Of a stretch of 64,000 nucleotides of DNA, positions 1 through 64,000 are shown piece by piece. Below the pieces are notes generated by a model. It searched no databases. It had not been told where the DNA came from and was given only the letters and a program-made list of their open reading frames with translations. Within the stretch, counting starts at the first letter, position 1. Each line of letters begins with the position of its first letter. Origin of the DNA: an uncultured bacterium. GTDB taxonomy: Bacteria; Chloroflexota; UBA5177; JANWHV01. Made by a program: the position numbers and the translations under genes. The stretch is taken from assembly GCA_963827235.1 (NCBI GenBank), contig CAWHAE010000012.1, positions 1,184,001-1,248,000 of the forward strand. The letters are read 5' to 3'.

Positions 1-897
1 TGCGCTGGTCGAGCGCGCACTGCTCACGCCATAAACCTGCAGCGCGTAGGTGCCCGGTCCCAGATCCGCGGGCACCGGTAGCTTCGCCGACCCGAATCCG
101 CCGTTCGCATCGGCCGAGACGACGACCGTGCTCGTGCCGCCGTTCAGAAAGATCTGCACGGCCTCATCCGGCTTGAAACCGGATCCGCTCACGCTGAGAC
201 TCGTGCCGGACACGACCGGCGACGGGGTCACGGCGATAGCAAGCGCCGCGGCGGGCGCGGCGACATGGAAGATCTGCACGCCAAAGAGGCCGCTCTGGCT
301 TCCCTGGACATAGACGTGATGCAGGCCAACGCCCACACCCGCCGGGATGGGCACATTCACGGTGAGCCCACCCTGGCTGTCGGCCACGGCGGTGAAGCTC
401 ACGCCGTTGGGCGCGCTTACCGTCACGGTCTCACCGGGCTGGAATCCGGCGGCGACCAGCGGCAGCGAGCCCCCTGCCGTGGCACTCGTCTGAGTCAGGT
501 TGAGCTGCACCGGGTTGGCCTGGATAGGCGCCCATGGCCAGACAAGGCCGCCGGCGACGGTGTGCAGACTCAGCACGGTGCCGTTCGCAAGCGTGTCGAC
601 CGTGCCCGCGTCGAGGCTGATAATCGTGGACGAATCGTATTCCAGCGCGCTGAACGTGGCGGCCGAATCGATCCAGTGCCGCTCCTGGGCCCAGACCACG
701 TAGACCCTGCCGGAGGTCGTATCACGAATCAGAGTGCCGTCGGGCAGCTGCAGCGCAGAAGCCACCGCGGTCGCAGGGGCGGCATGCGCCGGCAGGCCAA
801 GCAGGCCGGGCAAGAAGAGCACGACGCACAGGACAATCGCCGCCAGGCGCAGGGCAGATCGCGTGCCCCGACTGGCGTGGGCTATGAGCGTAGACAT
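1..897 (-). CDS. Secreted/cell-surface protein with Ig-like repeats (runs off the window edge, 3' partial)
   Basis: Read manually; absent from the ORF track. ATG at 897 follows GGAGGAGG. Translation: MSTLIAHASRGTRSALRLAAIVLCVVLFLPGLLGLPAHA (signal peptide), then LPDGTLIRDTTSGRVYVVWAQERHWIDSAATFSALEY, then beta-rich repeats (AAGFQPGETVTV, GSGFKPDEAVQI) like the neighbouring gene. Confidence 0.8.
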   Translation of the reverse strand, partial: MSTLIAHASRGTRSALRLAAIVLCVVLFLPGLLGLPAHAAPATAVASALQLPDGTLIRDTTSGRVYVVWAQERHWIDSAATFSALEYDSSTIISLDAGTVDTLANGTVLSLHTVAGGLVWPWAPIQANPVQLNLTQTSATAGGSLPLVAAGFQPGETVTVSAPNGVSFTAVADSQGGLTVNVPIPAGVGVGLHHVYVQGSQSGLFGVQIFHVAAPAAALAIAVTPSPVVSGTSLSVSGSGFKPDEAVQIFLNGGTSTVVVSADANGGFGSAKLPVPADLGPGTYALQVYGVSSARSTSA

Positions 898-930
898 GTA
901 GTCCTCCTCCTGAGAAATCACTCTCAGGCT

Positions 931-1019
931 TGACCCAGGGCACGACGCTGCTGCGCGCCATGCCCTGGTTGCCGATCTCGGATCTGACCCAGGGCACGAC
1001 GCTACTGCGCCACGCCCTG
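931..1019. repeat. Tandem pair of REP-like imperfect hairpins between the two surface-protein genes
   Basis: tgacccagggcacgacgct(g/a)ctgcgc occurs at 931 and 985. Each unit folds (cagggc...gccctg). The second copy overlaps the stop codon of the upstream gene. Confidence 0.6.
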
Positions 1020-3917
1020 CGTGCTTGTCGCCTGCTGTGCAGTGCTATTCAGCTCGGATTGCTCGGCCAGGAAAACCTGGTTGTTGGTGCTCTTGAGCAC
1101 CGCGCCGTAACGACCCGTCGCCAGACCGGAAACCGTGTTCACGTTCAGCACCGTGTCGCCGTTGGGCGCCAGCGTCAGATCTTGGGAGGCCGTTGCCCCC
1201 GACTCGGTATAGAACGTGGCGTGGATGGTAGCAGCCTTCAGACCGGGATTGAACAGGAAGAGCTGGGACTGGGTGCCGCCGGCCGTGCTGCCGCCTGGGA
1301 AGGCCCAGGAGAGCCCGCCGCCGTTGCAGCCAAAGATCACGCTGCCCGAGCGTGCCAGAGACAGGTTCGCCGGCCCATTGTAGACCGGTCGCTCCACCAC
1401 CACCGGCACGTTGCTGGTCAGGATGGTAGCCACCTGAGCATTGGGGAGCACGTCGTTGAGCTTGATGTTGCCCCGGTGCAGCGGGTTGACGACGATCGTC
1501 TTGGTCCCCACCGGCTTGCCCGTGCTGTCATAGAAGGTCGCGGTCACCGCGGCAGGCGCGGCTTGATTGGGGTTCAGGATGGTGAAGAAGGTCTGGCGGT
1601 CCCCGGCGCTCTGGCCCTGGGCGAACAGCCAGACCGTCGAGGCGCTGGTGGCGCCAATCTTGTCGTGGGCGCCTCGCCCGCCCGCGCCGAAGCGCATGGT
1701 GCGCTCCACCACCACGTCCTGGTCGGCGGTGACGATGGCGCTGATGGACTGGCCGGGCATGTACTGGCCGGCGTCAATGGTGATGTTCGAGCGCGGTTGC
1801 ATCACGAAGCGCACCTCGCGCGCCGGACGATCGTTGAAGGGCAGGAAACGCACGTCGATAGTGGCGAAGGTCGTGGCCGGGTTCATCACCTCCAGCTGCT
1901 CGCGGAAGCTGCCGTTGGTGTAGCCCTCCGCCAGGTACCAGGTCCGGGCCGGCCCCGGGGCGCCCAGGGCGACGGTCGCATCACCCGAGCCGTAGGTAAC
2001 GCTGCTCTCGGCACTGATCTGGCGGTCGGCCTCCAGGATGGTGGAGACGTGCCGGCCCGGCCCGGCCGTCTGCGCCAGGTCGACCGATGCCACGCTGTGC
2101 GCCGGCACCGTCTGGCTGTAGCTGCGCTGCGGCCCATCCTGATAGAGGAATGTCATCTTCACCAGGGCTTGGGCATCGCCTGGGTTGAGCATCGAGATAG
2201 TGGTCCGATTGTTGCCGGTGGTGTCGCCGTTGGCGAAGTACCAGCGGGTGGCGACGGGCAGGATCGCCGTCACGTTGACCGAGCTGCTCGCCCGGCTGCT
2301 GACGCCGCTGGCGATCACGATATTGGTGCCGCTGATCACCGTGGCAGGCACCACGACGCTGGCGCTGAAATGGCCGTTGCTATCGGCCAAGACCGTGGTG
2401 GGCGTGGTGAGCAGAGCCGACCCGTTGAGCGCCAGCACAATCTGCTCGCCCGGGGCGAACCCGCTTCCCTGCACGCTCACCGTGGCACCGGGCGAGAGGA
2501 TGCCCGTGGAGAGCGCGAGGTGAGGGGTCAGGAGAGCCACCTTGGTGTCGATGGCGGCGACCTTCGCGCCCCCAACCAGCGCTTGCAGCGTGTAGGAGCC
2601 CGCGGCCGTGTTCGCGGGGATAGTGATACCCACGGGACCGAGGGCGCCTTTGCTCGTGGCGCCGATCGTGGCGAGCTTCAGGGTGCCCCCAGCGCCGACC
2701 AGGGCGATGGTCACCTGGGCGCCGGCCGGGAAGTTGCTGCCCGCGAGCTGTGCCAGTCCACCGGGGCTCACGAGGTAGGGCGTGCCGGCGACGTGCGTGG
2801 TGTCGAGGATACTGAGGATCGGCGCCGCCGGTGGCGGGGCCTGCACGGTAAGCGCAGCGGTCGCCGAGCGCCCGCTCGTTTGCCCCAAGCCGGCCAGGGT
2901 GAAGGACCCGGAGGGTACGAGGCTGGGGATCACCAGCTTCTCGATGGTGAACGCGCCCACGGTATTGGCCACGATGGTGGCCAGCGTCAAGGGCGCCAGC
3001 GTCCCACCGGTCAACCGAATCGAGATGGTCTCACCGGGGACGAAGCCCTTGCCCGAAACTTTGAGACTGTCGCCCGCCTTGACGGACCCGCTGCCTAGAG
3101 TCAGACCGGCCGGCAGCGCCCCGATGGCGATCTGGGCCGTGCTGCTCAGGTGGCTGGTGGCGCCGGTGGCGACCACGCTGAGCGTGCCTTCGGGCGTGTT
3201 CGCAGGTACCGTCGCATTCAGGCTGAAGGAGCCCGAGGTATTGGCCCGAGCGGAGCCCAGCTTGGTGCTGCTGGCCAGGGCCACCAGGTCGACTCTCACG
3301 ATTTCGCCGGGCTGGAAGTGGGTGCCGCTGATCGTGATCGCATTGCCCGGCTTGGCGGAGGTGGGAGTGATGCCCAGCGTGGCGGCCAGCGCATGGATCG
3401 TGACCGGCACCGTCGCCTGTCGTCCGGACTTTTGGCCGAAGGCGACCAGCATGACCTGCCCCGCCGGGGCGTTGAACGGCACCTGGATGGTCTTCGGTCC
3501 GAAGCTACCCGACGTGCCGGCCTGGGTGTGCCAGATCGGCACGGACACCGAGCCGGACAGCGTAACCAGGCTGACGGTGATAGCTTCGCCCACGACGAAC
3601 CCTGTTCCGTGGACCGTGATGGTGTCTCCGGTGGCGAAGGTGGTTGGACTGCTGCTGACGGTGGCGGTGGGAGTCAGCACTGCCGTGGTCGTGGGGGTCA
3701 GCACCGCCGTGGCCGTGGCGGTCAACTCCCCTGTGGCCTGCACCGCGAGGGGCATCTGCGCCTGTGCACCGATCTGCGCGACGACAGGAGAGGCAGTGCC
3801 TCCGGCAGCGCGCGCAGATGGGGTGAGGCCTGTCGCGCCAACGCCCGCCGGTGCGACACACAGGAGCAGGACTGCGAAGATAGTAATCCGCGCGAGGATC
3901 GAGGAATGCGATCGCAT
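1002..3917 (-). CDS. Large secreted protein: Ig-like repeats plus C-terminal DUF5719-like repeats
   Basis: AAGGAGG RBS before ATG 3917. Signal peptide, Thr-rich linker, about five GxGFxPGExI/V repeats, then W(Y/L/A)(F/L)(A/P)xG repeats (RWYFANG, TWYLAEG, VWLFAQG, SWAFPGG) followed by LxNP. Confidence 0.8.
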   Translation of the reverse strand: MRSHSSILARITIFAVLLLCVAPAGVGATGLTPSARAAGGTASPVVAQIGAQAQMPLAVQATGELTATATAVLTPTTTAVLTPTATVSSSPTTFATGDTITVHGTGFVVGEAITVSLVTLSGSVSVPIWHTQAGTSGSFGPKTIQVPFNAPAGQVMLVAFGQKSGRQATVPVTIHALAATLGITPTSAKPGNAITISGTHFQPGEIVRVDLVALASSTKLGSARANTSGSFSLNATVPANTPEGTLSVVATGATSHLSSTAQIAIGALPAGLTLGSGSVKAGDSLKVSGKGFVPGETISIRLTGGTLAPLTLATIVANTVGAFTIEKLVIPSLVPSGSFTLAGLGQTSGRSATAALTVQAPPPAAPILSILDTTHVAGTPYLVSPGGLAQLAGSNFPAGAQVTIALVGAGGTLKLATIGATSKGALGPVGITIPANTAAGSYTLQALVGGAKVAAIDTKVALLTPHLALSTGILSPGATVSVQGSGFAPGEQIVLALNGSALLTTPTTVLADSNGHFSASVVVPATVISGTNIVIASGVSSRASSSVNVTAILPVATRWYFANGDTTGNNRTTISMLNPGDAQALVKMTFLYQDGPQRSYSQTVPAHSVASVDLAQTAGPGRHVSTILEADRQISAESSVTYGSGDATVALGAPGPARTWYLAEGYTNGSFREQLEVMNPATTFATIDVRFLPFNDRPAREVRFVMQPRSNITIDAGQYMPGQSISAIVTADQDVVVERTMRFGAGGRGAHDKIGATSASTVWLFAQGQSAGDRQTFFTILNPNQAAPAAVTATFYDSTGKPVGTKTIVVNPLHRGNIKLNDVLPNAQVATILTSNVPVVVERPVYNGPANLSLARSGSVIFGCNGGGLSWAFPGGSTAGGTQSQLFLFNPGLKAATIHATFYTESGATASQDLTLAPNGDTVLNVNTVSGLATGRYGAVLKSTNNQVFLAEQSELNSTAQQATSTQGVAQ

Positions 3918-4250
3918 GTGTTCCTCCTTGCAGCAGAGCAAGAGGCACTTGCTGCACTAGTGCTGACCGCCATGCCAAGCCATGCCGGCTCGAGCATGAG
4001 ATCCGATGCTGCCGACCTGGTCAACGCCCTCGAGGCATAGGGGAGGGCGCTCTGGGTGAAAGGCACGTCTGCCGAGCTCACCGGCAACCCAACCTGGGAA
4101 TCATCACTCTCTGAGCAACGCCTTGATGAGGCGAGCCGTGGGTGCCGACCGGGAACACTCCGACCCGAAGTTCAGATTTTACTTTGAACTACCTCATTCA
4201 ATACGAAGCCATTATATCACCATCTTCGTCATATGAACAGAGTAAATTCA

Positions 4251-4259
4251 TGTTATAAT
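4251..4259 (+). promoter_or_regulatory. Extended -10 promoter (TGnTATAAT) upstream of the GlsB/YmgE gene
   Basis: tgttataat lies in an AT-rich divergent intergenic region. Confidence 0.5.
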
Positions 4260-4445
4260 CGTGATTGAAGGAGGTGTTGTCGGCCTAGATCGGTGAAAGA
4301 GAGGATCATGCACCGGTGACGCAACGAGATGCAGCGATAAGGACGCGGCGAGACGCCGGGGATGACGACGAGGTTGCCCGGCAACACGCCGCACAGCACA
4401 GGATGACGTGAGACGCAGAGACAGGTAGGCGAAGGAGGAGACGCA

Positions 4446-4730
4446 GTGTTCGCCACAATAGTGCTTCAACCCGGCGGGATCGTAGCCTGGGTCGTGGTCG
4501 GCCTTCTGGCCGGCTGGCTGGCGAGCCACGTGATGGGCTCGGGCTATGGACTGGTCGGCGATCTGGTTCTCGGCTTGCTGGGGGCCGTGATCGGTGGCTT
4601 CATCGTGGGCGGGCTCACCACGGGCACGTATGGTCTGGCCGGCAGTGTCGGCGTCGCCTTCATCGGCGGCGTGATCGTGGTGGCGGCATCGCGCCTGGTG
4701 GCGCGCGGCCACGCGGGAGCGCGCATTTGA
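4446..4730 (+). CDS. GlsB/YeaQ/YmgE family (transglycosylase-associated) stress membrane protein
   Basis: 94 aa with three hydrophobic Gly-rich helices, including WVVVGLLAGWLASHVM and GLVGDLVLGLLGAVIGG. AGGAGG RBS. Confidence 0.9.
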   Translation: MFATIVLQPGGIVAWVVVGLLAGWLASHVMGSGYGLVGDLVLGLLGAVIGGFIVGGLTTGTYGLAGSVGVAFIGGVIVVAASRLVARGHAGARI

Positions 4731-4742
4731 CGCCGTTAGGAT

Positions 4743-4786
4743 CCGGCTGCTCGAGAGATAGGCTGGCCTATCTCTCGAGCAGCCGG
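4743..4786. terminator. Perfect 21-bp inverted repeat between convergent genes (probable bidirectional terminator)
   Basis: ccggctgctcgagagataggc-tg-gcctatctctcgagcagccgg, starting 13 nt after the glsB-like stop. Confidence 0.65.
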
Positions 4787-4956
4787 GTCACGATCGCACA
4801 TGCCACGAGACGAAAGGCGGTCCGGCCTCGGCCGCGTACTCCGCCGCCTTGTCTATCAGGTGGGCAAGGATCTCAGGGTGAGCGGTGTCCGCGGCTCGTG
4901 GCTGCCTGTGCATTCCAGGATGGCTGTAGTCACGGACAAGATGGTGAGCCGAGTGT

Positions 4957-5463
4957 TCAGCCGAGCTTGTCGCGCTGGGCGTCCACCACGTGCGCGTCCA
5001 CGGTGATCAAGTCTTGACCCACGCCGACGATGGCATTGGCCGGCACTGTGAACTGTGGCGCGCGGTGAAAGAAGCCGGAGCCCTCGGACGCGGTCACCAG
5101 ATAGGCAGTGATCTGTCCGGTGGCGGGGTCGATGTCGGCACCCGACAAGGTGCCGATCAGGTTACCTGTATCGGTCACGATCTTGGTTCCTCGAAGTGAG
5201 GAAAGACGCGTTCCGTAGACCTCACCGGCGCTGCCTGCTTCACGCGTCGCATTCACTGTCTCATCGACCATCACGGCATCCTGGCCAACGGACCGCACTT
5301 CCGACCACGGAACAAGCGGCCCGCCATGGAACAGTCCACCATGCAACAGCAGAGCGCCGAGACGATGTTGCGGCAGGTCGAGGAGGACATCCTCGATCGC
5401 GCCAAGCTTGTCGGCCTGCGGCACGCTGACCACCGCCACGCCCTTTAGCTGATCGGCCTGCAT
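4957..5463 (-). CDS. PRC-barrel domain protein (two PRC barrels)
   Basis: LKGVAVVS...KLGAIEDVLLD...VPWSEVRSVGQDAVMV, and LRGTKIVTDTGNLIGTLSGADID...VGVGQDLITV. AAGGAG RBS. Confidence 0.85.
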   Translation of the reverse strand: MQADQLKGVAVVSVPQADKLGAIEDVLLDLPQHRLGALLLHGGLFHGGPLVPWSEVRSVGQDAVMVDETVNATREAGSAGEVYGTRLSSLRGTKIVTDTGNLIGTLSGADIDPATGQITAYLVTASEGSGFFHRAPQFTVPANAIVGVGQDLITVDAHVVDAQRDKLG

Positions 5464-5747
5464 CGCTGTCTCCTTTACCTCCACAGGTCCGCCTGGCGTA
5501 GAAGGCGCACCTCGGATCTATGCACAGTATGGGCCAGGATGGCGCTGGCGTCAACCATAGAGGCACGGAACTCCGTCTATCCGGAGAGAAGACCGAGGAA
5601 CACCTCGCGTAGTGGTGAGTTAGTTCAAGTAATAGTGTCGAGCAAGCACCGGTCAAAGCCCAGCCGAGCGTCGCCCAGTGGCCGGCGTCGCTCTAGCTGC
5701 AATACGGTCCAGATAAGCGGGAAACAGTCCCGGCCCACAGGACGGGC

Positions 5748-5855
5748 GGGCTGAAGCCCACGCTTGGCGACACCCGCAAGCGGGTCCCCGGAGGCTCCCC
5801 GCGCTGAAGCGCGGGGCATCAGGAGGATCGGCATCGCGCTGAAGCGCGGGGCATC
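5748..5855. repeat. Cluster of REP-like hairpins with a GCTGAAGC core
   Basis: gggctgaagccc (5748) and ccccgcgctgaagcgcgggg (5797). cgcgctgaagcgcggggcatc is directly repeated at 5800 and 5835. Confidence 0.65.
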
Positions 5856-5913
5856 CAGCCCGCGGCAGAAGCACGATTAGCCGCATTTCCGCCTTAGCTG
5901 GACGGTATTGGCT

Positions 5914-7161
5914 CTAGGTGAAGAGGCGTAGAGGCATCAAAAGGCGCTCGCCCAGCTTGTCCGACCACCGGCGTGCAGACCAGTCCTCCGGCGACAGCTC
6001 GGCGGCGTTGGTCTTATCATGCTCGAACAGGTCGTCCATCTGCTGTGCCAGCTCGTGGCTGTAGATCTCGGCGTTGAGCTCCAGGTTGCCGACCGAGCTC
6101 AAGCGGTCGAGGTTGGCAGTGCCGACCGTGCTCCACTGGCCGTCGATCGTGCAGGTCTTGGCGTGAATCATCGCCTTGTAGCGGAAGATGCGAATGCCGG
6201 CCTCCAGGCAGGTGGTAAACCGGCCCCGAGCCATCCAATCCGCAAGCAGGTGATTCGACCGCCAGGGCAGGAGCACCTGGACGTCAACGCCCCGGCGCGC
6301 CGCGGCAGCGAGCCTGGCAAGCAGCACGCGGTCGGGAATGAAGTACGCATTGGTGAGATGGACGTGGCGCTCCGCCCGGTCGATGGCCGAAATGTACATG
6401 TCGCGGATGGGGAAGGACAGGCGCGCGGCATCGTTATCCTGCGGTACAAACAAGGGATCGAACGCACGCGGATAATGGCGCATGATGTGCTCGGCGGGCG
6501 GAGTCTGGCTGTTCCAGAAGTCCGCAAACAGCTGCGCGAGCTGAGCGGCGGCCGGCCCTTCGGCGCGAAGGTGCGTATCGCGCCACCGTGTGGCGTAGAG
6601 AGCCCCGATGTTGTAGCCGCCGAGAAAGCCGACCTTGCCGTCGACCACGAGCAGCTTGCGGTGCTCCAAGGCGTAGCGGCGCGGGTCGAGCAGGTGCCTG
6701 GGCCGCCGAATGCCCCGGTAGACGAGGGTATGGATCGCGGACGGAAATGCCTTGAAGGCAGCCGGGACCACCAGATTGCCGAACCAGTCGAAGACGATGT
6801 ACACGTCGACACCCTGGGCGGCCTTGCGCGCCAGGCATTGCTTGAACTCCCGGCCAACGACATCGCCTTTCCACAGAAACGACTCCAGGTACACACTCTC
6901 CTTCGCGCCTTCGATGGCCGCGAGCATGGCGGCGTAGAGATCGCGTCCGTAGCTGTAGATCTGGAGAGCGTTATCGCCGGCGCGAACCGGCGGATAGGTT
7001 TGGTGAGGGAAGCCATGAAAAGGTGCGCCGCGTCTGCGACGCGCGGTGCCGATCCGCGACACCGACGCGATGCCGGCGGCCAGCGCCTCGGTCAGGCCGA
7101 AGCGGTGCGAGGCGAACCACGCCATGTCCGCGCCCGCCGCACCCGGCTTCTTGCTGCTCAT
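5914..7161 (-). CDS. cls: Cardiolipin synthase-like phospholipase D family protein
   Basis: Two HKD motifs (HRKLLVVD, HAKTCTID), plus GGYNIG, WRDTHLR, NAYFIPD and VGTANLD. Confidence 0.88.
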   Translation of the reverse strand: MSSKKPGAAGADMAWFASHRFGLTEALAAGIASVSRIGTARRRRGAPFHGFPHQTYPPVRAGDNALQIYSYGRDLYAAMLAAIEGAKESVYLESFLWKGDVVGREFKQCLARKAAQGVDVYIVFDWFGNLVVPAAFKAFPSAIHTLVYRGIRRPRHLLDPRRYALEHRKLLVVDGKVGFLGGYNIGALYATRWRDTHLRAEGPAAAQLAQLFADFWNSQTPPAEHIMRHYPRAFDPLFVPQDNDAARLSFPIRDMYISAIDRAERHVHLTNAYFIPDRVLLARLAAAARRGVDVQVLLPWRSNHLLADWMARGRFTTCLEAGIRIFRYKAMIHAKTCTIDGQWSTVGTANLDRLSSVGNLELNAEIYSHELAQQMDDLFEHDKTNAAELSPEDWSARRWSDKLGERLLMPLRLFT

Positions 7162-7528
7162 CGGCTAATCTCCATGCGCATGTGGAGCAAAGGTTCCCGG
7201 CAGGCGGCCGCCCCAGCCGAAGCGTCGCCCATGACGACAATCCGGATCACGCCGTGCATCACATTGAGGTTAGTCGCTTTCCCCCGATTGTGGGGCTCTT
7301 CTCAGTTTGCGTTCGATGGGCGCACCGACCCCATCGCGTTCCTCCTGCATCGAGACGACCGGGCGCACGACCATCGCCGCCCAGTCGGGCATGGATGACG
7401 CGAGTTTGAGGCTCGCGCCACCACGCACAGGCGCAGTATCGCGGAGTTTCTATGAAGTTGTTCAGGTAATCTGATATGCACTTGGCCAATACTCCAGGAT
7501 ATGATTTGAGTATGGGGCACGAAACCGA

Positions 7529-7537
7529 TGCTATAAT
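7529..7537 (+). promoter_or_regulatory. Extended -10 promoter (TGcTATAAT) for KaiC module A
   Basis: tgctataat lies about 60 nt upstream of ATG 7595, in the AT-rich region divergent from cls. Confidence 0.5.
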
Positions 7538-7594
7538 GGGCGCAAGCCCTGCTGGGGTGCCGTGAGTATCCTGATCCTCGGGGAATGTGCTGCT

Positions 7595-7975
7595 ATGGAT
7601 GGTTTCTCCTCCGGGCTGTCGGCCGCCCCCTCCGCGCGGGAGGTGTTCGATATCCTGTGGGAGACAATGGCCGATATCCTTGGCACCGCGGCGACGGCAA
7701 CGCTCTTGCGTCGCGCCGCCAAGCGCGGCATCGCCCGCCATGCTGCGTTGACCGGCGTGAGCATCAGGCAGCAGGATTTGACCTACTCCTATGTGCTGCC
7801 CAGTTCCTGGGAACAGGAGTCAAACCAGCAGGCACTGGACGCGCTGCGCACGCTGGCACTGGAGTTGCGCCCCTTACTGATTGAAATGACCGGACCGGTT
7901 GTGATCAGGCGTCTCGGTCAGGTGGCGGCGCTGTCCACTTTATGGTCCGTCTTGCAGGAGGAGGTTCGGACGTGA
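7595..7975 (+). CDS. Small helical hypothetical protein translationally coupled to the KaiC-like ATPase
   Basis: Open frame containing VFDILWETMADILGTAATATLLRRAAKR...LRPLLIEMTGPVVIRRL. Its TGA overlaps the GTG of kaiC (GTGA). The start could be 7562. Confidence 0.75.
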   Translation: MDGFSSGLSAAPSAREVFDILWETMADILGTAATATLLRRAAKRGIARHAALTGVSIRQQDLTYSYVLPSSWEQESNQQALDALRTLALELRPLLIEMTGPVVIRRLGQVAALSTLWSVLQEEVRT

Positions 7976-9462
7976 GTGCTGGCACGGTGGCGCCATCTAT
8001 CGAGCTCCTGGGTACCGGGAGCGCCGTCCTGGACAGCATTCTGGGCGGTGGTCTGCCTGCGCGCTCAGTAACCGTGATTGCCGGCCAGCCTGGATCCGGC
8101 AAGACGATTTTCGCGCTGCAACTCCAGTTCCATCTGGCGCGCCAGGGCAAGCGTTGCCTGTATTTCACGACCCTGTCGGAGCCCTCGCTCAAGCTGATCC
8201 ACTACATGCAGCTATTCTCCTTCTTCGATCAGCAACTGCTCGATGAGCAAATCCGCTTTGCGGATCTGGGCTCAGCTATTCGCGCCCGGGGAGCGAGCCA
8301 GGCGCTCGCCGAGATCAGCGCGCGGGTGGAACGCGAGGAGCCGGACCTGGTGATCATCGACAGCTTCAAGGCCATCTACGACCTGCTAGGCCCGCCCGGC
8401 GCCGGCCGCACTTTCGTCTACGATCTGGCCGTGTCGATGGCCGGCTGGGGGGCGACCACGCTGCTGGTCGGCGAGTATGCAGCACAGGATATCGTCACGG
8501 CGCCCGAGTTCTCTATTGCCGACGGCATCATTCGCCTGGGCAACCAACCGCAGGAGCTGACTGCCGTGCGGGTGCTGGAGGTGCTCAAGCTGCGCGGCGC
8601 CAATTGCATGACGGGCCAGCACTTCTTCGAGATCACCGAAGATGGGCTGGTTGTCTACCCACGTGTACGCGCCCCAGAGCTCAGCGTGACGGTGCCAGCC
8701 GGCAGCGCCGAGCGTTCCTCGACCGGTATCACCGGACTGGACGAGCTGCTGCATGGCGGTTTGCCGCACCGCAGCTGCACTCTGGTGCAAGGCGGCACCG
8801 GGACAGGGAAGACTCTATTGGCCCTCAGTTTCCTCATCGACGGCGCTGCACGAGGCAAGCGCGGTGTGATATTCACCCTGGAAGAGACGCCCGAGCAACT
8901 CCACGACATCGCCAGGGGCTTCGGCTGGGACCTGCCGGCGTTGGAGGCCCAGGGGTTGGTGCTCGTCCACTACACGTCACCGGTCGAGCTCTCCACCGAC
9001 CGCTTCCTCAATGTAGCCCGAGGGGTCATTCAGGAGTGGCATGCCCAGAGGGCTGTGCTTGACAGTGTCACGAGTGCAGGGATGGGCGTGTCTTCCGAGC
9101 GGCGGTTCAAGGAGCTGATCTATTCCCTGACGAAGCACTTCCGCGCCTTGGGCGTCACGTCGGTCCTCACCATGGAGGTCCCCGAACTGTTCGGTACGTC
9201 GCAGCTGACCGGCCACGGCGTCTCCTCTATCGCGGATAACGTGATCCTCCTGCGGTTCGTCGAGATAGAAGCGCGCTTGGAGCGGGCGATTTCGGTACTC
9301 AAGGCGCGAGGTGTCCACCACGAGATGGAGCTGCGCCGATTCCGCATCACCGATAGCGGCTTCCAGGTTAATGGGCCGTTCACGCACTATCGTGGCGTGC
9401 TGACGGGCGTGCCGACGCTCGCTCCGGCGGGGCCACAGCAGAGCGAATCAGGCGAGCCATGA
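7972..9462 (+). CDS. Double-domain KaiC-like (RAD55/RecA-fold) ATPase, module A
   Basis: Two P-loops (GQPGSGKT, GGTGTGKT), Walker B motifs (LVIIDSF, AVLDSV), EE in the C domain (TLEETP), KxR motifs (VLKLRG, VLKARG), and GVSSIADN at the KaiC S431/T432 position. GGAGG RBS. Confidence 0.92.
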   Translation: MSAGTVAPSIELLGTGSAVLDSILGGGLPARSVTVIAGQPGSGKTIFALQLQFHLARQGKRCLYFTTLSEPSLKLIHYMQLFSFFDQQLLDEQIRFADLGSAIRARGASQALAEISARVEREEPDLVIIDSFKAIYDLLGPPGAGRTFVYDLAVSMAGWGATTLLVGEYAAQDIVTAPEFSIADGIIRLGNQPQELTAVRVLEVLKLRGANCMTGQHFFEITEDGLVVYPRVRAPELSVTVPAGSAERSSTGITGLDELLHGGLPHRSCTLVQGGTGTGKTLLALSFLIDGAARGKRGVIFTLEETPEQLHDIARGFGWDLPALEAQGLVLVHYTSPVELSTDRFLNVARGVIQEWHAQRAVLDSVTSAGMGVSSERRFKELIYSLTKHFRALGVTSVLTMEVPELFGTSQLTGHGVSSIADNVILLRFVEIEARLERAISVLKARGVHHEMELRRFRITDSGFQVNGPFTHYRGVLTGVPTLAPAGPQQSESGEP

Positions 9463-10710
9463 GCACGGTCTCTGCTGTTCTTGGCACGGCAAGGCCGGTG
9501 ACGCGCGCCCTCTACGACGTAGCGCAGCTCCTGGAAGCGACCCAGAATGCCGAGACGCGCGTGCGAAGAGTGCTGACGCTGTTAGGGGAGATGGTTCCCT
9601 ACGACCAATGCGTGCTTCTCTGTGCCACAGAGGTGGCCATGCCCCGGATGACGTCGCTACCTCCTCTCGAAGAAGGCCCGGCGTCAGAGGTTAGCGCCGC
9701 GCTCGATAGCTTGTTGCAGTTGCTGAGGGAATCCGCGAGCGACCAGGCCGGTGCCGGCCTGCCGTCCTCCGCTGCGGGCGCTTTGAGCGGTGCATCTCAC
9801 CTGGCAGTACCGCTCGTCGCCTTGAACGAGGTGATCGGGATCCTGGCCGTGTGGCAGCGAGTCCCGGACGCCTACGGGGAAGTGGACGTGGGCCTGCTGT
9901 CGGTGGTTGCCGCGCAGCTTGCCTCCTACATGGCCGGACTCACGGCGCGCGATATGCTGGACCGCATGGTCGCAGCGGTGGCGCACGACCTCGGCAATCC
10001 GCTGATGAGTATCTCCGGTGTGAGCCAATTCCTGCAGCGGCACGTAGGACAACTGGGCGAGCCGGAGCGAGAACGATTTGCGCATGGCTTGAAGACCATC
10101 GAGACTACCACGTGGAGCATGACTACGCAACTCAACGAGCTGCTCGACTACGCGCGAGCGCAGACGGGTCGCTTGCTCGATCTGGACACCGAGCCTACCG
10201 ACGTCGTGGCGCTGCTTCGGCAGACAGTGGATGAATACCAGCGCTCGACCGAACGGCATACCCTGGTGCTGCAGACCGCCGAGGAGACGATTGTGACCAT
10301 GGTCGATCCGCGCCATCTGGGGCGTGCGGTCGCCAGTCTCCTCGTCAACGCCATCAAGTACAGTCCGGAGGGGGGACAGATCGTGGTCTCGGTCTCGCGG
10401 GCCGTCGGGATCCGACGGCCGGTGGTTGAGCATAACGATAGCCGACAATGGGCTCGGCATTCCTCGTGCCGACTTGCCGCACCTGTTTGAACAGTATTAC
10501 CGAGCCAGCAACGTAGCAACCACGATTCCCGGCTCCGGCATCGGACTTGCGAACGCTCGTCACACGATCGAGCGGCACAGCGGCACCATCACCATCGATA
10601 GTGCCGAGGGAGCGGGCACGACTGTCACCGTTCAACTGCCGCTGCTTCCGGCCGAGGTGCAGCCGACCTACGTCGCAGGCCAGGCAGCGATAGCGCCGGA
10701 ACAGGGCTGA
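9459..10710 (+). CDS. GAF-domain histidine kinase, split by a +1 frameshift at about 10407-10409 (pseudogene or sequence error)
   Basis: GAF (HLAVPLVALNEVIGIL), H-box (VAHDLGNPL) and N-box (LVNAIKYS) are in one frame. G1 (IADNGLGI), F-box (LFEQYYR) and G2 (GSGIGL) are in the next frame. Removing one G from gtcgggatcc restores VGSDGRWLSITIADNG. Confidence 0.85.
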
Positions 10711-10824
10711 TCGAGGACTGCTCCACGGCGTGCACCTGTGCAGCGGACCTCATCCTGCCGGGTGTTCTTCTTGAGGCGACGGCAGTCTTGCCTAAACCAC
10801 TCGCACCCCATTGCCGTGGCCGGC

Positions 10825-11274
10825 TCAATCGTCGGAAGCAGCCATCTCCGCGTTTGCGTCGGGCCACCGGGGCCCAAGGAAGCGGTGCAGCTGAAGCTCG
10901 AGATCGGAGAGATGAAACGGCTTGCGCATGACCACGTCCGCGCGGGCCGCCCGGGCCTGCAGCAGGTTTGCTTCGGTTATCAGGATGATTGGCGGCATCA
11001 CCGACCCATCAAGTGCGGCGTCCTGACGCAACATGGCTATCAGGGAGGCGCCGTTGAGATAGGGCAGCATCAAGTCGAGGATGAGCAAGGCAGGATGGTG
11101 CGCGCGCGCAAGCTCCAGCGCCTGCCGCCCGTGCAGGGCGATCAGCGGCGTGTAGCCCGCTTCGCGCACGATGAAGGCGACGGTCTCCGCCAGCGGCTCC
11201 TCGTCCTCCGCTATCAGCACCAGAGCCGGCTCCCGTGAATCCTGGGATGCTTGCGGGCTGGTCCTGCCGCTCAT
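10825..11274 (-). CDS. Stand-alone response regulator receiver, module B2
   Basis: LIAEDEE, LILDLMLP, ILIT and MRKPF, with no output domain. Paralog of 15260-15733. Confidence 0.88.
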   Translation of the reverse strand: MSGRTSPQASQDSREPALVLIAEDEEPLAETVAFIVREAGYTPLIALHGRQALELARAHHPALLILDLMLPYLNGASLIAMLRQDAALDGSVMPPIILITEANLLQARAARADVVMRKPFHLSDLELQLHRFLGPRWPDANAEMAASDD

Positions 11275-12959
11275 TCCTGCTCCTTGTTCGCTTCGCGGGC
11301 CATCGGCTGCCGGTCTCGTGCTACGGCGCGAGCGGGTGTGGCCGCTGACCGCGCCCGCGACCGCGCTGGGCCGGAATTCACCCTGCTCCCGCTCGATGCC
11401 TGCCAGTAATCCCGGCGCACTCTCCCCGGTCGAGCGCACCGCTATGCCCGCAGGCGCGGCTATCGTGAACTCGCGCAAACTGAGGTCGTGCGCCGAGAAT
11501 CGCATCTTGAGCACCGACAACACCCGGTAGAAGTGCCCGCGATAGATCACGCCCTGCAGCCACAGCACGTTCTCCGCGATGCCGCGAGCTCAGGTCCGTC
11601 TCCAGCTCCAGGTCCGACCCCGCAAGCGGGCCCGTCTCTTTCGTGAACAGCGCGCTGATCCGCCGCCGCTGCAGGGCGGCAATCAATGCCGAGAGGTAGT
11701 TCTGCACCCGCCGCGGACTGCTCCCTTCGCTCACCGCCCGCTCGACCACGGCGATGCTGTCGATGACCAGCCGCCGCGCCCCCGTGCCGTCGAGCGCACC
11801 CAGCAACTGGTCGGCCAGCGCGTCGGCATCCAGCTCTACCGCCGGATAGTGCAGCAGCGTCAGACCGCCTCCGGGCGCCAGCGCGGCCCGCAGCTCCTGG
11901 CCCAGGTTGAAGGCATCCGCCTTGAGCAGCAGCTGGCGCCGGTCCTCGTGAAACCCCAGGAACACTACCGGCTCGCCCGCCCGTACCCCGGCCAGGGCAA
12001 AGTGCAGGCCCAGCAGCGTCTTGCCTGAGCCCCCGCTGCCGATCACGATGGTGGTCGTGGCACGCGTCAGCCCACCCCCAAGCAGCGCATCCAGGGCCGG
12101 AAGGTCAAAGGTCGCCCGCTCGAGCGCTGCCGCCTCGACAGCCGCCGCCGGCTCGCCGTCGTCTCGGTCCGCCGCCGTCACGGCCTGGCGGCGCCTGTCG
12201 CACGACCCGGGCCTCCAGTCGCGGCGAGGTCACTACCCCCGCGCTACTCAGCTCCAGGCTGTGCAGACCCGACAGCGGCGTGGCACCCCGCGCCTTCACC
12301 ACCTCCAACCGCCGCCGCTGCCGCTCGCCGTCCACGCCAAAGTGCAGCCCGATGATCGTGTCCGCCGTCGTCGCCTCCGGAAAGAACTGCGGATCCCGAA
12401 TCTCCGCCTCGGCGGTGATGATGGTGGTCGTCTCCTGCGCGCTCAGCGTGGTGCCGACGTCGAACAGGAACTGCCGCCCTGCCAGCGGCTCCGCGTCGAC
12501 GGCCCGCATGCCGCTGAACCCGTCCAGCACCACCAGGCTCGCCCGCTCCGCCCGCACCAGATGGATCAGCGACTGGCTCGCTCCCGCCAGCCCGGCACTC
12601 AGAAACGGCTGCAGACTGAGCAGCTTCACCCGCTCGCCGATCAGCGTGGGATCGTAGAACGCGTAGGCACTCAGGTGCGCCAGCAGCTTGCTCGGCGCTT
12701 CCGACAGCACGCTGAAGATCAGCACCTGCCGCCCCGCCCGCGCCGCCGCCCAGGCCATCTGCAGGGCCAGCGTCGTCTTCCCCGAGCCCGGCGGCCCCAC
12801 CACGATCGCCAGTGTGCCGCGTGCCAGACCGCCGCCCAGAATCAGGTCGAGGTTCGGCACGCCGCTTGGGTCGACCACCCTCGGCGCCGCGTCCACGACC
12901 GTGCTCGACGTTACCTGCTTGAGCTCATGCATGTAGCCCTCCCCAGTCACTTCACAGCC
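11111..12959. repeat. Direct duplication, copy 2 (RR 5' part plus kaiC-like), partner of 15570-17415
   Basis: Aligns to 15570-17415 at an offset of about 4.46 kb. The kaiC core differs only by scattered substitutions and three 1-nt insertions. Confidence 0.92.
11271..12932 (-). pseudogene. KaiC-like double-domain ATPase, module B2, with three single-base insertions (about 12192, about 11584, 11322)
   Basis: Near-identical to 15730-17388. Length is 1662 vs 1659 nt. The protein is spread over ORFs 12105-12950, 11378-12181 and 10825-11568. It may be intact in vivo if the indels are assembly errors. Confidence 0.85.
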
Positions 12960-13125
12960 GTAGTGTGATTTGCCTCCTCCAACGTGGATGGCATGCTGGG
13001 TTTCCGCTCTGCCTCACCCCCGGGGAAGCACGAGAGCGATCGCGGTTCCGTGCCAGCCGTCTGCGCATGCCGCGGCCTTGCGCGGTGCACAGACTGCTTT
13101 CCACCCAGATAAGGAGCTTGGCCAT
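12947..13125 (-). pseudogene. Deletion remnant of a MerR-PAS histidine kinase gene (first 5 codons fused to the C-terminal tail)
   Basis: Reads MAKLL|IWVESS. The intact paralog starts MAKLLQE and ends HIWVERS...SWHGTVVAIVLP. The remnant has DGWHGTAIALVLP in a shifted frame. Junction at 13110/13111. Confidence 0.85.
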
Positions 13126-13228
13126 CCTGACTTCCCCCAGCTGTACGTGGTGACGCGCATCGGTGGCAACGGGCTCCGCGACTTGACTGAGCACCATTAT
13201 CCAGATGTACCTCACACCTAACTGTACA

Positions 13229-13306
13229 ATCATAGCAGCAACCAGGTACAATAGCCAGAGTCTATTGAGGCTATGTCTTGACACAGTGATTGGACCCGCC
13301 TATACT
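13229..13306. promoter_or_regulatory. Divergent sigma70-type promoter pair with CAATAG-N7-CTATTG palindrome (module B2)
   Basis: Plus strand: TTGACA(13278)-17-TATACT(13301). Minus strand: TGGCTA-17-TATGAT with an extended TG. Palindrome at 13249-13267. Confidence 0.7.
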
Positions 13307-13642
13307 CCAGACACCGCCCCGGCTCTCGCGCCGAAGACGCACCGAGAATGCAACGCGGTACAGCTCTGGGAGGCAGCCGTCAGGGCCTTGGCAGCCACTC
13401 CGAAGAGCGAAGCGGTCTCGGGGCGTGCAGGCCGTGGTGGAGACTCCCGCCACGAGGATCGTCGTGGCACCTGCCGGCATGGGGGCACCATACCGGAAAG
13501 TGATGCCAATCAAGGAGCGAAAACCGGCGACCATGCTTCGACAGCGCTCGGGACCGGCGACGACAACTGGACGCACTCACCGTTGGCGCCAGCAGCTCCA
13601 TTCTGGCTCGACTGCTCGCACGAGTATTCAAGGAGGCACGGC

Positions 13643-13990
13643 ATGCAGCACGGTAACGGTATCCATATTGAGAACAGCGAGCCGCAGAAGAGCGCCCTCG
13701 TCGACGGGCTGCTGCAAGACGGAATCGACCGCGCGGCATCCTGGCGAGCACGCCTACGGGAGTCGACGATGGCACGGCAGGCGGCCGAGCGTCGCTATGC
13801 CCGTGAGGGGTCGGCAGCAAGTGCCAACAGTCCCGAGTCCTCGGCCCTGGCCCGAGAACGAGCGGTTGTTCTCCGGATGGAGTTGACGCGCATCGTGGCC
13901 GAGGATCGGGCTTGGATGCAGCAGCATGGTGTCGAAATGCTCGAGCCTCTCACGCGCAAGCGCCGCTCAGAGAGAAGCACACAGCCTTAG
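13643..13990 (+). CDS. Hypothetical helical protein (115 aa)
   Basis: AAGGAGG RBS before ATG 13643, downstream of the consensus promoter at 13278-13306. No recognisable family. Confidence 0.5.
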   Translation: MQHGNGIHIENSEPQKSALVDGLLQDGIDRAASWRARLRESTMARQAAERRYAREGSAASANSPESSALARERAVVLRMELTRIVAEDRAWMQQHGVEMLEPLTRKRRSERSTQP

Positions 13991-14126
13991 AACGCAGTCC
14001 ACGGTTCTTCCGGCATCGATCTGAGCGCCCGGGCGTCGAACTCCGGTGGGCCCCTCGTGGCCACATCGCAGCCCGCCGGCCACGGGCGATCGCATGGAAT
14101 GCCCATTCGGAGAGCCGGCGCGTGCT

Positions 14127-15263
14127 CTATCGCGTACGGTCCCTCGCCTTTTCGCGTTTCTCCTGGTCACGCACGGTCTGCAATACGGGCTGCGGAGCCC
14201 GTCCGCGCAGCTCGCGCCAGGCTACCGTGCCCACCGCCTGCAACAAGCCGGCCAGCGGAGCAGCAAACAGAGCTCCCCAGATGCCGAACAGCTCGCTCCC
14301 CGCCACCAGGCCGATCAGCGCAGTTGCCGGATGGATGCCGACGGCCTTGCCCATCACGCGCGGGCCCACGATATCACCCTCGATGACGTGCACGACGGCG
14401 AAATAGGCAAGGACCACGAGCGAGAGAACCCAGCCCTGGAAGAACGCGACCAGGACGCATACGGCGCCGGAAACGAGCACGCCGATGATCGGAATGAACT
14501 CCATGAAGAAGGCGAGGACGCCCAGCAAGATGGCATAGGGGACGTGGAGGATCGACATCCCGCCGCCAACCAGTATTCCGATGAGCAGCGCCATGGTCAA
14601 CGTGCCGCGTATGTAGCCGCCCACCACCTGGTTCACAATACCGATCAGCTGGGTTGTGCGCTCGCGATATGCCCCGGGCGTCTCGCGGCGCAACCGCTGG
14701 GATATGCGTGGGCCGTTAGCCGTGAGATAGACACTGAGAATCAGAATGAGAATCATGTCGATGACCGTGTTGACGATCCCGGAGACGATTCCCAACGATT
14801 GCGTTGCAGCGGCCGTGCCCGTGCTCTGGAGATAGGTAATCGCCTGCTGCTGCGTGTGGTCGAGCTTCGCTTGAGTAACCCCGAAGGGTTTGAGCGCCGT
14901 AAGGAGCTGCGGCTCGAAGCGCTTGAGCTGAAGCTGGTATTTCGGCAGGTTGTCGACCAAGCTTGTGACCTGGTTTGCCGCCGTGTCCACGATCAGCGCG
15001 AGCAGCCCGAGAATCACGGCGAAGCCAAGCACGTAGGCCGCGGCAATCGCCAGCGGCCGCGGCATCCAGCGCGCCAACACCTTGACCAGCGGCGTGAGCG
15101 CGAACGCCACGATGCCGCCGAGCAGCAGCACCAGGATGGTCTTGGTGACGTGGGCGAGCAGCCATACGCCGACCACGAGCACGCCGGCCCAGGCCAGGAT
15201 GATCAGCGGCAGGTACAGCGCGCGCTGCCATGCCGCGGGCACCTTGTCAGTATCGGCGCTCAT
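14127..15263 (-). CDS. AI-2E family (PerM/YtvI-like) membrane transporter
   Basis: Multi-TM protein with AFALTPLV, GGYIRG, FIPIIG, IEGDIVGPRVMGKAVGIHP and FGIWGALFAAP. Start overlaps the receiver stop codon. Confidence 0.92.
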   Translation of the reverse strand: MSADTDKVPAAWQRALYLPLIILAWAGVLVVGVWLLAHVTKTILVLLLGGIVAFALTPLVKVLARWMPRPLAIAAAYVLGFAVILGLLALIVDTAANQVTSLVDNLPKYQLQLKRFEPQLLTALKPFGVTQAKLDHTQQQAITYLQSTGTAAATQSLGIVSGIVNTVIDMILILILSVYLTANGPRISQRLRRETPGAYRERTTQLIGIVNQVVGGYIRGTLTMALLIGILVGGGMSILHVPYAILLGVLAFFMEFIPIIGVLVSGAVCVLVAFFQGWVLSLVVLAYFAVVHVIEGDIVGPRVMGKAVGIHPATALIGLVAGSELFGIWGALFAAPLAGLLQAVGTVAWRELRGRAPQPVLQTVRDQEKREKARDRTR

Positions 15264-15733
15264 CGTGATTCAGGGTGCCGATCCGACTGATCGTCCGCGG
15301 ACACCGGGCCCGTCGCGGCAGTGGGTTCGGGTGCCAGGAAGCGCCGCAGCACGACCTCCAGATCCTCAAGATGGAACGGCTTGCGCAGCACCGTGTCGGC
15401 ACCGGCCGCCCGAGCGCGGGGAAGGCTGGCGCCGGTCATCACGACGATCGGCGGCGCGCTCGTGCCGTCGCCCTTGGCATCCGCTCGCAACGCGGCAATG
15501 ACGGCCTCGCCATCCAGGTACGGCAGCATCAGGTCGAGGATGAGCAGCGCCGGACGCCGTGCCCGTGCGAGCTCCAGCGCCTCTCGCCCGTGCAGGGCGA
15601 TCAGCGGCGTGTAGCCCGCTTCGCGCACGATGAAGGCGACGGTCTCCGCCAGCGGCTCCTCGTCGTCGGCGATCAGCACCACGGCCGCCTCCCGTGCATC
15701 CTGGGATGCTTGCGTGCTGGTCGTGCCGCTCAT
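15260..15733 (-). CDS. Stand-alone response regulator receiver, module B1
   Basis: LIADDEE, LILDLMLP, VMTG and LRKPF. ATGA overlap with kaiC. Confidence 0.9.
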   Translation of the reverse strand: MSGTTSTQASQDAREAAVVLIADDEEPLAETVAFIVREAGYTPLIALHGREALELARARRPALLILDLMLPYLDGEAVIAALRADAKGDGTSAPPIVVMTGASLPRARAAGADTVLRKPFHLEDLEVVLRRFLAPEPTAATGPVSADDQSDRHPESR

Positions 15734-17415
15734 GCCTGCTCCCTGTTCGCTTCGCGGGCCATCGCTTGCCGGTCTCGTGCACGGCGCGAGCGGGTGTGGC
15801 CGCTGACCGCGCCCGCGACCGCGCTGGGCCGGAATTCACCCTGCTCCCGCTCGATGCTCGCCAGCAATCCCGGCGCACTCTCCAGCGGACCGCGCACGGC
15901 AATGCCGGCGGGCGCGGCTATCGTGAACTCGCGCAGCGTGAGGTCGTGTGGCGAGTACCGCATCTTGAGCACCGACAACACCCGGTACAGCCGCCCGCGC
16001 AAGATCACGGCCTGCAGCCACACCACGTTCTCCGCTACACCCGAGCTCAGGTCCGTCTCCAGCTCCAGGTCGGACCCGGCAAGCGGGCCGGTCTCCTTCG
16101 TGAACAGCGCGCTGATCCGCCGCCGCTGCAGGGCGGCAATCAATGCCGAGAGGTAGTTCTGCACCCGCCGCGGACTGCTCCCTTCGCTCACCGCCCGCTC
16201 GACCACGGCGATGCTGTCGATGACCAGCCGCCGCGCCCCCGTGCCGTCGAGCGCACCCAGCAACTGGTCGGCCAGCGCGTCGGCATCCAGCTCTACCGCC
16301 GGATAGTGCAGCAACGTCAGACCGCCTCCGGGCGCCAGCGCGGCCCGCAGCTCCTGGCCCAGGTTGAAGGCATCCGCCTTGAGCAGCAGCTGGCGCCGGT
16401 CCTCGTGAAACCCCAGGAACACCACCGGCTCGCCCGCCCGTACCCCGGCCAGGGCAAAGTGCAGGCCCAGCAGCGTCTTGCCTGAGCCCCCGCTCCCGAT
16501 CACGATCGTGGTCGTGGCACGCGTCAGCCCACCCCCAAGCAGCGCATCCAGGGCCGGAAGGTCAAAGGTCGCCCGCTCGAGCGCTGCCGCCTCGACAGCC
16601 GCCGCCGGCTCGCCGTCGTCTCGGTCCGCCGCCGTCACGGCCTGGCGGGCCTGGCGCACGACCCGGGCCTCCAGTCGCGGCGAGGTCACTACCCCCGCGG
16701 CACTCAGCTCCAGGCTGTGCAGACCCGACAGCGGCGTGGCACCCCGCGCCTTCACCACCTCCAACCGCCGCCGCTGCCGCTCGCCGTCCACGCCAAAGTG
16801 CAGCCCGATGATCGTGTCCGCCGTCGTCGCCTCCGGAAAGAACCGCGGATCCCGAATCTCCGCCTCGGCGGTGATGATGGTGGTCGTCTCCTGCGCGCTC
16901 AGCGTGGTGCCCACGTCGAACAGGAACTGCCGCCCTGCCAGCGGCTCCGCGTCGACGGCCCGCATGCCGCTGAACCCGTCCAGCACCACCAAGCTGGCCC
17001 GCTCCGCCCGCACCAGATGGATCAGCGACTGGCTCGCTCCCGCCAGCCCGGCACTCAGAAACGGCTGCAGGCTGAGCAGCTTCACCCGCTCGCCGATCAG
17101 CGTGGGATCGTAGAACGCGTAGGCACTCAGGTGCGCCAGCAGCTTGCTCGGCGCTTCCGACAGCACGCTGAAGATCAGCACCTGCCGCCCCGCCCGCGCC
17201 GCCGCCCAGGCCATCTGCAGGGCCAGCGTCGTCTTCCCCGAGCCCGGCGGCCCCACCACGATCGCCAGTGTGCCGCGTGCCAGACCGCCGCCCAGAATCA
17301 GGTCGAGGTTCGGCACGCCGCTTGGGTCGACCACCCTCGGCGCCGCGTCCACGACCGTGCTCGACGTTACCTGCTTGAGCTCATGCATGTAGTCCTCCCC
17401 AGTCACTTCACAGCC
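15570..17415. repeat. Direct duplication, copy 1
   Basis: Partner of 11111-12959. Confidence 0.92.
15730..17388 (-). CDS. Double-domain KaiC-like ATPase, module B1 (552 aa)
   Basis: Start MHELKQ after GGGGAGG. P-loops GPPGSGKT and GSGGSGKT, Walker B LVVLDG and LVIDS, KxR motifs VVKARG and VLKMRY, and SSGVAEN at the phospho-site region. Confidence 0.92.
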   Translation of the reverse strand: MHELKQVTSSTVVDAAPRVVDPSGVPNLDLILGGGLARGTLAIVVGPPGSGKTTLALQMAWAAARAGRQVLIFSVLSEAPSKLLAHLSAYAFYDPTLIGERVKLLSLQPFLSAGLAGASQSLIHLVRAERASLVVLDGFSGMRAVDAEPLAGRQFLFDVGTTLSAQETTTIITAEAEIRDPRFFPEATTADTIIGLHFGVDGERQRRRLEVVKARGATPLSGLHSLELSAAGVVTSPRLEARVVRQARQAVTAADRDDGEPAAAVEAAALERATFDLPALDALLGGGLTRATTTIVIGSGGSGKTLLGLHFALAGVRAGEPVVFLGFHEDRRQLLLKADAFNLGQELRAALAPGGGLTLLHYPAVELDADALADQLLGALDGTGARRLVIDSIAVVERAVSEGSSPRRVQNYLSALIAALQRRRISALFTKETGPLAGSDLELETDLSSGVAENVVWLQAVILRGRLYRVLSVLKMRYSPHDLTLREFTIAAPAGIAVRGPLESAPGLLASIEREQGEFRPSAVAGAVSGHTRSRRARDRQAMAREANREQA

Positions 17416-18992
17416 ATGGCGCTCGTCACGGCCATGCCGCTCGTCACGGCCGTCTTCTGCCCTGCCCGTTTCGACGTACCGAGCATGCCCGGCTTCTGCG
17501 CTTCTCCGCCCAGGGGAAGCACGATCGCTACCACGGTCCCGTGCCAGCTGCTCGCCGAATCTTCCGCGTCGACAGCGGGCACACTCCGTTCCACCCAGAT
17601 GTGGCCGCCGTGCGCGGACACGATGGCCCGGCACACGTACAGGCCAAGCCCTGCACCCCGTGTCCCGGTCTCGGCATCGGGCGCCCGCCAGTAGCGATCG
17701 AACACGTGCGGCAGGGCGGCCGGCGCGATGCCTATGCCCGTATCCGCCACGCGCACCCACGCCCAGCCGCCGGCCTCATCCGGCGCCGCGTCCTTCGTCA
17801 CCGCCCCGTCGGCCGTCTGCACGGGCGGCGCTGCCGCCATCTCAAGTCGCACCTCGATCGTACCCCCGTCCGGTGAGTACTTGATCGCGTTGCTCAACAG
17901 ATTGTCTAGCACCTGTCGCAGCCGGATGCGATCGCCGGCCACCATCAGCGGTCCAGGCGGCCCCGCGACCGTGACCCGGTGCCGCGACGTCTGCTGCAGC
18001 GCATCTTCGGCCGCCTGCAGCGCCATTGCCGTCAGGTCCACGCCTTCCGGATCCAGGTCGTGAATGAGCAGTCCCTTGGTGGCCCGGGACGCGTCCAGCA
18101 CGGTCTGCATCACCCGAATCAGGTGCTCCGTGCTGCGCTCAGCGACAGCCAGGTGGTGCATGACCTGCTGTGTCGCCGCCTCGTCCCCCGCGCGCAGCCT
18201 GGCGCCGACATGGCGGGCCAGTTGCAGTCGCCCCAGAATGGTGGTCACCGGGTTGCGCAGATCATGCGCCGCCACCGCGAGCCAGTCCTCGGGCAGCAGA
18301 GAGGCATCCGGCGGCATCACGCGGCCCACGCCCACGGCGCCCGTAGACTGGCCCTCCTCGTCCCGCAGCGGTGTGACCGTCCACGACGTCTGCAATTGCT
18401 CGCCTGTCGCGCCGGGCAGCAGCAGCGTTACGTCCCGGTGCCGCGTGCCGGTCTGCGCGGCCCAGCGCAGCGGCAGCGTCTCCAGCGCGAGCGGCGGCAG
18501 CTCGCCGTCGAGGGAGCGCGCGGGTACGTCCGCTTCAAGATGCTCCGGCTCCAGGTGCAGCAGTGCCCGCAGGGCCGGATTCATCGAGGTAACACGTCCT
18601 TCGCGGTCTCCCACGACCACGAGGTCGGCCATTCCCGCGACCACCGCCTGCCAGTATGCCGCATCGCTCATCACCGCCGGTCCGTCGGCGCCCGGCAGGC
18701 CCGCGTAGTCCTCGGGTCCGGGCACCAGGGCGCCGCTGTCGAGCTCCTTCGCCACACGGCGCAGACTGCCCCGCCGCCCCGGCTTCAGCAGGGAGCGCGC
18801 GATGAGCCGCACGCGCGCCATGTCGTCGATCGAATACAAGCGCGTTGCCCTGGGCGATCGCAGGGGCCGCAGGATTCCGGCGTCCTCCCAGGAGCGCAGC
18901 CGCGGCGGCGGCACTCCGGTGAACGCCGCGACGTCGGCTATGAGGAAGGTGGCTTTCTGCTCGAGCACCGTCTCCTGAAGGAGCTTGGCCAT
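17403..18992 (-). CDS. Soluble histidine kinase with N-terminal MerR-type HTH and PAS domain
   Basis: MerR wHTH: FLIADVAAFTGVPPPRLRSWEDAGILRPLRSPRATRLYSIDDMARVRLI. PAS: DLVVVGDREGRVTSMNPA...VTPLRDEEGQSTGAVG. H-box AAHDLRNP, N-box LLSNAIKYS, G1 DTGIGI, G2 GAGLGL. No TM segment. Confidence 0.92.
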   Translation of the reverse strand: MAKLLQETVLEQKATFLIADVAAFTGVPPPRLRSWEDAGILRPLRSPRATRLYSIDDMARVRLIARSLLKPGRRGSLRRVAKELDSGALVPGPEDYAGLPGADGPAVMSDAAYWQAVVAGMADLVVVGDREGRVTSMNPALRALLHLEPEHLEADVPARSLDGELPPLALETLPLRWAAQTGTRHRDVTLLLPGATGEQLQTSWTVTPLRDEEGQSTGAVGVGRVMPPDASLLPEDWLAVAAHDLRNPVTTILGRLQLARHVGARLRAGDEAATQQVMHHLAVAERSTEHLIRVMQTVLDASRATKGLLIHDLDPEGVDLTAMALQAAEDALQQTSRHRVTVAGPPGPLMVAGDRIRLRQVLDNLLSNAIKYSPDGGTIEVRLEMAAAPPVQTADGAVTKDAAPDEAGGWAWVRVADTGIGIAPAALPHVFDRYWRAPDAETGTRGAGLGLYVCRAIVSAHGGHIWVERSVPAVDAEDSASSWHGTVVAIVLPLGGEAQKPGMLGTSKRAGQKTAVTSGMAVTSAMAVK

Positions 18993-19096
18993 CTTGCACT
19001 CTCCTGTTTTGTGTGTGCAGACACGTGACCCGCGTGCACTGCCCTCGAACGAGTCTCCTCGCCATTGTCCAGATGAGCTTCAGACCTATACCATCC

Positions 19097-19174
19097 AGCA
19101 TACCAGCAGCCCGCACCAATAGCCAGAGTCTATTGAGTCTATATCTTGACACGTTGTGTGCACCCGCCCATACT
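19097..19174. promoter_or_regulatory. Divergent promoter pair with CAATAG-N7-CTATTG palindrome (module B1 / desaturase)
   Basis: Plus strand: TTGACA(19146)-17-CATACT(19169). Minus strand: TGGCTA-17-TATGCT. Palindrome at 19117-19135. 34 of 36 nt match 13249-13284. Confidence 0.7.
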
Positions 19175-19307
19175 GCAGACGCACTCCTCTCCACGCTCGC
19201 CGGTCGTGCCGACGTGAAGCAGGGTCAGGCACCGACATGCAGCGCCAGCCCGGACCGCGTCCCGGCGCGACGCGTACACGTGCGGCACGAACGCTGGAGG
19301 ATCCAGG

Positions 19308-20267
19308 ATGAATACGCTGTTCTCGAGACATGATGCATATCGTATAGATCACCTGATCACGCTCGCGGGCGTGGTCGCACCGTTTGTCGCCCTTCTCTAC
19401 GCCATCCATCAGCTCTGGGATCGTGCGGTAACCGGCCAGGACCTCGTCCTCTGCGCCGTACTGTACGCGCTGACGGGGATGGGCATCACGATTGGATTTC
19501 ACCGCCTGGCGACGCATCGCAGCTTCGTTGCCGCGGTGCCGCTACGCGCCTTGCTGCTCGCATTGGGCTCGATGGCGGTAGAAGGCCCGGTGATCTACTG
19601 GGTATCGACGCATCTGGAGCACCACGCCAAGAGCGATCGCGAAGGCGATCCGCACAGTCCGCGGGACGGCTTCTGGCACGCTCACCTGGGCTGGATGTTC
19701 GGCGCTTTCTCCGCGTCACCCTCGACCTATGGCCGCCATCTGCTGCACGATCGGCTCGTACAGTTCATGTCGCGCACGTTCGTCGGCTGGGTCGTTCTGA
19801 GCTTCGCCGTGCCTGGGCTGCTGGACGGCTGGCTCTCGCGCGGCAGTGCCGGCGGCTTCGGCACGGGATTCTGGCATGGCATACTCTGGGGAGCATTGGT
19901 TCGCATGTGTCTGACCCATCACGTGACCTGGAGCGTGAACTCCATTTGCCACACCTTCGGCCGTCGTCCCTTCGCCGCGACGCGGGATCGCAGTCGCAAC
20001 AACTGGGTCGTGGGACTGCTGGCCTTTGGCGAGGGCTGGCACAACAACCACCATGCATTTCCTTCTGCCGCCTACCACGGCTTCGCCTGGTGGCAATTCG
20101 ACATGTCGGCATATCTGATTCGACTGTTCAAGGTCGCCGGATTGGCCACGAAGGTGCAGATGCCGACTGCTGAAGCCGTGACACGAGAGCGCGCTCGAAC
20201 CAGACCCGCCGACGCGGCGGTTGTCGCCGGGGCCGGCTGGGAGTCTACCGTACGCCGGGCGAGGTAG
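19308..20267 (+). CDS. Delta-9-type acyl-CoA/acyl-lipid fatty acid desaturase
   Basis: His boxes GFHRLATH, HLEHH and GEGWHNNHH, plus DPHSP and TWSVNSICH. GGAGG RBS. Confidence 0.95.
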   Translation: MNTLFSRHDAYRIDHLITLAGVVAPFVALLYAIHQLWDRAVTGQDLVLCAVLYALTGMGITIGFHRLATHRSFVAAVPLRALLLALGSMAVEGPVIYWVSTHLEHHAKSDREGDPHSPRDGFWHAHLGWMFGAFSASPSTYGRHLLHDRLVQFMSRTFVGWVVLSFAVPGLLDGWLSRGSAGGFGTGFWHGILWGALVRMCLTHHVTWSVNSICHTFGRRPFAATRDRSRNNWVVGLLAFGEGWHNNHHAFPSAAYHGFAWWQFDMSAYLIRLFKVAGLATKVQMPTAEAVTRERARTRPADAAVVAGAGWESTVRRAR

Positions 20268-20306
20268 CACAACCGTTGCGCGAAACCGCAGGCGAGTGGG
20301 ACGCGA

Positions 20307-20335
20307 TTGACGGCATATCCAGGCCGGCGTAGGAT
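20307..20335 (+). promoter_or_regulatory. sigma70-type promoter with no long ORF downstream
   Basis: TTGACG-17-TAGGAT. Confidence 0.45.
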
Positions 20336-20698
20336 GATTGTAGCGCGAGGAACAATTGGTAGCTGACAGCTCCCCATCCTCTGCCTAGAACGGAGACTTC
20401 CCATGTACGTAATGAGGAAGCCGAACGTGTTCTTTGGAGTGCTTCAAGTTGACTGATGTCGGCCCCACGATCCGGCTCCGCGAGCATGACGCGAGCCTCG
20501 AGGATTGTTGGGCTGTAACCCGGGTATGGCCAATTGCGGGCCGACCGCCGATTGACCGCCAGCGCATAGCTCAGGCTTCAACGGGCCTTGGGGCTTGCCG
20601 TGGCAAAGTCAGCGAGCTTATCGCATCGGTGCTCTTGGCTTGACGTGCCTTTTGTCGGGTGCGGGAGCACAGATCTTACCGCGCCGAAGGTAGATGTG

Positions 20699-20738
20699 GT
20701 GGGGAGGGGTTGCGCGTGCAGCCCCTCCCCACTTGTTT
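20699..20738 (+). terminator. Intrinsic terminator-like hairpin
   Basis: gtggggaggggttgc-gcgt-gcagcccctccccac followed by ttgttt. Confidence 0.6.
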
Positions 20739-20790
20739 GTGGCAGCTGCGCGCAAGACAACCGCATGCGTGCAGTGGTCCGGCAGTGCCG

Positions 20791-21147
20791 CTACGGCCTG
20801 CCGTCCACCACGAGCCGGATACGGCGCAACGTGCGCTCCGCCTGCGCAAGGCTGGTCGGAGTGTTGTCGCGCAGCTCCGAAATGGCCATGATCATCAGGC
20901 TGAGCGCGCGATCCTCGTGCCGCTCCAGGCCTTTGGATTCCAGTGTCAGTGCCCGTGCATAGTGGCGATCCAGCTCGGCCATAGACAGCGAAGCAGGCCT
21001 CTCCGCCCCGTGCATCGCGCGCACGTAGCCGAGGCAGGCGGCCAGGTCGGGCCGCGTTATCGCTGGACACGCTGATAGACGCGTCTGGGCCAGATCGAGA
21101 AGCCGACCCACATCCGCGACGGGTACCGGTGCCGAGATCTCTGACAT
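20791..21147 (-). CDS. Hypothetical helical protein (118 aa)
   Basis: MSEISAPVPVADVGRLLDLAQTRL... follows AGGA. Protein-like composition. No family recognised. Confidence 0.4.
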   Translation of the reverse strand: MSEISAPVPVADVGRLLDLAQTRLSACPAITRPDLAACLGYVRAMHGAERPASLSMAELDRHYARALTLESKGLERHEDRALSLMIMAISELRDNTPTSLAQAERTLRRIRLVVDGRP

Positions 21148-21790
21148 CTTTACATTCCTATCGCATACTTGCGGCTGACGTACTGCAATGATGGTTCGCA
21201 CGAATGCCAGCGCGGCGCTCGACGCAGCGGCAGGCTCGTCAGCTGCGTTGTCATCTTCGCGCGGGTCCACTGCCGGGAACCGACCCGACGGAGAGTGCGG
21301 CGGCGTCTGCCAGGGCGGTCTCCAGCCCCACAGCCCGTTTCCTTTATCGTTGGCGAGCACAGCGCGAGCAGGTGAGCTCGTGCAGCGCATCGAGGATGGC
21401 AGCGCGATCCAGCGGTAGGGACCGGCTCGTCCACGTGGTCGAGTATAGCACGAAAAGACTCTTACCATATGCCGACGGTCGCGCCGCTCTTGCGCTGTAA
21501 CTGTGAAGGAATTAAGAGAAATTTCTCAGCTATAGCGCTCCGGTTGGCCGGCTCAGTGCCCATATCAGTCGTACCGAGCGCGACACCAATACCCAGATCA
21601 AGATGGAACCCGCTGCCAAGAGCTGCCACGGCTCGATTCTGGTGCGCGGATATCGCCACCTGCGCCCGGGGCTAGAACGGCTCCGTCGGACAAGCCTGAA
21701 GGCGGTCAGCCGGTGCCGGCGTGTCGTGGGCGGGCTGCAGCCAATAGATTGGCGCCCAGCCGGACTCGTCGCTCGTGACTCTTTTGCCGG

Positions 21791-24700
21791 TCAGGCTGCA
21801 CCGGGGCAGGTCTTGTGATAGGGGCGATCGCCAAGGTACTGCGCCCATTCCTGGGCCGTGAGATTGCGGTCGGCGACCTCGCACGCGCGTGCCGGCCAGG
21901 AGGCGAGGTCCACGTCCCACTCGTGTATGTTCCCGCTGCCGTCGCCGGCGGCGAGCAGCTTGCCGTTTGGGCTGAAAGCCGCGGCAGTCACCCACTGCGA
22001 CAGCCCGGGCAAGGGAGGCCCTAAGGGCTGGCGCGTCGCGACATCCCACAGCTGCACGGTGGTCTCACCGCCTCCTGTCGCCAGAAGCGTGCCGTCGGGG
22101 CTGAAGGCCACCGCGCTGACAAAACTCGTCAGCTGCAGCGGGGCTCCGTCCGCGCAGGCGCAGGACACCTTCCACAGCCGCACCGTGTAGTCGTCGCCTC
22201 CCGTGGCCAGCAACCTCCCGTCCGGGCTGAAGGCGACGCTATTCACGGCGCCGATGTGTCCGGTCAGCGGCCTGCCGTACGGGCGTCGGTGCACGACATC
22301 CCACAGCCTGACCGTCCCGTCCGACCAGACCGAGGCCAGCGTCTTGCCGTCCGGACTGAAGGCAAGATCCCGCAGCTCACCTTGCCGGTTCTCGATCACC
22401 GGCCGCAGCAGCTTGCCGAGCCGCAGATCCCACAACTCCACCTGGGTGCGGTCGTAGTAGCCTACTGCCGCGATGGAGGCGTCCGGGCTGAGAGCCATCC
22501 GCATCACGGAGTCCGCGGTGGCCGTCAGCGTCGTGCGCAGCGCCTTGACCTGGGTGCCGCGACGCACGTCGTACACCGTGATGAAACCTTCGCCGACCAC
22601 GTCGCCCGCCGTGATCAGCGTCTTGCCGTCGCGGGAAAACGCGCCCGCCGATCCCCACAGCAGGTACGCGCCAGGCCACGTGCCGGACTCCCACGTCGCG
22701 GTGTTCCAGATCTGCGCAGTGCCCGCCCAGCCGCCGGACACCAGCAATCGCCCGTCGGGGCTAAACGTCAGGGATCCGACAATTTCTTGGTCGGGGTCGG
22801 TGAGCAAGGCGGGGCCCGCGAGCGCGGTGGCCACATCCCATGCCGCTATCGTGCCATTGCCGTCCGCGGCGAACAGGGCGGTGTCCTTGGCGCCGAACGC
22901 CAGGACGTTGGGAGCGCCGGTGTGGCTGTCCAGCGGCGTCGCGAGCAGGCGCCGGCCCTTCATATCCCACAGCTCGATGCTGCCACCCATGTCCCCCGAT
23001 GCCAGCAGCGTGCCATCTTGGCTGAAGGCCAGGGCGATCACGGTTTTGGCATGGCCTGTGAGCGCGGTGCCGATCTCGTTTCCGCTCTGGACATCCCAGA
23101 GCCGGATCGTCATGTCCCCGCCACCCGAGGCAAGCATCTTGCCGTCGGGGCTGAAAGCCAGGCTGCCCACGTCATCCACATGGCCCAGCAGGGTCCTCCG
23201 GACCGGCGAGCCCTCCACACTCCAGAGCTGCACGGGGCCGGTATACTCGCCCGCGGCCAGGGTCTTGCCGTCGGGCGCAAAAGCCATGGAGTTCACTTGC
23301 TGTGAGGTTGCGAGCGTGGCCGCGAGCTTCTTCCGCGGCATGTCCCACAGATACACGGCGTTGCCATAGGCGAATGCCGCGGTCTTGCCGTCGGGGCTTA
23401 CGGCGGCGCAATCCACGTGTGTGTAGCCGGGGGAGGGCTCGACGGCGGACAGTGAGAAGACCGGACCGGCCGGCCGCCGCCGCGCGATGTCCCACACCTC
23501 CACGCTCCGCTGATCGTAGCTGGTAGCTGCTATCGTCTTGCCGCCGGCGCCGAACGAGAGGTTATACAGGCCGTGGAGGTGGCTGATCAGCGGTGGCCCT
23601 ACACTGCGGTGGTGCGCCACGTCCCAGAGGTAGATGGCGCTCCCGGGCATTGACGTGGCCCAGGCCAGCGTCCTGCCGTCAGGGCTCACTGCAAGCGCCC
23701 ACGATGTCATGCCCCGGGTTGGCAGGAACGACGTCAGCGCGGCAGGCCGCGCCTCCAGTGTCTGGAGCAGGCCGCCGCGGGCTTCGACGGTGTCGGCCGT
23801 GCGCCGTGCCTCCAGACTGAGCAGCAGCGCCAGGTCATACTGATCCGTCAGGTGGGTGATGGCTTGCGCCGCCAGCTGGCGGGAGAGCGCCGTGGCCTCG
23901 GCGGCAACGGCGTGTGTCCGCTCCGTGCGGGCAGTGGACGCGCTGTGGAGCGCCGCCAGGCTCAGCCCGGCAGCCATCACCAGGAAGATCGCCAGCAGGC
24001 CGACCAGGGCTCGGAGGCGCAGCGCCGCCTGCCGGGCCGTGGCCAGCTCCCGCGCCTGCCGCTCGCGGTCCGCGGCCTCCTGCCGCTGCTCTTCCGCCGC
24101 GCCCGCCTCCAGGAACGCCATTTCCCGCCTGCTCGGCGCGTTCCGCTGCGCCCAGCCGATCGCCTCGGACAGCAACGTCGCCCGGTACAGGCTGTCCGCC
24201 GGTCGCCCCCGCCGCTCCCACTCCGCCGCCGCCGCGCTGATGCCCTGCTGCAGCCGGATATCCTCCCGGGCCTCGTGCAGCCACTCCGCCAACCGGGGCC
24301 ACTCCCGGATCAGCGCCTCGTGGCTCACCTCGATCATGCTCGTGTCGCCGCTCTCGCTGCTGGTCAGCAGGCGCGCCTGGATAAACGCTTCGCTCACCTG
24401 GGCCAGCAGCGCCGTCCGCTCGGGGTCCGGCAGGCGCAGCTCGTCCAGCGCCGCCCGCCGCCGCGTCGTCTCTTGCTCCGTCGGGCCGGGGTCGATCAGG
24501 CGCAGAAAGAGGCCGCGTGCCAGCCGCCGGTGCTCCGGCGCCGGCAGCGCGGCATAGGTGGCCTCGGCCTGCCGGGCCAGGGCTCCTCGCACCCCACCAA
24601 GCTCCTGGTACGCCGCCAGCGTCAGCGTGCACCCGCTCCGGCGCGCGAAGAGCTGGTCCAGGGTGAATTGGAGCAGCGGCAGGGCGCCGGCCTGCCCCCG

Positions 24701-26210
24701 CACCTCGAAGAGCAGATCGCCGACCAGGTTCTCCTCGAACGTGAGCCCGACGTCGGGCAGCAGCGCCGGCTGCTCGATGGCCTCCCGCAGCTCGTGCTGT
24801 GCCATGGGCAGCACGACCGTGTGCTGCGCGTCGAGCAGATTGCCCAGGGCCGGATAGTGCAGCGGCCGGTCGTAGAAGTCGGCACGCAGCGTCAGCAGGA
24901 CCAGCAGCGCTCCCCGCGGCTCGGTGGCGGCGGTGACGAGCAGGTCGATGAAGGCACGCCGCTCCGCCTCGTCCGCCGTCAGCGTGAACAGCTCCTCGAA
25001 TTGATCGACCACCAGTACGACGCGGCTACCCGGCCCCGGCATCAGGCGAGCGGCCAGCAGATGCAGGCCCCGCTCCGAGTCCTCCAGATCAGTGCGCAGG
25101 GTGGCGAGCAGCTGCTGGGCAGCGCGCGCTCAGCGCCACGGTCAGCGCTTCCAGCGGATGTGTCCCCGGCACCAGCGGCTCCAGGTACGTCCACTGCTCG
25201 CTGCCCGGCACGGCGCCCCGCTGCAGTCGGGGCAGCAGGCCGGCGAGCACCACGCTGGACTTCCCGGATCCGCTCGGCCCCACCACCGCCAGCAGCCGTC
25301 GCTCGGCCCGGATACCGGCCGAAAGGCCCGCCAGCAGCTCGGCCACCAAGCTCTCCCGCCCGAAGAAGTCGCCGGCGTCCGCGCGCTGAAAGGCCCGCAG
25401 GCCCTTGTACGGGTTGCGGGGCGCCGCGTCCGGTGAGACGTCGCCGGCAGCGTGCTCCGCGGGCACCGATTCGCCGGCGCGCTGAAGTGCCACGGCGATA
25501 TCCTGCAGCGCGGTGCCATAGCGGCTGCCGCGGGCGTCCACGTACTGCATGCCGCCCCAGCCGAGGGCGACGCACTCCATCCACTGCTCGCCCGCTGCCC
25601 AGATTGGGTACACGGGGCGCCGGTACATCTCGGCGACCCGCAGCTCGTCGGCGACGTAGCGCGAGGCGCGCGAGCTCGGCGAGGCGACCAGCAAGACGGC
25701 GCGCGCGGCGCGGATGGCGTCGCGCAGCGTCTGCTCCCAGTCCGGCGTGCCCGGCTGCAGTCCCAGGTCGTCGTTCCAGGTCACCACGCCCAGCCCGTGC
25801 AGATCGCCCGCCAGCCGCGTGACCAGGGCACGATCGGCGCGGGCATAGGAGACGTAGACGAAGGGCTGGCCAGGCAGGGCGACGGCAAACGTGCCTCTCG
25901 CCTGGTGCTCGAAGCCGTCGAGCGGCGCATGGCCATCGGGAAGCGCGTCCGGCGGTCCCCGGCGGCGAGAGACGGTGGCCTCCAGCGCTGCAGCTTCCCG
26001 CTCCGAGAGTCCCAGCGCGGCAACCAGGAGCGCCACGGTATCCCGATAGGGCGCCTGGCGCGAGCCGCGCTCATAGGCACTGATCGCCCCCGGTGAGAGC
26101 CGGGCGCGCTCCGCCAGCGCCTCTTGCGAGAGCCCTGCCGCCACACGGTAGTGCTTCAGCAGCGCCCCGAAGCTCAGCTGTTCGGGACTTGGCGGTCCGT
26201 CATGCGCCAT
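21791..26210 (-). CDS. XRE-HTH + TIR + nSTAND1 NTPase + TM + WD40 protein, frameshifted at about 25105-25130
   Basis: HTH: FGALLKHYRVAAGLSQEALAERARLS. TIR: VYVSYARAD...SRYVADEL. NTPase: NPYKGLRAF...FFGRE, Walker A GPSGSGKSS, Walker B VVDQFEELF, LPLLQFTL, SHEALIREW. TM: LVGLLAIFLVMAAGLSLAAL. Many FSPDG/LWD repeats. Reading through the shift gives LATLRTDLEDSERGLHLLAARLMPG. Confidence 0.9.
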
Positions 26211-26424
26211 CGCCGGTGCCGATCCGGGCAGAGCGCGTCCTGCCCGAGCAGACTGAGATTATGCTCTCCTCGCTTGCCATCATAGCACGCACCGCCAGGG
26301 GCGCGGCCGCAACTGTGTCAGCCAACCGTGTGAGGGGAGCGTATGACGTGTGTCTGGGAGTCCGGCTCACCGCGGCGCATAGTGCTGGCAAGGCAGCAAC
26401 GTACGCAGACGAAAGGAACCGCAG

Positions 26425-27213
26425 ATGTATCAATCCGTGTTAGGGCAACAGGCGGCTGCACAGTGCAGCGAGCCCTGCTGGAAGGACTTCACGCTCCACA
26501 CCCTCTCCTCGGTCCAGACCGACGCCGGCATTGCTACGGTGGTGCTCGAGCCTCAGGCCAGCCCCACGCACCTTCATGGACACGCGGCAGGCGCATGGCC
26601 GCGGATCCCGGCCTCCACACGCCGGCACCGAGCAGCGCGGTCTCATACAGCTACCGTCGCTGTCGTGCCCGGAAGCTGCAGATCCGTGCTGTGCGCAGGC
26701 CTGCACCTGGCCTGGCGCATCACGGCGCGACTCGCCCTCGCCGCCGGCCTGCTCGCGACCGCCGGCGCCATCTGCATGCTGCACGGTCCAGGCAGCGTCG
26801 CGGCCCGGCCCATGATCGACCCTCTACCGCCCGGCATGGTCAACGGTATCCCGAGCCACCTCGTCGCCGGCACCGGCTACGCGGCCGGCACCATGTATGT
26901 GACCGGGACGGGTCAAGGCGTGCTGACCGGTACACTTGGTGGCGTGTGTACCATCCTCGTCGCCAGGGCGACCCCCGTGCTCGGCGCCACGCGCGTCGCC
27001 GGTGCGGCCACCTGTAGCTGCGTCGTGGCCGGCCACACAGGCACCCTGGCGGTACTGTTCACCGGCACGCGCACACCGGCCACACACACCGTGGAAGGCA
27101 GAGTGAGCATTCTCGGCGGATCGGGCGTCCTGGCAGGCCTGCGCGGCGCGGGAGCCTTCACCTGGCATGGCTCGAACGGCACCTATGCCGTCCAGTTCAC
27201 GTTCTCGCAGTAG
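26425..27213 (+). CDS. Putative membrane-anchored/secreted protein with a DUF3224-like beta-barrel C-terminus
   Basis: GAAAGGA RBS. Hydrophobic stretch LALAAGLLATAGAICML. The C-terminal GRVSILGGSGVLAGLRGAGAF motif resembles DUF3224. Start uncertain. Confidence 0.55.
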   Translation: MYQSVLGQQAAAQCSEPCWKDFTLHTLSSVQTDAGIATVVLEPQASPTHLHGHAAGAWPRIPASTRRHRAARSHTATVAVVPGSCRSVLCAGLHLAWRITARLALAAGLLATAGAICMLHGPGSVAARPMIDPLPPGMVNGIPSHLVAGTGYAAGTMYVTGTGQGVLTGTLGGVCTILVARATPVLGATRVAGAATCSCVVAGHTGTLAVLFTGTRTPATHTVEGRVSILGGSGVLAGLRGAGAFTWHGSNGTYAVQFTFSQ

Positions 27214-27712
27214 GGCGAAACAGATAACGGCGGGACGCCGAGGCACCTCGATGGACTCTCGGTGCCGCGTGCCAGTGGCAGGAGCTGACACCTATCGCGC
27301 TGCGCGATCAGTCGCAGACCGCGCCATCCGCGCCCAGGACCGTTATCGGGAAGAAGAACACCGAAGGTGTATGCCTCAAACATGACGCCGCTGGACGAGC
27401 GCGCGATCCTCGCGCTGATCGAGGAACACCAGGCAGAGATCCGCCGTGCTTTCTTGAGCGACCTGAGGGCAACGTAACGTCGCGCTTCGCGACCCGCATT
27501 GGTGCTGAGCCCCGGGTCTTGCTCGTGGAGATCAATCGGCAGAGACGAGACAGCCAGCGGCGGACAGTCACAAGATGACCGGCGGCCTCGCTCCGGTTCC
27601 CGGTCCTCGTCAAGCTCGGGCCGGCGCGGTGGCGCTACCGTCCCCCTTGCCGGGGTGCCGGCAATAGCCGTGCAGTGTCTTGTGCCCAGCATCCATTTGC
27701 CGGTGGGCCGGC

Positions 27713-28573
27713 TCAGGACCCCGCGATCCGGCGCAACTCCTGAATGCTCTGCCGTACACAGGCGTGCTCGTCATACCGGTACCGTGGATGCAGATGATCG
27801 ATCTCCACGGCCAGCAGACCGGCATAGTCCGCGGCCTTGAGCAGCCGGATGATCGCCGCCACGTCCACCACGCCATCACCCACCGGAACGCTGGAGTAGT
27901 GGAACCAGTCGCTCGGCGTACTCCCTTCGCGCACCACGACATCCTTGATGTGCGTGGCAAACGTGTGCTTCGCCAGCTTCTCCATGGCCCGCACAGGGTC
28001 ATCAAGCACCCGGAGGAAATTGCCTGTATCGAAGGTGATTCCGAAATATGGCGAACCGACTGCCTCCACCAACCACAGCATCTCATCGGACGTGTAGTCG
28101 CCGTGGTTCTCCGCGGCAAGCTTCACGCCGTGGCTCTCCGCGACGCGGACCGCCTCCCCGAACCAGCGTGCCAGAACCTCCAGTCGCGGCCGGCGGGGCG
28201 CCGTGCGAAAGTCGCCCGGACCGGGTCCCGGTGTCACGCGCATGACGCGGGCTCCGATGAGCGCGGCACGCTCGATCTGGGCGAGCATGTCGTCGAACGC
28301 CTCGCGATTCGTGCCGTCCTCCAGGCCGCTCGGGTGGCCCCAGGCGTAGACGCGGTCGAGCCTGAAGGCATCGAGCTTTGCGTTCAGCTCGCGGAACCAG
28401 GACTCCTCCGCGCTGGGAAAGAAACACGACTCCAGCGAAACGCCGTCGACGTCGAGATCCCTGGCAAAGGCTAGGAAATCGTCCATGGTCATCGGGGCAG
28501 CCGGCACCGGCTGCCCGTCGTACACCTCGCCGAAGAATCGATGGAAGCAGTAACTGTCGATGCCGATTCTCAT
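27713..28573 (-). CDS. Sugar phosphate isomerase/epimerase (xylose-isomerase-like TIM barrel)
   Basis: MRIGIDSYCFH start with AAAGGA RBS. Metal-binding motifs LAAENHGD, FDTGN, THIKD and LAVEID. Confidence 0.9.
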   Translation of the reverse strand: MRIGIDSYCFHRFFGEVYDGQPVPAAPMTMDDFLAFARDLDVDGVSLESCFFPSAEESWFRELNAKLDAFRLDRVYAWGHPSGLEDGTNREAFDDMLAQIERAALIGARVMRVTPGPGPGDFRTAPRRPRLEVLARWFGEAVRVAESHGVKLAAENHGDYTSDEMLWLVEAVGSPYFGITFDTGNFLRVLDDPVRAMEKLAKHTFATHIKDVVVREGSTPSDWFHYSSVPVGDGVVDVAAIIRLLKAADYAGLLAVEIDHLHPRYRYDEHACVRQSIQELRRIAGS

Positions 28574-28650
28574 GAGCGTTCCTTTCGCCGGCCATGCTGC
28601 TCGGTGTTCCGGGCGGGCACGCGAATGCCCCGGCCTGTTCCGCCCTGTAT

Positions 28651-29745
28651 CTACCCCAGTTGCGCCAGGAACTCGTCGATCAGGAAGCCCATGTCCTCCG
28701 GGCCGGGATGGGCCTCGGGATGGAACTGCACGGCGCGGAACGGCTTGGTGCGATGGCGGACGCCCTCGTTGGTCCCGTCGTTGGCATTGCGGAACCAGGG
28801 CTCCCAGCCGTCCGGCAAGGTCGACTCGTCTACGGCGTAGCCGTGGTTCTGGCTCGTGATGTAGCAGCGCCCGCTGTCCACGTCCCGGCAGGGCTGATTC
28901 TGGCCGCGGTGCCCGAACTTCAGCTTGTAGGTGTCCGCACCCGCAGCCAGCGAGAGAATCTGGCTGCCCAGGCAGATGCCGAACGTGGGTACTTCGCGCT
29001 GCAGCAGGCCGCGCAGGTTGGCAATCGTGGGAGCCGCGTCCTTCGGGTCGCCGGGCCCGTTGGAGACCAGCACGCCGTCGAACTCGGTGCCGCAGGCGTA
29101 GGGATCCATGTCCCAGGGCACCTGCACGACGCCGGCGCCGCGCGACAGCAGCGAGCGCAGGATGTTGTTCTTCACGCCGCAGTCCAGCACGGCCACCGTC
29201 GGGCCCGTCTGGCCGCCGGAAGGCCGCAGCACGCGCGGCCGCTCCACGGAGACCTCGCGCAGCAAGCCGGACATATCGAGGTCGGGCACGATCGCGGCGC
29301 GTGCCTCTTCCAGACTCCGCGCCCGCACGATGCGGCCCGGGACAACGCCGAAGTGGCGGAGGTGTTGCGTCAACGCTCTCGTATCGATGCCCTGAATGCC
29401 CGGAATGCCGTGTTCGAGAAGCCACTGGCCGAGGCTGCTCGCCGCGTCGTAATGGCTGGGCTCGGCACAGTAACTGGCCACGATCAGCCCGCGCACCTGG
29501 ATCTGGCCCGATTCGAATTGCTCCGGTATGCCGTCGACTTCCGACTGCGCGGGGATTCCGTAATTGCCGATCAGCGGGTAGGTAAAGATAAGTATCTGGC
29601 CTCTATACGAAGGGTCGGTCAGGCTCTCCGGATAGCCGACCATGCCGGTGGTGAAGACCACCTCGCCCTCCGCCTCGACCGGCGCCCCAAATCCGTATCC
29701 GGGGTAAGCCGTGCCATCTGCCAGCACCAGGAATGCGTCGTTCAT
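28651..29745 (-). CDS. carA: Carbamoyl-phosphate synthase small (glutaminase) subunit
   Basis: GEVVFTTGMVGYPESLTDPSY, YPLIGNYG, SNGPGDP, FGICLG (catalytic Cys), ITSQNHGYAV and VQFHPE. Confidence 0.95.
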   Translation of the reverse strand: MNDAFLVLADGTAYPGYGFGAPVEAEGEVVFTTGMVGYPESLTDPSYRGQILIFTYPLIGNYGIPAQSEVDGIPEQFESGQIQVRGLIVASYCAEPSHYDAASSLGQWLLEHGIPGIQGIDTRALTQHLRHFGVVPGRIVRARSLEEARAAIVPDLDMSGLLREVSVERPRVLRPSGGQTGPTVAVLDCGVKNNILRSLLSRGAGVVQVPWDMDPYACGTEFDGVLVSNGPGDPKDAAPTIANLRGLLQREVPTFGICLGSQILSLAAGADTYKLKFGHRGQNQPCRDVDSGRCYITSQNHGYAVDESTLPDGWEPWFRNANDGTNEGVRHRTKPFRAVQFHPEAHPGPEDMGFLIDEFLAQLG

Positions 29746-29873
29746 CCAGCTCCTCGAAACCCAGTTGGCGGGCGTTCAACCTTCCAGTCAAGTGTAACGG
29801 GTTGCGATGCCGGGCGGCACCCGCGCCTTTTCCGGAAATACATAGCAACCTGTACCGCATACGGCCTCATCTC

Positions 29874-29940
29874 TTGACTTCGGCGCGCGGACAGTTATAA
29901 TTGCAACAGTCAGTAGTTTGTTCAGTGCCTGAACAATTCA
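29874..29940 (+). promoter_or_regulatory. Promoter plus ROK/XylR-like palindromic operator for the sugar ABC operon
   Basis: TTGACT(29874)-16-TATAAT(29896). Perfect TTGTTCAG-tgc-CTGAACAA at 29918-29936, in a tagtttgtt context. Confidence 0.65.
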
Positions 29941-30313
29941 TTCTGCGCTACGCCGATTTGTCTGGGCCGCTCGTGGACCTGCAAGCATTGCGACAGTAGT
30001 TCGTGGCTGGGAAATCACCGAGTTCGTCGTCTCTATCGCGGATTATCGTCCCGAATATCGCTTCACTCAACGATACAGATTGCTATCGGTTTCAGGAAGC
30101 AGCGGTTGCCCGGCTCGGTCTTCGAACCTTGGTCCATCATGGACGCGGTTGCCTTTGGCGCAGGAGTCTCTTGGGTGTATCCGACCCATGAAACGGCACG
30201 TTCCGGAGCGCCCCGATGCGGCACGTTGGCCGGGAAGATCCCGGCCGGCGTGCCGGCAGCGGCGTGGCAAGGAGCCCCGGCTGCCGGCTGAGCGTAGAGT
30301 GTGGTGAGGGCAT

Positions 30314-31357
30314 ATGGCCGTCAAAGGGGATAGCACGACCGCGGACGTGGAAGAAGCGCCCGGCGTCGACGTCGACGCTGCGATCTCCGTCATGCCCTCC
30401 CTGTGGCAGCGAATTCTGATGGTGCCCTGGGTCGGCGTCCTTGTCTTCATCATTGCGCTCTCCGCGTACCTCACGATCGAATACCCTACGATCTTCCCCA
30501 CGCAGAACAATCTCTCCCTCGTCGGCATTGACTTCTCCTACATCGCGATCGCAGCGCTGGGCTCGTGCATCGTGCTCGTCGGCGGCGGCATCGACCTCTC
30601 GCTGGGCTCGGCCATGGGCTTCGCCGGCTTCTGTACAGCGGAAGCGCTCTCCAATGGCTGGCCGCTCGGGGTGTGCATACTCGTCGGCCTCGCCGTGGGA
30701 GCGGCTGTAGGGGCGGTGAATGCCTTCATGATCACGGTCGTCCGGCTCATGCCATTCATCGTCACGCTGGGCATGCTGAGCGTATTGCGCGGTCTGGCGA
30801 CCGGCATCCCCAGCGGTCAGATCGTCTCACCACCGCTGAACTTCAACGGAACCACCTTCAATGCCATCGGTCAGAATTCGTGGGGGCCGATCCCTATCTC
30901 CATCTTCTTGCTGCTGGTCCTGGCGGTACTGTGTCATTTCTTCTTGAACAACACGACGTGGGGCCGCCACATTTACGCCGTGGGCGGCAACGAGGCTTCG
31001 GCGCGGCTGCTTGGTATCAAGGTCAACCGGGTCAAGTGGACGATGTACATCATCGCCGGCATGCTGTCGGCAATTGGCGGCATGGTGTTGGCCGCGCGCC
31101 TCGGCTCGGCGTTGCCTGACAATGGGCAGGGAGACGAGCTGATCTGTATCACATCCGCAGTCATCGGCGGCGCCGCCTTGACTGGCGGTGAGGGAAGCAT
31201 CTTCGGCGTGGTGATCGGCGCCGCGCTGCTGGCGCTGATCCAGAACGCGCTCGAGATCCTGGGCTGGGGCAACTACTGGCAGGACTTGGTCACAGGCTGT
31301 GTCATCCTGCTGGCCGTCACCGTGGACCAGCTGCGGCGCCGACTGCGTCGGACGTGA
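30314..31357 (+). CDS. Monosaccharide ABC transporter permease (RbsC-like)
   Basis: GGIDLSLGS, PFIVTLG, GRHIYAVGGNEASARLLGI and ITSAVIGGAALTGGEG. Confidence 0.93.
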   Translation: MAVKGDSTTADVEEAPGVDVDAAISVMPSLWQRILMVPWVGVLVFIIALSAYLTIEYPTIFPTQNNLSLVGIDFSYIAIAALGSCIVLVGGGIDLSLGSAMGFAGFCTAEALSNGWPLGVCILVGLAVGAAVGAVNAFMITVVRLMPFIVTLGMLSVLRGLATGIPSGQIVSPPLNFNGTTFNAIGQNSWGPIPISIFLLLVLAVLCHFFLNNTTWGRHIYAVGGNEASARLLGIKVNRVKWTMYIIAGMLSAIGGMVLAARLGSALPDNGQGDELICITSAVIGGAALTGGEGSIFGVVIGAALLALIQNALEILGWGNYWQDLVTGCVILLAVTVDQLRRRLRRT

Positions 31358-31613
31358 TTCAGCTTTCATACAGAAACGGTCGCGGGCGTGCTTGGCTCTG
31401 CTCCCGCGGCGACTGTGGATAGGATGAGCCGGCTCCCGGTTCCGGCCGGTGAGTGAGGCAGGTTGAAGGGAGGTGTGACGAAGAGAGGGCACCGGTGGGG
31501 TCACCGCGCTTGCCGCGGGCGGCCGCGCATGTAGAGCCGCGACCACAACTCGGGTTGTGCTTTGCGGCAGAGCAGCGTCCTTGAAGATAAACACCGAAGA
31601 AGGAGACGTTCTC

Positions 31614-32732
31614 ATGGCGGATGATACTATTCGCGACGAAGCAGTTCCGAGCCCACTCGATACCAAGGTCAGCCGCGCCGGGTTGCTGAAGGCCGGTGCC
31701 GTGGCCGCGGCCGGGTTGGCAGCCGCCAGCGCTTGGCCGCGCGGCACGATGGCCGCTCCCGTGCGCATCAGCAAGACGTTCCGTATCGCTATCGTGCCCA
31801 AGGGGCTGGACAACCCCGTGTTCAACACGGCCAACTGGGGCGGCGCCTGGCGCGCTAAGCAGCTGGGCGACGTGGACTTCACGTATACCGGCTCGGCCGT
31901 GTCCGACGCGGCCCCGCAGGTGACGGTGGTCGACGGCCTGATCGCCGCCGGCTACGACGGCATCGGTATCAGCTGCAACGCGCCGCAGCCCTTGCTTGAA
32001 CCGATCAATTACGGCATCAAGAAGGGCATCGTGATCATGACCTGGGACTCGGACTCGCCGAAGAGCAACCGCCCGGTGTTCTATGGTGTCGACGGCTACA
32101 AGTGCGGCCAGCTCGAGTCCCAGATCGTGAACAAGTGGACCGGCACCAAGTCGGGCGACGTATGGGTGCTCAGCGGCGATCCCGGTGCCGACAACCTCAA
32201 CCAGCGTGTGGCCGGCGTGAAGAACGCCTTGGCTCCGCGCCTCAAGATCGTCGAGACCGCCTACGCCAAGGGCGACTCCGCACAGATCTGCATCCAGGAC
32301 ATCGAGCTCGCCGTCACCAAGTACCCGAGCCTCCTCGCCATGATCTGGGTAGGCGGCTGGCCGCTGTTCACCAACGCCACGCTGCCCAACCTGACCAAGG
32401 CCACGAAGGCCGGCCTGAAGGTGGTCTCGTTCGACTACCTTGCGGCGGAGCTTCCGTGGGTAGCCAGGGGCCAGATCGGCGCCCTGGTCGGACAGGATTA
32501 CTGGGGCTGGGGCTACCAGTCGGTCCAGATCATCCATGAGCTGCTGAAAGGCAAGAAGTTCAAGTCCTCCTTCATCCCACAGGCCAGTCCGGTGGTCACG
32601 AAGGACAACCTGGCTCCCTACCAGAAGCTCTGGACGCTGGCCACGCCCGACAACTGGAAGAAGAACCCGGCAAGCGTCGCCAATGCCTTCGCTACGCTGC
32701 TGGGGGGCGAAGCGCCCATCATGGGCAGCTGA
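31614..32732 (+). CDS. Sugar ABC substrate-binding protein (RbsB/Peripla_BP_4-like) with a Tat-like signal
   Basis: AAGGAG RBS. SRAGLLKAG signal, IAIVPKGLDNPVF, TWDSD, NLNQRVAG and LVGQDYWGWG. Confidence 0.9.
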   Translation: MADDTIRDEAVPSPLDTKVSRAGLLKAGAVAAAGLAAASAWPRGTMAAPVRISKTFRIAIVPKGLDNPVFNTANWGGAWRAKQLGDVDFTYTGSAVSDAAPQVTVVDGLIAAGYDGIGISCNAPQPLLEPINYGIKKGIVIMTWDSDSPKSNRPVFYGVDGYKCGQLESQIVNKWTGTKSGDVWVLSGDPGADNLNQRVAGVKNALAPRLKIVETAYAKGDSAQICIQDIELAVTKYPSLLAMIWVGGWPLFTNATLPNLTKATKAGLKVVSFDYLAAELPWVARGQIGALVGQDYWGWGYQSVQIIHELLKGKKFKSSFIPQASPVVTKDNLAPYQKLWTLATPDNWKKNPASVANAFATLLGGEAPIMGS

Positions 32733-32895
32733 TACTGATGTAGTCTAGTCTTGCGCGCGCTCGCACGGTGTGCGAGCGGCACTGGTTCCGCGAAGACTCG
32801 CGGAACCAGTGCCGGCGCGAGGCGACCTTCGCTCCAGATCGGCCGCAGTCGAGTCGTGCGGAGCAGCCATAGCACAGCAGCAGAGGACCAGTTCG

Positions 32896-33705
32896 ATGCA
32901 GCAGACGCAGGACGCATCGCCGACCCGGCAAGCCGTGGACGCGCCAGCGGCGACGCCGGTACTGGAGGCATACGGCATCAGCAAGGCCTTTGGACCGGTG
33001 AAGGCACTCGTCGGCGTCGACTTCAATCTGTGTCCTTCCGAGGTCGTGGGCATCGTGGGCGATAACGGCGCCGGCAAGTCCACGTTCATCAAGATTCTGG
33101 CCGGCGCCTTGACACCGGATGCCGGGCATGTCGCGGTCGACGGCCGGACGGTGGCGTTTCGCAATCCGCTCGATGCTCGCCGCGCCGGTATCGAGACGGT
33201 ATACCAGGATCTCGCCGTCGTGCCGCTGCTGGATATCGCTTCGAACCTCTTCCTTGGTCGCGAGGAGATCTATAGCGGCCCGTTTTCCGTCTTGCATGTT
33301 CTGAACAAGCGCGCCATGCGCCGCCATGCCATGGAAAACATCTCCGTCCTGAAGATCGGCATCAAGTCGGTCCGCCAAGCCGTGGGAACCTTGTCGGGCG
33401 GCCAGCGCCAGGGTGTTGCGGTGGCGCGCGCCGTGGCCTGGAGCCGCAAGATCGTCATCCTCGACGAGCCGACAGCCGCCTTGGGCGTCCAGGAATCGCG
33501 TGGAGTGCTCGAGCTGATCAAGCGCGTGCGGTCGCACGGCGTGGGCGTTATCCTTATCAGCCACAACATGCCGCACGTATTCGAAGTCACCGACCGGATC
33601 TTCGTGCTGCGCCATGGCGTTCATGTGGGCACCGTGCGCACGTCCGAGACCAGCTATGAACAGGTCGTGCGCCTGATCACCGGCGCCGAGGTCCATACGG
33701 CCTGA
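32896..33705 (+). CDS. Sugar ABC transporter ATP-binding protein (single domain)
   Basis: GDNGAGKS, LSGGQRQ, ILDEPT and ISHN. Confidence 0.93.
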   Translation: MQQTQDASPTRQAVDAPAATPVLEAYGISKAFGPVKALVGVDFNLCPSEVVGIVGDNGAGKSTFIKILAGALTPDAGHVAVDGRTVAFRNPLDARRAGIETVYQDLAVVPLLDIASNLFLGREEIYSGPFSVLHVLNKRAMRRHAMENISVLKIGIKSVRQAVGTLSGGQRQGVAVARAVAWSRKIVILDEPTAALGVQESRGVLELIKRVRSHGVGVILISHNMPHVFEVTDRIFVLRHGVHVGTVRTSETSYEQVVRLITGAEVHTA

Positions 33706-33843
33706 GCGCGCTCGACGGCCAGGTCGGGCGGAAGTGCCTCTCCCGTTGGCGAGCAGACAGGCCTATACCGAAGCCACGATGGGATCTACATGAACGTGTG
33801 CTGACGACCGCACGACGCCTGCGGGTTTCACCGTGGCCTCACT

Positions 33844-35697
33844 TTAGGTTGCTGCCGCGAGGGGAAGCCTCAGCCTGAACACACTGCCGCCGGCGCCGGT
33901 CGTTTCCAGGACCAGGTCACCGCCCATCGCCTCGGCAAGCTGGCGGCTCAGGTACAGCCCCAGACCCGTGCCCACATGCCCGCTCCGGCTGCGACTGCCT
34001 TCCACGCGACCGAAGCGCTGGAACAACCGGTCGCGCCCGATCTCGGGCACGCCGGGCCCTGTATCCTTGACCCGCATCGCGGCCCAAACGGCCCTCCCAG
34101 AGTCGCCGGGTAGACCGTCTTGCTCCAGCTCCCAGGTGATGCGCACCGCCCTGCCACCCGGCGAATACTTCGCCGCGTTATCTGCCAGGTTCACCACGAT
34201 CTGCAGCACGCGATCGGCATCCGCCAGCACCGTCAGGTCCGATGGTCCGAACAGATCGACGTGAACGCCGCGATGATTGGCCTCGACTTCTTCCGCGGCA
34301 CGATGAATCTGCGTCGCCAGGTCGACGGCGGTGCGTGCCAGGCGCATAGGACCGCCCTCCAGCCGGCTGAGCAACAACAGATCCTGCACCAGCTTGAGCT
34401 GCCGGTTGGCGGAGAGGACGATGAGCCGCACGCGGTCGCGCCGCTGCGCATCCGGCAGGCTGTCCCAACGCCCCTCCAGCAGCTCGCCGTAGCCGATGAT
34501 CGCGGTCAGTGGGCTGCGCAGCTCATGGCTCACCGTGGCGACGAACTCGTTGCGCAGCTCGGCCAGCTCGGTCGCGGCGCGCGCGTGCTCGAGCTCGGCC
34601 TGCAGCAGCCGCTTCTGCTCCCCGACGTCTTGCAGCAGAAGCAGCAAGTGCGGTGCATCCTGACTGGTGAAGGAGACGGCGGTAGCCTGCACCCAACGAT
34701 CCTGCCCAAAGGTGGTGATCAGGTGCAGCTCCTTGCTGTGCACGCGGCCACTGCTCAGCGCCGCCACGGCCAGATCGTAAAGACCCGACTCCCGCCATGA
34801 GTGGAGCTTGCGGAAATCCAGCGTGGTCAGAACGTCCGCGGGCGCGCCGACCAGGGCCTCGGCTGCCGGATTCGCCAGCACGCAGGAGCCACTCGCCTGG
34901 TAGGCAAGAATGCCGACCGGTGACACGGAGATGATACGCTCGTTCAGGGCCAGCGCTTCCGCCAGGCGTCTTTCCCTCAGCTTCCGGTCCGTGATGTCGT
35001 GCAGGAATATCAGGAAGCTGTCACTCGATGCCACGTATGTGGCACTCACCTCCACATCGAGGATACGGCGATCTCCGGTCCGCAGCTGCGTTTCGAAGCG
35101 CTGGTAGCCACGTTGCGTGATGACGGCGAGGCGCCGGCGCGTCTCCTCCGGCGATTCCTGTGCTTCCAGGTCGGACACGCGCATCCGAAGCAGGCCCTGC
35201 GGCGCGTAGCTCAGCATGACCGCAAACTGGTCGTTTACTTCCAGCAGGTGCCCCTCCCGGTCAAGCACGACGACGCCATCCAACGTGGCAGCCATCACGC
35301 CGCGCAGCTTCTCCGCTGCCTCAGCGAGATCTCGCTCGGCCCGGCGAAGCTCGGTGGCATCATGGACGACCGAGGCCAGCAGTCGCCGGCGGCCGACCAC
35401 TATAGGACTGGAGTAGACGTCCACGTCGCGCAGGGCGCCGGACGCCACGCGGTGGACGAAGCGAAAGTAGTTGGCACGCCGTCCCTGGGCGCGTTCCATC
35501 TCCTTCGCCAGTGCGCCGGCATCGAGAAGATTGAGATCGTTGACTAGCATTGTCTTTAGCTGCTCGACCGTATACCCATAGAAGGCAGCGGCAGCCGGGT
35601 TGGCATCGACAATCCGTCCGCCCGCGGGATCGATGATCAGCATGACGGACATGGTTGCCTCGAAGAAGGCTCCGTAGCGCGCGGCACGCTTGCTCAT
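33844..35697 (-). CDS. Soluble PAS-PAS-PAS histidine kinase (orphan)
   Basis: Three PAS domains (IVDANPAA, LEVNDQF, LANPAA). H-box VSHELRSP, NAAKYS, DTGPG and GTGLGL. Confidence 0.92.
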   Translation of the reverse strand: MSKRAARYGAFFEATMSVMLIIDPAGGRIVDANPAAAAFYGYTVEQLKTMLVNDLNLLDAGALAKEMERAQGRRANYFRFVHRVASGALRDVDVYSSPIVVGRRRLLASVVHDATELRRAERDLAEAAEKLRGVMAATLDGVVVLDREGHLLEVNDQFAVMLSYAPQGLLRMRVSDLEAQESPEETRRRLAVITQRGYQRFETQLRTGDRRILDVEVSATYVASSDSFLIFLHDITDRKLRERRLAEALALNERIISVSPVGILAYQASGSCVLANPAAEALVGAPADVLTTLDFRKLHSWRESGLYDLAVAALSSGRVHSKELHLITTFGQDRWVQATAVSFTSQDAPHLLLLLQDVGEQKRLLQAELEHARAATELAELRNEFVATVSHELRSPLTAIIGYGELLEGRWDSLPDAQRRDRVRLIVLSANRQLKLVQDLLLLSRLEGGPMRLARTAVDLATQIHRAAEEVEANHRGVHVDLFGPSDLTVLADADRVLQIVVNLADNAAKYSPGGRAVRITWELEQDGLPGDSGRAVWAAMRVKDTGPGVPEIGRDRLFQRFGRVEGSRSRSGHVGTGLGLYLSRQLAEAMGGDLVLETTGAGGSVFRLRLPLAAAT

Positions 35698-36029
35698 GCA
35701 GGTCCTGCCTCATCATGCGGACGCAGCCTTACAACTCTATGCACCAACGTGCCGATCTCTGCAGCAGATGTCAAGGAGCGCGCGGCTCAGACGAGGCGCA
35801 GGTCATTCGTCTGCTCGATCGCCTCGCAGCCGGTGACACGCTCGGTCGGCTCTTGAGCGCCGGCGAACGACGCTGCGCGTGCATCCGGGGGGCCGCGAAG
35901 CCGACGGCAGAGGCTGAGCTCGTCAGGTGTGGGGTCTACCTGCGCCGACTGTTGGGGGATTGTGACCTTTGCAACCGCTGTCTACGATGACGGAGCGCAC
36001 AACTGGATCAGGGAGCATTATTGGGTACG

Positions 36030-38261
36030 ATGGCAGAAGGCTATCTCACCAGCAGCCAGGCGGCCCGGATCCTCGGTGTTTCCAGGCGGGCGGTGCTCCA
36101 CGCGGTGGCGGCGGGCAAGCTCTGTCCAGCCTGCCGGATGCCCGGCGGCGCGCTCCGTTTCGCGAGTGCCGACGTCGAGCACTACGCTCAGTGGCGGACT
36201 CTGGAGCGGCAGAAGCGCGTGCGGGCACGGCGCGTCGCCGGCGAGCCGGTACGTCTGCGCGATGCCGCCGACGCGGAGACCCGTTTCCACGCCACGGTGC
36301 TCGGCGCCGTGGGCCAGACAGTACTCGCCATGGACGTGGACCGCGCCATCACCTACTGGAACCGCGCCGCGGAGGCAATGTTTGGGTGGGAAGCCGCCGA
36401 AGTGCTGGGCCGCGGCATCGCCGAGGTGACCCAAACCTCGGCGTCTGCCGAGGACACGGCCCGCGTCATGTCCGTGTTGGCACGGGGAGAGACCTGGTCG
36501 GGTGAGCTCGAAGTCAGTCGCCGGGACGGCACCGTGTTCCCTGCCCTCGTGACTGCCACGCCGATCGTCGATCCCGCCGGCAAGCTGGGAGGCATCGTCG
36601 TCATATCGGTGGACCTGACGGCGAGGCGGCAAGCGGACGAGCGCCTGCGGCAGAGCGAGCAGGACTTCCGCTTGCTGGCAGAGAACTCCTCCGACTTGAT
36701 CACGCGGCTCACCCCGGACCTGGTCGTGATCTATGCTTCGCCTTCCGCCCGCCAGGTGCTGGGATTCGATCCCGAAGAGCTCAAGGGACGGCCGATCAGG
36801 GAAGTCATCCATGAGGACGATTGGGATGCCGTCGCGCAGACGGCAGAGCGGGCGCTCGCTCAGCCGGTAAGTGAATCCGTCGCCTACCGGCATTTGCGCG
36901 CCGACGGCACGTACGTATGGGTGGAGACGACCGGCCGAGCCAAGCGCGATGAGCGGACAGGCCAGGTGCTCGAGATCCAGGCGGACACGCGCGACATCTC
37001 GGCGCGCAAGCGTGCCGAGGACTTACTGCGTGATCTGGCCCATGAGCGCCTCGGTCAAGCCCGCGTAGCCGAAGCGCTTTCCGAGGCCAGCGCCGCTCTG
37101 GCTGCCGTCGCGGAGCCGGCGAGCCTTCACGGGTCCATCCTGGGGCAGATGGCACGCGTTGTGCCCTGTAGCTCGGCACACGTCCTCGCCTACCGCGACG
37201 GCTGGGCCGTGGTGGTGGGCGCCCATGGCGAGCCACACCTCCCATCCGGATACAGGATGGGACCTCTCGCCGGGATCGAGGGCTTCTTCCCGCGCTCCGC
37301 GGAGCACGCGCGACTGCTGAGCGAGACGCGCGACGCTGCAGGCTGGCCCAGTCTGCCGCCCTGGGTGGGCGAGAACGAGCTGCGCAGTGCCATCGTCGTG
37401 CCGTTGATCGTGCAGGGAGAGACCTACGGCTGCCTCCTGGTCGGCAGCACCACACCCGGAGTCTTGGGTCCGCGCGAGTTCCAGGTCGTACGCGCCTTTT
37501 CAGAGCGGATAGTACAGGCCGTCTGGAACGCGCGGCTGCAGCAGTTGGAGCAGGATCGAACACGTGCTACCCAATACCTGGATTCGTTGCGCAGCGAGTT
37601 CGTGGCCATAGTGAGCCACGAGCTGCGCACGCCGCTCGCCGCCGTGCTGGGCTTCGCCGAAGTGCTGGAGGCTCGCTGGACGCAGCTCACCGACGCCCAA
37701 CGAAGGCTGCACGTGCAGCGGATCGTCATGGCAGCCAACCGGCAGCAGCGGCTGATCGACGATATACTGCGAATGAGCGCACTTGAGTCCGAGTCGTTTG
37801 CCGCCGTGTCTCGAGAAGTACCGCTGCTGGAGGTCGTAAGCCGCGCCATGGACGTGGTGAATGCCAGCTACCCCAGCCAGCGCATCGAGGCCGACGGGCC
37901 GCTTGACCTGGCGGTGGCGGCCGATCCCACACACCTAGAGCAGGTACTGGTCAATCTGCTGGATAACGCGGCCAAGTACTCTCCAGAAGGCAGCCCGATC
38001 GAGGTGCACTGGGTCCGGGACGGCGGGATGGCGGTCATCCGGGTGTATGATCACGGGCCCGGCATCCCAGAGCAAGGACGCGGTGTCCTCTTCTCGCGCT
38101 TTGGCAGGCTGCCGGGCAGCCGAGCCCGGGCCGGTCACGTGGGCATGGGCCTCGGCCTGTTTCTGGGCCGTAAGTACGCGGAAGCCATGGGCGGTAGCCT
38201 CGACCTGGAGTCGTCGGATGAGAGCGGCAGCGTTTTCGGCCTGCGGTTGCGCCTGGCTTAG
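36030..38261 (+). CDS. Soluble histidine kinase with N-terminal excisionase-like (HTH_17/MerR-superfamily) HTH, PAS-PAS-GAF (orphan)
   Basis: YLTSSQAARILGVSRRAVLHAVAAGKLCPACRMPGGALRF, two PAS/PAC domains, GAF (SAIVVPLIVQGETYGCL), VSHELRTP, NAAKYS, DHGPG and GMGLGL. Confidence 0.92.
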   Translation: MAEGYLTSSQAARILGVSRRAVLHAVAAGKLCPACRMPGGALRFASADVEHYAQWRTLERQKRVRARRVAGEPVRLRDAADAETRFHATVLGAVGQTVLAMDVDRAITYWNRAAEAMFGWEAAEVLGRGIAEVTQTSASAEDTARVMSVLARGETWSGELEVSRRDGTVFPALVTATPIVDPAGKLGGIVVISVDLTARRQADERLRQSEQDFRLLAENSSDLITRLTPDLVVIYASPSARQVLGFDPEELKGRPIREVIHEDDWDAVAQTAERALAQPVSESVAYRHLRADGTYVWVETTGRAKRDERTGQVLEIQADTRDISARKRAEDLLRDLAHERLGQARVAEALSEASAALAAVAEPASLHGSILGQMARVVPCSSAHVLAYRDGWAVVVGAHGEPHLPSGYRMGPLAGIEGFFPRSAEHARLLSETRDAAGWPSLPPWVGENELRSAIVVPLIVQGETYGCLLVGSTTPGVLGPREFQVVRAFSERIVQAVWNARLQQLEQDRTRATQYLDSLRSEFVAIVSHELRTPLAAVLGFAEVLEARWTQLTDAQRRLHVQRIVMAANRQQRLIDDILRMSALESESFAAVSREVPLLEVVSRAMDVVNASYPSQRIEADGPLDLAVAADPTHLEQVLVNLLDNAAKYSPEGSPIEVHWVRDGGMAVIRVYDHGPGIPEQGRGVLFSRFGRLPGSRARAGHVGMGLGLFLGRKYAEAMGGSLDLESSDESGSVFGLRLRLA

Positions 38262-38321
38262 CCACTTCCTGGGCACAAATGGTATACTCTTTGCAAGTAT
38301 GTCATATCATGTGTGGCTCCG

Positions 38322-39557
38322 ATGAAAGTCCCGCTCTACGCGCAACTGTATACTCACCTGATCGATGACATCAGGTCCGGGCGATTGCGGCCCGGCGACC
38401 GCGTGGCGACAGAAAAGCAGCTCGCCGCGCAATTCGGCGTCAGCCGGATCACGTCAAAGCGGGCGCTCGAGGAGCTGGTGCGGCTCAGGGTGGTCGAGCG
38501 GACGCGCGGCAAAGGCTCGTTCGTCGCGGCTACGCTACCCGATCTCGACCGGCTGAATCTGTCCGGCGGCGACGAGGCCTTACCGTCCCGGGGAGGAAGC
38601 ACCAAGACCGCTACAGTGTGCCTGGTCATGCCCGATTTCAGTGATGCCTACGGCGTGGCGTTGCTGCACGCCGTCGAGGCCCGCGTCTCTTCCCAGAACG
38701 CACTCCTCGTGCTCAAACGCACGTACGGAGAGCGCGAACAGGAGCAGGCGGCGATCCGCCGGTTCGTCGAGAGCGGTGGCGATGGGCTGATGGTCATGCC
38801 GGTGCACGGGGAGTTCTACAACGAGCAGCTGCTGCGCCTCGTGGTGGAGTCGTTCCCCCTCGTCATGGTCGACCGCTACCTGAAGGGCATCGCGACCTGC
38901 GCCGTGTACACCGACAACAGGCAGGCGGCGTACGAGCTTACCACGCATCTGCTGACCCGCGGGCACGAGCACCTGGCTTTTCTGTCCCCTCCCCTCGAGG
39001 GCACGTCCAGCATCGAGGAACGGTTCGACGGCTTCAGTGCCGCCTGTGCCGAGCACGGCATCGCGCCGCGCTCGCAGTACAAGCTGACCAGTCTGCTGAG
39101 CACTCTCCCGCGAGCCTTCCACGGCGAGAAGATTCTCACCGACGAAGAGAAGCTGCGCACCTTTATGGTGGAAAACCCCCAGATTACCGCGTTCCTGGCA
39201 GAAGAATACAACATCGCCTTGATCCTCGCCCAGGTACTGGCTTCGCTGGGCAAGCACGTGCCCGCCGACTGCTCGGTCGTATGCTTTGACTCACCCGAGG
39301 ATCCGTTTGGACCGCCGGCGTTCACCCACATCGAGCAGGACGAATCGACCATGGGAGAGATGGCCGTGGATCTGTTGATGGCGCAGCTTCGCGGCGAGCC
39401 GGTGCCGCCCCGCACGATGGTGCCGTTCCGCCTGGTGGAAGGGCGCTCGACGCGCCATGCCGGGCATAGCCTCGATCCCGGCCTTGCGGCGACCGCCGGT
39501 TCGACGCTCACCGGCTTCCCTGCGCTGACCGTCGCCGCCAAGAGTTCCTCGGCCTGA
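38322..39557 (+). CDS. GntR-HTH / LacI-type sensor transcriptional regulator (AraR-like)
   Basis: PLYAQL...TEKQLAAQFGVSRITSKRAL...RGKGSFV, then a periplasmic-binding fold (FPLVMVDR, VYTDN, SVVCFD). Confidence 0.92.
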   Translation: MKVPLYAQLYTHLIDDIRSGRLRPGDRVATEKQLAAQFGVSRITSKRALEELVRLRVVERTRGKGSFVAATLPDLDRLNLSGGDEALPSRGGSTKTATVCLVMPDFSDAYGVALLHAVEARVSSQNALLVLKRTYGEREQEQAAIRRFVESGGDGLMVMPVHGEFYNEQLLRLVVESFPLVMVDRYLKGIATCAVYTDNRQAAYELTTHLLTRGHEHLAFLSPPLEGTSSIEERFDGFSAACAEHGIAPRSQYKLTSLLSTLPRAFHGEKILTDEEKLRTFMVENPQITAFLAEEYNIALILAQVLASLGKHVPADCSVVCFDSPEDPFGPPAFTHIEQDESTMGEMAVDLLMAQLRGEPVPPRTMVPFRLVEGRSTRHAGHSLDPGLAATAGSTLTGFPALTVAAKSSSA

Positions 39558-39819
39558 CTCCGTGGTCGCGCGCGTCCTCGCGCAGAGGTCGCGTGGAAGC
39601 AGACGCGCAGACCATGGGAGCACGATCGTTCTCATTGCCGGCGCCGGCCCGGCGGGCCGCGTCGGTGCATGCGCATGAGGTGCCGACCGCGCTGACCAGG
39701 CGTCGCTTCCTTCCACCACCCCCACGGCGCGCGCATGACCGGAGGCAGCCGTCAGTCAGCTCACGCGCCGAGCACATATCCTGCCGGCCACGAGTATGTG
39801 TTTTCGAGATCAAGATATA

Positions 39820-39849
39820 TTGACATGCTATATATGCAAAGAGTATAGT
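39820..39849 (+). promoter_or_regulatory. Promoter of the glycoside ABC operon, with a 13-bp element shared (inverted) with the regulator's upstream region
   Basis: TTGACA-18-TATAGT. tgcaaagagtata (39835-39847) is the reverse complement of tatactctttgca (38283-38295). Confidence 0.6.
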
Positions 39850-39972
39850 TGGTCGCGTGAATCCCTAAGGCATCGCGCAAGGCACACGACCGCGCGGGCC
39901 GCGGACGGCCGGAGGACCCGGCGCGGCAGCCCGCCGACGATGGTGATGGCAAGTGGGCGAGGGAGACCAACC

Positions 39973-40971
39973 TTGGCGAAGATGCATACGTCGCACTCCG
40001 GCATCGTCCTGGCAGGCTCTCCCGGGCAAGGCGCCCCCCGGCGCCGCATCTGGCGCCGCCGCGAAACACTGATCGGCTATCTGTTTGTCCTGCCTTCAAT
40101 CATTGGCCTTACCTGCTTCGTCCTCTATCCCCTGGTTGCGGCGGCCTATCTTTCGTTCACAAACTGGACAGTCTCCACCGATCCTGTGTTCGTCGGTCTC
40201 GACAACTTCCGCACGATGTTCCAGCAAGACCAGTCGTTCTGGCCGTCCCTGCGGGCCACCGGGATTTACACTTTGCTGACCGTGACCGGGACGCTTATCC
40301 TCGGGCTGCTGGTGGCCACCCTGGTCAACCGCGATGTCCCCGGCATCAAGCTGTACCGCACGCTGCTCTATCTGCCCGCCATCGTGCCCGTGGTGGCGAC
40401 CATGGAGCTGTGGAAGCTGATCTATGACCCTCAGATCGGCCTTGCCAACCAGCTGCTGGACGATCTGCACCTGCCTACCAGCCTCTGGATGGGAAGCTAC
40501 GTGATGGCCATGCCGGCCATGGTCGTGGTCAACCTGTGGGGCGTGGGCGCCACCATGATTATCTTCCTGGCCGGTCTGCAGGCCGTGCCCGAGCAGCTCT
40601 ACGAGGCGGCACGCATCGATGGCGCCGGACGGCCGTCTATCTTCTTCCACCTCACACTGCCTATGATCTCGCCCATTCTGTTCCTGCAACTGGTCACCCA
40701 GTCCATTGCCGCCCTCCAGGCGTTCACACAGCCCGCGCTGCTCAGCGTGCCGCAAACGACCGGCAGCGGGGTGCTGGGAGGTCCCGGATTCACCACGAAC
40801 CTCTTCATGTACAGCATTTACTCGAACGGCTTCGGCGGCCTCGACGCGGTGCCGCAGATGGGCTATGCGGTAGCACAGGTGTGGGTGTTGTTTGCCATCA
40901 TCCTGGCGTTTACCGTCGTCCTGTTCCGCGTCTCCTCATTCTGGGTATTTGCGGAAAGCAGCCTCGATTAG
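39973..40971 (+). CDS. Carbohydrate ABC transporter permease 1 (CUT1)
   Basis: GYLFVLPS, FVGLDNF and the EAA motif LYEAARIDGA. Start is TTG 39973 or ATG 39982. Confidence 0.92.
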   Translation: MAKMHTSHSGIVLAGSPGQGAPRRRIWRRRETLIGYLFVLPSIIGLTCFVLYPLVAAAYLSFTNWTVSTDPVFVGLDNFRTMFQQDQSFWPSLRATGIYTLLTVTGTLILGLLVATLVNRDVPGIKLYRTLLYLPAIVPVVATMELWKLIYDPQIGLANQLLDDLHLPTSLWMGSYVMAMPAMVVVNLWGVGATMIIFLAGLQAVPEQLYEAARIDGAGRPSIFFHLTLPMISPILFLQLVTQSIAALQAFTQPALLSVPQTTGSGVLGGPGFTTNLFMYSIYSNGFGGLDAVPQMGYAVAQVWVLFAIILAFTVVLFRVSSFWVFAESSLD

Positions 40972-41030
40972 CGTTGCCGAACATGGTCACATGCACTCGC
41001 ACCCGATGAAGGGTTGGGGAGAAAGTCGAC

Positions 41031-41927
41031 ATGGCAGTGATGCAGGCGGCGGGCCGGCCACCCACGGTAATGAAGCAGCACCGGCGGAAGGTCCACAGGT
41101 TCGACGCAGCCGTGTACGTGCTCATCGTGCTGCTCAGCCTCACGACGATGGTCCCTATCGGCTGGATGCTGACCACCGCGCTCAAGAGCAAGGCAGCGCT
41201 GTATGCCTATCCGCCGCAGTTCTTCCCGCACGAGTTTCATTGGGAGAACTTCGTCGACGGTGCGAAGGCCATCGACTTTGGGCGACTCTTCTTCAACTCT
41301 TGCGTGATCACCAGCTTGACGGTGATCGGAGCGGTTTTCAGCTCCAGTCTGGTGGGCTACGGTCTCTCGCGCATTCGCTTTCCCGGCCGCAAGGTGCTGT
41401 TCTATGCCTTCATCGGCAGCATGATGCTGCCGGGAATCGTCAGCCTTTTCCCTCTGTTCTACGTGTACGTGAAAATCGGCTGGTATAACACCTGGCTGCC
41501 GCTCATCGTGCCGGCCTTCTTCGGCAACCCGTTCTTCATATTCCTGGCACGGCAGTACTACATGGGGATTCCGCTTGATTACGACGAAGCCGCCAAGATA
41601 GACGGCGCCAATCACCTGACCATCTTTCTGCGCATCATGATGCCGCTCACGCGCCCGGCGTGGATCACCATGGGTATCCTAGCCTTCCAGGCCTCGTGGA
41701 ACGACTACCTCAATCCGCTGGTGTACCTGTACGACAGCGATAAGTGGCCGCTCTCCGTAGGCATGGCCAGCTTCGCAGGCGGATTTGCCGGCGTCGCGGT
41801 CACGGCCTGGAACCAGTACATGGCGACCAATGTGCTCTACCTGCTGCCGTCGCTGGCCATCTTCTTCGTGGCCCAGAAGTACTTCATGCAGGGGCTGAGC
41901 GCACTTGGAACGTCCAACCTCAAGTGA
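41031..41927 (+). CDS. Carbohydrate ABC transporter permease 2
   Basis: YDEAAKIDGA and FQASWNDYLNPL. Confidence 0.93.
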   Translation: MAVMQAAGRPPTVMKQHRRKVHRFDAAVYVLIVLLSLTTMVPIGWMLTTALKSKAALYAYPPQFFPHEFHWENFVDGAKAIDFGRLFFNSCVITSLTVIGAVFSSSLVGYGLSRIRFPGRKVLFYAFIGSMMLPGIVSLFPLFYVYVKIGWYNTWLPLIVPAFFGNPFFIFLARQYYMGIPLDYDEAAKIDGANHLTIFLRIMMPLTRPAWITMGILAFQASWNDYLNPLVYLYDSDKWPLSVGMASFAGGFAGVAVTAWNQYMATNVLYLLPSLAIFFVAQKYFMQGLSALGTSNLK

Positions 41928-42059
41928 CGCCCGATCGTCTCACGACAAGGCGGCACTGTCGCTAGTAGAGGAGGTGGCCAACGGTGAGCTGAATCGAGCC
42001 CAAGGACACACGTCGAGACTTCGCGCGTTCCTCATCCGTACGGATTCACTAGGAGATAG

Positions 42060-43385
42060 GTGATGAGCTTGAGTAAGCGGGTTTTATCGCTTGGCGCGTC
42101 GGTCGCGCTAACGGCGATGCTGGTAGCCACGAGCAGTGTCAGCGCCGCGCCCCGTCTGGCTACGGCAAGCCACGATACCGTCACGGTCACCCTGATGACC
42201 TGGGAAACACCGGCGACCAACGCTCTGATCGACAAGGCAATGGCGACATTCATGGCCTCGCACCCCACGATCAAGGTCCAGCGCCTGGCCAGCCCGTCGT
42301 CCAACTACGCCCAGAAGCTCTCCTCCATGATCGTGGCTCATAAGCTGCCCGATCTGTTCTGGGCAGGCAACGACACCGCGCTGCAGTACGGCAAGGAAGG
42401 CATTCTCTACGACTGGACGTCGTATTCGCAGAAGAAGACCGCCGACTTCGACATCAAGAACTTCGCGCCCGCCGCGGTCGCGAACTGGACGTTGGACGGG
42501 CACCTCTATGGCTTGCCGTCTCTCATGAACACCTACGGCGTCTGGTACAACCAGTCGCTGCTCCAGGCGGCAGGGGTGTCCGTGCCGAAGCTGGGCTGGA
42601 CCTTCCAGGAAATGCTGCACGACGCGCAGGTGCTCGCCGCGAAGGAAACCGGCTCCGGACCCCATTTCGGTCTGATCGCGCCGCCCGACAGCCCGTTCGA
42701 CATCGGCGAGTACTCCGTGTCTGCCGGTGGCGCACCGTTCGTGAACGACATCGTCAACCCGACCAGCGTCACGGCGAGCCCGCAGTTCATTCAGGGCACG
42801 ACCCTGCTGGCTCAAGCCGTGCAGAAGGGTTACGTCTCTCCGCCCAGCTATGACTCGAGCAATTCGGCCACCGACTTCGCTGGCGGCAAGGTTCCCATGC
42901 TCTTCGGCGGCCAGTGGCTCGCCGCGGGCTGGCTGCTCAGCCCGCCCAAGTTCAAGTTCGGCTTCACCTCCTATCCCATCGTGACCAAGCGCACCCAGCC
43001 GTACGACGCGGTAGGCATCGTTTCGCCGAAGGGCATCTCCAACCCGGACGCCGTGTGGCAGGTGCTGCAATACCTGGATACGACCGCCTGGGAGACCATC
43101 CTGCCGGCGTCCCCCGTCGCCCCGGCCGCTTACTCGCCTGCCTCCGGGCCGTACTTCAGCAAGCTGAAGGCAGCCGGTCTGACCTCGATCGCCGACGCGG
43201 TCACCTATGAGATGCAGAGCCCGATAAAGGGTGCCATTCGCTTCAACCCCACCTGGGCCTCGCAGGCCAACACCGTGATCACGGCGCAGTGGAACGACAT
43301 CTTGATGGGCAAGACGCCTGTCGCGCAGGGTTGCGCATCCATGGTCAAGGCGATCAATCAGGTGATCTCGTCTCAGAAGCACTAG
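42060..43385 (+). CDS. Carbohydrate ABC substrate-binding protein
   Basis: Signal peptide, HPTIKV, LPDLF, LYGLP and VWYNQSLL. Confidence 0.92.
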   Translation: MMSLSKRVLSLGASVALTAMLVATSSVSAAPRLATASHDTVTVTLMTWETPATNALIDKAMATFMASHPTIKVQRLASPSSNYAQKLSSMIVAHKLPDLFWAGNDTALQYGKEGILYDWTSYSQKKTADFDIKNFAPAAVANWTLDGHLYGLPSLMNTYGVWYNQSLLQAAGVSVPKLGWTFQEMLHDAQVLAAKETGSGPHFGLIAPPDSPFDIGEYSVSAGGAPFVNDIVNPTSVTASPQFIQGTTLLAQAVQKGYVSPPSYDSSNSATDFAGGKVPMLFGGQWLAAGWLLSPPKFKFGFTSYPIVTKRTQPYDAVGIVSPKGISNPDAVWQVLQYLDTTAWETILPASPVAPAAYSPASGPYFSKLKAAGLTSIADAVTYEMQSPIKGAIRFNPTWASQANTVITAQWNDILMGKTPVAQGCASMVKAINQVISSQKH

Positions 43386-43429
43386 ACGGTCACCCATCGC
43401 CTCTCGCGAGGCGATAGTGTGGTCCTGTC

Positions 43430-43463
43430 GGGGGCGTCTCCGGCTCCGGAGACGCCCCCCTTT
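43430..43463 (+). terminator. Strong hairpin after the SBP gene (partial terminator or mRNA stabiliser)
   Basis: gggggcgtctccgg-ct-ccggagacgccccc followed by cttt. Confidence 0.65.
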
Positions 43464-43536
43464 CGCCGAGTCGACTCGGTAGCACCGCGCAAGAGCTCAC
43501 GTCCCACGCCCCGGAAAAGGAGGAGATCCCACTACG

Positions 43537-44835
43537 ATGCCACGATACGCGGCTGTCTACGACGTGATCGGCGACATCCAGCGTCGACTGGCCGATTGGC
43601 CCGAGGTAGCCGCGCTGTTCGCGCGGTGCTACCCGAACACGCTGGAGACGACCGTCGACATGTCCGATGATGGCACTGCCTTCGTCGCGACCGGGGATAT
43701 CCCGGCCATGTGGCTTCGCGATTCGTCCGCGCAAGTCGCGCCGTACATGTCGCTGGCCCGCCACGATCCCGACGTCCGCCACCTGATTGGCGGGCTCATT
43801 CGACGCCACGTCACGTGCATCCTCCGAGACCCCTATGCCAACGCCTTCAATCGTGAGCCGACCGGCTCCGGCCACCCCGGGGATCGGCCGCACGCCGGCC
43901 CGTGGGTCTGGGAACGCAAGTTCGAGCTCGATTCGCTCTGCCATACCCTCAAGCTTTGCCACGACTATTGGCGCGTCACGGAAGACGCGTCGATCTTCAC
44001 GGCCGATCTGCACCGGGCACTGACCGTGATCCTCGAGGTGATGCAGGTCGAGCAGCACCACGATCGCGATTCGACCTACCAGTTTGAGCGGCCGGATCCT
44101 TTGCTTCCCACCGACAGCCTGCCGCGAGACGGTCGGGGCACGGAAACGGCGTACACGGGCATGGTCTGGTCCGGATTCCGGCCCAGCGACGATCGCTGCA
44201 CCTATGGCTACCTCATTCCAGCCAACATGTTCGCGGTCGTGTCACTGCGCTGCCTGGCCGAGATGGCACGCGACGCCTATGCCGATACCGGTCTAGCGGC
44301 AGGTGCCGAGCAGCTGCGAAGGCAGATCGATGTCGGCATACAGCACCACGGCATCGTCGAGCACCGGCAGTACGGCCTGATCTACGCCTACGAGACGGAC
44401 GGTTTCGGCAATTACGGTCTCATGGACGACGCCAACGTGCCCAGCCTGCTCTCCATACCGTATCTGGGCTATCGACCGGCCGACGATGCCATCTATCAGA
44501 ACACGCGCCGCTTCATTCTCAGCACGGACAATCCCTATTACTACGTGGGCCGTCACGCTCACGGCATCGGCAGCCCACATACGCCCGCCGGCTATGTCTG
44601 GCCGATCGCGCTGGCCATGCAGGGTCTCACGACCACGGATCCGTCCGAGCGGGAGCAACTGGCGCGCATGCTGGCCGGCACGACCGCCGGCACCAACTTC
44701 ATGCATGAGAGTTTCGACCCGGACGATCCTGCCAGGTTCACCCGATCATGGTTCGCCTGGGCTAACAGTCTCTTTGGTGAGTTCATCTTGAGCCTGGCGC
44801 CGGCAGGAGCGCCGGCTCTGCGGTCCGAAGCCTGA
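43537..44835 (+). CDS. Glycoside hydrolase family 125 (exo-alpha-1,6-mannosidase)
   Basis: TGDIPAMWLRDS, DPYANAF, WERKFELDSL, GFRPSDD, MDDANVPSLL, MHESF and FTRSWFAWANSLF. Confidence 0.95.
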   Translation: MPRYAAVYDVIGDIQRRLADWPEVAALFARCYPNTLETTVDMSDDGTAFVATGDIPAMWLRDSSAQVAPYMSLARHDPDVRHLIGGLIRRHVTCILRDPYANAFNREPTGSGHPGDRPHAGPWVWERKFELDSLCHTLKLCHDYWRVTEDASIFTADLHRALTVILEVMQVEQHHDRDSTYQFERPDPLLPTDSLPRDGRGTETAYTGMVWSGFRPSDDRCTYGYLIPANMFAVVSLRCLAEMARDAYADTGLAAGAEQLRRQIDVGIQHHGIVEHRQYGLIYAYETDGFGNYGLMDDANVPSLLSIPYLGYRPADDAIYQNTRRFILSTDNPYYYVGRHAHGIGSPHTPAGYVWPIALAMQGLTTTDPSEREQLARMLAGTTAGTNFMHESFDPDDPARFTRSWFAWANSLFGEFILSLAPAGAPALRSEA

Positions 44836-44862
44836 GTCGAAGTGGGGGATGAGGCAGCGCAG

Positions 44863-47082
44863 ATGATCGTTCACATGATTGGCAACGCGCACATCGATCC
44901 GATCTGGCTATGGCGCTGGGAGGCGGGGGTCGACGAGGCGGTGGCGTCCTTTGCCTCGGCTGCCCAGCGCTGCGACGAATATCCGGAGTTCGTCTACACG
45001 CGAGGCGAAGCCTGGCTGTACCAGCAGGTGGAGCGCGTCGCTCCGGACCTGTTTGCGCGGGTGAGGGAGCTGGTGGCGGCCGGCCGCTGGCACATCACGG
45101 GCGGCCAGTACATTCAGCCCGACGCCAATGCGCCGACCACGGAAGGCTGGCTTCGCCAATATACGCATGCCGGGCGCTACTTCCGGGACCGCTTCGGTGT
45201 GAAGCCCACGATCGGCTACAACGTCGACACCTTCGGCCACGCGGCCACCATTCCCGACATGCTGGCGCCGCTCGGCTACCGCGGCTACGTGTTCTCGCGT
45301 CCGGACAGGCACCAGATCGCGCTGCCGGCGCAGACCTTCCGATGGCGCGGCCCGGGCGGGGCCGAGCTGATTGGCTTCCGCATTGAGCCCGCCTATCTCA
45401 CGCATACGCCCGATCTGTACGACCAGATCATGGCTGCCGTCGAGTCCGCCGATCCCTCGCTCGGCCACACCATGTGTTTCTACGGTGTCGGCAATCATGG
45501 GGGCGGTCCGACCAAGGCCAATATCGAGTACATCCTGGCCCATGCCCGCTCGCTCGAGGGCATCGAGCTGCGCTTCAGCACGCCCGAGGCATTTGTCGAC
45601 GCGGTGTTGCCGCACAGGAATAGCTTGCCCGTGGTCGAGGAAGAGCTGCAGAAGTGCTTCCCCGGTTGCTTCAGCGTGATGCACGACATCAAGCAGCAGC
45701 AGCGGCGCGGCGAGCATCTGCTCGAGCAGGCGGCGCGCGCGGTCGACGTGCTTGCCGGCGACGGCGCGGAGCGAGCGGAGTATCATGCCAGGTTGGACAA
45801 AGCCTGGGAAGATCTGCTCTTCGTCCAGTTCCACGATATCCTGTCCGGCACGGCCGTGCCCTCTGCCTATCCCTCGGTACGCGCCATGCAGGGCCGAGCC
45901 CAGATCACGGCCGAAGAGATCATTACCGAGGTGACCAGGCGTTGGACGCGCACTGCCTTGCCGCGCATCAACCAGCAGCAGATCGTGTTCGTGAACCCGG
46001 ATGCCGATCCCTGGACAGGCATGGTCGAAGTGGAGCCGTTCCTCGACTTCGACCGCTGGGGCGATCGCTGGGTGAGCGACCTCGAGGGCCGGCCGATTCC
46101 GTTCCAGCCCGTGCAGTCCGAGGCTCGCCTGCTGGTCAGTCGCATCCTCTTGCCGGTCCGGGTGGCGGCGGGCGCAGTCCAGCAGCTGCTCGTGCGCGAT
46201 GACGCGCTGCCCAATCCGCCGGAACAGCCGACCGATCTCGAGATCTCCGGCACACATCTCGCCAACGGGCATCTTCGCGTCGAGCTGGACAAGAAGGGGA
46301 TCGGGTCGGTCACGTTCCTGGGCCGGAATGTGCTCGGCGGCGACGGGCTGCGGCTGCACCTGCGCCACGACCACTCGAATACGTGGGGCGCCGGGAGCGA
46401 CAGGTTCGCGGAACCCGTGGATGCCGTGTTCGCGACCGACGGCTGGCTCATCGAGGAGACCGGCCCGCTCCGCGCGCGGGCCTATGCCGAGGGCAGGCTG
46501 GGCAGCTCGCCCGTTCTGTGGCAGGTCACGCTGCACGCGGGCGATCCCCGGCTGTACCTGCACCTGGAAACTACGTTCTGCGAGCACTATCGCCTGCTGC
46601 AGATGCCGATCGATCTGGCTTCCGCGCCGGCGAGCTGGCTGTGCGGGCTGGCAGGAGGGCAGATCACGCGCCTGCCCAGCGCCACGGAATGGCCCCTCCA
46701 GGGCTGGTCGACGGTACGGAGCGCAGGACTGGACGTAGGGCTGGTGACGGCCGACGCCTACAGCGCCAGCCTCGACGACAGGCGCTGGCAGTGGACGTTG
46801 CTGCGCAGTCCCAAGATGGCGTGGGGCGGCGACCGGGACAAGACGTTCTCCGGACGCGACTGGTACTCGGATCAGGGAGATCAGGCGTTCGACTTCGTGC
46901 TCCATTTCGGCGAGTGCCTCGAAGCGCGGGACCTGGAGCGCGCCGCTCGGCAGCAGGTGAGGTGCCCGATAGTATTCGATCGCTATGAAGGCATGAACAG
47001 GCCGGCGTACGGGGATCATCCGCCGCGTCACGTGCTCACAGAAAACGAGCATCGAGTCGCAGACAGGGCATCGAATCGGTGA
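44863..47082 (+). CDS. Glycoside hydrolase family 38 alpha-mannosidase
   Basis: IGNAHIDPIWLW, YNVDTFGH (nucleophile), YGVGNHGGGP and QFHDILSGT. Confidence 0.93.
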   Translation: MIVHMIGNAHIDPIWLWRWEAGVDEAVASFASAAQRCDEYPEFVYTRGEAWLYQQVERVAPDLFARVRELVAAGRWHITGGQYIQPDANAPTTEGWLRQYTHAGRYFRDRFGVKPTIGYNVDTFGHAATIPDMLAPLGYRGYVFSRPDRHQIALPAQTFRWRGPGGAELIGFRIEPAYLTHTPDLYDQIMAAVESADPSLGHTMCFYGVGNHGGGPTKANIEYILAHARSLEGIELRFSTPEAFVDAVLPHRNSLPVVEEELQKCFPGCFSVMHDIKQQQRRGEHLLEQAARAVDVLAGDGAERAEYHARLDKAWEDLLFVQFHDILSGTAVPSAYPSVRAMQGRAQITAEEIITEVTRRWTRTALPRINQQQIVFVNPDADPWTGMVEVEPFLDFDRWGDRWVSDLEGRPIPFQPVQSEARLLVSRILLPVRVAAGAVQQLLVRDDALPNPPEQPTDLEISGTHLANGHLRVELDKKGIGSVTFLGRNVLGGDGLRLHLRHDHSNTWGAGSDRFAEPVDAVFATDGWLIEETGPLRARAYAEGRLGSSPVLWQVTLHAGDPRLYLHLETTFCEHYRLLQMPIDLASAPASWLCGLAGGQITRLPSATEWPLQGWSTVRSAGLDVGLVTADAYSASLDDRRWQWTLLRSPKMAWGGDRDKTFSGRDWYSDQGDQAFDFVLHFGECLEARDLERAARQQVRCPIVFDRYEGMNRPAYGDHPPRHVLTENEHRVADRASNR

Positions 47083-47157
47083 TATTGTCCGCCGCAGGGC
47101 GGTGCACCGCGGTACAGTTGCCTGGGTAGCAAGAGAGTTGGGAAGGGTCCCCAAGGC

Positions 47158-48426
47158 GTGCCGAGGATCGATCGTCACTGGTTGTATCCACGTGCGAGCG
47201 CTGGTGCCGGTGACATCGACGAGGTCACGGAACACAACGTAGGATACCTGTATCGCGAGATTGCCTGGGCAGGTATCTCCAACGGCGTCCTGGGGGGTTT
47301 CCTCTCGATTTTCGCCCTCCGGCTGGGCGCGACGGCGTTTGAGGTGGGGTTGCTCACCACCGGCCCGGCAATCGCGGGCATTCTCGTACCGCTGCCTGCG
47401 TCAAGGCTGTTGCGCCGCATGTGGAGCAAGGCGGTGGTCTTCGCACCGCTGGCCATGTTCCGCATGGTCTTTGCCGTCGTAGCGGCGATTCCTCTGCTAC
47501 CGGGCCCGCTCCGTGTGCCGGTGCTGGTTTCCAGCTACACGCTGCTCGCCGCGCCGTCATGCTTCTTCAACACCGGGTTCGTGCCGCTCCTCGGCAAACT
47601 GCTGTCGAGGGACATACGAGCGCACGTAGTCGGCGTGCGCAACACCGTGGTCGGCCTCACCACCACGATTACGGTCCTCGCCGTAGGCAAGGTCCTGGAC
47701 GCCTTGCCCTTTCCGATCAACTTCCAGATCGTCTTTCTGATCGGGCTGGTCGCCGCCCAGACCAGCACCTTCTTGGTGTCGCACGTGCGCCTGCCCGCTC
47801 TCAACGAGCAGGCGCCGGCGGCACGCAACCCCGGCGAGGGCGAGGGAGCGCGGGCGAACACCCCACACACGAAGATGTTCTGGTGCCACACGATCAGTGC
47901 GGTCGTCTTCTCGCTCGGCATCGCCGTGCCCGCGGCGCTGTACCCGATCGTGCTGGTCGACAAGCTGCACGCCACCAACGGCTGGATCGGCGGACTGGCA
48001 ACTCTGACGAACCTCGCCAGCGTCGTGTGCACGCCTCTGTGGAGCCGGGCCGCCATGCGCCGGGGTAATCGCGTGGTGCTGGTCGCCGGCGCCATCGGCT
48101 TTACCCTGGTACCGCTCGGCGCCAGCCTTGTGCCCAGCGTCGCGGCATACGTACCCGTATCGCTCGGCATGGGCGCGTTCATGGCGGGCATCAATCTCGG
48201 TCTCTTCCAGTGCCTGCTGGACGTGGCACCCGAAAGCCGGCAGACCCACTACACTGCCATGTACTCCATGCTCGTGAATGGCGCCGGGGCGCTGGGCCCC
48301 TTGCTCGGCACTACCGTACTGGTCACCGTGGGAATGACGCAGGCATTCATGGTGGCGGAATTCTGCGTGCTCTTGGGAGGCGTGCTGTTCTGGTTGGTCG
48401 GCGCAGCGCTGTCGCCGCAGCGTTAA
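47158..48426 (+). CDS. MFS transporter
   Basis: About 12 hydrophobic segments, including FALRLGATAFEVGLL and GALGPLLG. Confidence 0.85.
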   Translation: MPRIDRHWLYPRASAGAGDIDEVTEHNVGYLYREIAWAGISNGVLGGFLSIFALRLGATAFEVGLLTTGPAIAGILVPLPASRLLRRMWSKAVVFAPLAMFRMVFAVVAAIPLLPGPLRVPVLVSSYTLLAAPSCFFNTGFVPLLGKLLSRDIRAHVVGVRNTVVGLTTTITVLAVGKVLDALPFPINFQIVFLIGLVAAQTSTFLVSHVRLPALNEQAPAARNPGEGEGARANTPHTKMFWCHTISAVVFSLGIAVPAALYPIVLVDKLHATNGWIGGLATLTNLASVVCTPLWSRAAMRRGNRVVLVAGAIGFTLVPLGASLVPSVAAYVPVSLGMGAFMAGINLGLFQCLLDVAPESRQTHYTAMYSMLVNGAGALGPLLGTTVLVTVGMTQAFMVAEFCVLLGGVLFWLVGAALSPQR

Positions 48427-48885
48427 TGGCGGACGCCACGATGCCGGCGACCGGCAACACACCCACTATGTTCGGAGAGGAGATCGCACTTGGCCCCCGA
48501 CTGTTTTGCGTCCGAAGTCCGCCCGGGCGCTTCCATGCCATTCGATCTGGAGGGGGCCGCGGTGCGGCTCAGCACGACGGGCCAGCGCGTACCCGGCTGG
48601 GTGATCGAGCAGAACTCGGCCGGCTCCGTGCCGTCCGGCCAGGATGCCGGCCCGGATCCGGAGTCGATCGCGCTCGTGCCCTACGGCTGCGCACGTCTGC
48701 GGATAGCCGAGTTCCCGGTCGCCGAGCGGACGCAAGCCGGCCGCCAGGGCGCCAGCCACGAGGCAGCGGCGGCATCCGGTCCGGACCAATCCGCCAGACA
48801 CCGGGACCCGGGCGAGCCGCCCCCAGCCCTGTCTCGCGGCGACAACCTGGATGCCGGCACGGCAACGCCACGGCGGCGCGTATGA
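48426..48885 (+). pseudogene. Deletion remnant of a GH127/GH146-like (beta-L-arabinofuranosidase-like) gene
   Basis: TAATG-coupled start MADATMPATGNTPTMFGEEIALG, then in another frame PFDLEGAAVRL...VPGWVIEQNSAG...IALVPYGCARLRIAEFP, which I recognise as the C-terminus of this family. The catalytic core is absent. Confidence 0.6.
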
Positions 48886-49029
48886 GCACAGGAGAAACGT
48901 GTCGCGGGCGGGGTGCACGCCCCGGCCGGCAGCTCGGGCAACAGTCAGCACCGCGGACCCGGTATTGTGCACGCCCGTGCACTCGCGGACGTCAATGCCC
49001 TGTATCTTTGTCTTGCATTGGAGGGCGCA

Positions 49030-50070
49030 GTGAAAACACTACTCATCGGTGGCTCGGGCCTGATCAGCACCGAGATCACCCGCCTGTTCGTGAATCGCGG
49101 CGACGAGATCACCCTGTACAACCGCGGCCGGACTCCAGTGAGGGTTGACGGCCCGTTTCACCAGGTGCACGGCGACCGGACCGACTTCCCCCGCTTTGAA
49201 GCGCAGATGAGCGCGCTAGGCCACTTTGACTGCGTGATCGACATGGTCTGCTTTGACCCGGCCGAGGCGGAGAGCACGGTGCGGGCGTTCGGCGGCCGCG
49301 TCGATCAGTTCATCTTCTGCAGCACGGTCACCGTGTACAACAAAGCGGGCGACGGCTATCCGCTCGGCGAGGGAGCGCCTCGCGACCGGCCGGTGGGCGA
49401 CTACGCGCAGAAGAAGACGCTCTGTGAGGACGTGTTCTTCGAAGCGCACCGCCGCGGAGAACTCCCGGTTACCGTTCTGCGCCCCGGCCCGACCTACGGG
49501 GAATCAGGCACCGTGATCCATACCTTCGGCCTGTCGACCACCTACATCGACCGCATCCGCAAGGGCAAGCCGATCATCGTCCATGGCGACGGGAGCGGCC
49601 TTACCGTGGTCTGCCACGCGGCGGACGTCGCGCGGGGGTTTGCCGGCGCCTGCGGTAACCTGCTAACCCTGGGCAAGGCATACAACGTGACGGGGGAGGA
49701 ATGGCTGACCTGGACGCGGTACCACCAGAAGGTGGCCGAGGCCCTCGGCGCTCCCGAGCCGCGCATGGTCCATATCCCTACCGCGGTGCTTGGCGCCCTC
49801 GATCCGCGGCGCGCCTCGTTCATCGTCAACGACTTGCAGTACGTCAACATCTTCGATACCAGCGCGGCCCGCAGGGACCTCGGATTCCGCTATACGATCC
49901 CATTCGTGGAAGGAGCTCGCGCCGTGGTGGCCTGGCTGGACGCGCACGGCAGGGTGCAGAACAGCGACGAAGACACGTTCGACGACCGTCTGATCGCGTC
50001 CTGGGAAACCCTCTGCGCTGAGCTGGGCGCGCGGTTCCGGACGGCACCGATCCCGACAGAAGGCAACTAG
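49030..50070 (+). CDS. NAD-dependent epimerase/dehydratase family protein
   Basis: KTLLIGGSGLIS, LYNRG, FCSTVTVY, YAQKK and LRPGPTYG. Confidence 0.9.
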   Translation: MKTLLIGGSGLISTEITRLFVNRGDEITLYNRGRTPVRVDGPFHQVHGDRTDFPRFEAQMSALGHFDCVIDMVCFDPAEAESTVRAFGGRVDQFIFCSTVTVYNKAGDGYPLGEGAPRDRPVGDYAQKKTLCEDVFFEAHRRGELPVTVLRPGPTYGESGTVIHTFGLSTTYIDRIRKGKPIIVHGDGSGLTVVCHAADVARGFAGACGNLLTLGKAYNVTGEEWLTWTRYHQKVAEALGAPEPRMVHIPTAVLGALDPRRASFIVNDLQYVNIFDTSAARRDLGFRYTIPFVEGARAVVAWLDAHGRVQNSDEDTFDDRLIASWETLCAELGARFRTAPIPTEGN

Positions 50071-50235
50071 GGGCGATCAGGCCGCGGAGCTCCGAACTCG
50101 CTCGATACGCGCGGGCCGCGGGCTTCGCGGTTGCCTGCCGGGCACACGGCAGCAGGCAACCGACCACGAGCCTACCGGCGCACGATCACGCGATTGCGAC
50201 GAACTACAGTCAGAAAGTAGAAGCAGGAAACAACG

Positions 50236-52035
50236 ATGAGTATTCCGCGACCAGAGTATCCGCGACCACAGTTTGTGCGTGCCGACTGGCTGTGTCTCAA
50301 CGGCGAATGGCAGTTTGAGATCGACTCCGGCGACAGCGGACTGGAGCGCGGCCTGCTGCGGCGCGACCTCACGCAGCGCATCGTGGTGCCCTTCTGCCCG
50401 GAGGCGCCCCTCTCCGGCATCGGCAATACCGACTTCATGCACGCGGTGTGGTATCGCCGCACCGTGACCGTGCCCGCCGAATGGGCAGGCCGCCGCGTGC
50501 TGCTCCACCTGCAGGCCGTCGATTACGATGCCACGGTCTGGGTCAACGGCAAGGAAGTGGGCCGCCACCGCGGCGGCTTCACACCCTTCACCTGCGATCT
50601 GCACGGCGTCGCCGCGCCGGGCGAGGCGATCACCATCGTCGTTCGCGCTCGGGACGACTACCACGTTCCCCAGCCGCGTGGTAAGCAGGCCGAGCTTTAT
50701 GACAACAACGGCTGCGATTACGTCAGGACCACCGGAATCTGGCAGACGGTCTGGCTGGAGCCCGTCCCCCACTGCCACCTGCTGCGGCCCCGCTTGACTC
50801 CCGACGTTGCCGCCGGCTCCATCCGTCTGGAACAGGGGCTGAGCGAGAACCGCCGCGGCTATCGCGTCCGAGCCGCCCTGCGCGATGCCCTGGGCGTGGT
50901 CGCCACTGCCCAGCGCGCCGCCGATGCGGACCGCACGCCCACCCTTGATCTGCCCGTCCCCGCCGACCGGCGCCGCCCGTGGTCACCCGACGACCCGCAC
51001 CTCTATGACCTCGAGATCGAGCTCCTCGACGCCGAGGGACGCACCGTCGATCGGGCCACGAGCTACGCGGGCCTGCGCAGCGTGACCACCGAGGGCACGG
51101 CAATCAAGATCAACGGCCGTACGATCTTCCAGCGGCTCGTGCTCGATCAAGGCTACTACGCGGACGGCATCCTGACCGCTCCTACCGACGAGGCCCTGCG
51201 CAAGGACATCGAGCTTGGACTGGCCGCAGGCTTCAACGGAGCCCGGCTGCACCAGAAGGTATTCGAGGAGCGCTACCTCTACCACGCCGACCACCTGGGC
51301 TATCTGGTGTGGGGCGAGTTCCCCGACTGGGGCTGCGGCGGCTACGGGCCGGAGCACGATCACCAGCAGCCGGGTGCCGCCTACATCACGCAGTGGCTGG
51401 AGGCAATCATGCGCGACTACGCGCATCCTTGCATCGTGGGCTGGTGTCCGATGAACGAAACGCACCAGCGCATCACCGACCGCATTTCCGTGCTGGACGA
51501 CGTCATGCGCGGCATGTTCCTGGCAGCCAAAGCCCTGGACACCACCCGGCCGGTGCTGGACACCTCGGGCTATTCCCATCGCGTGCCCGAGGCGGACGTG
51601 TACGACTGCCATGACTACGAGCAGGATACGGCCGTCTTCAAGGAGAATTACCGCTATCCCGACTCGGCAGGCGGTCCGGCGTTCGTGCGCACGCAGGCGC
51701 ATCTCGCCTGGTCTCTCCCCTACCGCGACCAGCCGTTCTTCGTCAGCGAGTTCGGGGGCATCTGGTGGAATCCCCTGGTCAAGCCGGAAGAGTTCTCCTG
51801 GGGCTACGGTAATCGCCCTGCCAATCTGGAGGAGTTCTTCGCACGCTTTACCGGTCTGATTGATACCCTGCTGGACGATCCGGCCATGTTCGGCTACTGC
51901 TACACGCAGCTCACCGACGTGTACCAGGAGCAGAACGGGATCTACACCTTCGATCGGCAAGAGAAGTTCGACATGGAGCGCGTACGCCGTGTGCAGCGGC
52001 GCCCCGCGGCGTGTGAAGCGGCGCCGAGGGAATAG
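50236..52035 (+). CDS. Glycoside hydrolase family 2 (beta-galactosidase/glucuronidase-like)
   Basis: PRPEYPRPQFVR..W..LNGEWQF, TGIWQTVWLE, LVLDQGYY, WCPMNE (acid/base) and VSEFGG (nucleophile). Confidence 0.93.
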   Translation: MSIPRPEYPRPQFVRADWLCLNGEWQFEIDSGDSGLERGLLRRDLTQRIVVPFCPEAPLSGIGNTDFMHAVWYRRTVTVPAEWAGRRVLLHLQAVDYDATVWVNGKEVGRHRGGFTPFTCDLHGVAAPGEAITIVVRARDDYHVPQPRGKQAELYDNNGCDYVRTTGIWQTVWLEPVPHCHLLRPRLTPDVAAGSIRLEQGLSENRRGYRVRAALRDALGVVATAQRAADADRTPTLDLPVPADRRRPWSPDDPHLYDLEIELLDAEGRTVDRATSYAGLRSVTTEGTAIKINGRTIFQRLVLDQGYYADGILTAPTDEALRKDIELGLAAGFNGARLHQKVFEERYLYHADHLGYLVWGEFPDWGCGGYGPEHDHQQPGAAYITQWLEAIMRDYAHPCIVGWCPMNETHQRITDRISVLDDVMRGMFLAAKALDTTRPVLDTSGYSHRVPEADVYDCHDYEQDTAVFKENYRYPDSAGGPAFVRTQAHLAWSLPYRDQPFFVSEFGGIWWNPLVKPEEFSWGYGNRPANLEEFFARFTGLIDTLLDDPAMFGYCYTQLTDVYQEQNGIYTFDRQEKFDMERVRRVQRRPAACEAAPRE

Positions 52036-52181
52036 GGCGGGCAGGCAGTGCCGCGTCGCCGGTGGCGCAATCCTGCGACGCCGCCCGCCTTGTATTGACG
52101 ACGGAGTATCGAAGCCGAAGGAGCACCACTGATGGTATTGTCGCGTCTTGCCGAGGTTGGCTGCATCATGGGAGGTGCGCG

Positions 52182-53450
52182 ATGACTCCGCGGGACCGCG
52201 TGCTGCGCGCGCTGGCCTTCGAGCGGACCGACCGCGTGCCGTGCGACCTGGGCGCTATGCGCTCCACGGGCATCAGCGCATTTGCTTACCCAAAGCTGGT
52301 CGAGGCTCTCGGCCTTCCGCCCAGACGGCCACGCGTCCACGACACCGAGCAGATGCTGGCCTTGCCGGATAGGGATGTGCTGGATGCGCTCGGCTGCGAC
52401 GTCGTCACCATCGACGGCGGCGTGACCAACGCCTTCGACGAGCCCGAGAAATGGCACGACTACGACTTCGCCGGCCGTCTGCCGGCACGGGTGCTCGACC
52501 CCACCGCGTTCCAGGCCTTGTCCGACGGCAGCATCGTGCAGGGAGGCGGCACGCGACGGATGCCGGCCACGTCCTTCGTCTTCGACGTCGAGCATGGCGG
52601 CCAGCCACTGCTCGGTTTCGACCAGCCACTGCCTCTGCTCGATCTGCGGCAGTATGCCCGGGACCTGCAGGCCCAGGAGCCGACCGGCGAGCAGATTCGG
52701 CGGGCGGCAACCCTGGCGCGACGCGTACGCGATGCAACCGACCGGGCAGTATTCATGGCCGACTACTGTTACGCGGGGCTGGGGATCGGCGCTCACGGCG
52801 GGATCGGCATCTTCCCCGTGATCTGCAAGCTGGAGCCGGACTACGTGCACGAGTACCACGAGATCACGATTGAGCACGCCCTGCGGACCATTCGCGCGGT
52901 CCTGCCTGAGCTGCGGGGCTGCGTCGACGTCGCGATCACCACGACGGACGACTGGGGGACGCAACAGTCGCTGATCGCCTCCCCGCAGACCTATCGCACA
53001 CTCTTCATGCCCTATTACCGCCGCTTCAACGAGGAGGTGCACCGGCTGCTGCCGGGCGTGAAGGTATTCATCCACACCTGCGGTGCCATCTACGGCATCC
53101 TCGACATGCTGGTGGAAAGCGGCTTCGACATCATCAACCCCGTGCAATGGCCGGCCGGCGGACATTCCTACCGGGACTGGAAGGATGCGCTGCGAGGCAA
53201 AGCCACCATGTGGGGCGGCGGCGTCAATGCCCAGGCGACACTGGCCCTGGGCACGACGACGCAGGTGACAGAGGAGGTCACCGACGTCGTGCGCTACTGC
53301 CGGGAGGACGGCGGTTACGTCTTCAACAGCATCCACAATCTGCTGGCGGAGGTACCGGCGGAACGGGTGGTGGCCATGTACAGGGCTGCCGTCCAGTGCA
53401 CATCTCCCAGGCCACGGCGGCCTGACGAAGAACGTGCGGATGGGCGATAG
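52182..53450 (+). CDS. Uroporphyrinogen decarboxylase / MtaA-CmuA methyltransferase-like family protein
   Basis: MTPRDRVLRALAFERTDRVP, DDWGTQQSL, FIHTCG, GFDIINPVQ, WGGGVNAQ and GGYVFNSIHN. Confidence 0.88.
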   Translation: MTPRDRVLRALAFERTDRVPCDLGAMRSTGISAFAYPKLVEALGLPPRRPRVHDTEQMLALPDRDVLDALGCDVVTIDGGVTNAFDEPEKWHDYDFAGRLPARVLDPTAFQALSDGSIVQGGGTRRMPATSFVFDVEHGGQPLLGFDQPLPLLDLRQYARDLQAQEPTGEQIRRAATLARRVRDATDRAVFMADYCYAGLGIGAHGGIGIFPVICKLEPDYVHEYHEITIEHALRTIRAVLPELRGCVDVAITTTDDWGTQQSLIASPQTYRTLFMPYYRRFNEEVHRLLPGVKVFIHTCGAIYGILDMLVESGFDIINPVQWPAGGHSYRDWKDALRGKATMWGGGVNAQATLALGTTTQVTEEVTDVVRYCREDGGYVFNSIHNLLAEVPAERVVAMYRAAVQCTSPRPRRPDEERADGR

Positions 53451-53688
53451 TCGTCTCACTCGGCGCTAGACGCTTCCCATCCGAATAAGCGGCGCGGCGG
53501 GCGAGGAGCCTCCACCTGCGGTGAGAAGGCAGGGAAAGGGCCGGCCGGTCTACTCACCGCGGGTAGCGGCGCCAGGCTCGTGGCCGGCCGGAAGCAGCTC
53601 GATACCACCGATGCTTTGGTGCTCCCGCCGGTCGCGAGCGACGCGCTACACCGGTGGCGATACGCTGTAGGGAACGCGTGGGGTAGCG

Positions 53689-54306
53689 GTGGGCAGGATC
53701 GCGGGCGATGCCGGCGCGGCGACCTCACAGCGGCAGGGCCGGATCGTCGACGGGAGGCCAATCACGGAGGTCTCAGGCACGGGTGCGGATCTACAATTCC
53801 GGGCGGCTGTGCCGGACGACGCCGGCATGATCGCCGCGCTGCACGCCGACAGCTGGCGTCGCACGTACAGGGGTGTCTTCTCCGACGTCTACCTGGATCA
53901 CGAAGCGCCATCCGAGCGCCGCCGCTACTGGCACCGCCATCTGCGGACGAAGCCGGGTGCGCAGCAGCGCGTCCTGGTGGCCCTCGACGGCGGCACCTGT
54001 GCCGGTTTCATCTGTATCGTCCTGGACGCCGAGCCGGCCTGGGGTCCGCTGCTCGACAATCTGCATGTGCGGCAGGACTACCAGAGCCGCGGCATTGGAC
54101 GGCGCCTGGTCGAGGCCGGGCGTCTCTGGGTGCGGTGCCGTGGCCCGCACGACAGGTGGCATCTGTGGGTGGTGGAGAGCAACCAGGCTGCCCGCCGTAT
54201 CTACGAGCATCTTGGTTGGGCACCGGCAGAACGATCCATCCACCATGCACCTGACGGCTCCGAGTTCCCGGCGTGGCGCTACGTACAGGACATCCCGGCA
54301 CAGTAG
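53689..54306 (+). CDS. GNAT family acetyltransferase
   Basis: IAALHADSWRRTY, LDNLHVRQDYQSRGIGRRL and LWVVESNQAARRIYEHLG. The true start is probably downstream. Confidence 0.85.
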   Translation: MGRIAGDAGAATSQRQGRIVDGRPITEVSGTGADLQFRAAVPDDAGMIAALHADSWRRTYRGVFSDVYLDHEAPSERRRYWHRHLRTKPGAQQRVLVALDGGTCAGFICIVLDAEPAWGPLLDNLHVRQDYQSRGIGRRLVEAGRLWVRCRGPHDRWHLWVVESNQAARRIYEHLGWAPAERSIHHAPDGSEFPAWRYVQDIPAQ

Positions 54307-54484
54307 CGGTGCTTCTCGCCTCGCCGCGATCGCCCGGCACCGGTCAGAGCCCAGAACATCAGCAGGAGCGAACCGAACTCTGAACGTCACCGGAGAATGG
54401 AGATGGCGGTTAGTCCGGCGCTGACCCAGTACCGCCGGTCTCATAGTGCTCTCCCTATGCGGCCGAACGTGTGCCTCGAACTCA

Positions 54485-55762
54485 CTACCAGATCGTCAGA
54501 GAGTCAAGGAGGAGCTGGCGCAGCGTCGTCTCAGTGAATAGGCGCGGCGACAGCTTGGTGACGCGGTGTTGGGGCAAAGTTCCGGCGACGAGCTGGTCCA
54601 CATCCGCCGGTGTGAAGCCGACCGCCTGCAGCCCGTTGGGCATGCCGGTCTGCTGCATCAGTCGCACGATCGCCCCGGCGAGCGCCTCGCCGGCGGCATC
54701 TTCGTCTACCTCGCTGGTGTCGGCGCCCAGCAGGCGTGCCGCATGCAAGTGTCGCTGCGGATTCGCCGCCGCTGTGAAGCGGAACACGGCAGGAGCCGTC
54801 AGGATCACGGACATGCCATGCGGGATGATCGGGTGGTCGGCAGGATAATCTGAGGGCACGAAGTGGCGAGCCAGACCGGAGATGGGGTAGGACATGCCGT
54901 GCGGCAGGTGTACGCCCGCGTTGCCAAAGCCGATGCCGGCGTAGGTCGCCGCCAACAGCATCTGTTCACGCGCCTCGTCGTCCGTGGGATCCGAGATGGT
55001 GCGCACGAGCGAGCGGGCGACCATGGCGATTGCCTGGGTGGACCAGACGTCGCTGATCGGGTTAGCACCCTGATAGCTCGGCCGAAGACCTGGCTGCTCG
55101 GGTGCCTGCCGCGCGGAGAACGGCAGGGCCGTGTAGGATTCGAGGGCGTGGCTGAGCACGTCCAGGCCGCTGCAGGCAGCGACCATCTTCGGCAGTGCGC
55201 GTGTGTTGTCCGGGTCGACGATGCCCAGGGCGGGGCGCAGCGCACGGTGCGCAATGCCGGTCTTCGCATGCAGATCCTGGCAGTCGAAGATCGCCACGCC
55301 GGTCGTCTCGCTGCCGGTCCCCGCCGTGGTAGGGATGGCGATCAGCGGTCGCAAGGGGCCCGGCACCGGACGCGCCTGTCCGATCGGCGCGTTCACGTAG
55401 GTCAGCAAGTCGGCGGGGTAGGTGGCATAGAGGTTGGCCGCTTTGGCGGTATCGATGCTGGAGCCGCCTCCCACGGCTACATACCCATCGAAGCGGCCGG
55501 CGACGGCAAATTCTATCGCTTCGGCGAACGAACGGTCGGTCGGTTCCACGCGCACGGCGTCGAAGAGCACGGCGTCGATTCGGGCGGCGCCGAGGGCATC
55601 CAGCGTGACCGCGACGCTCTCGCTTGCGGCGAGCACGTGATCGGTGACGACCATCACGCGCCGGCCACCCAAGCGCAACATGTCGGCACCCACCTCGCGC
55701 GTGGCGCCGCGGCCGAACTTGATGCTGGAGGTATCCATCGTGAAGACCGTTTCGACAGTCAT
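54485..55762 (-). CDS. Hydroxyacid-oxoacid transhydrogenase (HOT/ADHFE1-like, Fe-ADH family)
   Basis: VGGGSSIDTAKAANLY, YVNAPIG, PTTAGTGSETTG, DVLSHALESYT, FGNAGVHLPHGMSYPISG and PHGMSV. Confidence 0.92.
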   Translation of the reverse strand: MTVETVFTMDTSSIKFGRGATREVGADMLRLGGRRVMVVTDHVLAASESVAVTLDALGAARIDAVLFDAVRVEPTDRSFAEAIEFAVAGRFDGYVAVGGGSSIDTAKAANLYATYPADLLTYVNAPIGQARPVPGPLRPLIAIPTTAGTGSETTGVAIFDCQDLHAKTGIAHRALRPALGIVDPDNTRALPKMVAACSGLDVLSHALESYTALPFSARQAPEQPGLRPSYQGANPISDVWSTQAIAMVARSLVRTISDPTDDEAREQMLLAATYAGIGFGNAGVHLPHGMSYPISGLARHFVPSDYPADHPIIPHGMSVILTAPAVFRFTAAANPQRHLHAARLLGADTSEVDEDAAGEALAGAIVRLMQQTGMPNGLQAVGFTPADVDQLVAGTLPQHRVTKLSPRLFTETTLRQLLLDSLTIW

Positions 55763-55936
55763 TGGTCACCTCGTTGTTGGGTGTAGAGGAGTTTGAACAG
55801 GCTTGAGGCGCATGATACGGCCCGATTGCATAGGTGGTGACATCCAGAACGGCGGGTGCCGAGTGCGCGGGATATCGAGCCACGATGTTGGTTGACGCTC
55901 TATCCTCCTCGACGGTGCGCTATTCGTTGATCTCAT

Positions 55937-55986
55937 CCTATCAGCCTAGCGGATAGCTTGACAGGTTCGGCATAGTGGCGTACAGT
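55937..55986 (+). promoter_or_regulatory. Promoter with candidate FadR/GntR operator, site 1
   Basis: cctatc...ctagcggatag-c-TTGACA(55958)-17-TACAGT. Confidence 0.6.
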
Positions 55987-56207
55987 ATCGCGTATTGCGG
56001 CAGCCCATGCGATGTCACGCCGGCAGACCTCGCAGACCGTTCCTCCATGTCAGTCGTCCTGCGAGGCGCGGGTAAGGCTGTGTTCGCGTCGCTTGGTGCA
56101 CGGCAACGTGACGGAACTGTGCCGCCGACCTCATTTGGTGCGATACGGTGCCCGACGTTGCATGTCATGAGGACCTGCCTCGCACCCACTGCCAAGGGTG
56201 GGAATAG

Positions 56208-56957
56208 ATGGAGATTGAGACACCCGACATCGTGCGCCTGCCGCGGGAGCTTGTCGAGGGCCTGGCGAGCATTGGGAGCGCGACGGCCACAAGCGAGTTG
56301 AGTCGTCTGGGTATCCGCTCTGCGCATCTGCAGGGCCTCACGTCCTGGACGCCCGGCGTGGCCATGGCGGGCTCCGCACTGACTCTGCAGTTCATGCCCA
56401 AACGTGAGGACGTCTACACGGCCGCGGAATATGCCGATCCGGAGCGGCAGCTGCACCGGCACGTGCTCTACCGCGCCCAGCCCGGTGATGTCGTGGTGGT
56501 CGATGCCCGCGGAGATCTGGGGAGCGGCGTGTTCGGCGACATGATGTTGACCTACTTCAAGGGGCGGGGGGGCCGTGGCGTCGTCGTAGATGGCTGCATC
56601 CGCGACTATCCCAGGGTGAAGCGCCTCGGACTCGGCCTCTGGCTGCGCGGCGTCACACCCAACTTCCATACACAGACCGCCATCTTTCCCTACGCGGTGA
56701 ACGTGCCGATTGCCTGCGGCGGTGTGCTGGTGCAGCCGGGTGACGTGATCGTCGCAGATGACGATGGTGCGGTCGTCGTCCCGGCCTCGCTGGCCTCTGC
56801 GCTGCTCGAGGCGGCCAGCCAGCACGCCGAATGGGAGGATTTTGCCCGACTGCGGCTCTCGGAGGGCGGCGATCTCCGGCGCTACTACCCGCTGTCGGAG
56901 GAGGCGCGGACCGAATACCTGGCCTGGCGGGCCTCGCAGGGCCCGGACAAGCCCTGA
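56208..56957 (+). CDS. RraA / HMG-CHA aldolase family protein
   Basis: MAGSALTLQFMP, GDVVVVDARG, GVFGDMM, VVVDGCIRD and VQPGDVIVADDDGAVVVP. Confidence 0.9.
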   Translation: MEIETPDIVRLPRELVEGLASIGSATATSELSRLGIRSAHLQGLTSWTPGVAMAGSALTLQFMPKREDVYTAAEYADPERQLHRHVLYRAQPGDVVVVDARGDLGSGVFGDMMLTYFKGRGGRGVVVDGCIRDYPRVKRLGLGLWLRGVTPNFHTQTAIFPYAVNVPIACGGVLVQPGDVIVADDDGAVVVPASLASALLEAASQHAEWEDFARLRLSEGGDLRRYYPLSEEARTEYLAWRASQGPDKP

Positions 56958-56975
56958 ATAGGACCGCTATACCGA

Positions 56976-57026
56976 CCTATCATACTATCATATAGCTTGA
57001 CAGGATGACCCCCACAGTGCCATAAT
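56976..57026 (+). promoter_or_regulatory. Promoter with candidate FadR/GntR operator, site 2
   Basis: cctatcata-ctatcatatag-c-TTGACA(56997)-18-CATAAT. Confidence 0.6.
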
Positions 57027-57089
57027 TGTTGAATCGCGCGGGGACGCAAACGGATCGTTGGATCCGGCAGGGTTTTGGAGGAGGTCGAC

Positions 57090-58469
57090 ATGGCCAGAGA
57101 AGGGTCACGGTCGCGCAGAGAGTTCTTGCTAGACACGGCACGAGTGGGAGCCGGTGTCGCCGCGGGCGCCGGGATGCTTGGCACAGTTGCGAGGGTGCAG
57201 GCCGCACGGCCGAGTGCCGGCGCCGTCACCATCACCTATCTGGACTATCAAAAGCTCCGCGCCGAGTGGGTCGCGCGCTGGATCCCCAAGTTCGAAGCCA
57301 TGACCGCGGCAGCCGGCAACCCGATCAAGGTGAATCACCAGGTCGGCCCAACCCCCGACGTGGACTTCCAGACCAAGATCACGGTCGAATACGCCGCCAA
57401 CAACGGACCGGACGTGAGCTGCTACGGCTCGAGTTGGCTGCTGCCCTTTGTCTCCGCCGGTTACCTGCAGGATCTCACGCCCTACGTGAGCAAGTGGTCC
57501 GACTGGAGTAAGTACTATCCTATCTCCCTCAAACCGGTCACGGTCGGGGGCAAAGTCTACGCCGTGCCTCAGGAAGCATCCCTGGAATTCCTCTTCTACC
57601 ACAAGGATATTCTGACCAAGGCCGGCATCTCTACCGCGCAGCCTACCAGCTGGGCCGATCTGCTGGACCGCGGTCGCGAGATCAAGGCCAAGACCGGCAA
57701 ATACGCCATGCTGTTCGATGCCGGCATCCAGTGGGGCGGCGGCGTGTGGCAGGAGGCCTTCGGTCCTCTGATGCTGGGCACGAAGAGCCCGATCTACGAC
57801 GCGGCATCCTCCAAGTGGGTTGTGCGCAGCCAGGGGCTGCTGCAAACCTTCCAGTTCTACGAGTCGCTCTACACCGAGCAGTTGATGCCGATCCAGCCGC
57901 TGCTGAATCCCTCTCCATGGGTGATCCCAAAGTATAAGATGTTCCCCGCGGGACAACTGGTGATCAGCGTTGGCGGCAGTTGGTCGTGGCAATTTGACTG
58001 GGGGGCGCAGGGCGCCGGTCCTATCGCCAACGAGCTCGCCGTCCTGGGCACATGGGATTTCCCCACGCAGGATGGATCCAGCAAGCCCTATGTCTGGACC
58101 GCCGATGGCTATGCCTACACTATTTCGGCCAACAGTCAGCACCCGCAGGAGGCGTTCGAGTTCATCAAGTTCCTGGCGTCGCCCGGCCCTTCGGCTGACG
58201 AGCTCTATTCGATCGGCGCGGTGGCGCCGCGCAAGGACCTGCGCAACACCGCTCCGTATGACAAGCTGCCCAAGATCGTGAGCACCGAAAGCCAGTTGAC
58301 CACCGGCAAGTTCTTCCTGAATTACAACGGCATCGACAAATGGGAGACCTATATCGCCGCGGCGACTGAGTCCATCATCACCGGCAAGGCGACCGCGCAG
58401 CAGGCACTCGACCAGTTCGCCGCCGCGTGCACGAAGGGGATGGGCTCCAGCAGCGTCACCCAGGAGTAG
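57090..58469 (+). CDS. Carbohydrate ABC substrate-binding protein with Tat signal
   Basis: GGAGGAGG RBS, SRREFLL, GPDV, LQDLTPY, VYAVP and LFYHKDIL. Confidence 0.92.
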   Translation: MAREGSRSRREFLLDTARVGAGVAAGAGMLGTVARVQAARPSAGAVTITYLDYQKLRAEWVARWIPKFEAMTAAAGNPIKVNHQVGPTPDVDFQTKITVEYAANNGPDVSCYGSSWLLPFVSAGYLQDLTPYVSKWSDWSKYYPISLKPVTVGGKVYAVPQEASLEFLFYHKDILTKAGISTAQPTSWADLLDRGREIKAKTGKYAMLFDAGIQWGGGVWQEAFGPLMLGTKSPIYDAASSKWVVRSQGLLQTFQFYESLYTEQLMPIQPLLNPSPWVIPKYKMFPAGQLVISVGGSWSWQFDWGAQGAGPIANELAVLGTWDFPTQDGSSKPYVWTADGYAYTISANSQHPQEAFEFIKFLASPGPSADELYSIGAVAPRKDLRNTAPYDKLPKIVSTESQLTTGKFFLNYNGIDKWETYIAAATESIITGKATAQQALDQFAAACTKGMGSSSVTQE

Positions 58470-58486
58470 CGCACCGGATTGCGGCT

Positions 58487-58526
58487 CGTGGGGATTGGGG
58501 CGTCGGTCGGCGCCCCAATCCCCACG
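58487..58526 (+). terminator. Hairpin after the SBP gene (mRNA stabiliser or attenuator)
   Basis: cgtggggattggggcg...cgccccaatccccacg. Confidence 0.6.
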
Positions 58527-58679
58527 TAAATCAGCAGGCGGATCCTGGTGCCGGTGCGCAACTGCGGCCCGCCACTAATGGCCTCGCCGGCACCGCGCCA
58601 TGCGTGTGCCGGCCGCGCAACGATCACATGCAAAGCCATCCCGGGCATGGGCCGTGAAGCGGATCTGCATGGAGGCTGG

Positions 58680-59567
58680 ATGTTCTTCCGACGGCGTGAA
58701 CGGGTTATCCTGCTCCTGTTCCTGATCCCGGCGCTCGTGCTGCTCGTCGGCTTTCTGCTTGTCCCTGCGGTCTGGGCCGTCTACCTCAGCTTTACCGACC
58801 GCGCGCTGACCGGACCACAAGCCCGCCACCCGGACGTCATCGGGCTGGCTAACTATGCCAACCTCTTTCAGGACTCCAGCTTCTACCAGTCGCTCTGGCT
58901 CACGCTGATCTTCGTTTTCCTCTCGGCGATCGTCGGCCAGTTCGTCGTGGGCCTGCTCGCGGCACTCGTGTTGAACCGCAAGGGCGTACGCGGCGGGGCC
59001 ATCTTCTCCGCCGCGATTCTCATGCCCCTGATCGTGCCGGAGACGATCGCCGCCTACGCCTGGGGCAGCATGCTGGCATCCGGCACCTATGGCGTGGCAA
59101 ATAAGCTGGTCGGGTTGGTCGGTGTCTCGCCGGTCGACTGGCTGCAATCGCAGCCCATGGCCTCGATCATCGTCATGAATATCTGGCGTGGCATCGCCTT
59201 TGCCATGATCATCTTTCAGGCCGCTCTGCAGGGCATTCAACCCGAGATCTTCGAAGCCGCAGACATGGACGGCGCCGGTACGTGGAGTCGCCTGTTCCAC
59301 ATCACGCTGCCGCTGCTCCGCCACGCCATCCTGCTCTACATGCTGCTCACGACGATCTTCACTTTCGGCATCTTCGGCCTAGTCTACATCCTGACCGCCG
59401 GAGGGCCCGGCACTGCGACGCAGATTCTAGGTATCTACATCTACCAGACCTCCTTCCGCTTCTTCGAGCTGGGCTATGGCAGCGCGGCCGCCGTGGTCAC
59501 GCTCCTTGTCGCTCTCTCGCTGGGTCTGGTCTATATCCGCGTGCTGCGGCCGGAGGGAGTCTCATGA
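58680..59567 (+). CDS. Carbohydrate ABC permease 1
   Basis: IGLANY, IFEAADMDGA and TAGGPG. Confidence 0.92.
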   Translation: MFFRRRERVILLLFLIPALVLLVGFLLVPAVWAVYLSFTDRALTGPQARHPDVIGLANYANLFQDSSFYQSLWLTLIFVFLSAIVGQFVVGLLAALVLNRKGVRGGAIFSAAILMPLIVPETIAAYAWGSMLASGTYGVANKLVGLVGVSPVDWLQSQPMASIIVMNIWRGIAFAMIIFQAALQGIQPEIFEAADMDGAGTWSRLFHITLPLLRHAILLYMLLTTIFTFGIFGLVYILTAGGPGTATQILGIYIYQTSFRFFELGYGSAAAVVTLLVALSLGLVYIRVLRPEGVS

Positions 59568-60415
59568 TCCAGGCTCGACGACCGGCAAGGCGAAGCTCCA
59601 GGCAGCGGCTGGCCTCTATCGCTACCTATGCGTTCCTGATCCTGCTGGCCCTGTTCTGCTTGGTACCCTTTGCCTGGCTCTTCGAGGCTGCGTTCGATGC
59701 AAAGGCATCGTTGTACCTCCAGTTGCCGTCGCGCCTGACGCTGGACAACTTCGGACGAGCATTCAACGATTCCGGTGCGCTCACCCTGCTGCAGAATAGC
59801 CTGATCATGGCTTTGGGAGCCGTCGTCGTGGTCGTCTTCTGCGCATCGCTGGCTGGCTATACCCTGTCGCGACTGAAGTTCGGTTTCAAGCCGGTCTTGA
59901 TGTACGGAATCCTTCTGGCACAGCTCATTCCGGTCACGGCAACCATCGTGCCCATCTACACGATCTTCATCGACCTCCATCTGACTGACACGTACCGGGG
60001 CATGATCCTGATTCTGGCCACCTACCAACTTCCCTTGGCGATGTGGATCATGAAGAGCTTCTTCGACGCAGTGCCCACGGAGATCGAGGAAGCGGCCTGG
60101 ACCGACGGCGCCGGCCGCCTCCGCACCATCTATTCGATCATCGTGCCCATGGCGCGGCCCGGGGTCTCCGCGGCGGCCTTGTTCGCCTTTATCGGCGCCT
60201 GGGGTGAGTTCACGCTGCCGCTGATCCTCCTCTCCTCGCAGGACAAACTGCCGCTCTCGCTCGGCATATACCGAGCCTATCAAGCGTATTACCTCATCGA
60301 TTACGGGCAGCTCACCGCGATGTCATTGCTGTACCTGGCGCCAAGCCTGCTCTTCTATATCATCACGCGCCGGTATCTGACGCGTGTCACGGTAGTGGGA
60401 GCGACCATTGGCTAG
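59564..60415 (+). CDS. Carbohydrate ABC permease 2
   Basis: ATGA overlap with the previous gene, IEEAAWTDGA and FIGAWGEF. Confidence 0.92.
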   Translation: MIQARRPARRSSRQRLASIATYAFLILLALFCLVPFAWLFEAAFDAKASLYLQLPSRLTLDNFGRAFNDSGALTLLQNSLIMALGAVVVVVFCASLAGYTLSRLKFGFKPVLMYGILLAQLIPVTATIVPIYTIFIDLHLTDTYRGMILILATYQLPLAMWIMKSFFDAVPTEIEEAAWTDGAGRLRTIYSIIVPMARPGVSAAALFAFIGAWGEFTLPLILLSSQDKLPLSLGIYRAYQAYYLIDYGQLTAMSLLYLAPSLLFYIITRRYLTRVTVVGATIG

Positions 60416-60439
60416 CGCTCGAGCGAAAAGCATGGTTCT

Positions 60440-61456
60440 ATGAGGAAGTTCAGCGTCCTGATCGCGGGCGCCGGCCAGATGGGCCGGGGCTGGGGCCGGC
60501 TGCTGCGCGACTGTGAGGATACCGAGATCGTGGCCTGGGTTGATACGCTGCCCGGGGCAGCCGCGCGCGCGGTCGAGGAGCTTGGGCTGCGGAACGTGGT
60601 AACCGGTCAGGATCTCGAGATCGCCATCAGCAGCGCCAGGCCCGATTTCGTCGTGGACGTCTCGTCGCCGGAGGCGCACCACGACGTCACGTTGCTGGCG
60701 CTTGCCAAGAAGGTGCCTGTGCTGGGCGAGAAGCCGATGGCCTCCACCATGGCGCAGGCGCGAGCGATGGTGGCAGCCGCGGAGGCCACGGACACTCTCT
60801 ATATGGTCAGCCAGAACAGGCGATTCGACCCGAATCTGCACGCACTGCGCCGGCTTATTGCCCAGCACACCGGTCCCGTGGGCGTGCTCAACGCCGACTT
60901 CTATCTGGGCGAGCACCTCGGCGGCTTCCGCCGCGAGATGCCGCATCCGCTACTGCTCGACATGGGCATTCACAGCTTTGACGCGGCTCGCTTCCTCACC
61001 GGTGCCGACGCGTTGGCGGTCACCTGCACGGAGTTCAACCCGGCCTGGAGCTGGTACAGCGGCAATGCCTGCGCCACGGCCGTCTTCGAGCTCACCAATG
61101 GCGCCATATTCACCTATCGCGGCAGTCGCTGCACTGATGGCTTCCACACGACGTGGGATGCAGAGTGGCGAGCTGTAGGGCCACATGGGACGGCGTGCTG
61201 GGACGGGCATACGGCGCCGGCAGCAGAGATCGTGGCCGAGCCGACCGTGCCCATCGCTACCTTCAGGAAAGTTCAGGGCACGCCGGATACCACGATGGTC
61301 GCGGGCATCGCCGGCACGTTGCGCGCGTTCCTGCAAGCCCTGGAATCCGGCGCGACACCACCGTGCGAATGCCACGACAATATCAAGAGCCTGGCCATGG
61401 TGCACGCCGCAATTGAGTCGGCAGCGACCGGCCGGCGGGTCGCTGTCCCGGTCTAG
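60440..61456 (+). CDS. Gfo/Idh/MocA family oxidoreductase
   Basis: IAGAGQMG, VLGEKPMA, SQNRRF and LLDMGIHSFD. Confidence 0.92.
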   Translation: MRKFSVLIAGAGQMGRGWGRLLRDCEDTEIVAWVDTLPGAAARAVEELGLRNVVTGQDLEIAISSARPDFVVDVSSPEAHHDVTLLALAKKVPVLGEKPMASTMAQARAMVAAAEATDTLYMVSQNRRFDPNLHALRRLIAQHTGPVGVLNADFYLGEHLGGFRREMPHPLLLDMGIHSFDAARFLTGADALAVTCTEFNPAWSWYSGNACATAVFELTNGAIFTYRGSRCTDGFHTTWDAEWRAVGPHGTACWDGHTAPAAEIVAEPTVPIATFRKVQGTPDTTMVAGIAGTLRAFLQALESGATPPCECHDNIKSLAMVHAAIESAATGRRVAVPV

Positions 61457-61583
61457 CAGGCGGCCGCGTCGAGGAGGGCCGTAGGGCTGGCCGGTTGCGT
61501 TGGGTCCATCGCCGCGTGGTAGCGAAATCCTGGTGCGAAACGACTGTTGTAGGGGCAGGTGTCCCTGCGGAATGCGCTGAAGA

Positions 61584-62345
61584 ATGGAGATGGCGGTGGC
61601 AAGCAACAGCCTACACGTAACGGTTTGGAACGAGCATGTGCACGAGCGAGAAGACGCGCTTGTTCGGGCCGTGTATCCCGACGGCATCCACAATACTGTG
61701 GCAAGTGCCTTGCGCAGCCTCCTCGGTGCGGCTGTCAACGTCACGACAGCCACTCTGGAGCAGCCCGAGCAAGGCTTGAGCGAAGCGACGCTGGCCGCAA
61801 CAGACGTGCTGCTGTGGTGGGGACACGTCGCGCACCGCCGCGTGGCGGATGAGGCAGTCGACCGCGTGCTGCGCCGCGTGCATGACGGCATGGGATTCAT
61901 CGCGCTGCACTCGGCACATGAGTCCAAACCATTCATGCGGCTGATGGGCCGAAGCTGCTCGCTGCGCTGGCGTGAGGCAGACGACCGCGAGCTTGTCTGG
62001 CTCGTCAATCCGGCCCACCCCATCGCAGCCGGCGTAGCGCCCGTGCTGGTCATTCCGCGCCAGGAGATGTACGGCGAGTACTTCGATATCCCGCAGCCCG
62101 ACGAGCTGGTCTTCATCAGCTCGTTTAGTGGCGGCGAAGTCTTCCGCAGTGGCTGCACCTTTACGCGCGGCCTGGGCAAGATCTTCTACTTCAGTCCCGG
62201 TCACGAGACCTATCCCGTGTATCACGACGCGGGCGTGCAGCGTATTCTGGCTAACGCCGTTATGTGGGCGCGGAGAGAGACACGGCTCCCGTACTCGACT
62301 GAGAAAAGCGCCCACTCGCCGCTCGGATGGTTCGAGCGACCCTAG
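61584..62345 (+). CDS. thuA: ThuA family (trehalose utilization) protein
   Basis: VTVWNEHVHE, YPDGIH, DVLLWWGH, GFIALHSAH, EMYGEYFDIPQPD, GGEVFRSG and YFSPGHETYP. Confidence 0.92.
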   Translation: MEMAVASNSLHVTVWNEHVHEREDALVRAVYPDGIHNTVASALRSLLGAAVNVTTATLEQPEQGLSEATLAATDVLLWWGHVAHRRVADEAVDRVLRRVHDGMGFIALHSAHESKPFMRLMGRSCSLRWREADDRELVWLVNPAHPIAAGVAPVLVIPRQEMYGEYFDIPQPDELVFISSFSGGEVFRSGCTFTRGLGKIFYFSPGHETYPVYHDAGVQRILANAVMWARRETRLPYSTEKSAHSPLGWFERP

Positions 62346-62463
62346 ACCGGCCCTGTCCCGCCGTGTTCCTCGCGCGCGTGACTTCGCGCGGCAAAGGACG
62401 TCAGCATAAGTATGGACGGCGATGATGCGGCCGGCTACTGCCACGAGTGACCCGGGGGAGCAC

Positions 62464-63225
62464 ATGGTGCCGGAGACCGATGACAAGGGTTCGAGCGTGC
62501 TCGTAACCGGGGCAGGCAGTGGGATCGGTCGCGCCATCGCCCTCGGCTTCGCACGGGCCCGGGCCGCAGTGCTGGCAGCGGACATCGACATGCAAGCGTT
62601 GCTCATGCTGCAGAAGGAAGCACGGCGCGACAGCCTCGTACTCACGACACAGGTAGCCGACATGCGCAGTGAGCCTGAGGTACGGGGCCTGGTCGCCGCG
62701 GCCGCACAGCAGGTACCGCTCGGGGTGGTTGTCCACTGCGCGGGCATCACCGTGCGAAGATCTCTGACGGAGACGAGCGAGGATGAGTATCGTGCCGTGC
62801 TCGAGACGAACCTGACCGGTACGTTTTACTGTCTCCGGGCCGCGGCGCTACAGATGCAGCAACAGGGCCGGGGTGGCAGTATCGTCGTGATCACTTCGAT
62901 CAATGCGCAGTGGCCGCTCGCCACACAGGCAGTCTATACGGCTACCAAGGCGGCCATCGAATCCCTGACCAAGTCGCTGGCCGTGGAGATGGCTCGGCAC
63001 GGCGTCCGTGTCAATGCAGTGGCGCCGGGAGCCATCGACACGCCAATGAACACTGGCGTTCTTGGTCAGAGCCAGCGAGAGCTGCTCGATCGTCGCATTC
63101 CACTCGGCCGGATCGGCAGGGCGCAAGACATGGTTGGTGTCGTGCGGTTTCTCGCCTCGAGCGAGGCAGCCTACATTACCGGTGCCACCGTGGTGGTTGA
63201 CGGAGGGATGATGATCAGCCGCTAG
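62464..63225 (+). CDS. SDR family oxidoreductase
   Basis: VTGAGSGIG, YTATK, VRVNAVAPG and VDGG. Confidence 0.92.
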   Translation: MVPETDDKGSSVLVTGAGSGIGRAIALGFARARAAVLAADIDMQALLMLQKEARRDSLVLTTQVADMRSEPEVRGLVAAAAQQVPLGVVVHCAGITVRRSLTETSEDEYRAVLETNLTGTFYCLRAAALQMQQQGRGGSIVVITSINAQWPLATQAVYTATKAAIESLTKSLAVEMARHGVRVNAVAPGAIDTPMNTGVLGQSQRELLDRRIPLGRIGRAQDMVGVVRFLASSEAAYITGATVVVDGGMMISR

Positions 63226-63290
63226 CCGGTTAGGATGTTCGGCGCTTGAGTCTGTCCGGCATGGCCGCACTGACCGCTCCGCTAGGTGAA

Positions 63291-63311
63291 CCTATCTGAT
63301 AGCTCGACAGG
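63291..63311 (+). promoter_or_regulatory. Candidate FadR/GntR operator, site 3 (autoregulatory)
   Basis: c-CTATC-t-GATAG-ctcgacagg: a perfect palindrome followed by the same tail as sites 1 and 2. Confidence 0.55.
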
Positions 63312-63457
63312 TTGTTAGCTGATATGCTCGATGTGTTCAATGTTGAGAAGACGAGTACGGCCCCGCGGGGACGTGGGCTGGCGGAGCAGCGAGCGCCGGC
63401 TCGCATCGCCCCGAGCGTGCCGCACCCAACGTGACCGGGCTTTGGAAAGAGGTGGAT

Positions 63458-64000
63458 ATGCTCCCACGGCTGCGGCGCGAGACCCTGGCGGAACGCGCTG
63501 AAGACGCATTAATGGAGTACATTCAGCGGCAGGATCTCAAGCCGGGAGCGCTTCTCCCGCCGGAAGCGACCCTCACGGCCCAGCTTGGTGTGAGCCGCGC
63601 CGTGGTACGAGAGGCGCTCAAATCCTTGCAGGGTCGCGGTACGCTTGAGATCGTCAACGGCAAGGGGGCCGTCGTGCTGCCGAGCGACCCCCGCGTGTTG
63701 CGTCTGTACTTTTCCCGAGAGGTTCAGATGCGGCATGAGGCCGTCGTGGAGTTGATGGAGACTCGCCGGGGCCTCGAGGCGGAATGTGCGCAGCTGGCGG
63801 CCTCCCGCCGGACTGCTGCCGAACTCGAGGGAATGGAGGAGACGCTTGCCGCGATGCGTGCGCGACTGCACGATCCGGATTCGTATGCCGAGCTTGACGT
63901 CGCGCTGCACCTGTTGATTTCCGCTGCAAGCCATAACACGATGCTGTCACATCTGGTCGAGTCGCTCCGCGCCGCCCTTAAGGACAGCATCCGCGAGGGG
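63458..64000 (+). CDS. FadR/GntR family regulator with FCD domain (3' partial)
   Basis: Read manually. GAGGTGG RBS. MLPRLRRETLAERA...LPPEATLTAQLGVSRAVVREAL...GKGAVV...ETRRGLE...LDVALHLLISAASHN. Confidence 0.9.
   Translation, partial: MLPRLRRETLAERAEDALMEYIQRQDLKPGALLPPEATLTAQLGVSRAVVREALKSLQGRGTLEIVNGKGAVVLPSDPRVLRLYFSREVQMRHEAVVELMETRRGLEAECAQLAASRRTAAELEGMEETLAAMRARLHDPDSYAELDVALHLLISAASHNTMLSHLVESLRAALKDSIREG

What the first reader, a model, noticed from the sequence alone, without database searches (positions are those of the whole stretch)
13229..19174. 36-bp operator/promoter block conserved between two otherwise diverged module promoters
Seen: caatagccagagtctattgag(g/t)ctat(g/a)tcttgacac occurs at 13249-13284 and 19117-19152 (34/36 identical), while the flanks have visibly diverged. 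It contains the palindrome CAATAG-N7-CTATTG, which covers the -35 of a leftward promoter (TGGCTA-17-TATGAT/TATGCT) and sits 10 nt from a rightward TTGACA-17-(T/C)ATACT. Known: classical MerR activators use 19-20-nt spacers, whereas MerR-like repressors (HspR, GlnR, CarH) do not need them. Inference: this is a natural footprint of the HTH-kinase binding site, acting repressor-style on both directions. It would let one kinase control both modules in trans.
Basis: partly seen in the sequence, partly recalled or inferred. Interest (0 to 1): 0.75.

Follow-up and report, generated by a model that had tools for sequence, protein, structure and literature searches.

The report
Stress-regulon promoter element, not private operator
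The conserved 36-base block is real, but it is the upstream half of a promoter type shared by about twenty heat-shock and stress genes in this Chloroflexota bacterium, and a DNA-binding sensor kinase encoded next to it is one plausible but unproven regulator.

Summary
The 36-nt block sits at 13249-13284 and 19117-19152 (34/36 identical) and contains CAATAG-N7-CTATTG, 10 nt upstream of TTGACA-17-YATACT.

It is not private to two modules. The modules are segmental duplicates, and the genome holds two more cassette copies. The block is also the cassette version of a promoter class: tATAG-nTAGAG-gATAtTT...CTATgg-TTGACA-N17-gCCCATACT. The class has about 22 members in two genomic islands, three of them in this window. 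It drives dnaK-dnaJ-hspR-like, hsp20, pspA-ftsH, SPFH, PRC-barrel, DUF5335, a desaturase and others.

Across the class, the conserved parts are ATAG, GAG, TAT and the -35/-10. The right arm of the dyad is not conserved. The perfect dyad occurs only in the three C12 cassette copies (modules 1 and 2, and a third copy about 38 kb upstream).

The element and the MerR-PAS-kinase are both confined to one genus.

Best reading (about 0.4): it is the operator of a MerR-type repressor, most likely the adjacent kinase. Every readable kinase upstream region carries an ATAG-type element. An HspR paralogue, or an element with no dedicated factor, remain serious rivals.

Module 1 is decaying: its kinase is deleted and its KaiC-like gene is frameshifted.

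The parts
13249..13284 (+). 36-nt block, cassette copy c1 (module 1): upstream element plus the -35 of the rightward class promoter
   Evidence: 34/36 identical to copy c2
13249..13267 (.). perfect dyad CAATAG-N7-CTATTG (c1)
13278..13306 (+). rightward promoter TTGACA-17-TATACT (c1)
   Evidence: 11/12 matches
   Evidence: read; -35 is 3/6; not returned by the scan
13769..13990 (+). small ORF (73 aa, MARQAAERRYAR...) driven by c1; an upstream ATG at 13643 with an AAGGAGG ribosome-binding site is an alternative start
   Evidence: 47% identical orthologue behind a class promoter in G001
12952..13125 (-). 57-codon stub that keeps only the first five codons (MAKLL) of the HTH-kinase; about 1.4 kb of the kinase is deleted in module 1
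10825..12950 (-). module 1 KaiC-like gene, broken by 1-bp indels near 12192 and 11584, and a receiver gene fused in frame after an indel near 11322
19117..19152 (+). 36-nt block, cassette copy c2 (module 2)
19117..19135 (.). perfect dyad CAATAG-N7-CTATTG (c2)
19146..19174 (+). rightward promoter TTGACA-17-CATACT (c2)
   Evidence: 10/12 matches
   Evidence: read; not returned by the scan
19308..20267 (+). fatty-acid desaturase driven by c2
   Evidence: PF00487, E 8.7e-21
17403..18992 (-). MerR-HTH / PAS / HisKA / HATPase_c kinase (529 aa), the only intact copy on this contig
15730..17388 (-). KaiC-like double-domain ATPase (about 552 aa from MHELKQ)
   Evidence: same length as the C17 and G001 copies
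15260..15733 (-). receiver-only response regulator (157 aa)
14127..15263 (-). AI-2E family transporter, last gene of the leftward operon
5526..5580 (-). third class promoter in the window (ATAGacGGAG...CTATGG-TTGACG-N17-gCCCATACT), driving a PRC-barrel gene that starts at 5463

Best explanation
The 36-nt block is the upstream regulatory element plus the -35 hexamer of a genus-specific promoter class that drives a heat-shock/general-stress regulon. The class reads ATAG at -27 to -24 from TTGAC, GAG at -20 to -18, TAT at -5 to -3, then TTGACA-N17-gCCCATACT. In the cassettes that descend from the kinase operon's divergent promoter, the imperfect ATAG...TAT element is sharpened into a perfect 6-N7-6 dyad.

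The core promoters are near-consensus and should be strong on their own, so control is most likely negative. A MerR-type winged-HTH protein would bind from about -63 to -37, abutting the -35, and block RNA polymerase. In the kinase cassette the same site covers the weak leftward -35, giving autorepression.

The most likely binder is the adjacent MerR-PAS-histidine kinase. It would dimerise through its kinase core rather than a MerR coiled coil. Its DNA binding would be released or altered by a stress signal passed through the PAS domain, the KaiC-like ATPase and the receiver-only partner.

Shown: the sequence architecture, the class, the gene content, and the taxonomic distribution. Inferred: binding, which protein binds, the sign of regulation, and the signal.
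For: Class membership:
- Anchoring only on TTGAC-N18-YATRCT gives 50 genome hits. 22 of them lie in C12:1154-1203 kb or C17:74-141 kb.
- 14 of those 22 have ATAG 21-24 nt upstream of TTGAC, against 0 of the 28 elsewhere.
- The profile of the 18 non-cassette members matches the block at every conserved position.
- The window has 3 members against 0.03 expected.

Regulon content: HSP70-DnaJ-HspR-like, HSP20, PspA/PspAA followed by a glycosyltransferase gene and FtsH, Band_7, PRC-barrel (several), DUF5335, desaturase, LPG_synthase_TM.

Conservation across species: G001 orthologues of two regulon genes sit behind class promoters.

Kinase link:
- The perfect dyads occur only in the three C12 cassette copies c1-c3.
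- An ATAG-type element lies upstream of 4 of 4 readable kinase loci: c2, the C17 paralogue, G001 and G003. In G003 it is the only such promoter found.
- The strict class pattern occurs only in genomes that have the kinase: own 6, G001 2, G003 1. It gives 0 in 36 non-genus genomes, and the controls give 0.
- The HTH is strongly conserved across the 22 family clusters. Its closest solved relatives are CarH, LitR, CarA and GlnR/TnrA.
- The receiver partner has no output domain, while the kinase has a DNA-binding domain.
Against: - No binding data exist, and no RNA data are available.
- The right arm of the dyad is not conserved across the class or in G001's orthologous promoter, so a symmetric dimer site is not the class-wide feature.
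- The exact dyad and the cassette DNA were not found in four congeners.
- The element's position and orientation relative to the kinase gene differ between the window's genome, G001 and G003.
- G002 has the kinase but gave no strict class hit. It is 83% complete in 720 contigs.
- The genus is effectively one phylogenetic observation.
- An HspR paralogue in the class-driven dnaK operon is an equally conventional candidate.
- The 97-100% identical tract in the neighbouring KaiC-like gene shows gene conversion acts here, so some of the block's identity could be non-selective.
- C17 may come from a co-binned relative: the contamination estimate is 9%.
Confidence: 0.4

Rival explanations
1. The class element is the operator of the HspR-like MerR paralogue encoded after dnaK-dnaJ in the C17 island. 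The kinase operon would then be merely a member of, or neighbour to, that regulon. The cassette dyad would be a high-affinity variant of a diverged HAIR.
For: - A 91-aa MerR protein lies directly after dnaJ in an operon driven by a class promoter. It matches NCBIfam HspR at E 3.7e-13.
- HspR represses chaperone operons through an N7-spaced inverted repeat and can occupy 70-80 bp operators (PMC6102357, passages read).
- No classical HAIR is seen at the island dnaK promoter. The canonical dnaK-dnaJ-hspR on C14 has its own HAIR-like site over its -35.
- The paralogue is genus-specific: 87% identical in G001, 65% in G002 and G004, and 35-47% elsewhere.
Against: - The NCBIfam score is 49 bits against a cutoff of 105.
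- The paralogue's own operon carries the class element in only 1 of 3 genomes read: the window's genome yes, G001 no, G004 no.
- G004 has the paralogue but no detected kinase, and gave no class element. G003 has the kinase and a class promoter on it, but no close paralogue was found. All of these are incomplete MAGs.
- The perfect dyads sit at kinase-derived cassettes, not at dnaK.
Confidence: 0.2
2. No dedicated repressor reads the block. The conserved upstream AT-rich element, the gCCCATACT -10 and the conserved start region would then reflect one of three things: recognition by a particular sigma factor or the RNA polymerase alpha subunit (UP-like), a different regulator such as the REC-GerE protein in the C12 island, or propagation of one promoter module by duplication.
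For: - Conservation extends from about -45 to +15, including GCC before the -10 and GGAGGAnCCC after it. That is more than a single factor's site.
- The class-wide element is asymmetric.
- The -10 context resembles the sigma-32 CCCCATnT geometry (recalled, not tested).
- An ECF sigma gene lies divergent from one class promoter, and a REC-GerE regulator lies in the C12 island.
- Many class members precede paralogous PRC-barrel or DUF5335 genes.
Against: - The sigma factor is ECF/BldN-like, and such factors do not usually read TTGACA/CATACT (recalled).
- The class drives at least ten unrelated gene families, and the association is kept in G001 orthologues. That argues for function rather than mere copying.
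- UP elements are not known to carry fixed ATAG/GAG words (recalled).
Confidence: 0.25
3. The extra identity of the 36-nt block between modules 1 and 2 is a by-product of shared ancestry and short-tract gene conversion. The perfect palindrome itself would then have no function beyond that of the class element.
For: - A 1.2-kb tract in the adjacent KaiC-like genes is 97-100% identical, while flanks are 65-93%.
- The block's excess conservation is only p about 0.02, and vanishes when copy c4 is included.
- Degenerate dyads are not enriched.
- The right arm differs from the class consensus at only two positions.
Against: - Copy c3, which is not next to a KaiC gene, also keeps 33/36 of the block and the exact dyad arms while its spacer changed (AG to GC).
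- The leftward -10 is kept only where a leftward gene or stub exists.
Confidence: 0.1

Closest known systems
HspR / HAIR heat-shock repression (Streptomyces, Helicobacter)
   Same: A MerR-family winged-HTH regulator. An N7-spaced inverted repeat at promoters of dnaK and other chaperone genes. The regulator gene is linked to its regulon. Extended operators around or upstream of the -35 are known (PMC6102357, passages read).
   Different: The sequence is unrelated to CTTGAGT-N7-ACTCAAG. The class-wide element is asymmetric. The candidate binder is either a diverged 91-aa paralogue or a kinase fusion. A separate HAIR-like site exists at the canonical dnaK on C14.
MerR / PmerT-type divergent operator-promoter
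   Same: The regulator gene is transcribed divergently from its target, with one shared site in the intergenic region (c2).
   Different: The dyad lies upstream of the -35 rather than inside a 19-20-nt spacer, and the spacer here is 17 nt. No coiled-coil or effector domain of the MerR type was detected.
CarH / LitR and GlnR / TnrA (MerR-family members without the long coiled coil)
   Same: These are the closest solved relatives of the kinase's HTH: CarH 5c8d at E 2.5e-5, LitR 3whp, CarA 2jml, and GlnR at E 3e-4. Oligomerisation is supplied by another domain. A 5-N7-5 geometry like TGTNA-N7-TNACA, and operators at the -35, are recalled and were not tested.
   Different: There is no B12-binding domain. 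The C-terminal part is PAS-HisKA-HATPase_c. The operator words differ.
ChiS of Vibrio cholerae (sensor kinase that binds DNA itself)
   Same: A sensor-kinase-type protein that carries its own DNA-binding domain and regulates a promoter directly (PMC8092284, abstract read).
   Different: ChiS has a C-terminal helix-sheet-helix domain and is proteobacterial. Here an N-terminal MerR winged HTH sits on a protein in which Pfam found no membrane domain (no transmembrane prediction was run), partnered with a KaiC-like ATPase. DNA binding is not shown.
KaiC-like ATPase / kinase / receiver modules outside cyanobacteria
   Same: A double-domain KaiC homologue encoded with a histidine kinase and a receiver. 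Such modules are discussed as stress or timing devices in the papers listed (listing only).
   Different: No KaiB or KaiA gene was noticed in the operon. The kinase carries a DNA-binding domain. The link to a defined promoter class is new.

Membership tests
Sigma-70-type promoter | -35 and -10 hexamers near consensus, with 16-18 nt spacing | tested here: met
   TTGACA-17-TATACT (11/12) and TTGACA-17-CATACT (10/12); shuffles give a mean of 0.2
   TGGCTA is 3/6, and no minus-strand site passes the scan. The -10 TATGMT is kept only where a leftward gene exists, so a weak or factor-dependent promoter stays possible.
Classical MerR-activator operator (MerR, CueR, SoxR type) | Dyad located between the -35 and -10 of a promoter with a 19-20 nt spacer | tested here: not met
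   The dyad ends 10 nt upstream of the -35, and the spacer is 17 nt
Classical MerR-activator operator (MerR, CueR, SoxR type) | Regulator transcribed divergently from the regulated promoter | tested here: met
   In c2 the kinase (17403-18992, minus strand) and the desaturase (19308-20267, plus strand) flank the block
HspR / HAIR | Inverted repeat matching CTTGAGT-N7-ACTCAAG | tested here: not met
   The arms are CAATAG/CTATTG. HAIR-like sites are not enriched (120 against 87-631 in controls), and none lies at the island dnaK. The N7 spacing is shared.
HspR / HAIR | The site lies at promoters of chaperone genes, and an hspR gene sits in the dnaK operon | tested here: inconclusive
   The class element precedes dnaK-dnaJ-hspR-like and hsp20. 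The hspR-like protein scores 49 bits against a cutoff of 105, and its operon lacks the element in G001 and G004.
MerR-family HTH (kinase N-terminus) | Winged HTH matching the MerR profiles | tested here: met
   PF13411 at E 8.5e-8 (32.6 bits, above the 21.6 cutoff). PF00376 at 27.1 bits, just below 28.2. Orthologues pass both profiles.
CarH / LitR photoreceptor regulators | B12-binding domain C-terminal to the HTH | tested here: not met
   Pfam finds PAS, HisKA and HATPase_c only. The similarity is limited to the HTH.
Histidine kinase of a two-component system | HisKA phospho-acceptor and HATPase_c domains | tested here: met
   PF00512 at E 1.7e-8 and PF02518 at E 9.9e-27
DNA-binding sensor kinases (ChiS-like in function) | The kinase itself binds promoter DNA | not testable with these tools
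   Only the domain architecture and site association are available. The ChiS-family domain itself is absent.

The most novel reading that the evidence does not exclude
A cytoplasmic histidine kinase with an N-terminal MerR-type winged HTH is itself the master repressor of a genus-specific heat-shock/general-stress regulon of about 20 promoters. It would read the ATAG-GAG-TAT element directly. A KaiC-like ATPase and a receiver-only protein would set its DNA-binding state. This would be a DNA-binding kinase circuit with no conventional output response regulator.
Probability: 0.35. Interest if true: 0.75.

Novelty: new variant of a known kind. Interest (0 to 1): 0.55.

Why it matters
If the kinase binds these sites, this would be a second, unrelated example, after ChiS, of a sensor kinase that regulates promoters directly. 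It would be coupled to a KaiC-like ATPase, whose roles outside cyanobacteria are poorly understood.

Whoever the binder is, the work defines a previously undescribed stress-regulon promoter signature in an uncultured Chloroflexota genus. I found no paper on it: the searches were read as listings only. It gives a concrete, testable set of about 22 promoters and two candidate regulators.

It also shows that a "phylogenetic footprint" between two paralogous promoters can mislead. The palindrome that caught the eye is the least conserved part of the wider element.

Tried and rejected
- Rfam scan of the whole window at gathering threshold: 0 matches, so the conserved leaders are not a known RNA family.
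- Sequencing runs: no RNA holder listed. Only one DNA metagenome run was returned, holding 0.06 of the words. Read laying was not used, so transcript starts could not be mapped.
- Metagenome locus scan with the family alignment: the 80 loci kept matched only the generic kinase core (residues about 91-520). None covered the MerR N-terminus, so it yielded no further orthologous upstream regions.
- Genome-contig scan: only two loci covered the N-terminus, corresponding to G003 and G002. The G002 contig starts inside the gene, so it has no upstream DNA.
- Cassette DNA and the exact dyad in four congeners: not found.
- DUF5335 upstream regions in L047 and G003 L045: no class element.
- The single 1-mismatch dyad, at C12:788312, lies upstream of an ORF whose N-terminus I read as MurA-like by eye. 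I judged it a chance match, in line with the controls.
- Alternative sigma idea: the island sigma factor is ECF/BldN-like, which is a poor fit to TTGACA/CATACT. Not pursued further.
- Phylogenetic profile to separate the kinase from the HspR paralogue: both are genus-restricted, so it does not discriminate.
- Earlier notes of this scan: three look-ups returned nothing.
- Structure prediction and complex prediction were not used. No claim of protein-protein binding is made.
Full report
**1. Observation.**
The block caatagccagagtctattgag(g/t)ctat(g/a)tcttgacac is at 13249-13284 and 19117-19152, with 34 of 36 bases identical. The 19-nt dyad CAATAGCCAGAGTCTATTG is identical in both copies. It occurs twice in the window against 0.01 expected. 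It ends 10 nt before TTGACA-17-TATACT (13278-13306) and TTGACA-17-CATACT (19146-19174). The consensus scan returns both, at 11/12 and 10/12 matches, against 0.2 promoter-like sites per shuffle. Its -35 matches only 3 of 6, and no minus-strand site passes the scan.

**2. Context: the two modules are segmental duplicates, and one is decaying.**
Module 2 reads leftward as follows:
- a 529-aa MerR-HTH/PAS/HisKA/HATPase_c kinase (17403-18992)
- a KaiC-like double-domain ATPase (15730-17388)
- a receiver-only response regulator (15260-15733)
- an AI-2E transporter (14127-15263)

Its rightward gene is a fatty-acid desaturase (19308-20267).

Module 1 aligns with module 2 but is damaged:
- It lacks about 1.4 kb, so only a 57-codon stub remains that keeps the kinase's first five codons.
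- Its KaiC-like gene carries 1-bp indels near 12192 and 11584.
- A third indel near 11322 fuses the gene in frame to the receiver gene.

A 1.2-kb stretch of the two KaiC-like genes is 97-100% identical, while flanks are 65-93%. Gene conversion therefore acts here.

The promoter regions are homologous over about 119 nt at 76% identity. The -35 (6/6), the -10 (5/6), 12/17 of the spacer and a CATTRTCCAKATG block in the left leader are conserved as well. Within that region the block's excess conservation is modest. Permutation gives p about 0.023 for the pair, 0.014 for three copies (32/36 invariant) and 0.21 for four copies (25/36).

**3. More copies.**
The genome is 7.98 Mb, 65% GC, in 21 contigs, with 95.9% completeness and a 9% contamination estimate. 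It holds a third exact dyad at C12:1159175 with a changed spacer (CCGCAGT). That copy carries the whole cassette but has no leftward gene, and it drives a DUF5335 gene ahead of a CIRCE site and groES.

A fourth, about 70% identical cassette lies on contig C17. It keeps TTGACAC-17-CATACT and a fragment of the KaiC start, but reads CTATAGCTAGAGTATACTG where the dyad should be. It drives a DUF5335 paralogue.

A kinase paralogue at C17:92093 is frameshifted near residue 83. Its upstream region keeps the 19-mer position as CTATAACTAGAGCATACTG, but has lost the rightward -35 and -10, and there is no rightward gene.

The leftward -10 candidate tracks gene presence. It is TATGCT, TATGAT or TATCCT where a leftward gene or stub exists, and degraded (TTGGGC, CATTCT) where none does.

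The exact dyad occurs 3 times against 0 for each of ten composition-matched control dyads. Degenerate versions are not enriched: 4 against a mean of 3.3 at up to 1 mismatch, and 59 against 72.6 at up to 2. The three exact sites share ancestry and are not independent.

**4. The decisive finding: a promoter class.**
One 2-mismatch hit, 2.5 kb from the C17 cassette, turned out to be CAATAG-N22-TTGACT-N17-CATGCT upstream of a PRC-barrel gene.

Anchoring only on TTGAC-N18-YATRCT gives 50 hits in the genome:
- 22 lie in two regions, C12:1154-1203 kb (10) and C17:74-141 kb (12).
- 14 of those 22 carry ATAG 21-24 nt upstream of TTGAC. None of the 28 hits elsewhere does.
- The controls were low. Other spacings gave 0 and 3 hits, two scrambled -10 words gave 0 each, and a reversed -35 gave 6, against 29 for the matched pattern.

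The profile of the 18 non-cassette members reads tATAG.taGAG.at.tT.c...tAT.g-TTGACA-N14-GCCCATACT, followed by a conserved GGAGGAnCCC. The cassettes have one extra base.

The positions that form the right arm of the dyad are poorly conserved in the class. The cassette right arm differs from the class consensus (ATATTt) at only two bases.

The window holds three class members, at 5526-5554 (minus strand), 13278-13306 and 19146-19174, against 0.03 expected.

**5. What the class drives (Pfam; ORF choice).**
- dnaK-dnaJ plus a small MerR protein
- hsp20
- pspA/PspAA, followed by a glycosyltransferase and ftsH
- SPFH/Band_7
- PRC-barrel/DUF2171 proteins (several)
- DUF5335 (two)
- the desaturase
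- LPG_synthase_TM-like membrane proteins
- a YspA-type SLOG protein
- a methyltransferase
- an ABC sugar-binding protein
- a 73-aa ORF behind module 1 (13769-13990)

For four of the 22 promoters my automatic ORF choice was clearly spurious, and the first real gene is uncertain. The set looks like a heat-shock/general-stress regulon housed in two islands.

It is conserved across species. In G001, class promoters precede the orthologue of the 73-aa ORF (47% identity, E 3e-13), the LPG_synthase_TM-like gene, a PRC-barrel gene and others. In G001 the orthologous promoter of the 73-aa ORF keeps ATAG-GG-AGAG, TAT, TTGACA and CATACT, but not the right arm of the dyad.

**6. Distribution.**
The strict pattern ATAGNNAGRG-N15-19-TTGAC-N17-19-CATRCT gives 6 hits in the window's genome, 2 in G001, 1 in G003, and 0 in G002 and G004. 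It gives 0 in 36 genomes outside the genus. The reversed-pattern controls give 0 in all 41 genomes.

The MerR-kinase is equally restricted:
- N-terminal matches occur in the window's genome (two loci), G001, G002 and G003.
- None occurs in G004 or in 16 other genomes of the class.
- Only 22 clusters carry the architecture in the 5.8-billion-protein collection.

One genome in these tallies, G018, is unpublished. Because the relatives are kin, the co-occurrence counts as about one observation.

**7. Who binds?**

*Candidate A: the kinase.*
- Its HTH is strongly conserved across the family, with RLRSWE invariant.
- Its closest solved relatives are CarH (E 2.5e-5), LitR, the CarA DNA-binding domain and GlnR/TnrA. 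These MerR-family members lack the long coiled coil.
- The receiver partner has no output domain.
- The perfect dyads exist only in kinase-derived cassettes.
- An ATAG-type element lies upstream of all four readable kinase loci, although at different positions and orientations. In G003 the kinase operon is itself driven by CCAATAGGGAGAG-N17-TTGACT-17-CATACT (CAATAG 23 nt before TTGAC, as in the cassettes), the only such promoter found there. In G001, ATAGTGAGGATATTAT overlaps a TGcTATAAT.

*Candidate B: a 91-aa HspR-like protein encoded after dnaJ in the class-driven dnaK operon.*
- It matches NCBIfam HspR at E 3.7e-13, with 49 bits against a cutoff of 105.
- HspR-like proteins occur in 32 of 41 relatives, but this copy is a genus-specific paralogue. 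A second, "universal" copy sits in a canonical dnaK-dnaJ-hspR operon on C14, whose promoter has a HAIR-like CTTGACA-N7-GCTCAAG over its -35.
- A third dnaK, on C16, lies near a CIRCE site.
- The paralogue's own operon carries the class element only in the window's genome. In G004 (paralogue present, kinase not found) and in G001 (dnaK reduced to a 99-codon fragment) it does not.
- G003 has the kinase and a class promoter on it, but no close paralogue was found.

These contrasts tilt toward the kinase. They rest on single, incomplete MAGs (83-92% complete).

*Candidate C: the ECF/BldN-like sigma factor next to one class promoter.* It fits the hexamers poorly (the promoter preference of ECF factors is recalled).

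The two MerR-type HTHs share only the generic helix-2 motif.

**8. Mechanism proposed.**
The core promoters are near consensus, so negative control is the economical reading, as for HspR, HrcA and CtsR regulons (recalled). A winged-HTH dimer or higher oligomer bound from about -63 to -37 would abut the -35. Extended, cooperative HspR operators are documented in H. pylori (PMC6102357, passages read). In c2 the same site covers the weak leftward -35, which would give autorepression. Release on stress through the PAS domain, the KaiC-like ATPase and the receiver is inference only. The sign of regulation is not shown. An activator role at about -55 cannot be excluded.

**9. Comparison and novelty.**
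The arrangement works like HspR/HAIR and like the divergent MerR operator. It fails the defining sequence or position tests of both (see the membership table).

The kinase would be a functional analogue of ChiS, a sensor that binds DNA itself (PMC8092284, abstract read), but with an unrelated DNA-binding domain.

I found no paper describing a MerR-fused kinase, or an HspR-type regulon, in Chloroflexota:
- 23 papers held MerR + histidine kinase + KaiC. I saw the listing only.
- the phrase "DNA-binding histidine kinase" occurred in none of the 15 listed papers.
- 6 papers held HspR + Chloroflexi. I saw the listing only.

I rate it a new variant of a known kind: a lineage-specific stress-regulon operator/promoter, with a possibly new type of regulator.

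**10. Caveats.**
- There are no expression or binding data.
- Contig C17 may belong to a co-binned relative (contamination estimate 9%). Its copies would then be orthologues rather than paralogues. This would not change the class, but it would change the copy count per genome.
- The frameshifts could be assembly errors.
- Gene starts are provisional.

Noticed in passing
window 10825-13125 against 15260-18992: Module 1 is a decaying copy of module 2. About 1.4 kb of the kinase is deleted, and three 1-bp indels break the KaiC-like frame and fuse it to the receiver gene. Meanwhile 11668-12868 is 97-100% identical to 16125-17324, which looks like a gene-conversion tract.
   Followed up: yes
window 5526-5580 (minus strand), gene starting at 5463: A third class promoter in the window drives a 168-aa PRC-barrel protein.
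   Followed up: yes
window 7942-10490 (plus strand): A further KaiC-like ATPase (506 aa) is followed by a GAF-HisKA kinase whose HATPase_c match stops after 33 of 111 profile positions. This may be another truncated signalling module.
   Followed up: no
window 13307-13420; L001 1555-1690; L005 3715-3845 (minus strand): The rightward 5' leader (cagacaccgcc..cggctctcgcgcc..gcaacgcggt..) is conserved among cassettes c1, c3 and c4 (78/107 between c3 and c4). No Rfam family matches in the window.
   Followed up: partly
window 13195-13214 and 19063-19082; also the other cassette copies: A CATTRTCCAKATGAGCTTCA block in the left leader is conserved in all copies, including those with no leftward gene. 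On the other strand it reads TGGAYAAT, which could be an alternative leftward -10.
   Followed up: partly
G000 C14:329509-332900; C16:137865-141625; C17:114563-117953: There are three dnaK systems with three different control signatures. C14 has a HAIR-like dyad over its -35 together with a universal HspR. C16 has a CIRCE site nearby. C17 has the class promoter together with the HspR paralogue.
   Followed up: partly
G000 C12:1159897 (L222, about 13897): A CIRCE-like site (2 mismatches) lies between the DUF5335 gene and groES, so groES/EL probably follows HrcA rather than the class element.
   Followed up: no
the 18 non-cassette class promoters, first 15 nt after the -10: A conserved GGAGGAnCCC lies just downstream of the -10, in the start region of the transcripts. 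Its function is unknown, and it is absent from the cassette copies.
   Followed up: no
L272 3414-3713 (G001): In G001 the dnaK ahead of dnaJ and the hspR paralogue is reduced to a 99-codon C-terminal fragment.
   Followed up: partly
window 21791-26210 (minus strand): A 1083-aa WD40-repeat protein with many tandem repeats lies next to a 373-aa ORF that, by eye, begins like an XRE-type HTH and carries a P-loop. No family scan was run on either. They appear unrelated to the finding.
   Followed up: no
whole genome G000: The genome is 8.0 Mb against 4.4-5.4 Mb for congeners, with a 9% contamination estimate. The C12 and C17 islands share gene families at about 70-87% identity, so C17 might come from a second, related strain in the bin.
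   Followed up: no

Follow-up and report, generated by a model that had tools for sequence, protein, structure and literature searches.

The locus described here probably encodes, at a likelihood a little better than even, a Chloroflexota variant of the signalling module made up of a KaiC-like ATPase and a histidine kinase together with a single-domain receiver, in which the kinase has gained an N-terminal MerR domain of the CarH/TnrA type. It lies within a 64,000-nucleotide stretch of DNA, hereafter the window, from a soil-type Chloroflexota genome (8.0 Mb, 95.9% complete). Judged from gene neighbourhoods, the conserved unit comprises kinase, KaiC and receiver only, and its novel element is the kinase's N-terminal domain, which is of CarH/TnrA type and without the MerR coiled coil. 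Alignments and gene junctions show that catalytic residues are retained in each of the three proteins, that their genes are translationally coupled and that the trio is conserved.

The first-pass annotation had described four coupled minus-strand genes, and its open reading frames and domain assignments were borne out (Table 1). The kinase, the KaiC-like ATPase, the lone receiver and an AI-2E transporter follow one another at 14127-18992; direct reading of the junctions placed 14 nt containing GGGGAGG between the TGA of the kinase and the ATG of KaiC, and an ATGA overlap at both the KaiC/receiver and the receiver/AI-2E junctions. A fatty-acid desaturase gene is divergent from this operon. The earlier reading overlooked a second KaiC-receiver copy, a third KaiC-like gene with its GAF kinase, and a four-copy repeat.

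Table 1. Coordinates of the features at and around the module, numbered from the first letter of the window.
Feature	Position	Strand	Basis or remark
Third KaiC-like gene, 506 aa, 33% identity to module KaiC	7942-9462	+	
GAF-HisKA kinase coupled to third KaiC	9459-10780	+	Frameshifted; catalytic domain in another frame
Second KaiC-receiver copy	10825-12950	-	KaiC portion broken into three ORFs by single-base indels
AI-2E family transporter, 378 aa	14127-15263	-	Pfam; junction reading
Single-domain receiver, 157 aa	15260-15733	-	Pfam: Response_reg 19-127, no other domain
Double-domain KaiC-like ATPase, 552 aa	15730-17388	-	Pfam, PDB alignment, 42-member alignment, NCBIfam score
MerR-HTH/PAS histidine kinase, 529 aa, soluble	17403-18992	-	Pfam, 36-member alignment, PDB profile search, AF2 model
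Intergenic region between kinase operon and desaturase gene, 315 nt	18993-19307		
GAGTCTAT repeats	within 18993-19307		
Repeated promoter element	19062-19180	+	Four copies in this genome
Conserved upstream block of the repeat	about 19062-19083		
Sigma-70-like promoter TTGACA-17-CATACT, toward desaturase	19146-19174	+	10/12 positions match
Membrane fatty-acid desaturase (PF00487, FA_desaturase)	19308-20267	+	Pfam

The kinase carries the Pfam domains MerR_1 (residues 18-66; score 32.6 bits, cut-off 21.6), PAS_4 (123-224), HisKA (236-306) and HATPase_c (353-494), laid out as a winged HTH (about 15-86), a Pro/Gly linker, a PAS domain (110-225), a DHp domain with the H-box histidine H243, and a catalytic domain with N and G boxes. 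Pfam found no receiver domain in it, and its AF2 model contains no long hydrophobic helix. That model (pLDDT 77 overall, 83-93 in the HTH blocks) predicts with confidence a four-helix winged HTH (helices 18-25, 29-37, 55-67 and 74-86, wing 44-53), followed after residue 86, in alignment and model alike, by a low-confidence, disordered Pro/Gly linker and then the PAS domain; neither a MerR-type dimerising coiled coil nor a C-terminal effector pocket was found in either. The soluble kinase with an intact MerR-type HTH and H, N and G boxes that had been annotated from the sequence was confirmed.

The nearest solved relatives of the HTH in a PDB profile search were CarH (3.7e-10), CarA (7e-8), TnrA (5.5e-7) and GlnR (7e-6), all of them DNA-binding domains. 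In the 36-member kinase alignment the majority of invariant columns fall in the HTH region, the most conserved part of the family, and among the 61 best-scoring relatives of the kinase (E <= 1e-61), 53 have MerR Pfam domains. Alignment, PDB search and model support a MerR-type DNA-binding domain that is whole and strongly conserved. The histidine H243 is retained by 33 of the 36 aligned members, and the absence of the phospho-accepting histidine from the other three indicates that phosphotransfer may not be essential to this kinase family. Among reference genomes the MerR-HTH kinase was found in a single genus. Relatives of its N-terminal MerR module occur on several other GAF/PAS kinase families (related MerR kinases P0251-P0264, with MerR-GAF/PAS proteins represented by P0251, P0255-P0257, P0261 and P0264), which suggests that a class of DNA-binding histidine kinases has been overlooked.

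A generic kinase pattern dominated a search of genome contigs with the whole-kinase alignment, in which only L001-L003 of 80 loci were true relatives; the N-terminal kinase alignment retrieved 9 loci from metagenome contigs. The gene immediately downstream of the MerR kinase is KaiC in all eight distinct loci (the window, L090, L088, L002 (= L089 = L099), L108, L084, L097 and L098), and the receiver is the next gene in all seven that are long enough to show it, so the neighbour check proposed in the first-pass annotation found the order conserved. The trio is kept down to about 48-54% kinase identity. In a quick tree, six kinase-linked KaiCs form one group (SH-aLRT 100), nested among KaiC-receiver pairs that have no kinase.

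This wider distribution bears on a possible alternative, to which we give limited credence, in which the module is the same and the HTH is not its main output, serving instead in autoregulation, chromosome tethering or protein contact, while the signal leaves through the phosphorylated receiver to KaiC or an unlinked effector. KaiC-receiver pairs are indeed widespread without this kinase: a receiver lies directly downstream of KaiC in 12 of 25 loci examined in the phylum, the MerR kinase is absent from the second KaiC-receiver copy of the window and from the second pair of genome G001, and PAS kinases lacking the HTH adjoin related KaiCs at loci L134 and L131. The receiver is fully canonical, with D24, D67 and K118 conserved across 19 aligned receivers, and was correctly annotated as having no output domain. 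The complex prediction for KaiC and receiver, with a score of 0.00 in two runs without controls, argues neither for nor against binding. The same alternative draws support from the upstream regions of seven orthologous kinase loci, which have no motif or palindrome in common: no 8-10-mer was shared among them, and inverted repeats with arms of 5 nt and a spacer of 0-12 nt were neither shared nor in excess over 50 shuffles, with a single 12-mer (<= 2 mismatches) present in five of the seven. Against it stand the conservation of the HTH, its retention in most of the best relatives and the DNA-binding function of its nearest solved relatives.

The sole strong promoter of the intergenic region points to the desaturase and has a 17-nt spacer; across 12900-19400 there are five promoter-like sites, against 0.5 +/- 0.7 in shuffled sequence. 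Promoters under MerR control typically have a spacer of 19-20 nt with a palindromic operator inside it, and the desaturase-facing promoter is unlike them in this respect. It forms part of a repeat (copies at 19062-19180, 13194-13312, C12:1159068-1159257 and C17:134770-135000) that a DNA search did not find in four other genomes of the genus (G001-G004). A 130-aa protein follows two of the copies, and no homologue of it was found downstream of the copy at 13278-13306. An Rfam scan of 12800-19500 (E <= 1) gave no match, and by this comparison neither the repeated element nor the conserved leader downstream of it falls into a known RNA family. The CarH direct-repeat pattern and the TnrA/GlnR site, both compared by eye only, did not fit. 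The operator proposed by the first-pass annotation at 19097-19174 was not upheld: the interval contains the plus-strand desaturase promoter within a genome-specific repeat, and no operator common to the orthologous loci was found.

It is distinctly unlikely that all five genes form one system, with the kinase as transcription factor for the desaturase and its own operon, KaiC as temperature or energy input and the AI-2E transporter included. The full arrangement does recur at L097, with protein identities of 63-85%. This near relative is, however, the only one of the seven other distinct loci in which AI-2E transporter and desaturase recur, and the only other locus with a downstream AI-2E gene; neither gene is a conserved part of the system as first proposed. 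The AI-2E transporter is, on its distribution, a lineage-specific, recent passenger outside the conserved module. In G001, G002, G003, L098 and the paralogous locus in the genome of the window (L090), the module has no desaturase next to it; the desaturases of G001-G003, where found, are on other contigs, and the MerR module lies within 1.5 kb of just 2 of 30 desaturase loci, that of the window included.

One arrangement in favour of the desaturase comes from G304, a genome of another family of the phylum, in which a MerR-GAF gene is divergent from a receiver-desaturase-Band_7 operon, with 47% identity in the MerR module and 56% identity between its desaturase and that of the window. The conserved upstream block of the repeat has a 9-nt core, ATTGTCCAG, that is also present in the G304 intergenic region, a match near chance level (about 0.65 expected by our own estimate for 14 nt with <= 2 mismatches) that was observed as three overlapping windows over one site. 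The G304 arrangement offers a weak comparative lead for the desaturase as a target. Of the earlier proposal that the desaturase is an output of the system, this lead survives and conserved linkage to the module does not; the desaturase is possibly a target, and at most a lineage-specific one.

The KaiC-like ATPase consists of two PF06745 domains with both P-loops intact, and its Walker A and B motifs, E78 and E329 are invariant in a 42-member alignment of the KaiC subfamily. Ser448 and Ser449 align with S431 and T432 of KaiC in the PDB alignment, Ser449 being the majority residue in the subfamily alignment. E318 is the general base of the KaiC autokinase, and the equivalent residue is His or Arg in the subfamily by both alignments, making autophosphorylation of the KaiC-like protein uncertain. 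A KaiC-based timer, circadian or hourglass, like those of cyanobacteria or purple bacteria would agree with a double-domain KaiC homologue that has both ATPase sites and a serine at the main phosphosite, but is very improbable, as Pfam models of KaiA and KaiB matched nothing in the whole 8.0-Mb, 95.9%-complete genome, extending the absence of kaiA and kaiB noted earlier, and Pfam detected no KaiB-like SasA domain in the kinase. The NCBIfam scores lie far under the equivalog cut-offs (163.4 bits against 408 and 103.4 against 546), by which measure the KaiC-like ATPase is not a circadian KaiC equivalog.

The second KaiC-receiver copy is at most about 99% identical to the first, relative to which it has four extra bases and lacks one, all outside homopolymers. 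Beside it, at 13013-13057, is what remains of the 3' end of the kinase, and the copy is a pseudogene or else an error of assembly. The GAF kinase is frameshifted at about 10420; the kinase paralogue on C17 and a STAND gene close by have frameshifts too. With such frameshifts in nearby genes, degradation of the assembly or of the locus is possible, but that the genes are chance neighbours or part of a decaying locus with no joint function is extremely improbable, given that the four genes of the operon are intact and coupled and that the trio persists across divergent kinases.

Under the preferred reading, a KaiC-kinase-receiver module whose kinase has acquired a MerR domain, the KaiC-like hexamer would hydrolyse ATP and probably autophosphorylate at Ser449, and through these activities would report the energy state, the temperature or the time elapsed. 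On the model of Pseudomonas, it may bind the kinase through the PAS domain and toggle it between kinase and phosphatase states. The kinase would phosphorylate the receiver on Asp67, and the receiver, having no output domain, would act as a sink or feed back on KaiC. A kinase dimer would present two HTH domains on flexible linkers and bind DNA directly, so that the kinase itself would be the transcriptional output, its DNA binding being set by conformation, by phosphorylation or by sequestration by KaiC. Counting against this reading are the lack of a motif or palindrome common to the seven upstream regions, the direction and 17-nt spacer of the desaturase-facing promoter, the His or Arg at the E318-equivalent position, the three kinases without the phospho-accepting histidine, and the frameshifts in nearby genes.

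A more far-reaching version of this reading is offered tentatively and is unlikely as a whole: the kinase would be a bifunctional transcription factor, its DNA binding gated according to the state of a KaiB-less KaiC hexamer that gauges energy, temperature or duration, and buffered by the receiver, that drives desaturase and SPFH genes and belongs to a wider class of MerR kinases. If this were true, the kinase would supply the transcriptional read-out that KaiC systems outside cyanobacteria have been missing, the membrane-lipid genes of the lineage (desaturase and SPFH protein) would be driven for homeoviscous or stress adaptation, and a wider, undescribed class of sensor kinases with an N-terminal MerR-HTH would be represented here.

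Several known systems share part of this organisation. In Bacillus subtilis, DesK-DesR controls the desaturase gene des, with DesK as a membrane thermosensor and a DNA-binding domain on DesR; a two-component system likewise lies beside a fatty-acid desaturase gene here, but KaiC is involved and the desaturase linkage is not conserved. The HTH subtype, the lack of a canonical coiled coil and the linker to a separate module are shared with CarH/LitR, CarA and TnrA/GlnR, in which the oligomeric state or the partner of the linked module decides DNA binding. The kinase differs from CarH-type regulators in having no B12-binding domain and a PAS histidine kinase as its C-terminal module. PADLOC identified no defence system, including Detocs-like systems, its weak partial P-loop and HTH matches reaching at best 5e-10 over 39 residues.

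In Synechococcus elongatus, the kinases of the KaiC-SasA/CikA-RpaA output read the state of the KaiC hexamer and set receiver phosphorylation. In the present module, too, a histidine kinase would read the state of a KaiC-like hexamer and set the phosphorylation of a receiver; the module differs in that KaiA and KaiB are absent, a MerR HTH takes the place of the KaiB-like domain of SasA and the KaiC-like protein is not an equivalog. RpaA carries a DNA-binding domain, whereas the receiver here has none. Orthologues of RpaA are rare outside cyanobacteria (PMC5520375).

A kinase and a DNA-binding domain are united in one polypeptide here as in Vibrio cholerae ChiS and the hybrid kinases of Bacteroides thetaiotaomicron that bear an AraC domain (HTCS), and by this arrangement a kinase can act as a transcription factor; phosphorylation lowers DNA binding by ChiS. 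Those proteins are membrane hybrids with an internal receiver and a C-terminal ChiS- or AraC-type DNA-binding domain, whereas the present kinase is soluble and non-hybrid, with an N-terminal MerR-type domain, the order HTH-PAS-HisKA-HATPase_c and a separate receiver.

The closest precedent comes from Pseudomonas, for which a KaiC-like/histidine kinase/single-domain receiver module and the idea of a phosphate sink have been published (10.1101/2022.01.26.477890), so that the system cannot be called undescribed, as the first-pass annotation had suggested. In that report, KaiC homologues adjoin a kinase and a single-domain receiver, KaiC-kinase binding was found by two-hybrid assays and pull-down with the PAS domain sufficient, KaiC-receiver binding was likewise detected, and KaiC was proposed to act through the kinase with the receiver serving as a sink for phosphate, no downstream transcription factor being identified (10.1101/2022.01.26.477890). 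No paper tying a MerR-HTH histidine kinase to KaiC was found in the literature searched. The Pseudomonas modules of environmental strains (groups I and III) share with the Chloroflexota module a double-domain KaiC without KaiA or KaiB, a PAS kinase and an output-less receiver in one predicted operon. The present module differs in its N-terminal MerR-type domain, its occurrence in Chloroflexota and its translationally coupled order kinase-KaiC-receiver; it has no CsrA or EPS-sortase neighbours. KaiC homologues are widespread outside cyanobacteria, and the question is by what route they act on gene expression. A strictly KaiC-linked kinase with its own DNA-binding domain would be a compact and testable answer, the test being whether KaiC gates the DNA binding of its partner, and the module may show how KaiC-type stress-signalling modules reach genes.

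ORF and domain calls confirmed the arrangement described in the first-pass annotation, in which four minus-strand genes, encoding a histidine kinase with a MerR-type helix-turn-helix (HTH) and a PAS domain, a KaiC-like ATPase, a lone receiver and an AI-2E transporter, are divergent from a fatty-acid desaturase gene. Read directly, the junction of kinase and KaiC consists of a TGA stop, 14 bases including GGGGAGG and the ATG of KaiC, and ATGA overlaps join KaiC to the receiver and the receiver to AI-2E. The source genome (8.0 Mb in 21 contigs, 95.9% complete, 9% contamination) gave no match to the Pfam models of KaiA and KaiB, in agreement with their claimed absence; identical searches recovered the Synechococcus control. 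The named relatives of the window are Chloroflexota.

Relatives of the kinase were gathered from the protein collection, genome contigs, same-genus genomes and metagenome contigs. MerR Pfam domains are carried by 53 of the 61 best protein matches (E <= 1e-61), the remaining eight being mostly shorter proteins; beyond these 61, E drops to about 1e-37 and MerR is absent. Local tblastn placed KaiC directly downstream of the MerR kinase at all eight distinct loci (the window; L090, the source genome's own paralogue on contig C17; L088 in G001; L108 and L084 on two contigs of G002; L002 in G003, identical to L089 and counted as one locus with the 99.8% identical L099; L097; and L098), with the receiver after KaiC at all seven loci long enough to show it. 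AI-2E and the desaturase were found again only at the nearest relative, L097, whose proteins are 63-85% identical, and the remaining flanking genes showed no pattern save for recurring SPFH/Band_7 genes; the module is therefore kinase-KaiC-receiver, with AI-2E as a passenger. Among reference genomes, the kinase was found only in the genus of the window (four of five genomes, including the source genome), and in none of 16 other genomes of the class.

Several of these loci have features of their own. At L090 (C17, 8094-9576), the kinase of the second kinase-KaiC-receiver locus is split over two frames (residues 1-102 and 84-494). At L088 (G001:C10, 12061-14039), the trio is immediately followed by another KaiC-receiver pair, which has diverged (54% and 51% identity). 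In G003, a 1222-aa HTH_17-(PAS)n-GGDEF-EAL protein encoded about 0.8 kb downstream of the trio (L002, 12460-16128) is a further signalling protein of the lineage with an N-terminal MerR-clan HTH.

Features of the kinase-KaiC-receiver module and of related elements in the source genome (window coordinates unless a contig or residues are named)
Feature	Position	Strand	Details
Kinase domains (Pfam)	residues: MerR_1 18-66; PAS_4 123-224; HisKA 236-306; HATPase_c 353-494		
Receiver (Pfam)			bare REC domain, short tail
Four-copy promoter repeat	19062-19180; 13194-13312; C12:1159068-1159257; C17:134770-135000		
Promoter TTGACA-17-CATACT	19146-19174	+	core of repeat, facing desaturase
Promoter TTGACA-17-TATACT	13278-13306		in second repeat copy
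Second KaiC and receiver copy	10825-13312		includes own upstream repeat
Third KaiC-like gene and GAF-HisKA kinase	7942-10780	+	translationally coupled

The closest counterparts of the kinase N-terminus are the CarH, CarA, TnrA and GlnR DNA-binding domains. The AF2 model of the kinase (pLDDT 77.1, pTM 0.60) starts with a winged HTH of four helices, modelled with confidence, and continues through a Pro/Gly linker shown as disordered, PAS, a DHp of two helices and the catalytic domain; the MerR coiled coil is absent from it, so that dimerisation must come from the kinase core. In CarH, dimerisation is supplied by the sensor module. The phospho-accepting His is lost in 3 of 36 kinase family members, which retain the HTH. 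The receiver keeps the acidic pocket, the phospho-acceptor Asp67 and Lys118. Across 42 relatives, the two P-loops and two Walker B aspartates of the KaiC-like ATPase do not vary, nor do Glu78 and Glu329; Ser448/Ser449 align with S431/T432 of solved KaiC structures (Ser449 being the majority residue) and the E318-equivalent is His or Arg; the protein scores far under the NCBI cut-offs for circadian KaiC.

Of 401 sampled phylum genomes, 40 contain relatives of the window KaiC (E <= 1e-60). ORFs were called in 26 KaiC loci with 1.5 kb of flank, and the Pfam scan covered 64 of the 114 ORFs, leaving aside those of KaiC itself, a number of small or overlapping ones and locus L125. A single-domain receiver is immediately downstream of KaiC at 12 of 25 loci examined; directly upstream, L134 and L131 have a PAS kinase lacking the HTH, and L130 has a REC kinase. 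When 32 KaiCs were placed in a quick maximum-likelihood tree (built without L084, L108, L125 and L127, and with long branches for L126 and L129), the six kinase-linked KaiCs included formed one branch (SH-aLRT 100) nested among KaiC-receiver pairs without the kinase, consistent with the MerR kinase having been recruited once to a pre-existing pair. The KaiC-receiver pair is probably older and wider than the kinase. The second KaiC at L088 falls outside the kinase-linked clade. At L112 (G069:C475), a kinase-less pair is divergent from an acyl-ACP-type desaturase (FA_desaturase_2), the second independent case of a KaiC neighbouring a desaturase.

Kinase residues 1-100, used as query in a full HMMER scan, matched 335 proteins at E <= 1e-3; at E <= 1e-10 the number was 26. 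The 16 proteins scanned with Pfam among 150 listed matches comprised six MerR-(GAF/PAS)n kinases (532-1326 aa), five MerR-GAF/PAS proteins without a kinase domain, three with MerR only, a MerR-GAF-LuxR protein and one with an ABC ATPase, which suggests that N-terminal MerR sensor kinases form a broader class, apparently undescribed. With part of protein P0257 as query, matches at E <= 1e-12 occurred in 8 of 401 phylum genomes; those in G192 and G208 are MerR-HTH_3-cupin regulators, and the module proper is therefore present in six (G000, the source genome, G001-G003, G304 and G384). No KaiC was found on the module contigs of G304 and G384 (5.3 and 7.4 kb), so linkage to KaiC seems confined to the PAS-kinase orthogroup.

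The proposal that the desaturase is an output of the system retains one weak comparative lead. It comes from G304 (family f26), where a MerR-GAF gene, immediately followed by a PAS-GAF ORF and bearing an HTH module related to that of the window kinase, is divergent from a receiver-desaturase-Band_7 operon (L145, G304:C170:1-5328), whose desaturase is 56% identical to that of the window. Against this proposal, a MerR module lies beside the desaturase at only 2 of 30 desaturase loci, the window's own counted (the desaturase being present in 70 of 401 genomes), the ATTGTCCAG core common to the window repeat block and G304 is within chance expectation, and the trio has this neighbour again only in L097.

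The kinase operator proposed at 19097-19174 gained no support; this stretch belongs to a genomic repeat with a promoter facing the desaturase. The repeat combines an upstream block that is conserved, GAGTCTAT in tandem and TTGACA-17-(C/T)ATACT; five promoter-like sites were seen against 0.5 expected. A leader of about 100 nt is conserved after the repeat in three copies, and neither repeat nor leader had an Rfam match. Another copy sits upstream of the second copy of KaiC; the two outside the window precede paralogous 130-aa proteins, one following an SPFH/Band_7 gene, which suggests a small regulon. The repeat is retained in L097 but was not found in G001-G004, other genomes of the genus, and orthologous kinases share no upstream motif; nothing therefore marks it as the kinase's operator.

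Identity of the second KaiC copy to the first reaches about 99% in the 5' two thirds of kaiC and drops to 72-86% toward the receiver; the second differs from the first by four inserted bases and one deleted, all outside homopolymers. Its kinase gene is mostly deleted, leaving a 45-nt remnant (13013-13057). Unless the indels stem from faulty assembly, this copy appears to be a duplicate in decay that has undergone partial gene conversion; apparent frameshifts occur in it, in the GAF kinase, whose catalytic domain switches to another frame past about 10420, and in the C17 kinase. The third KaiC-like protein (506 aa) is closer to canonical KaiC, scoring 261 bits where the cut-off is 408. At 21791-26210 on the minus strand, a 373-aa HTH_31-TIR-nSTAND1 (N-terminal part) ORF, 46 nt and a 1083-aa nSTAND1 (remaining part)-WD40 ORF appear to represent a single large TIR-STAND-WD40 conflict-type NTPase that a frameshift or stop has divided.

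The window's gene set is real and conserved, and by analogy appears to belong functionally with published KaiC-like/kinase/receiver modules. According to the Pseudomonas preprint (bioRxiv 10.1101/2022.01.26.477890), a histidine kinase in nearly every case lies adjacent to KaiC homologues and a single-domain receiver often, KaiC binds the kinase, for which the PAS domain suffices, KaiC-receiver binding is reported and the receiver is put forward as a phosphate sink. The trio and most of the logic of what the first-pass annotation had called an undescribed system are therefore not new. Novelty lies in the kinase's DNA-binding head; literature searches returned no account of a MerR-HTH kinase linked to KaiC. 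The preprint describes the DNA-binding regulator in Pseudomonas as unidentified, and this head could be the missing transcriptional output; we infer both that output and all protein contacts here. DNA-binding kinases are 'uncommon, but not unprecedented' in the words of the ChiS work; those kinases are membrane hybrids with a C-terminal DNA-binding domain, whereas the MerR domain of the window kinase is N-terminal.
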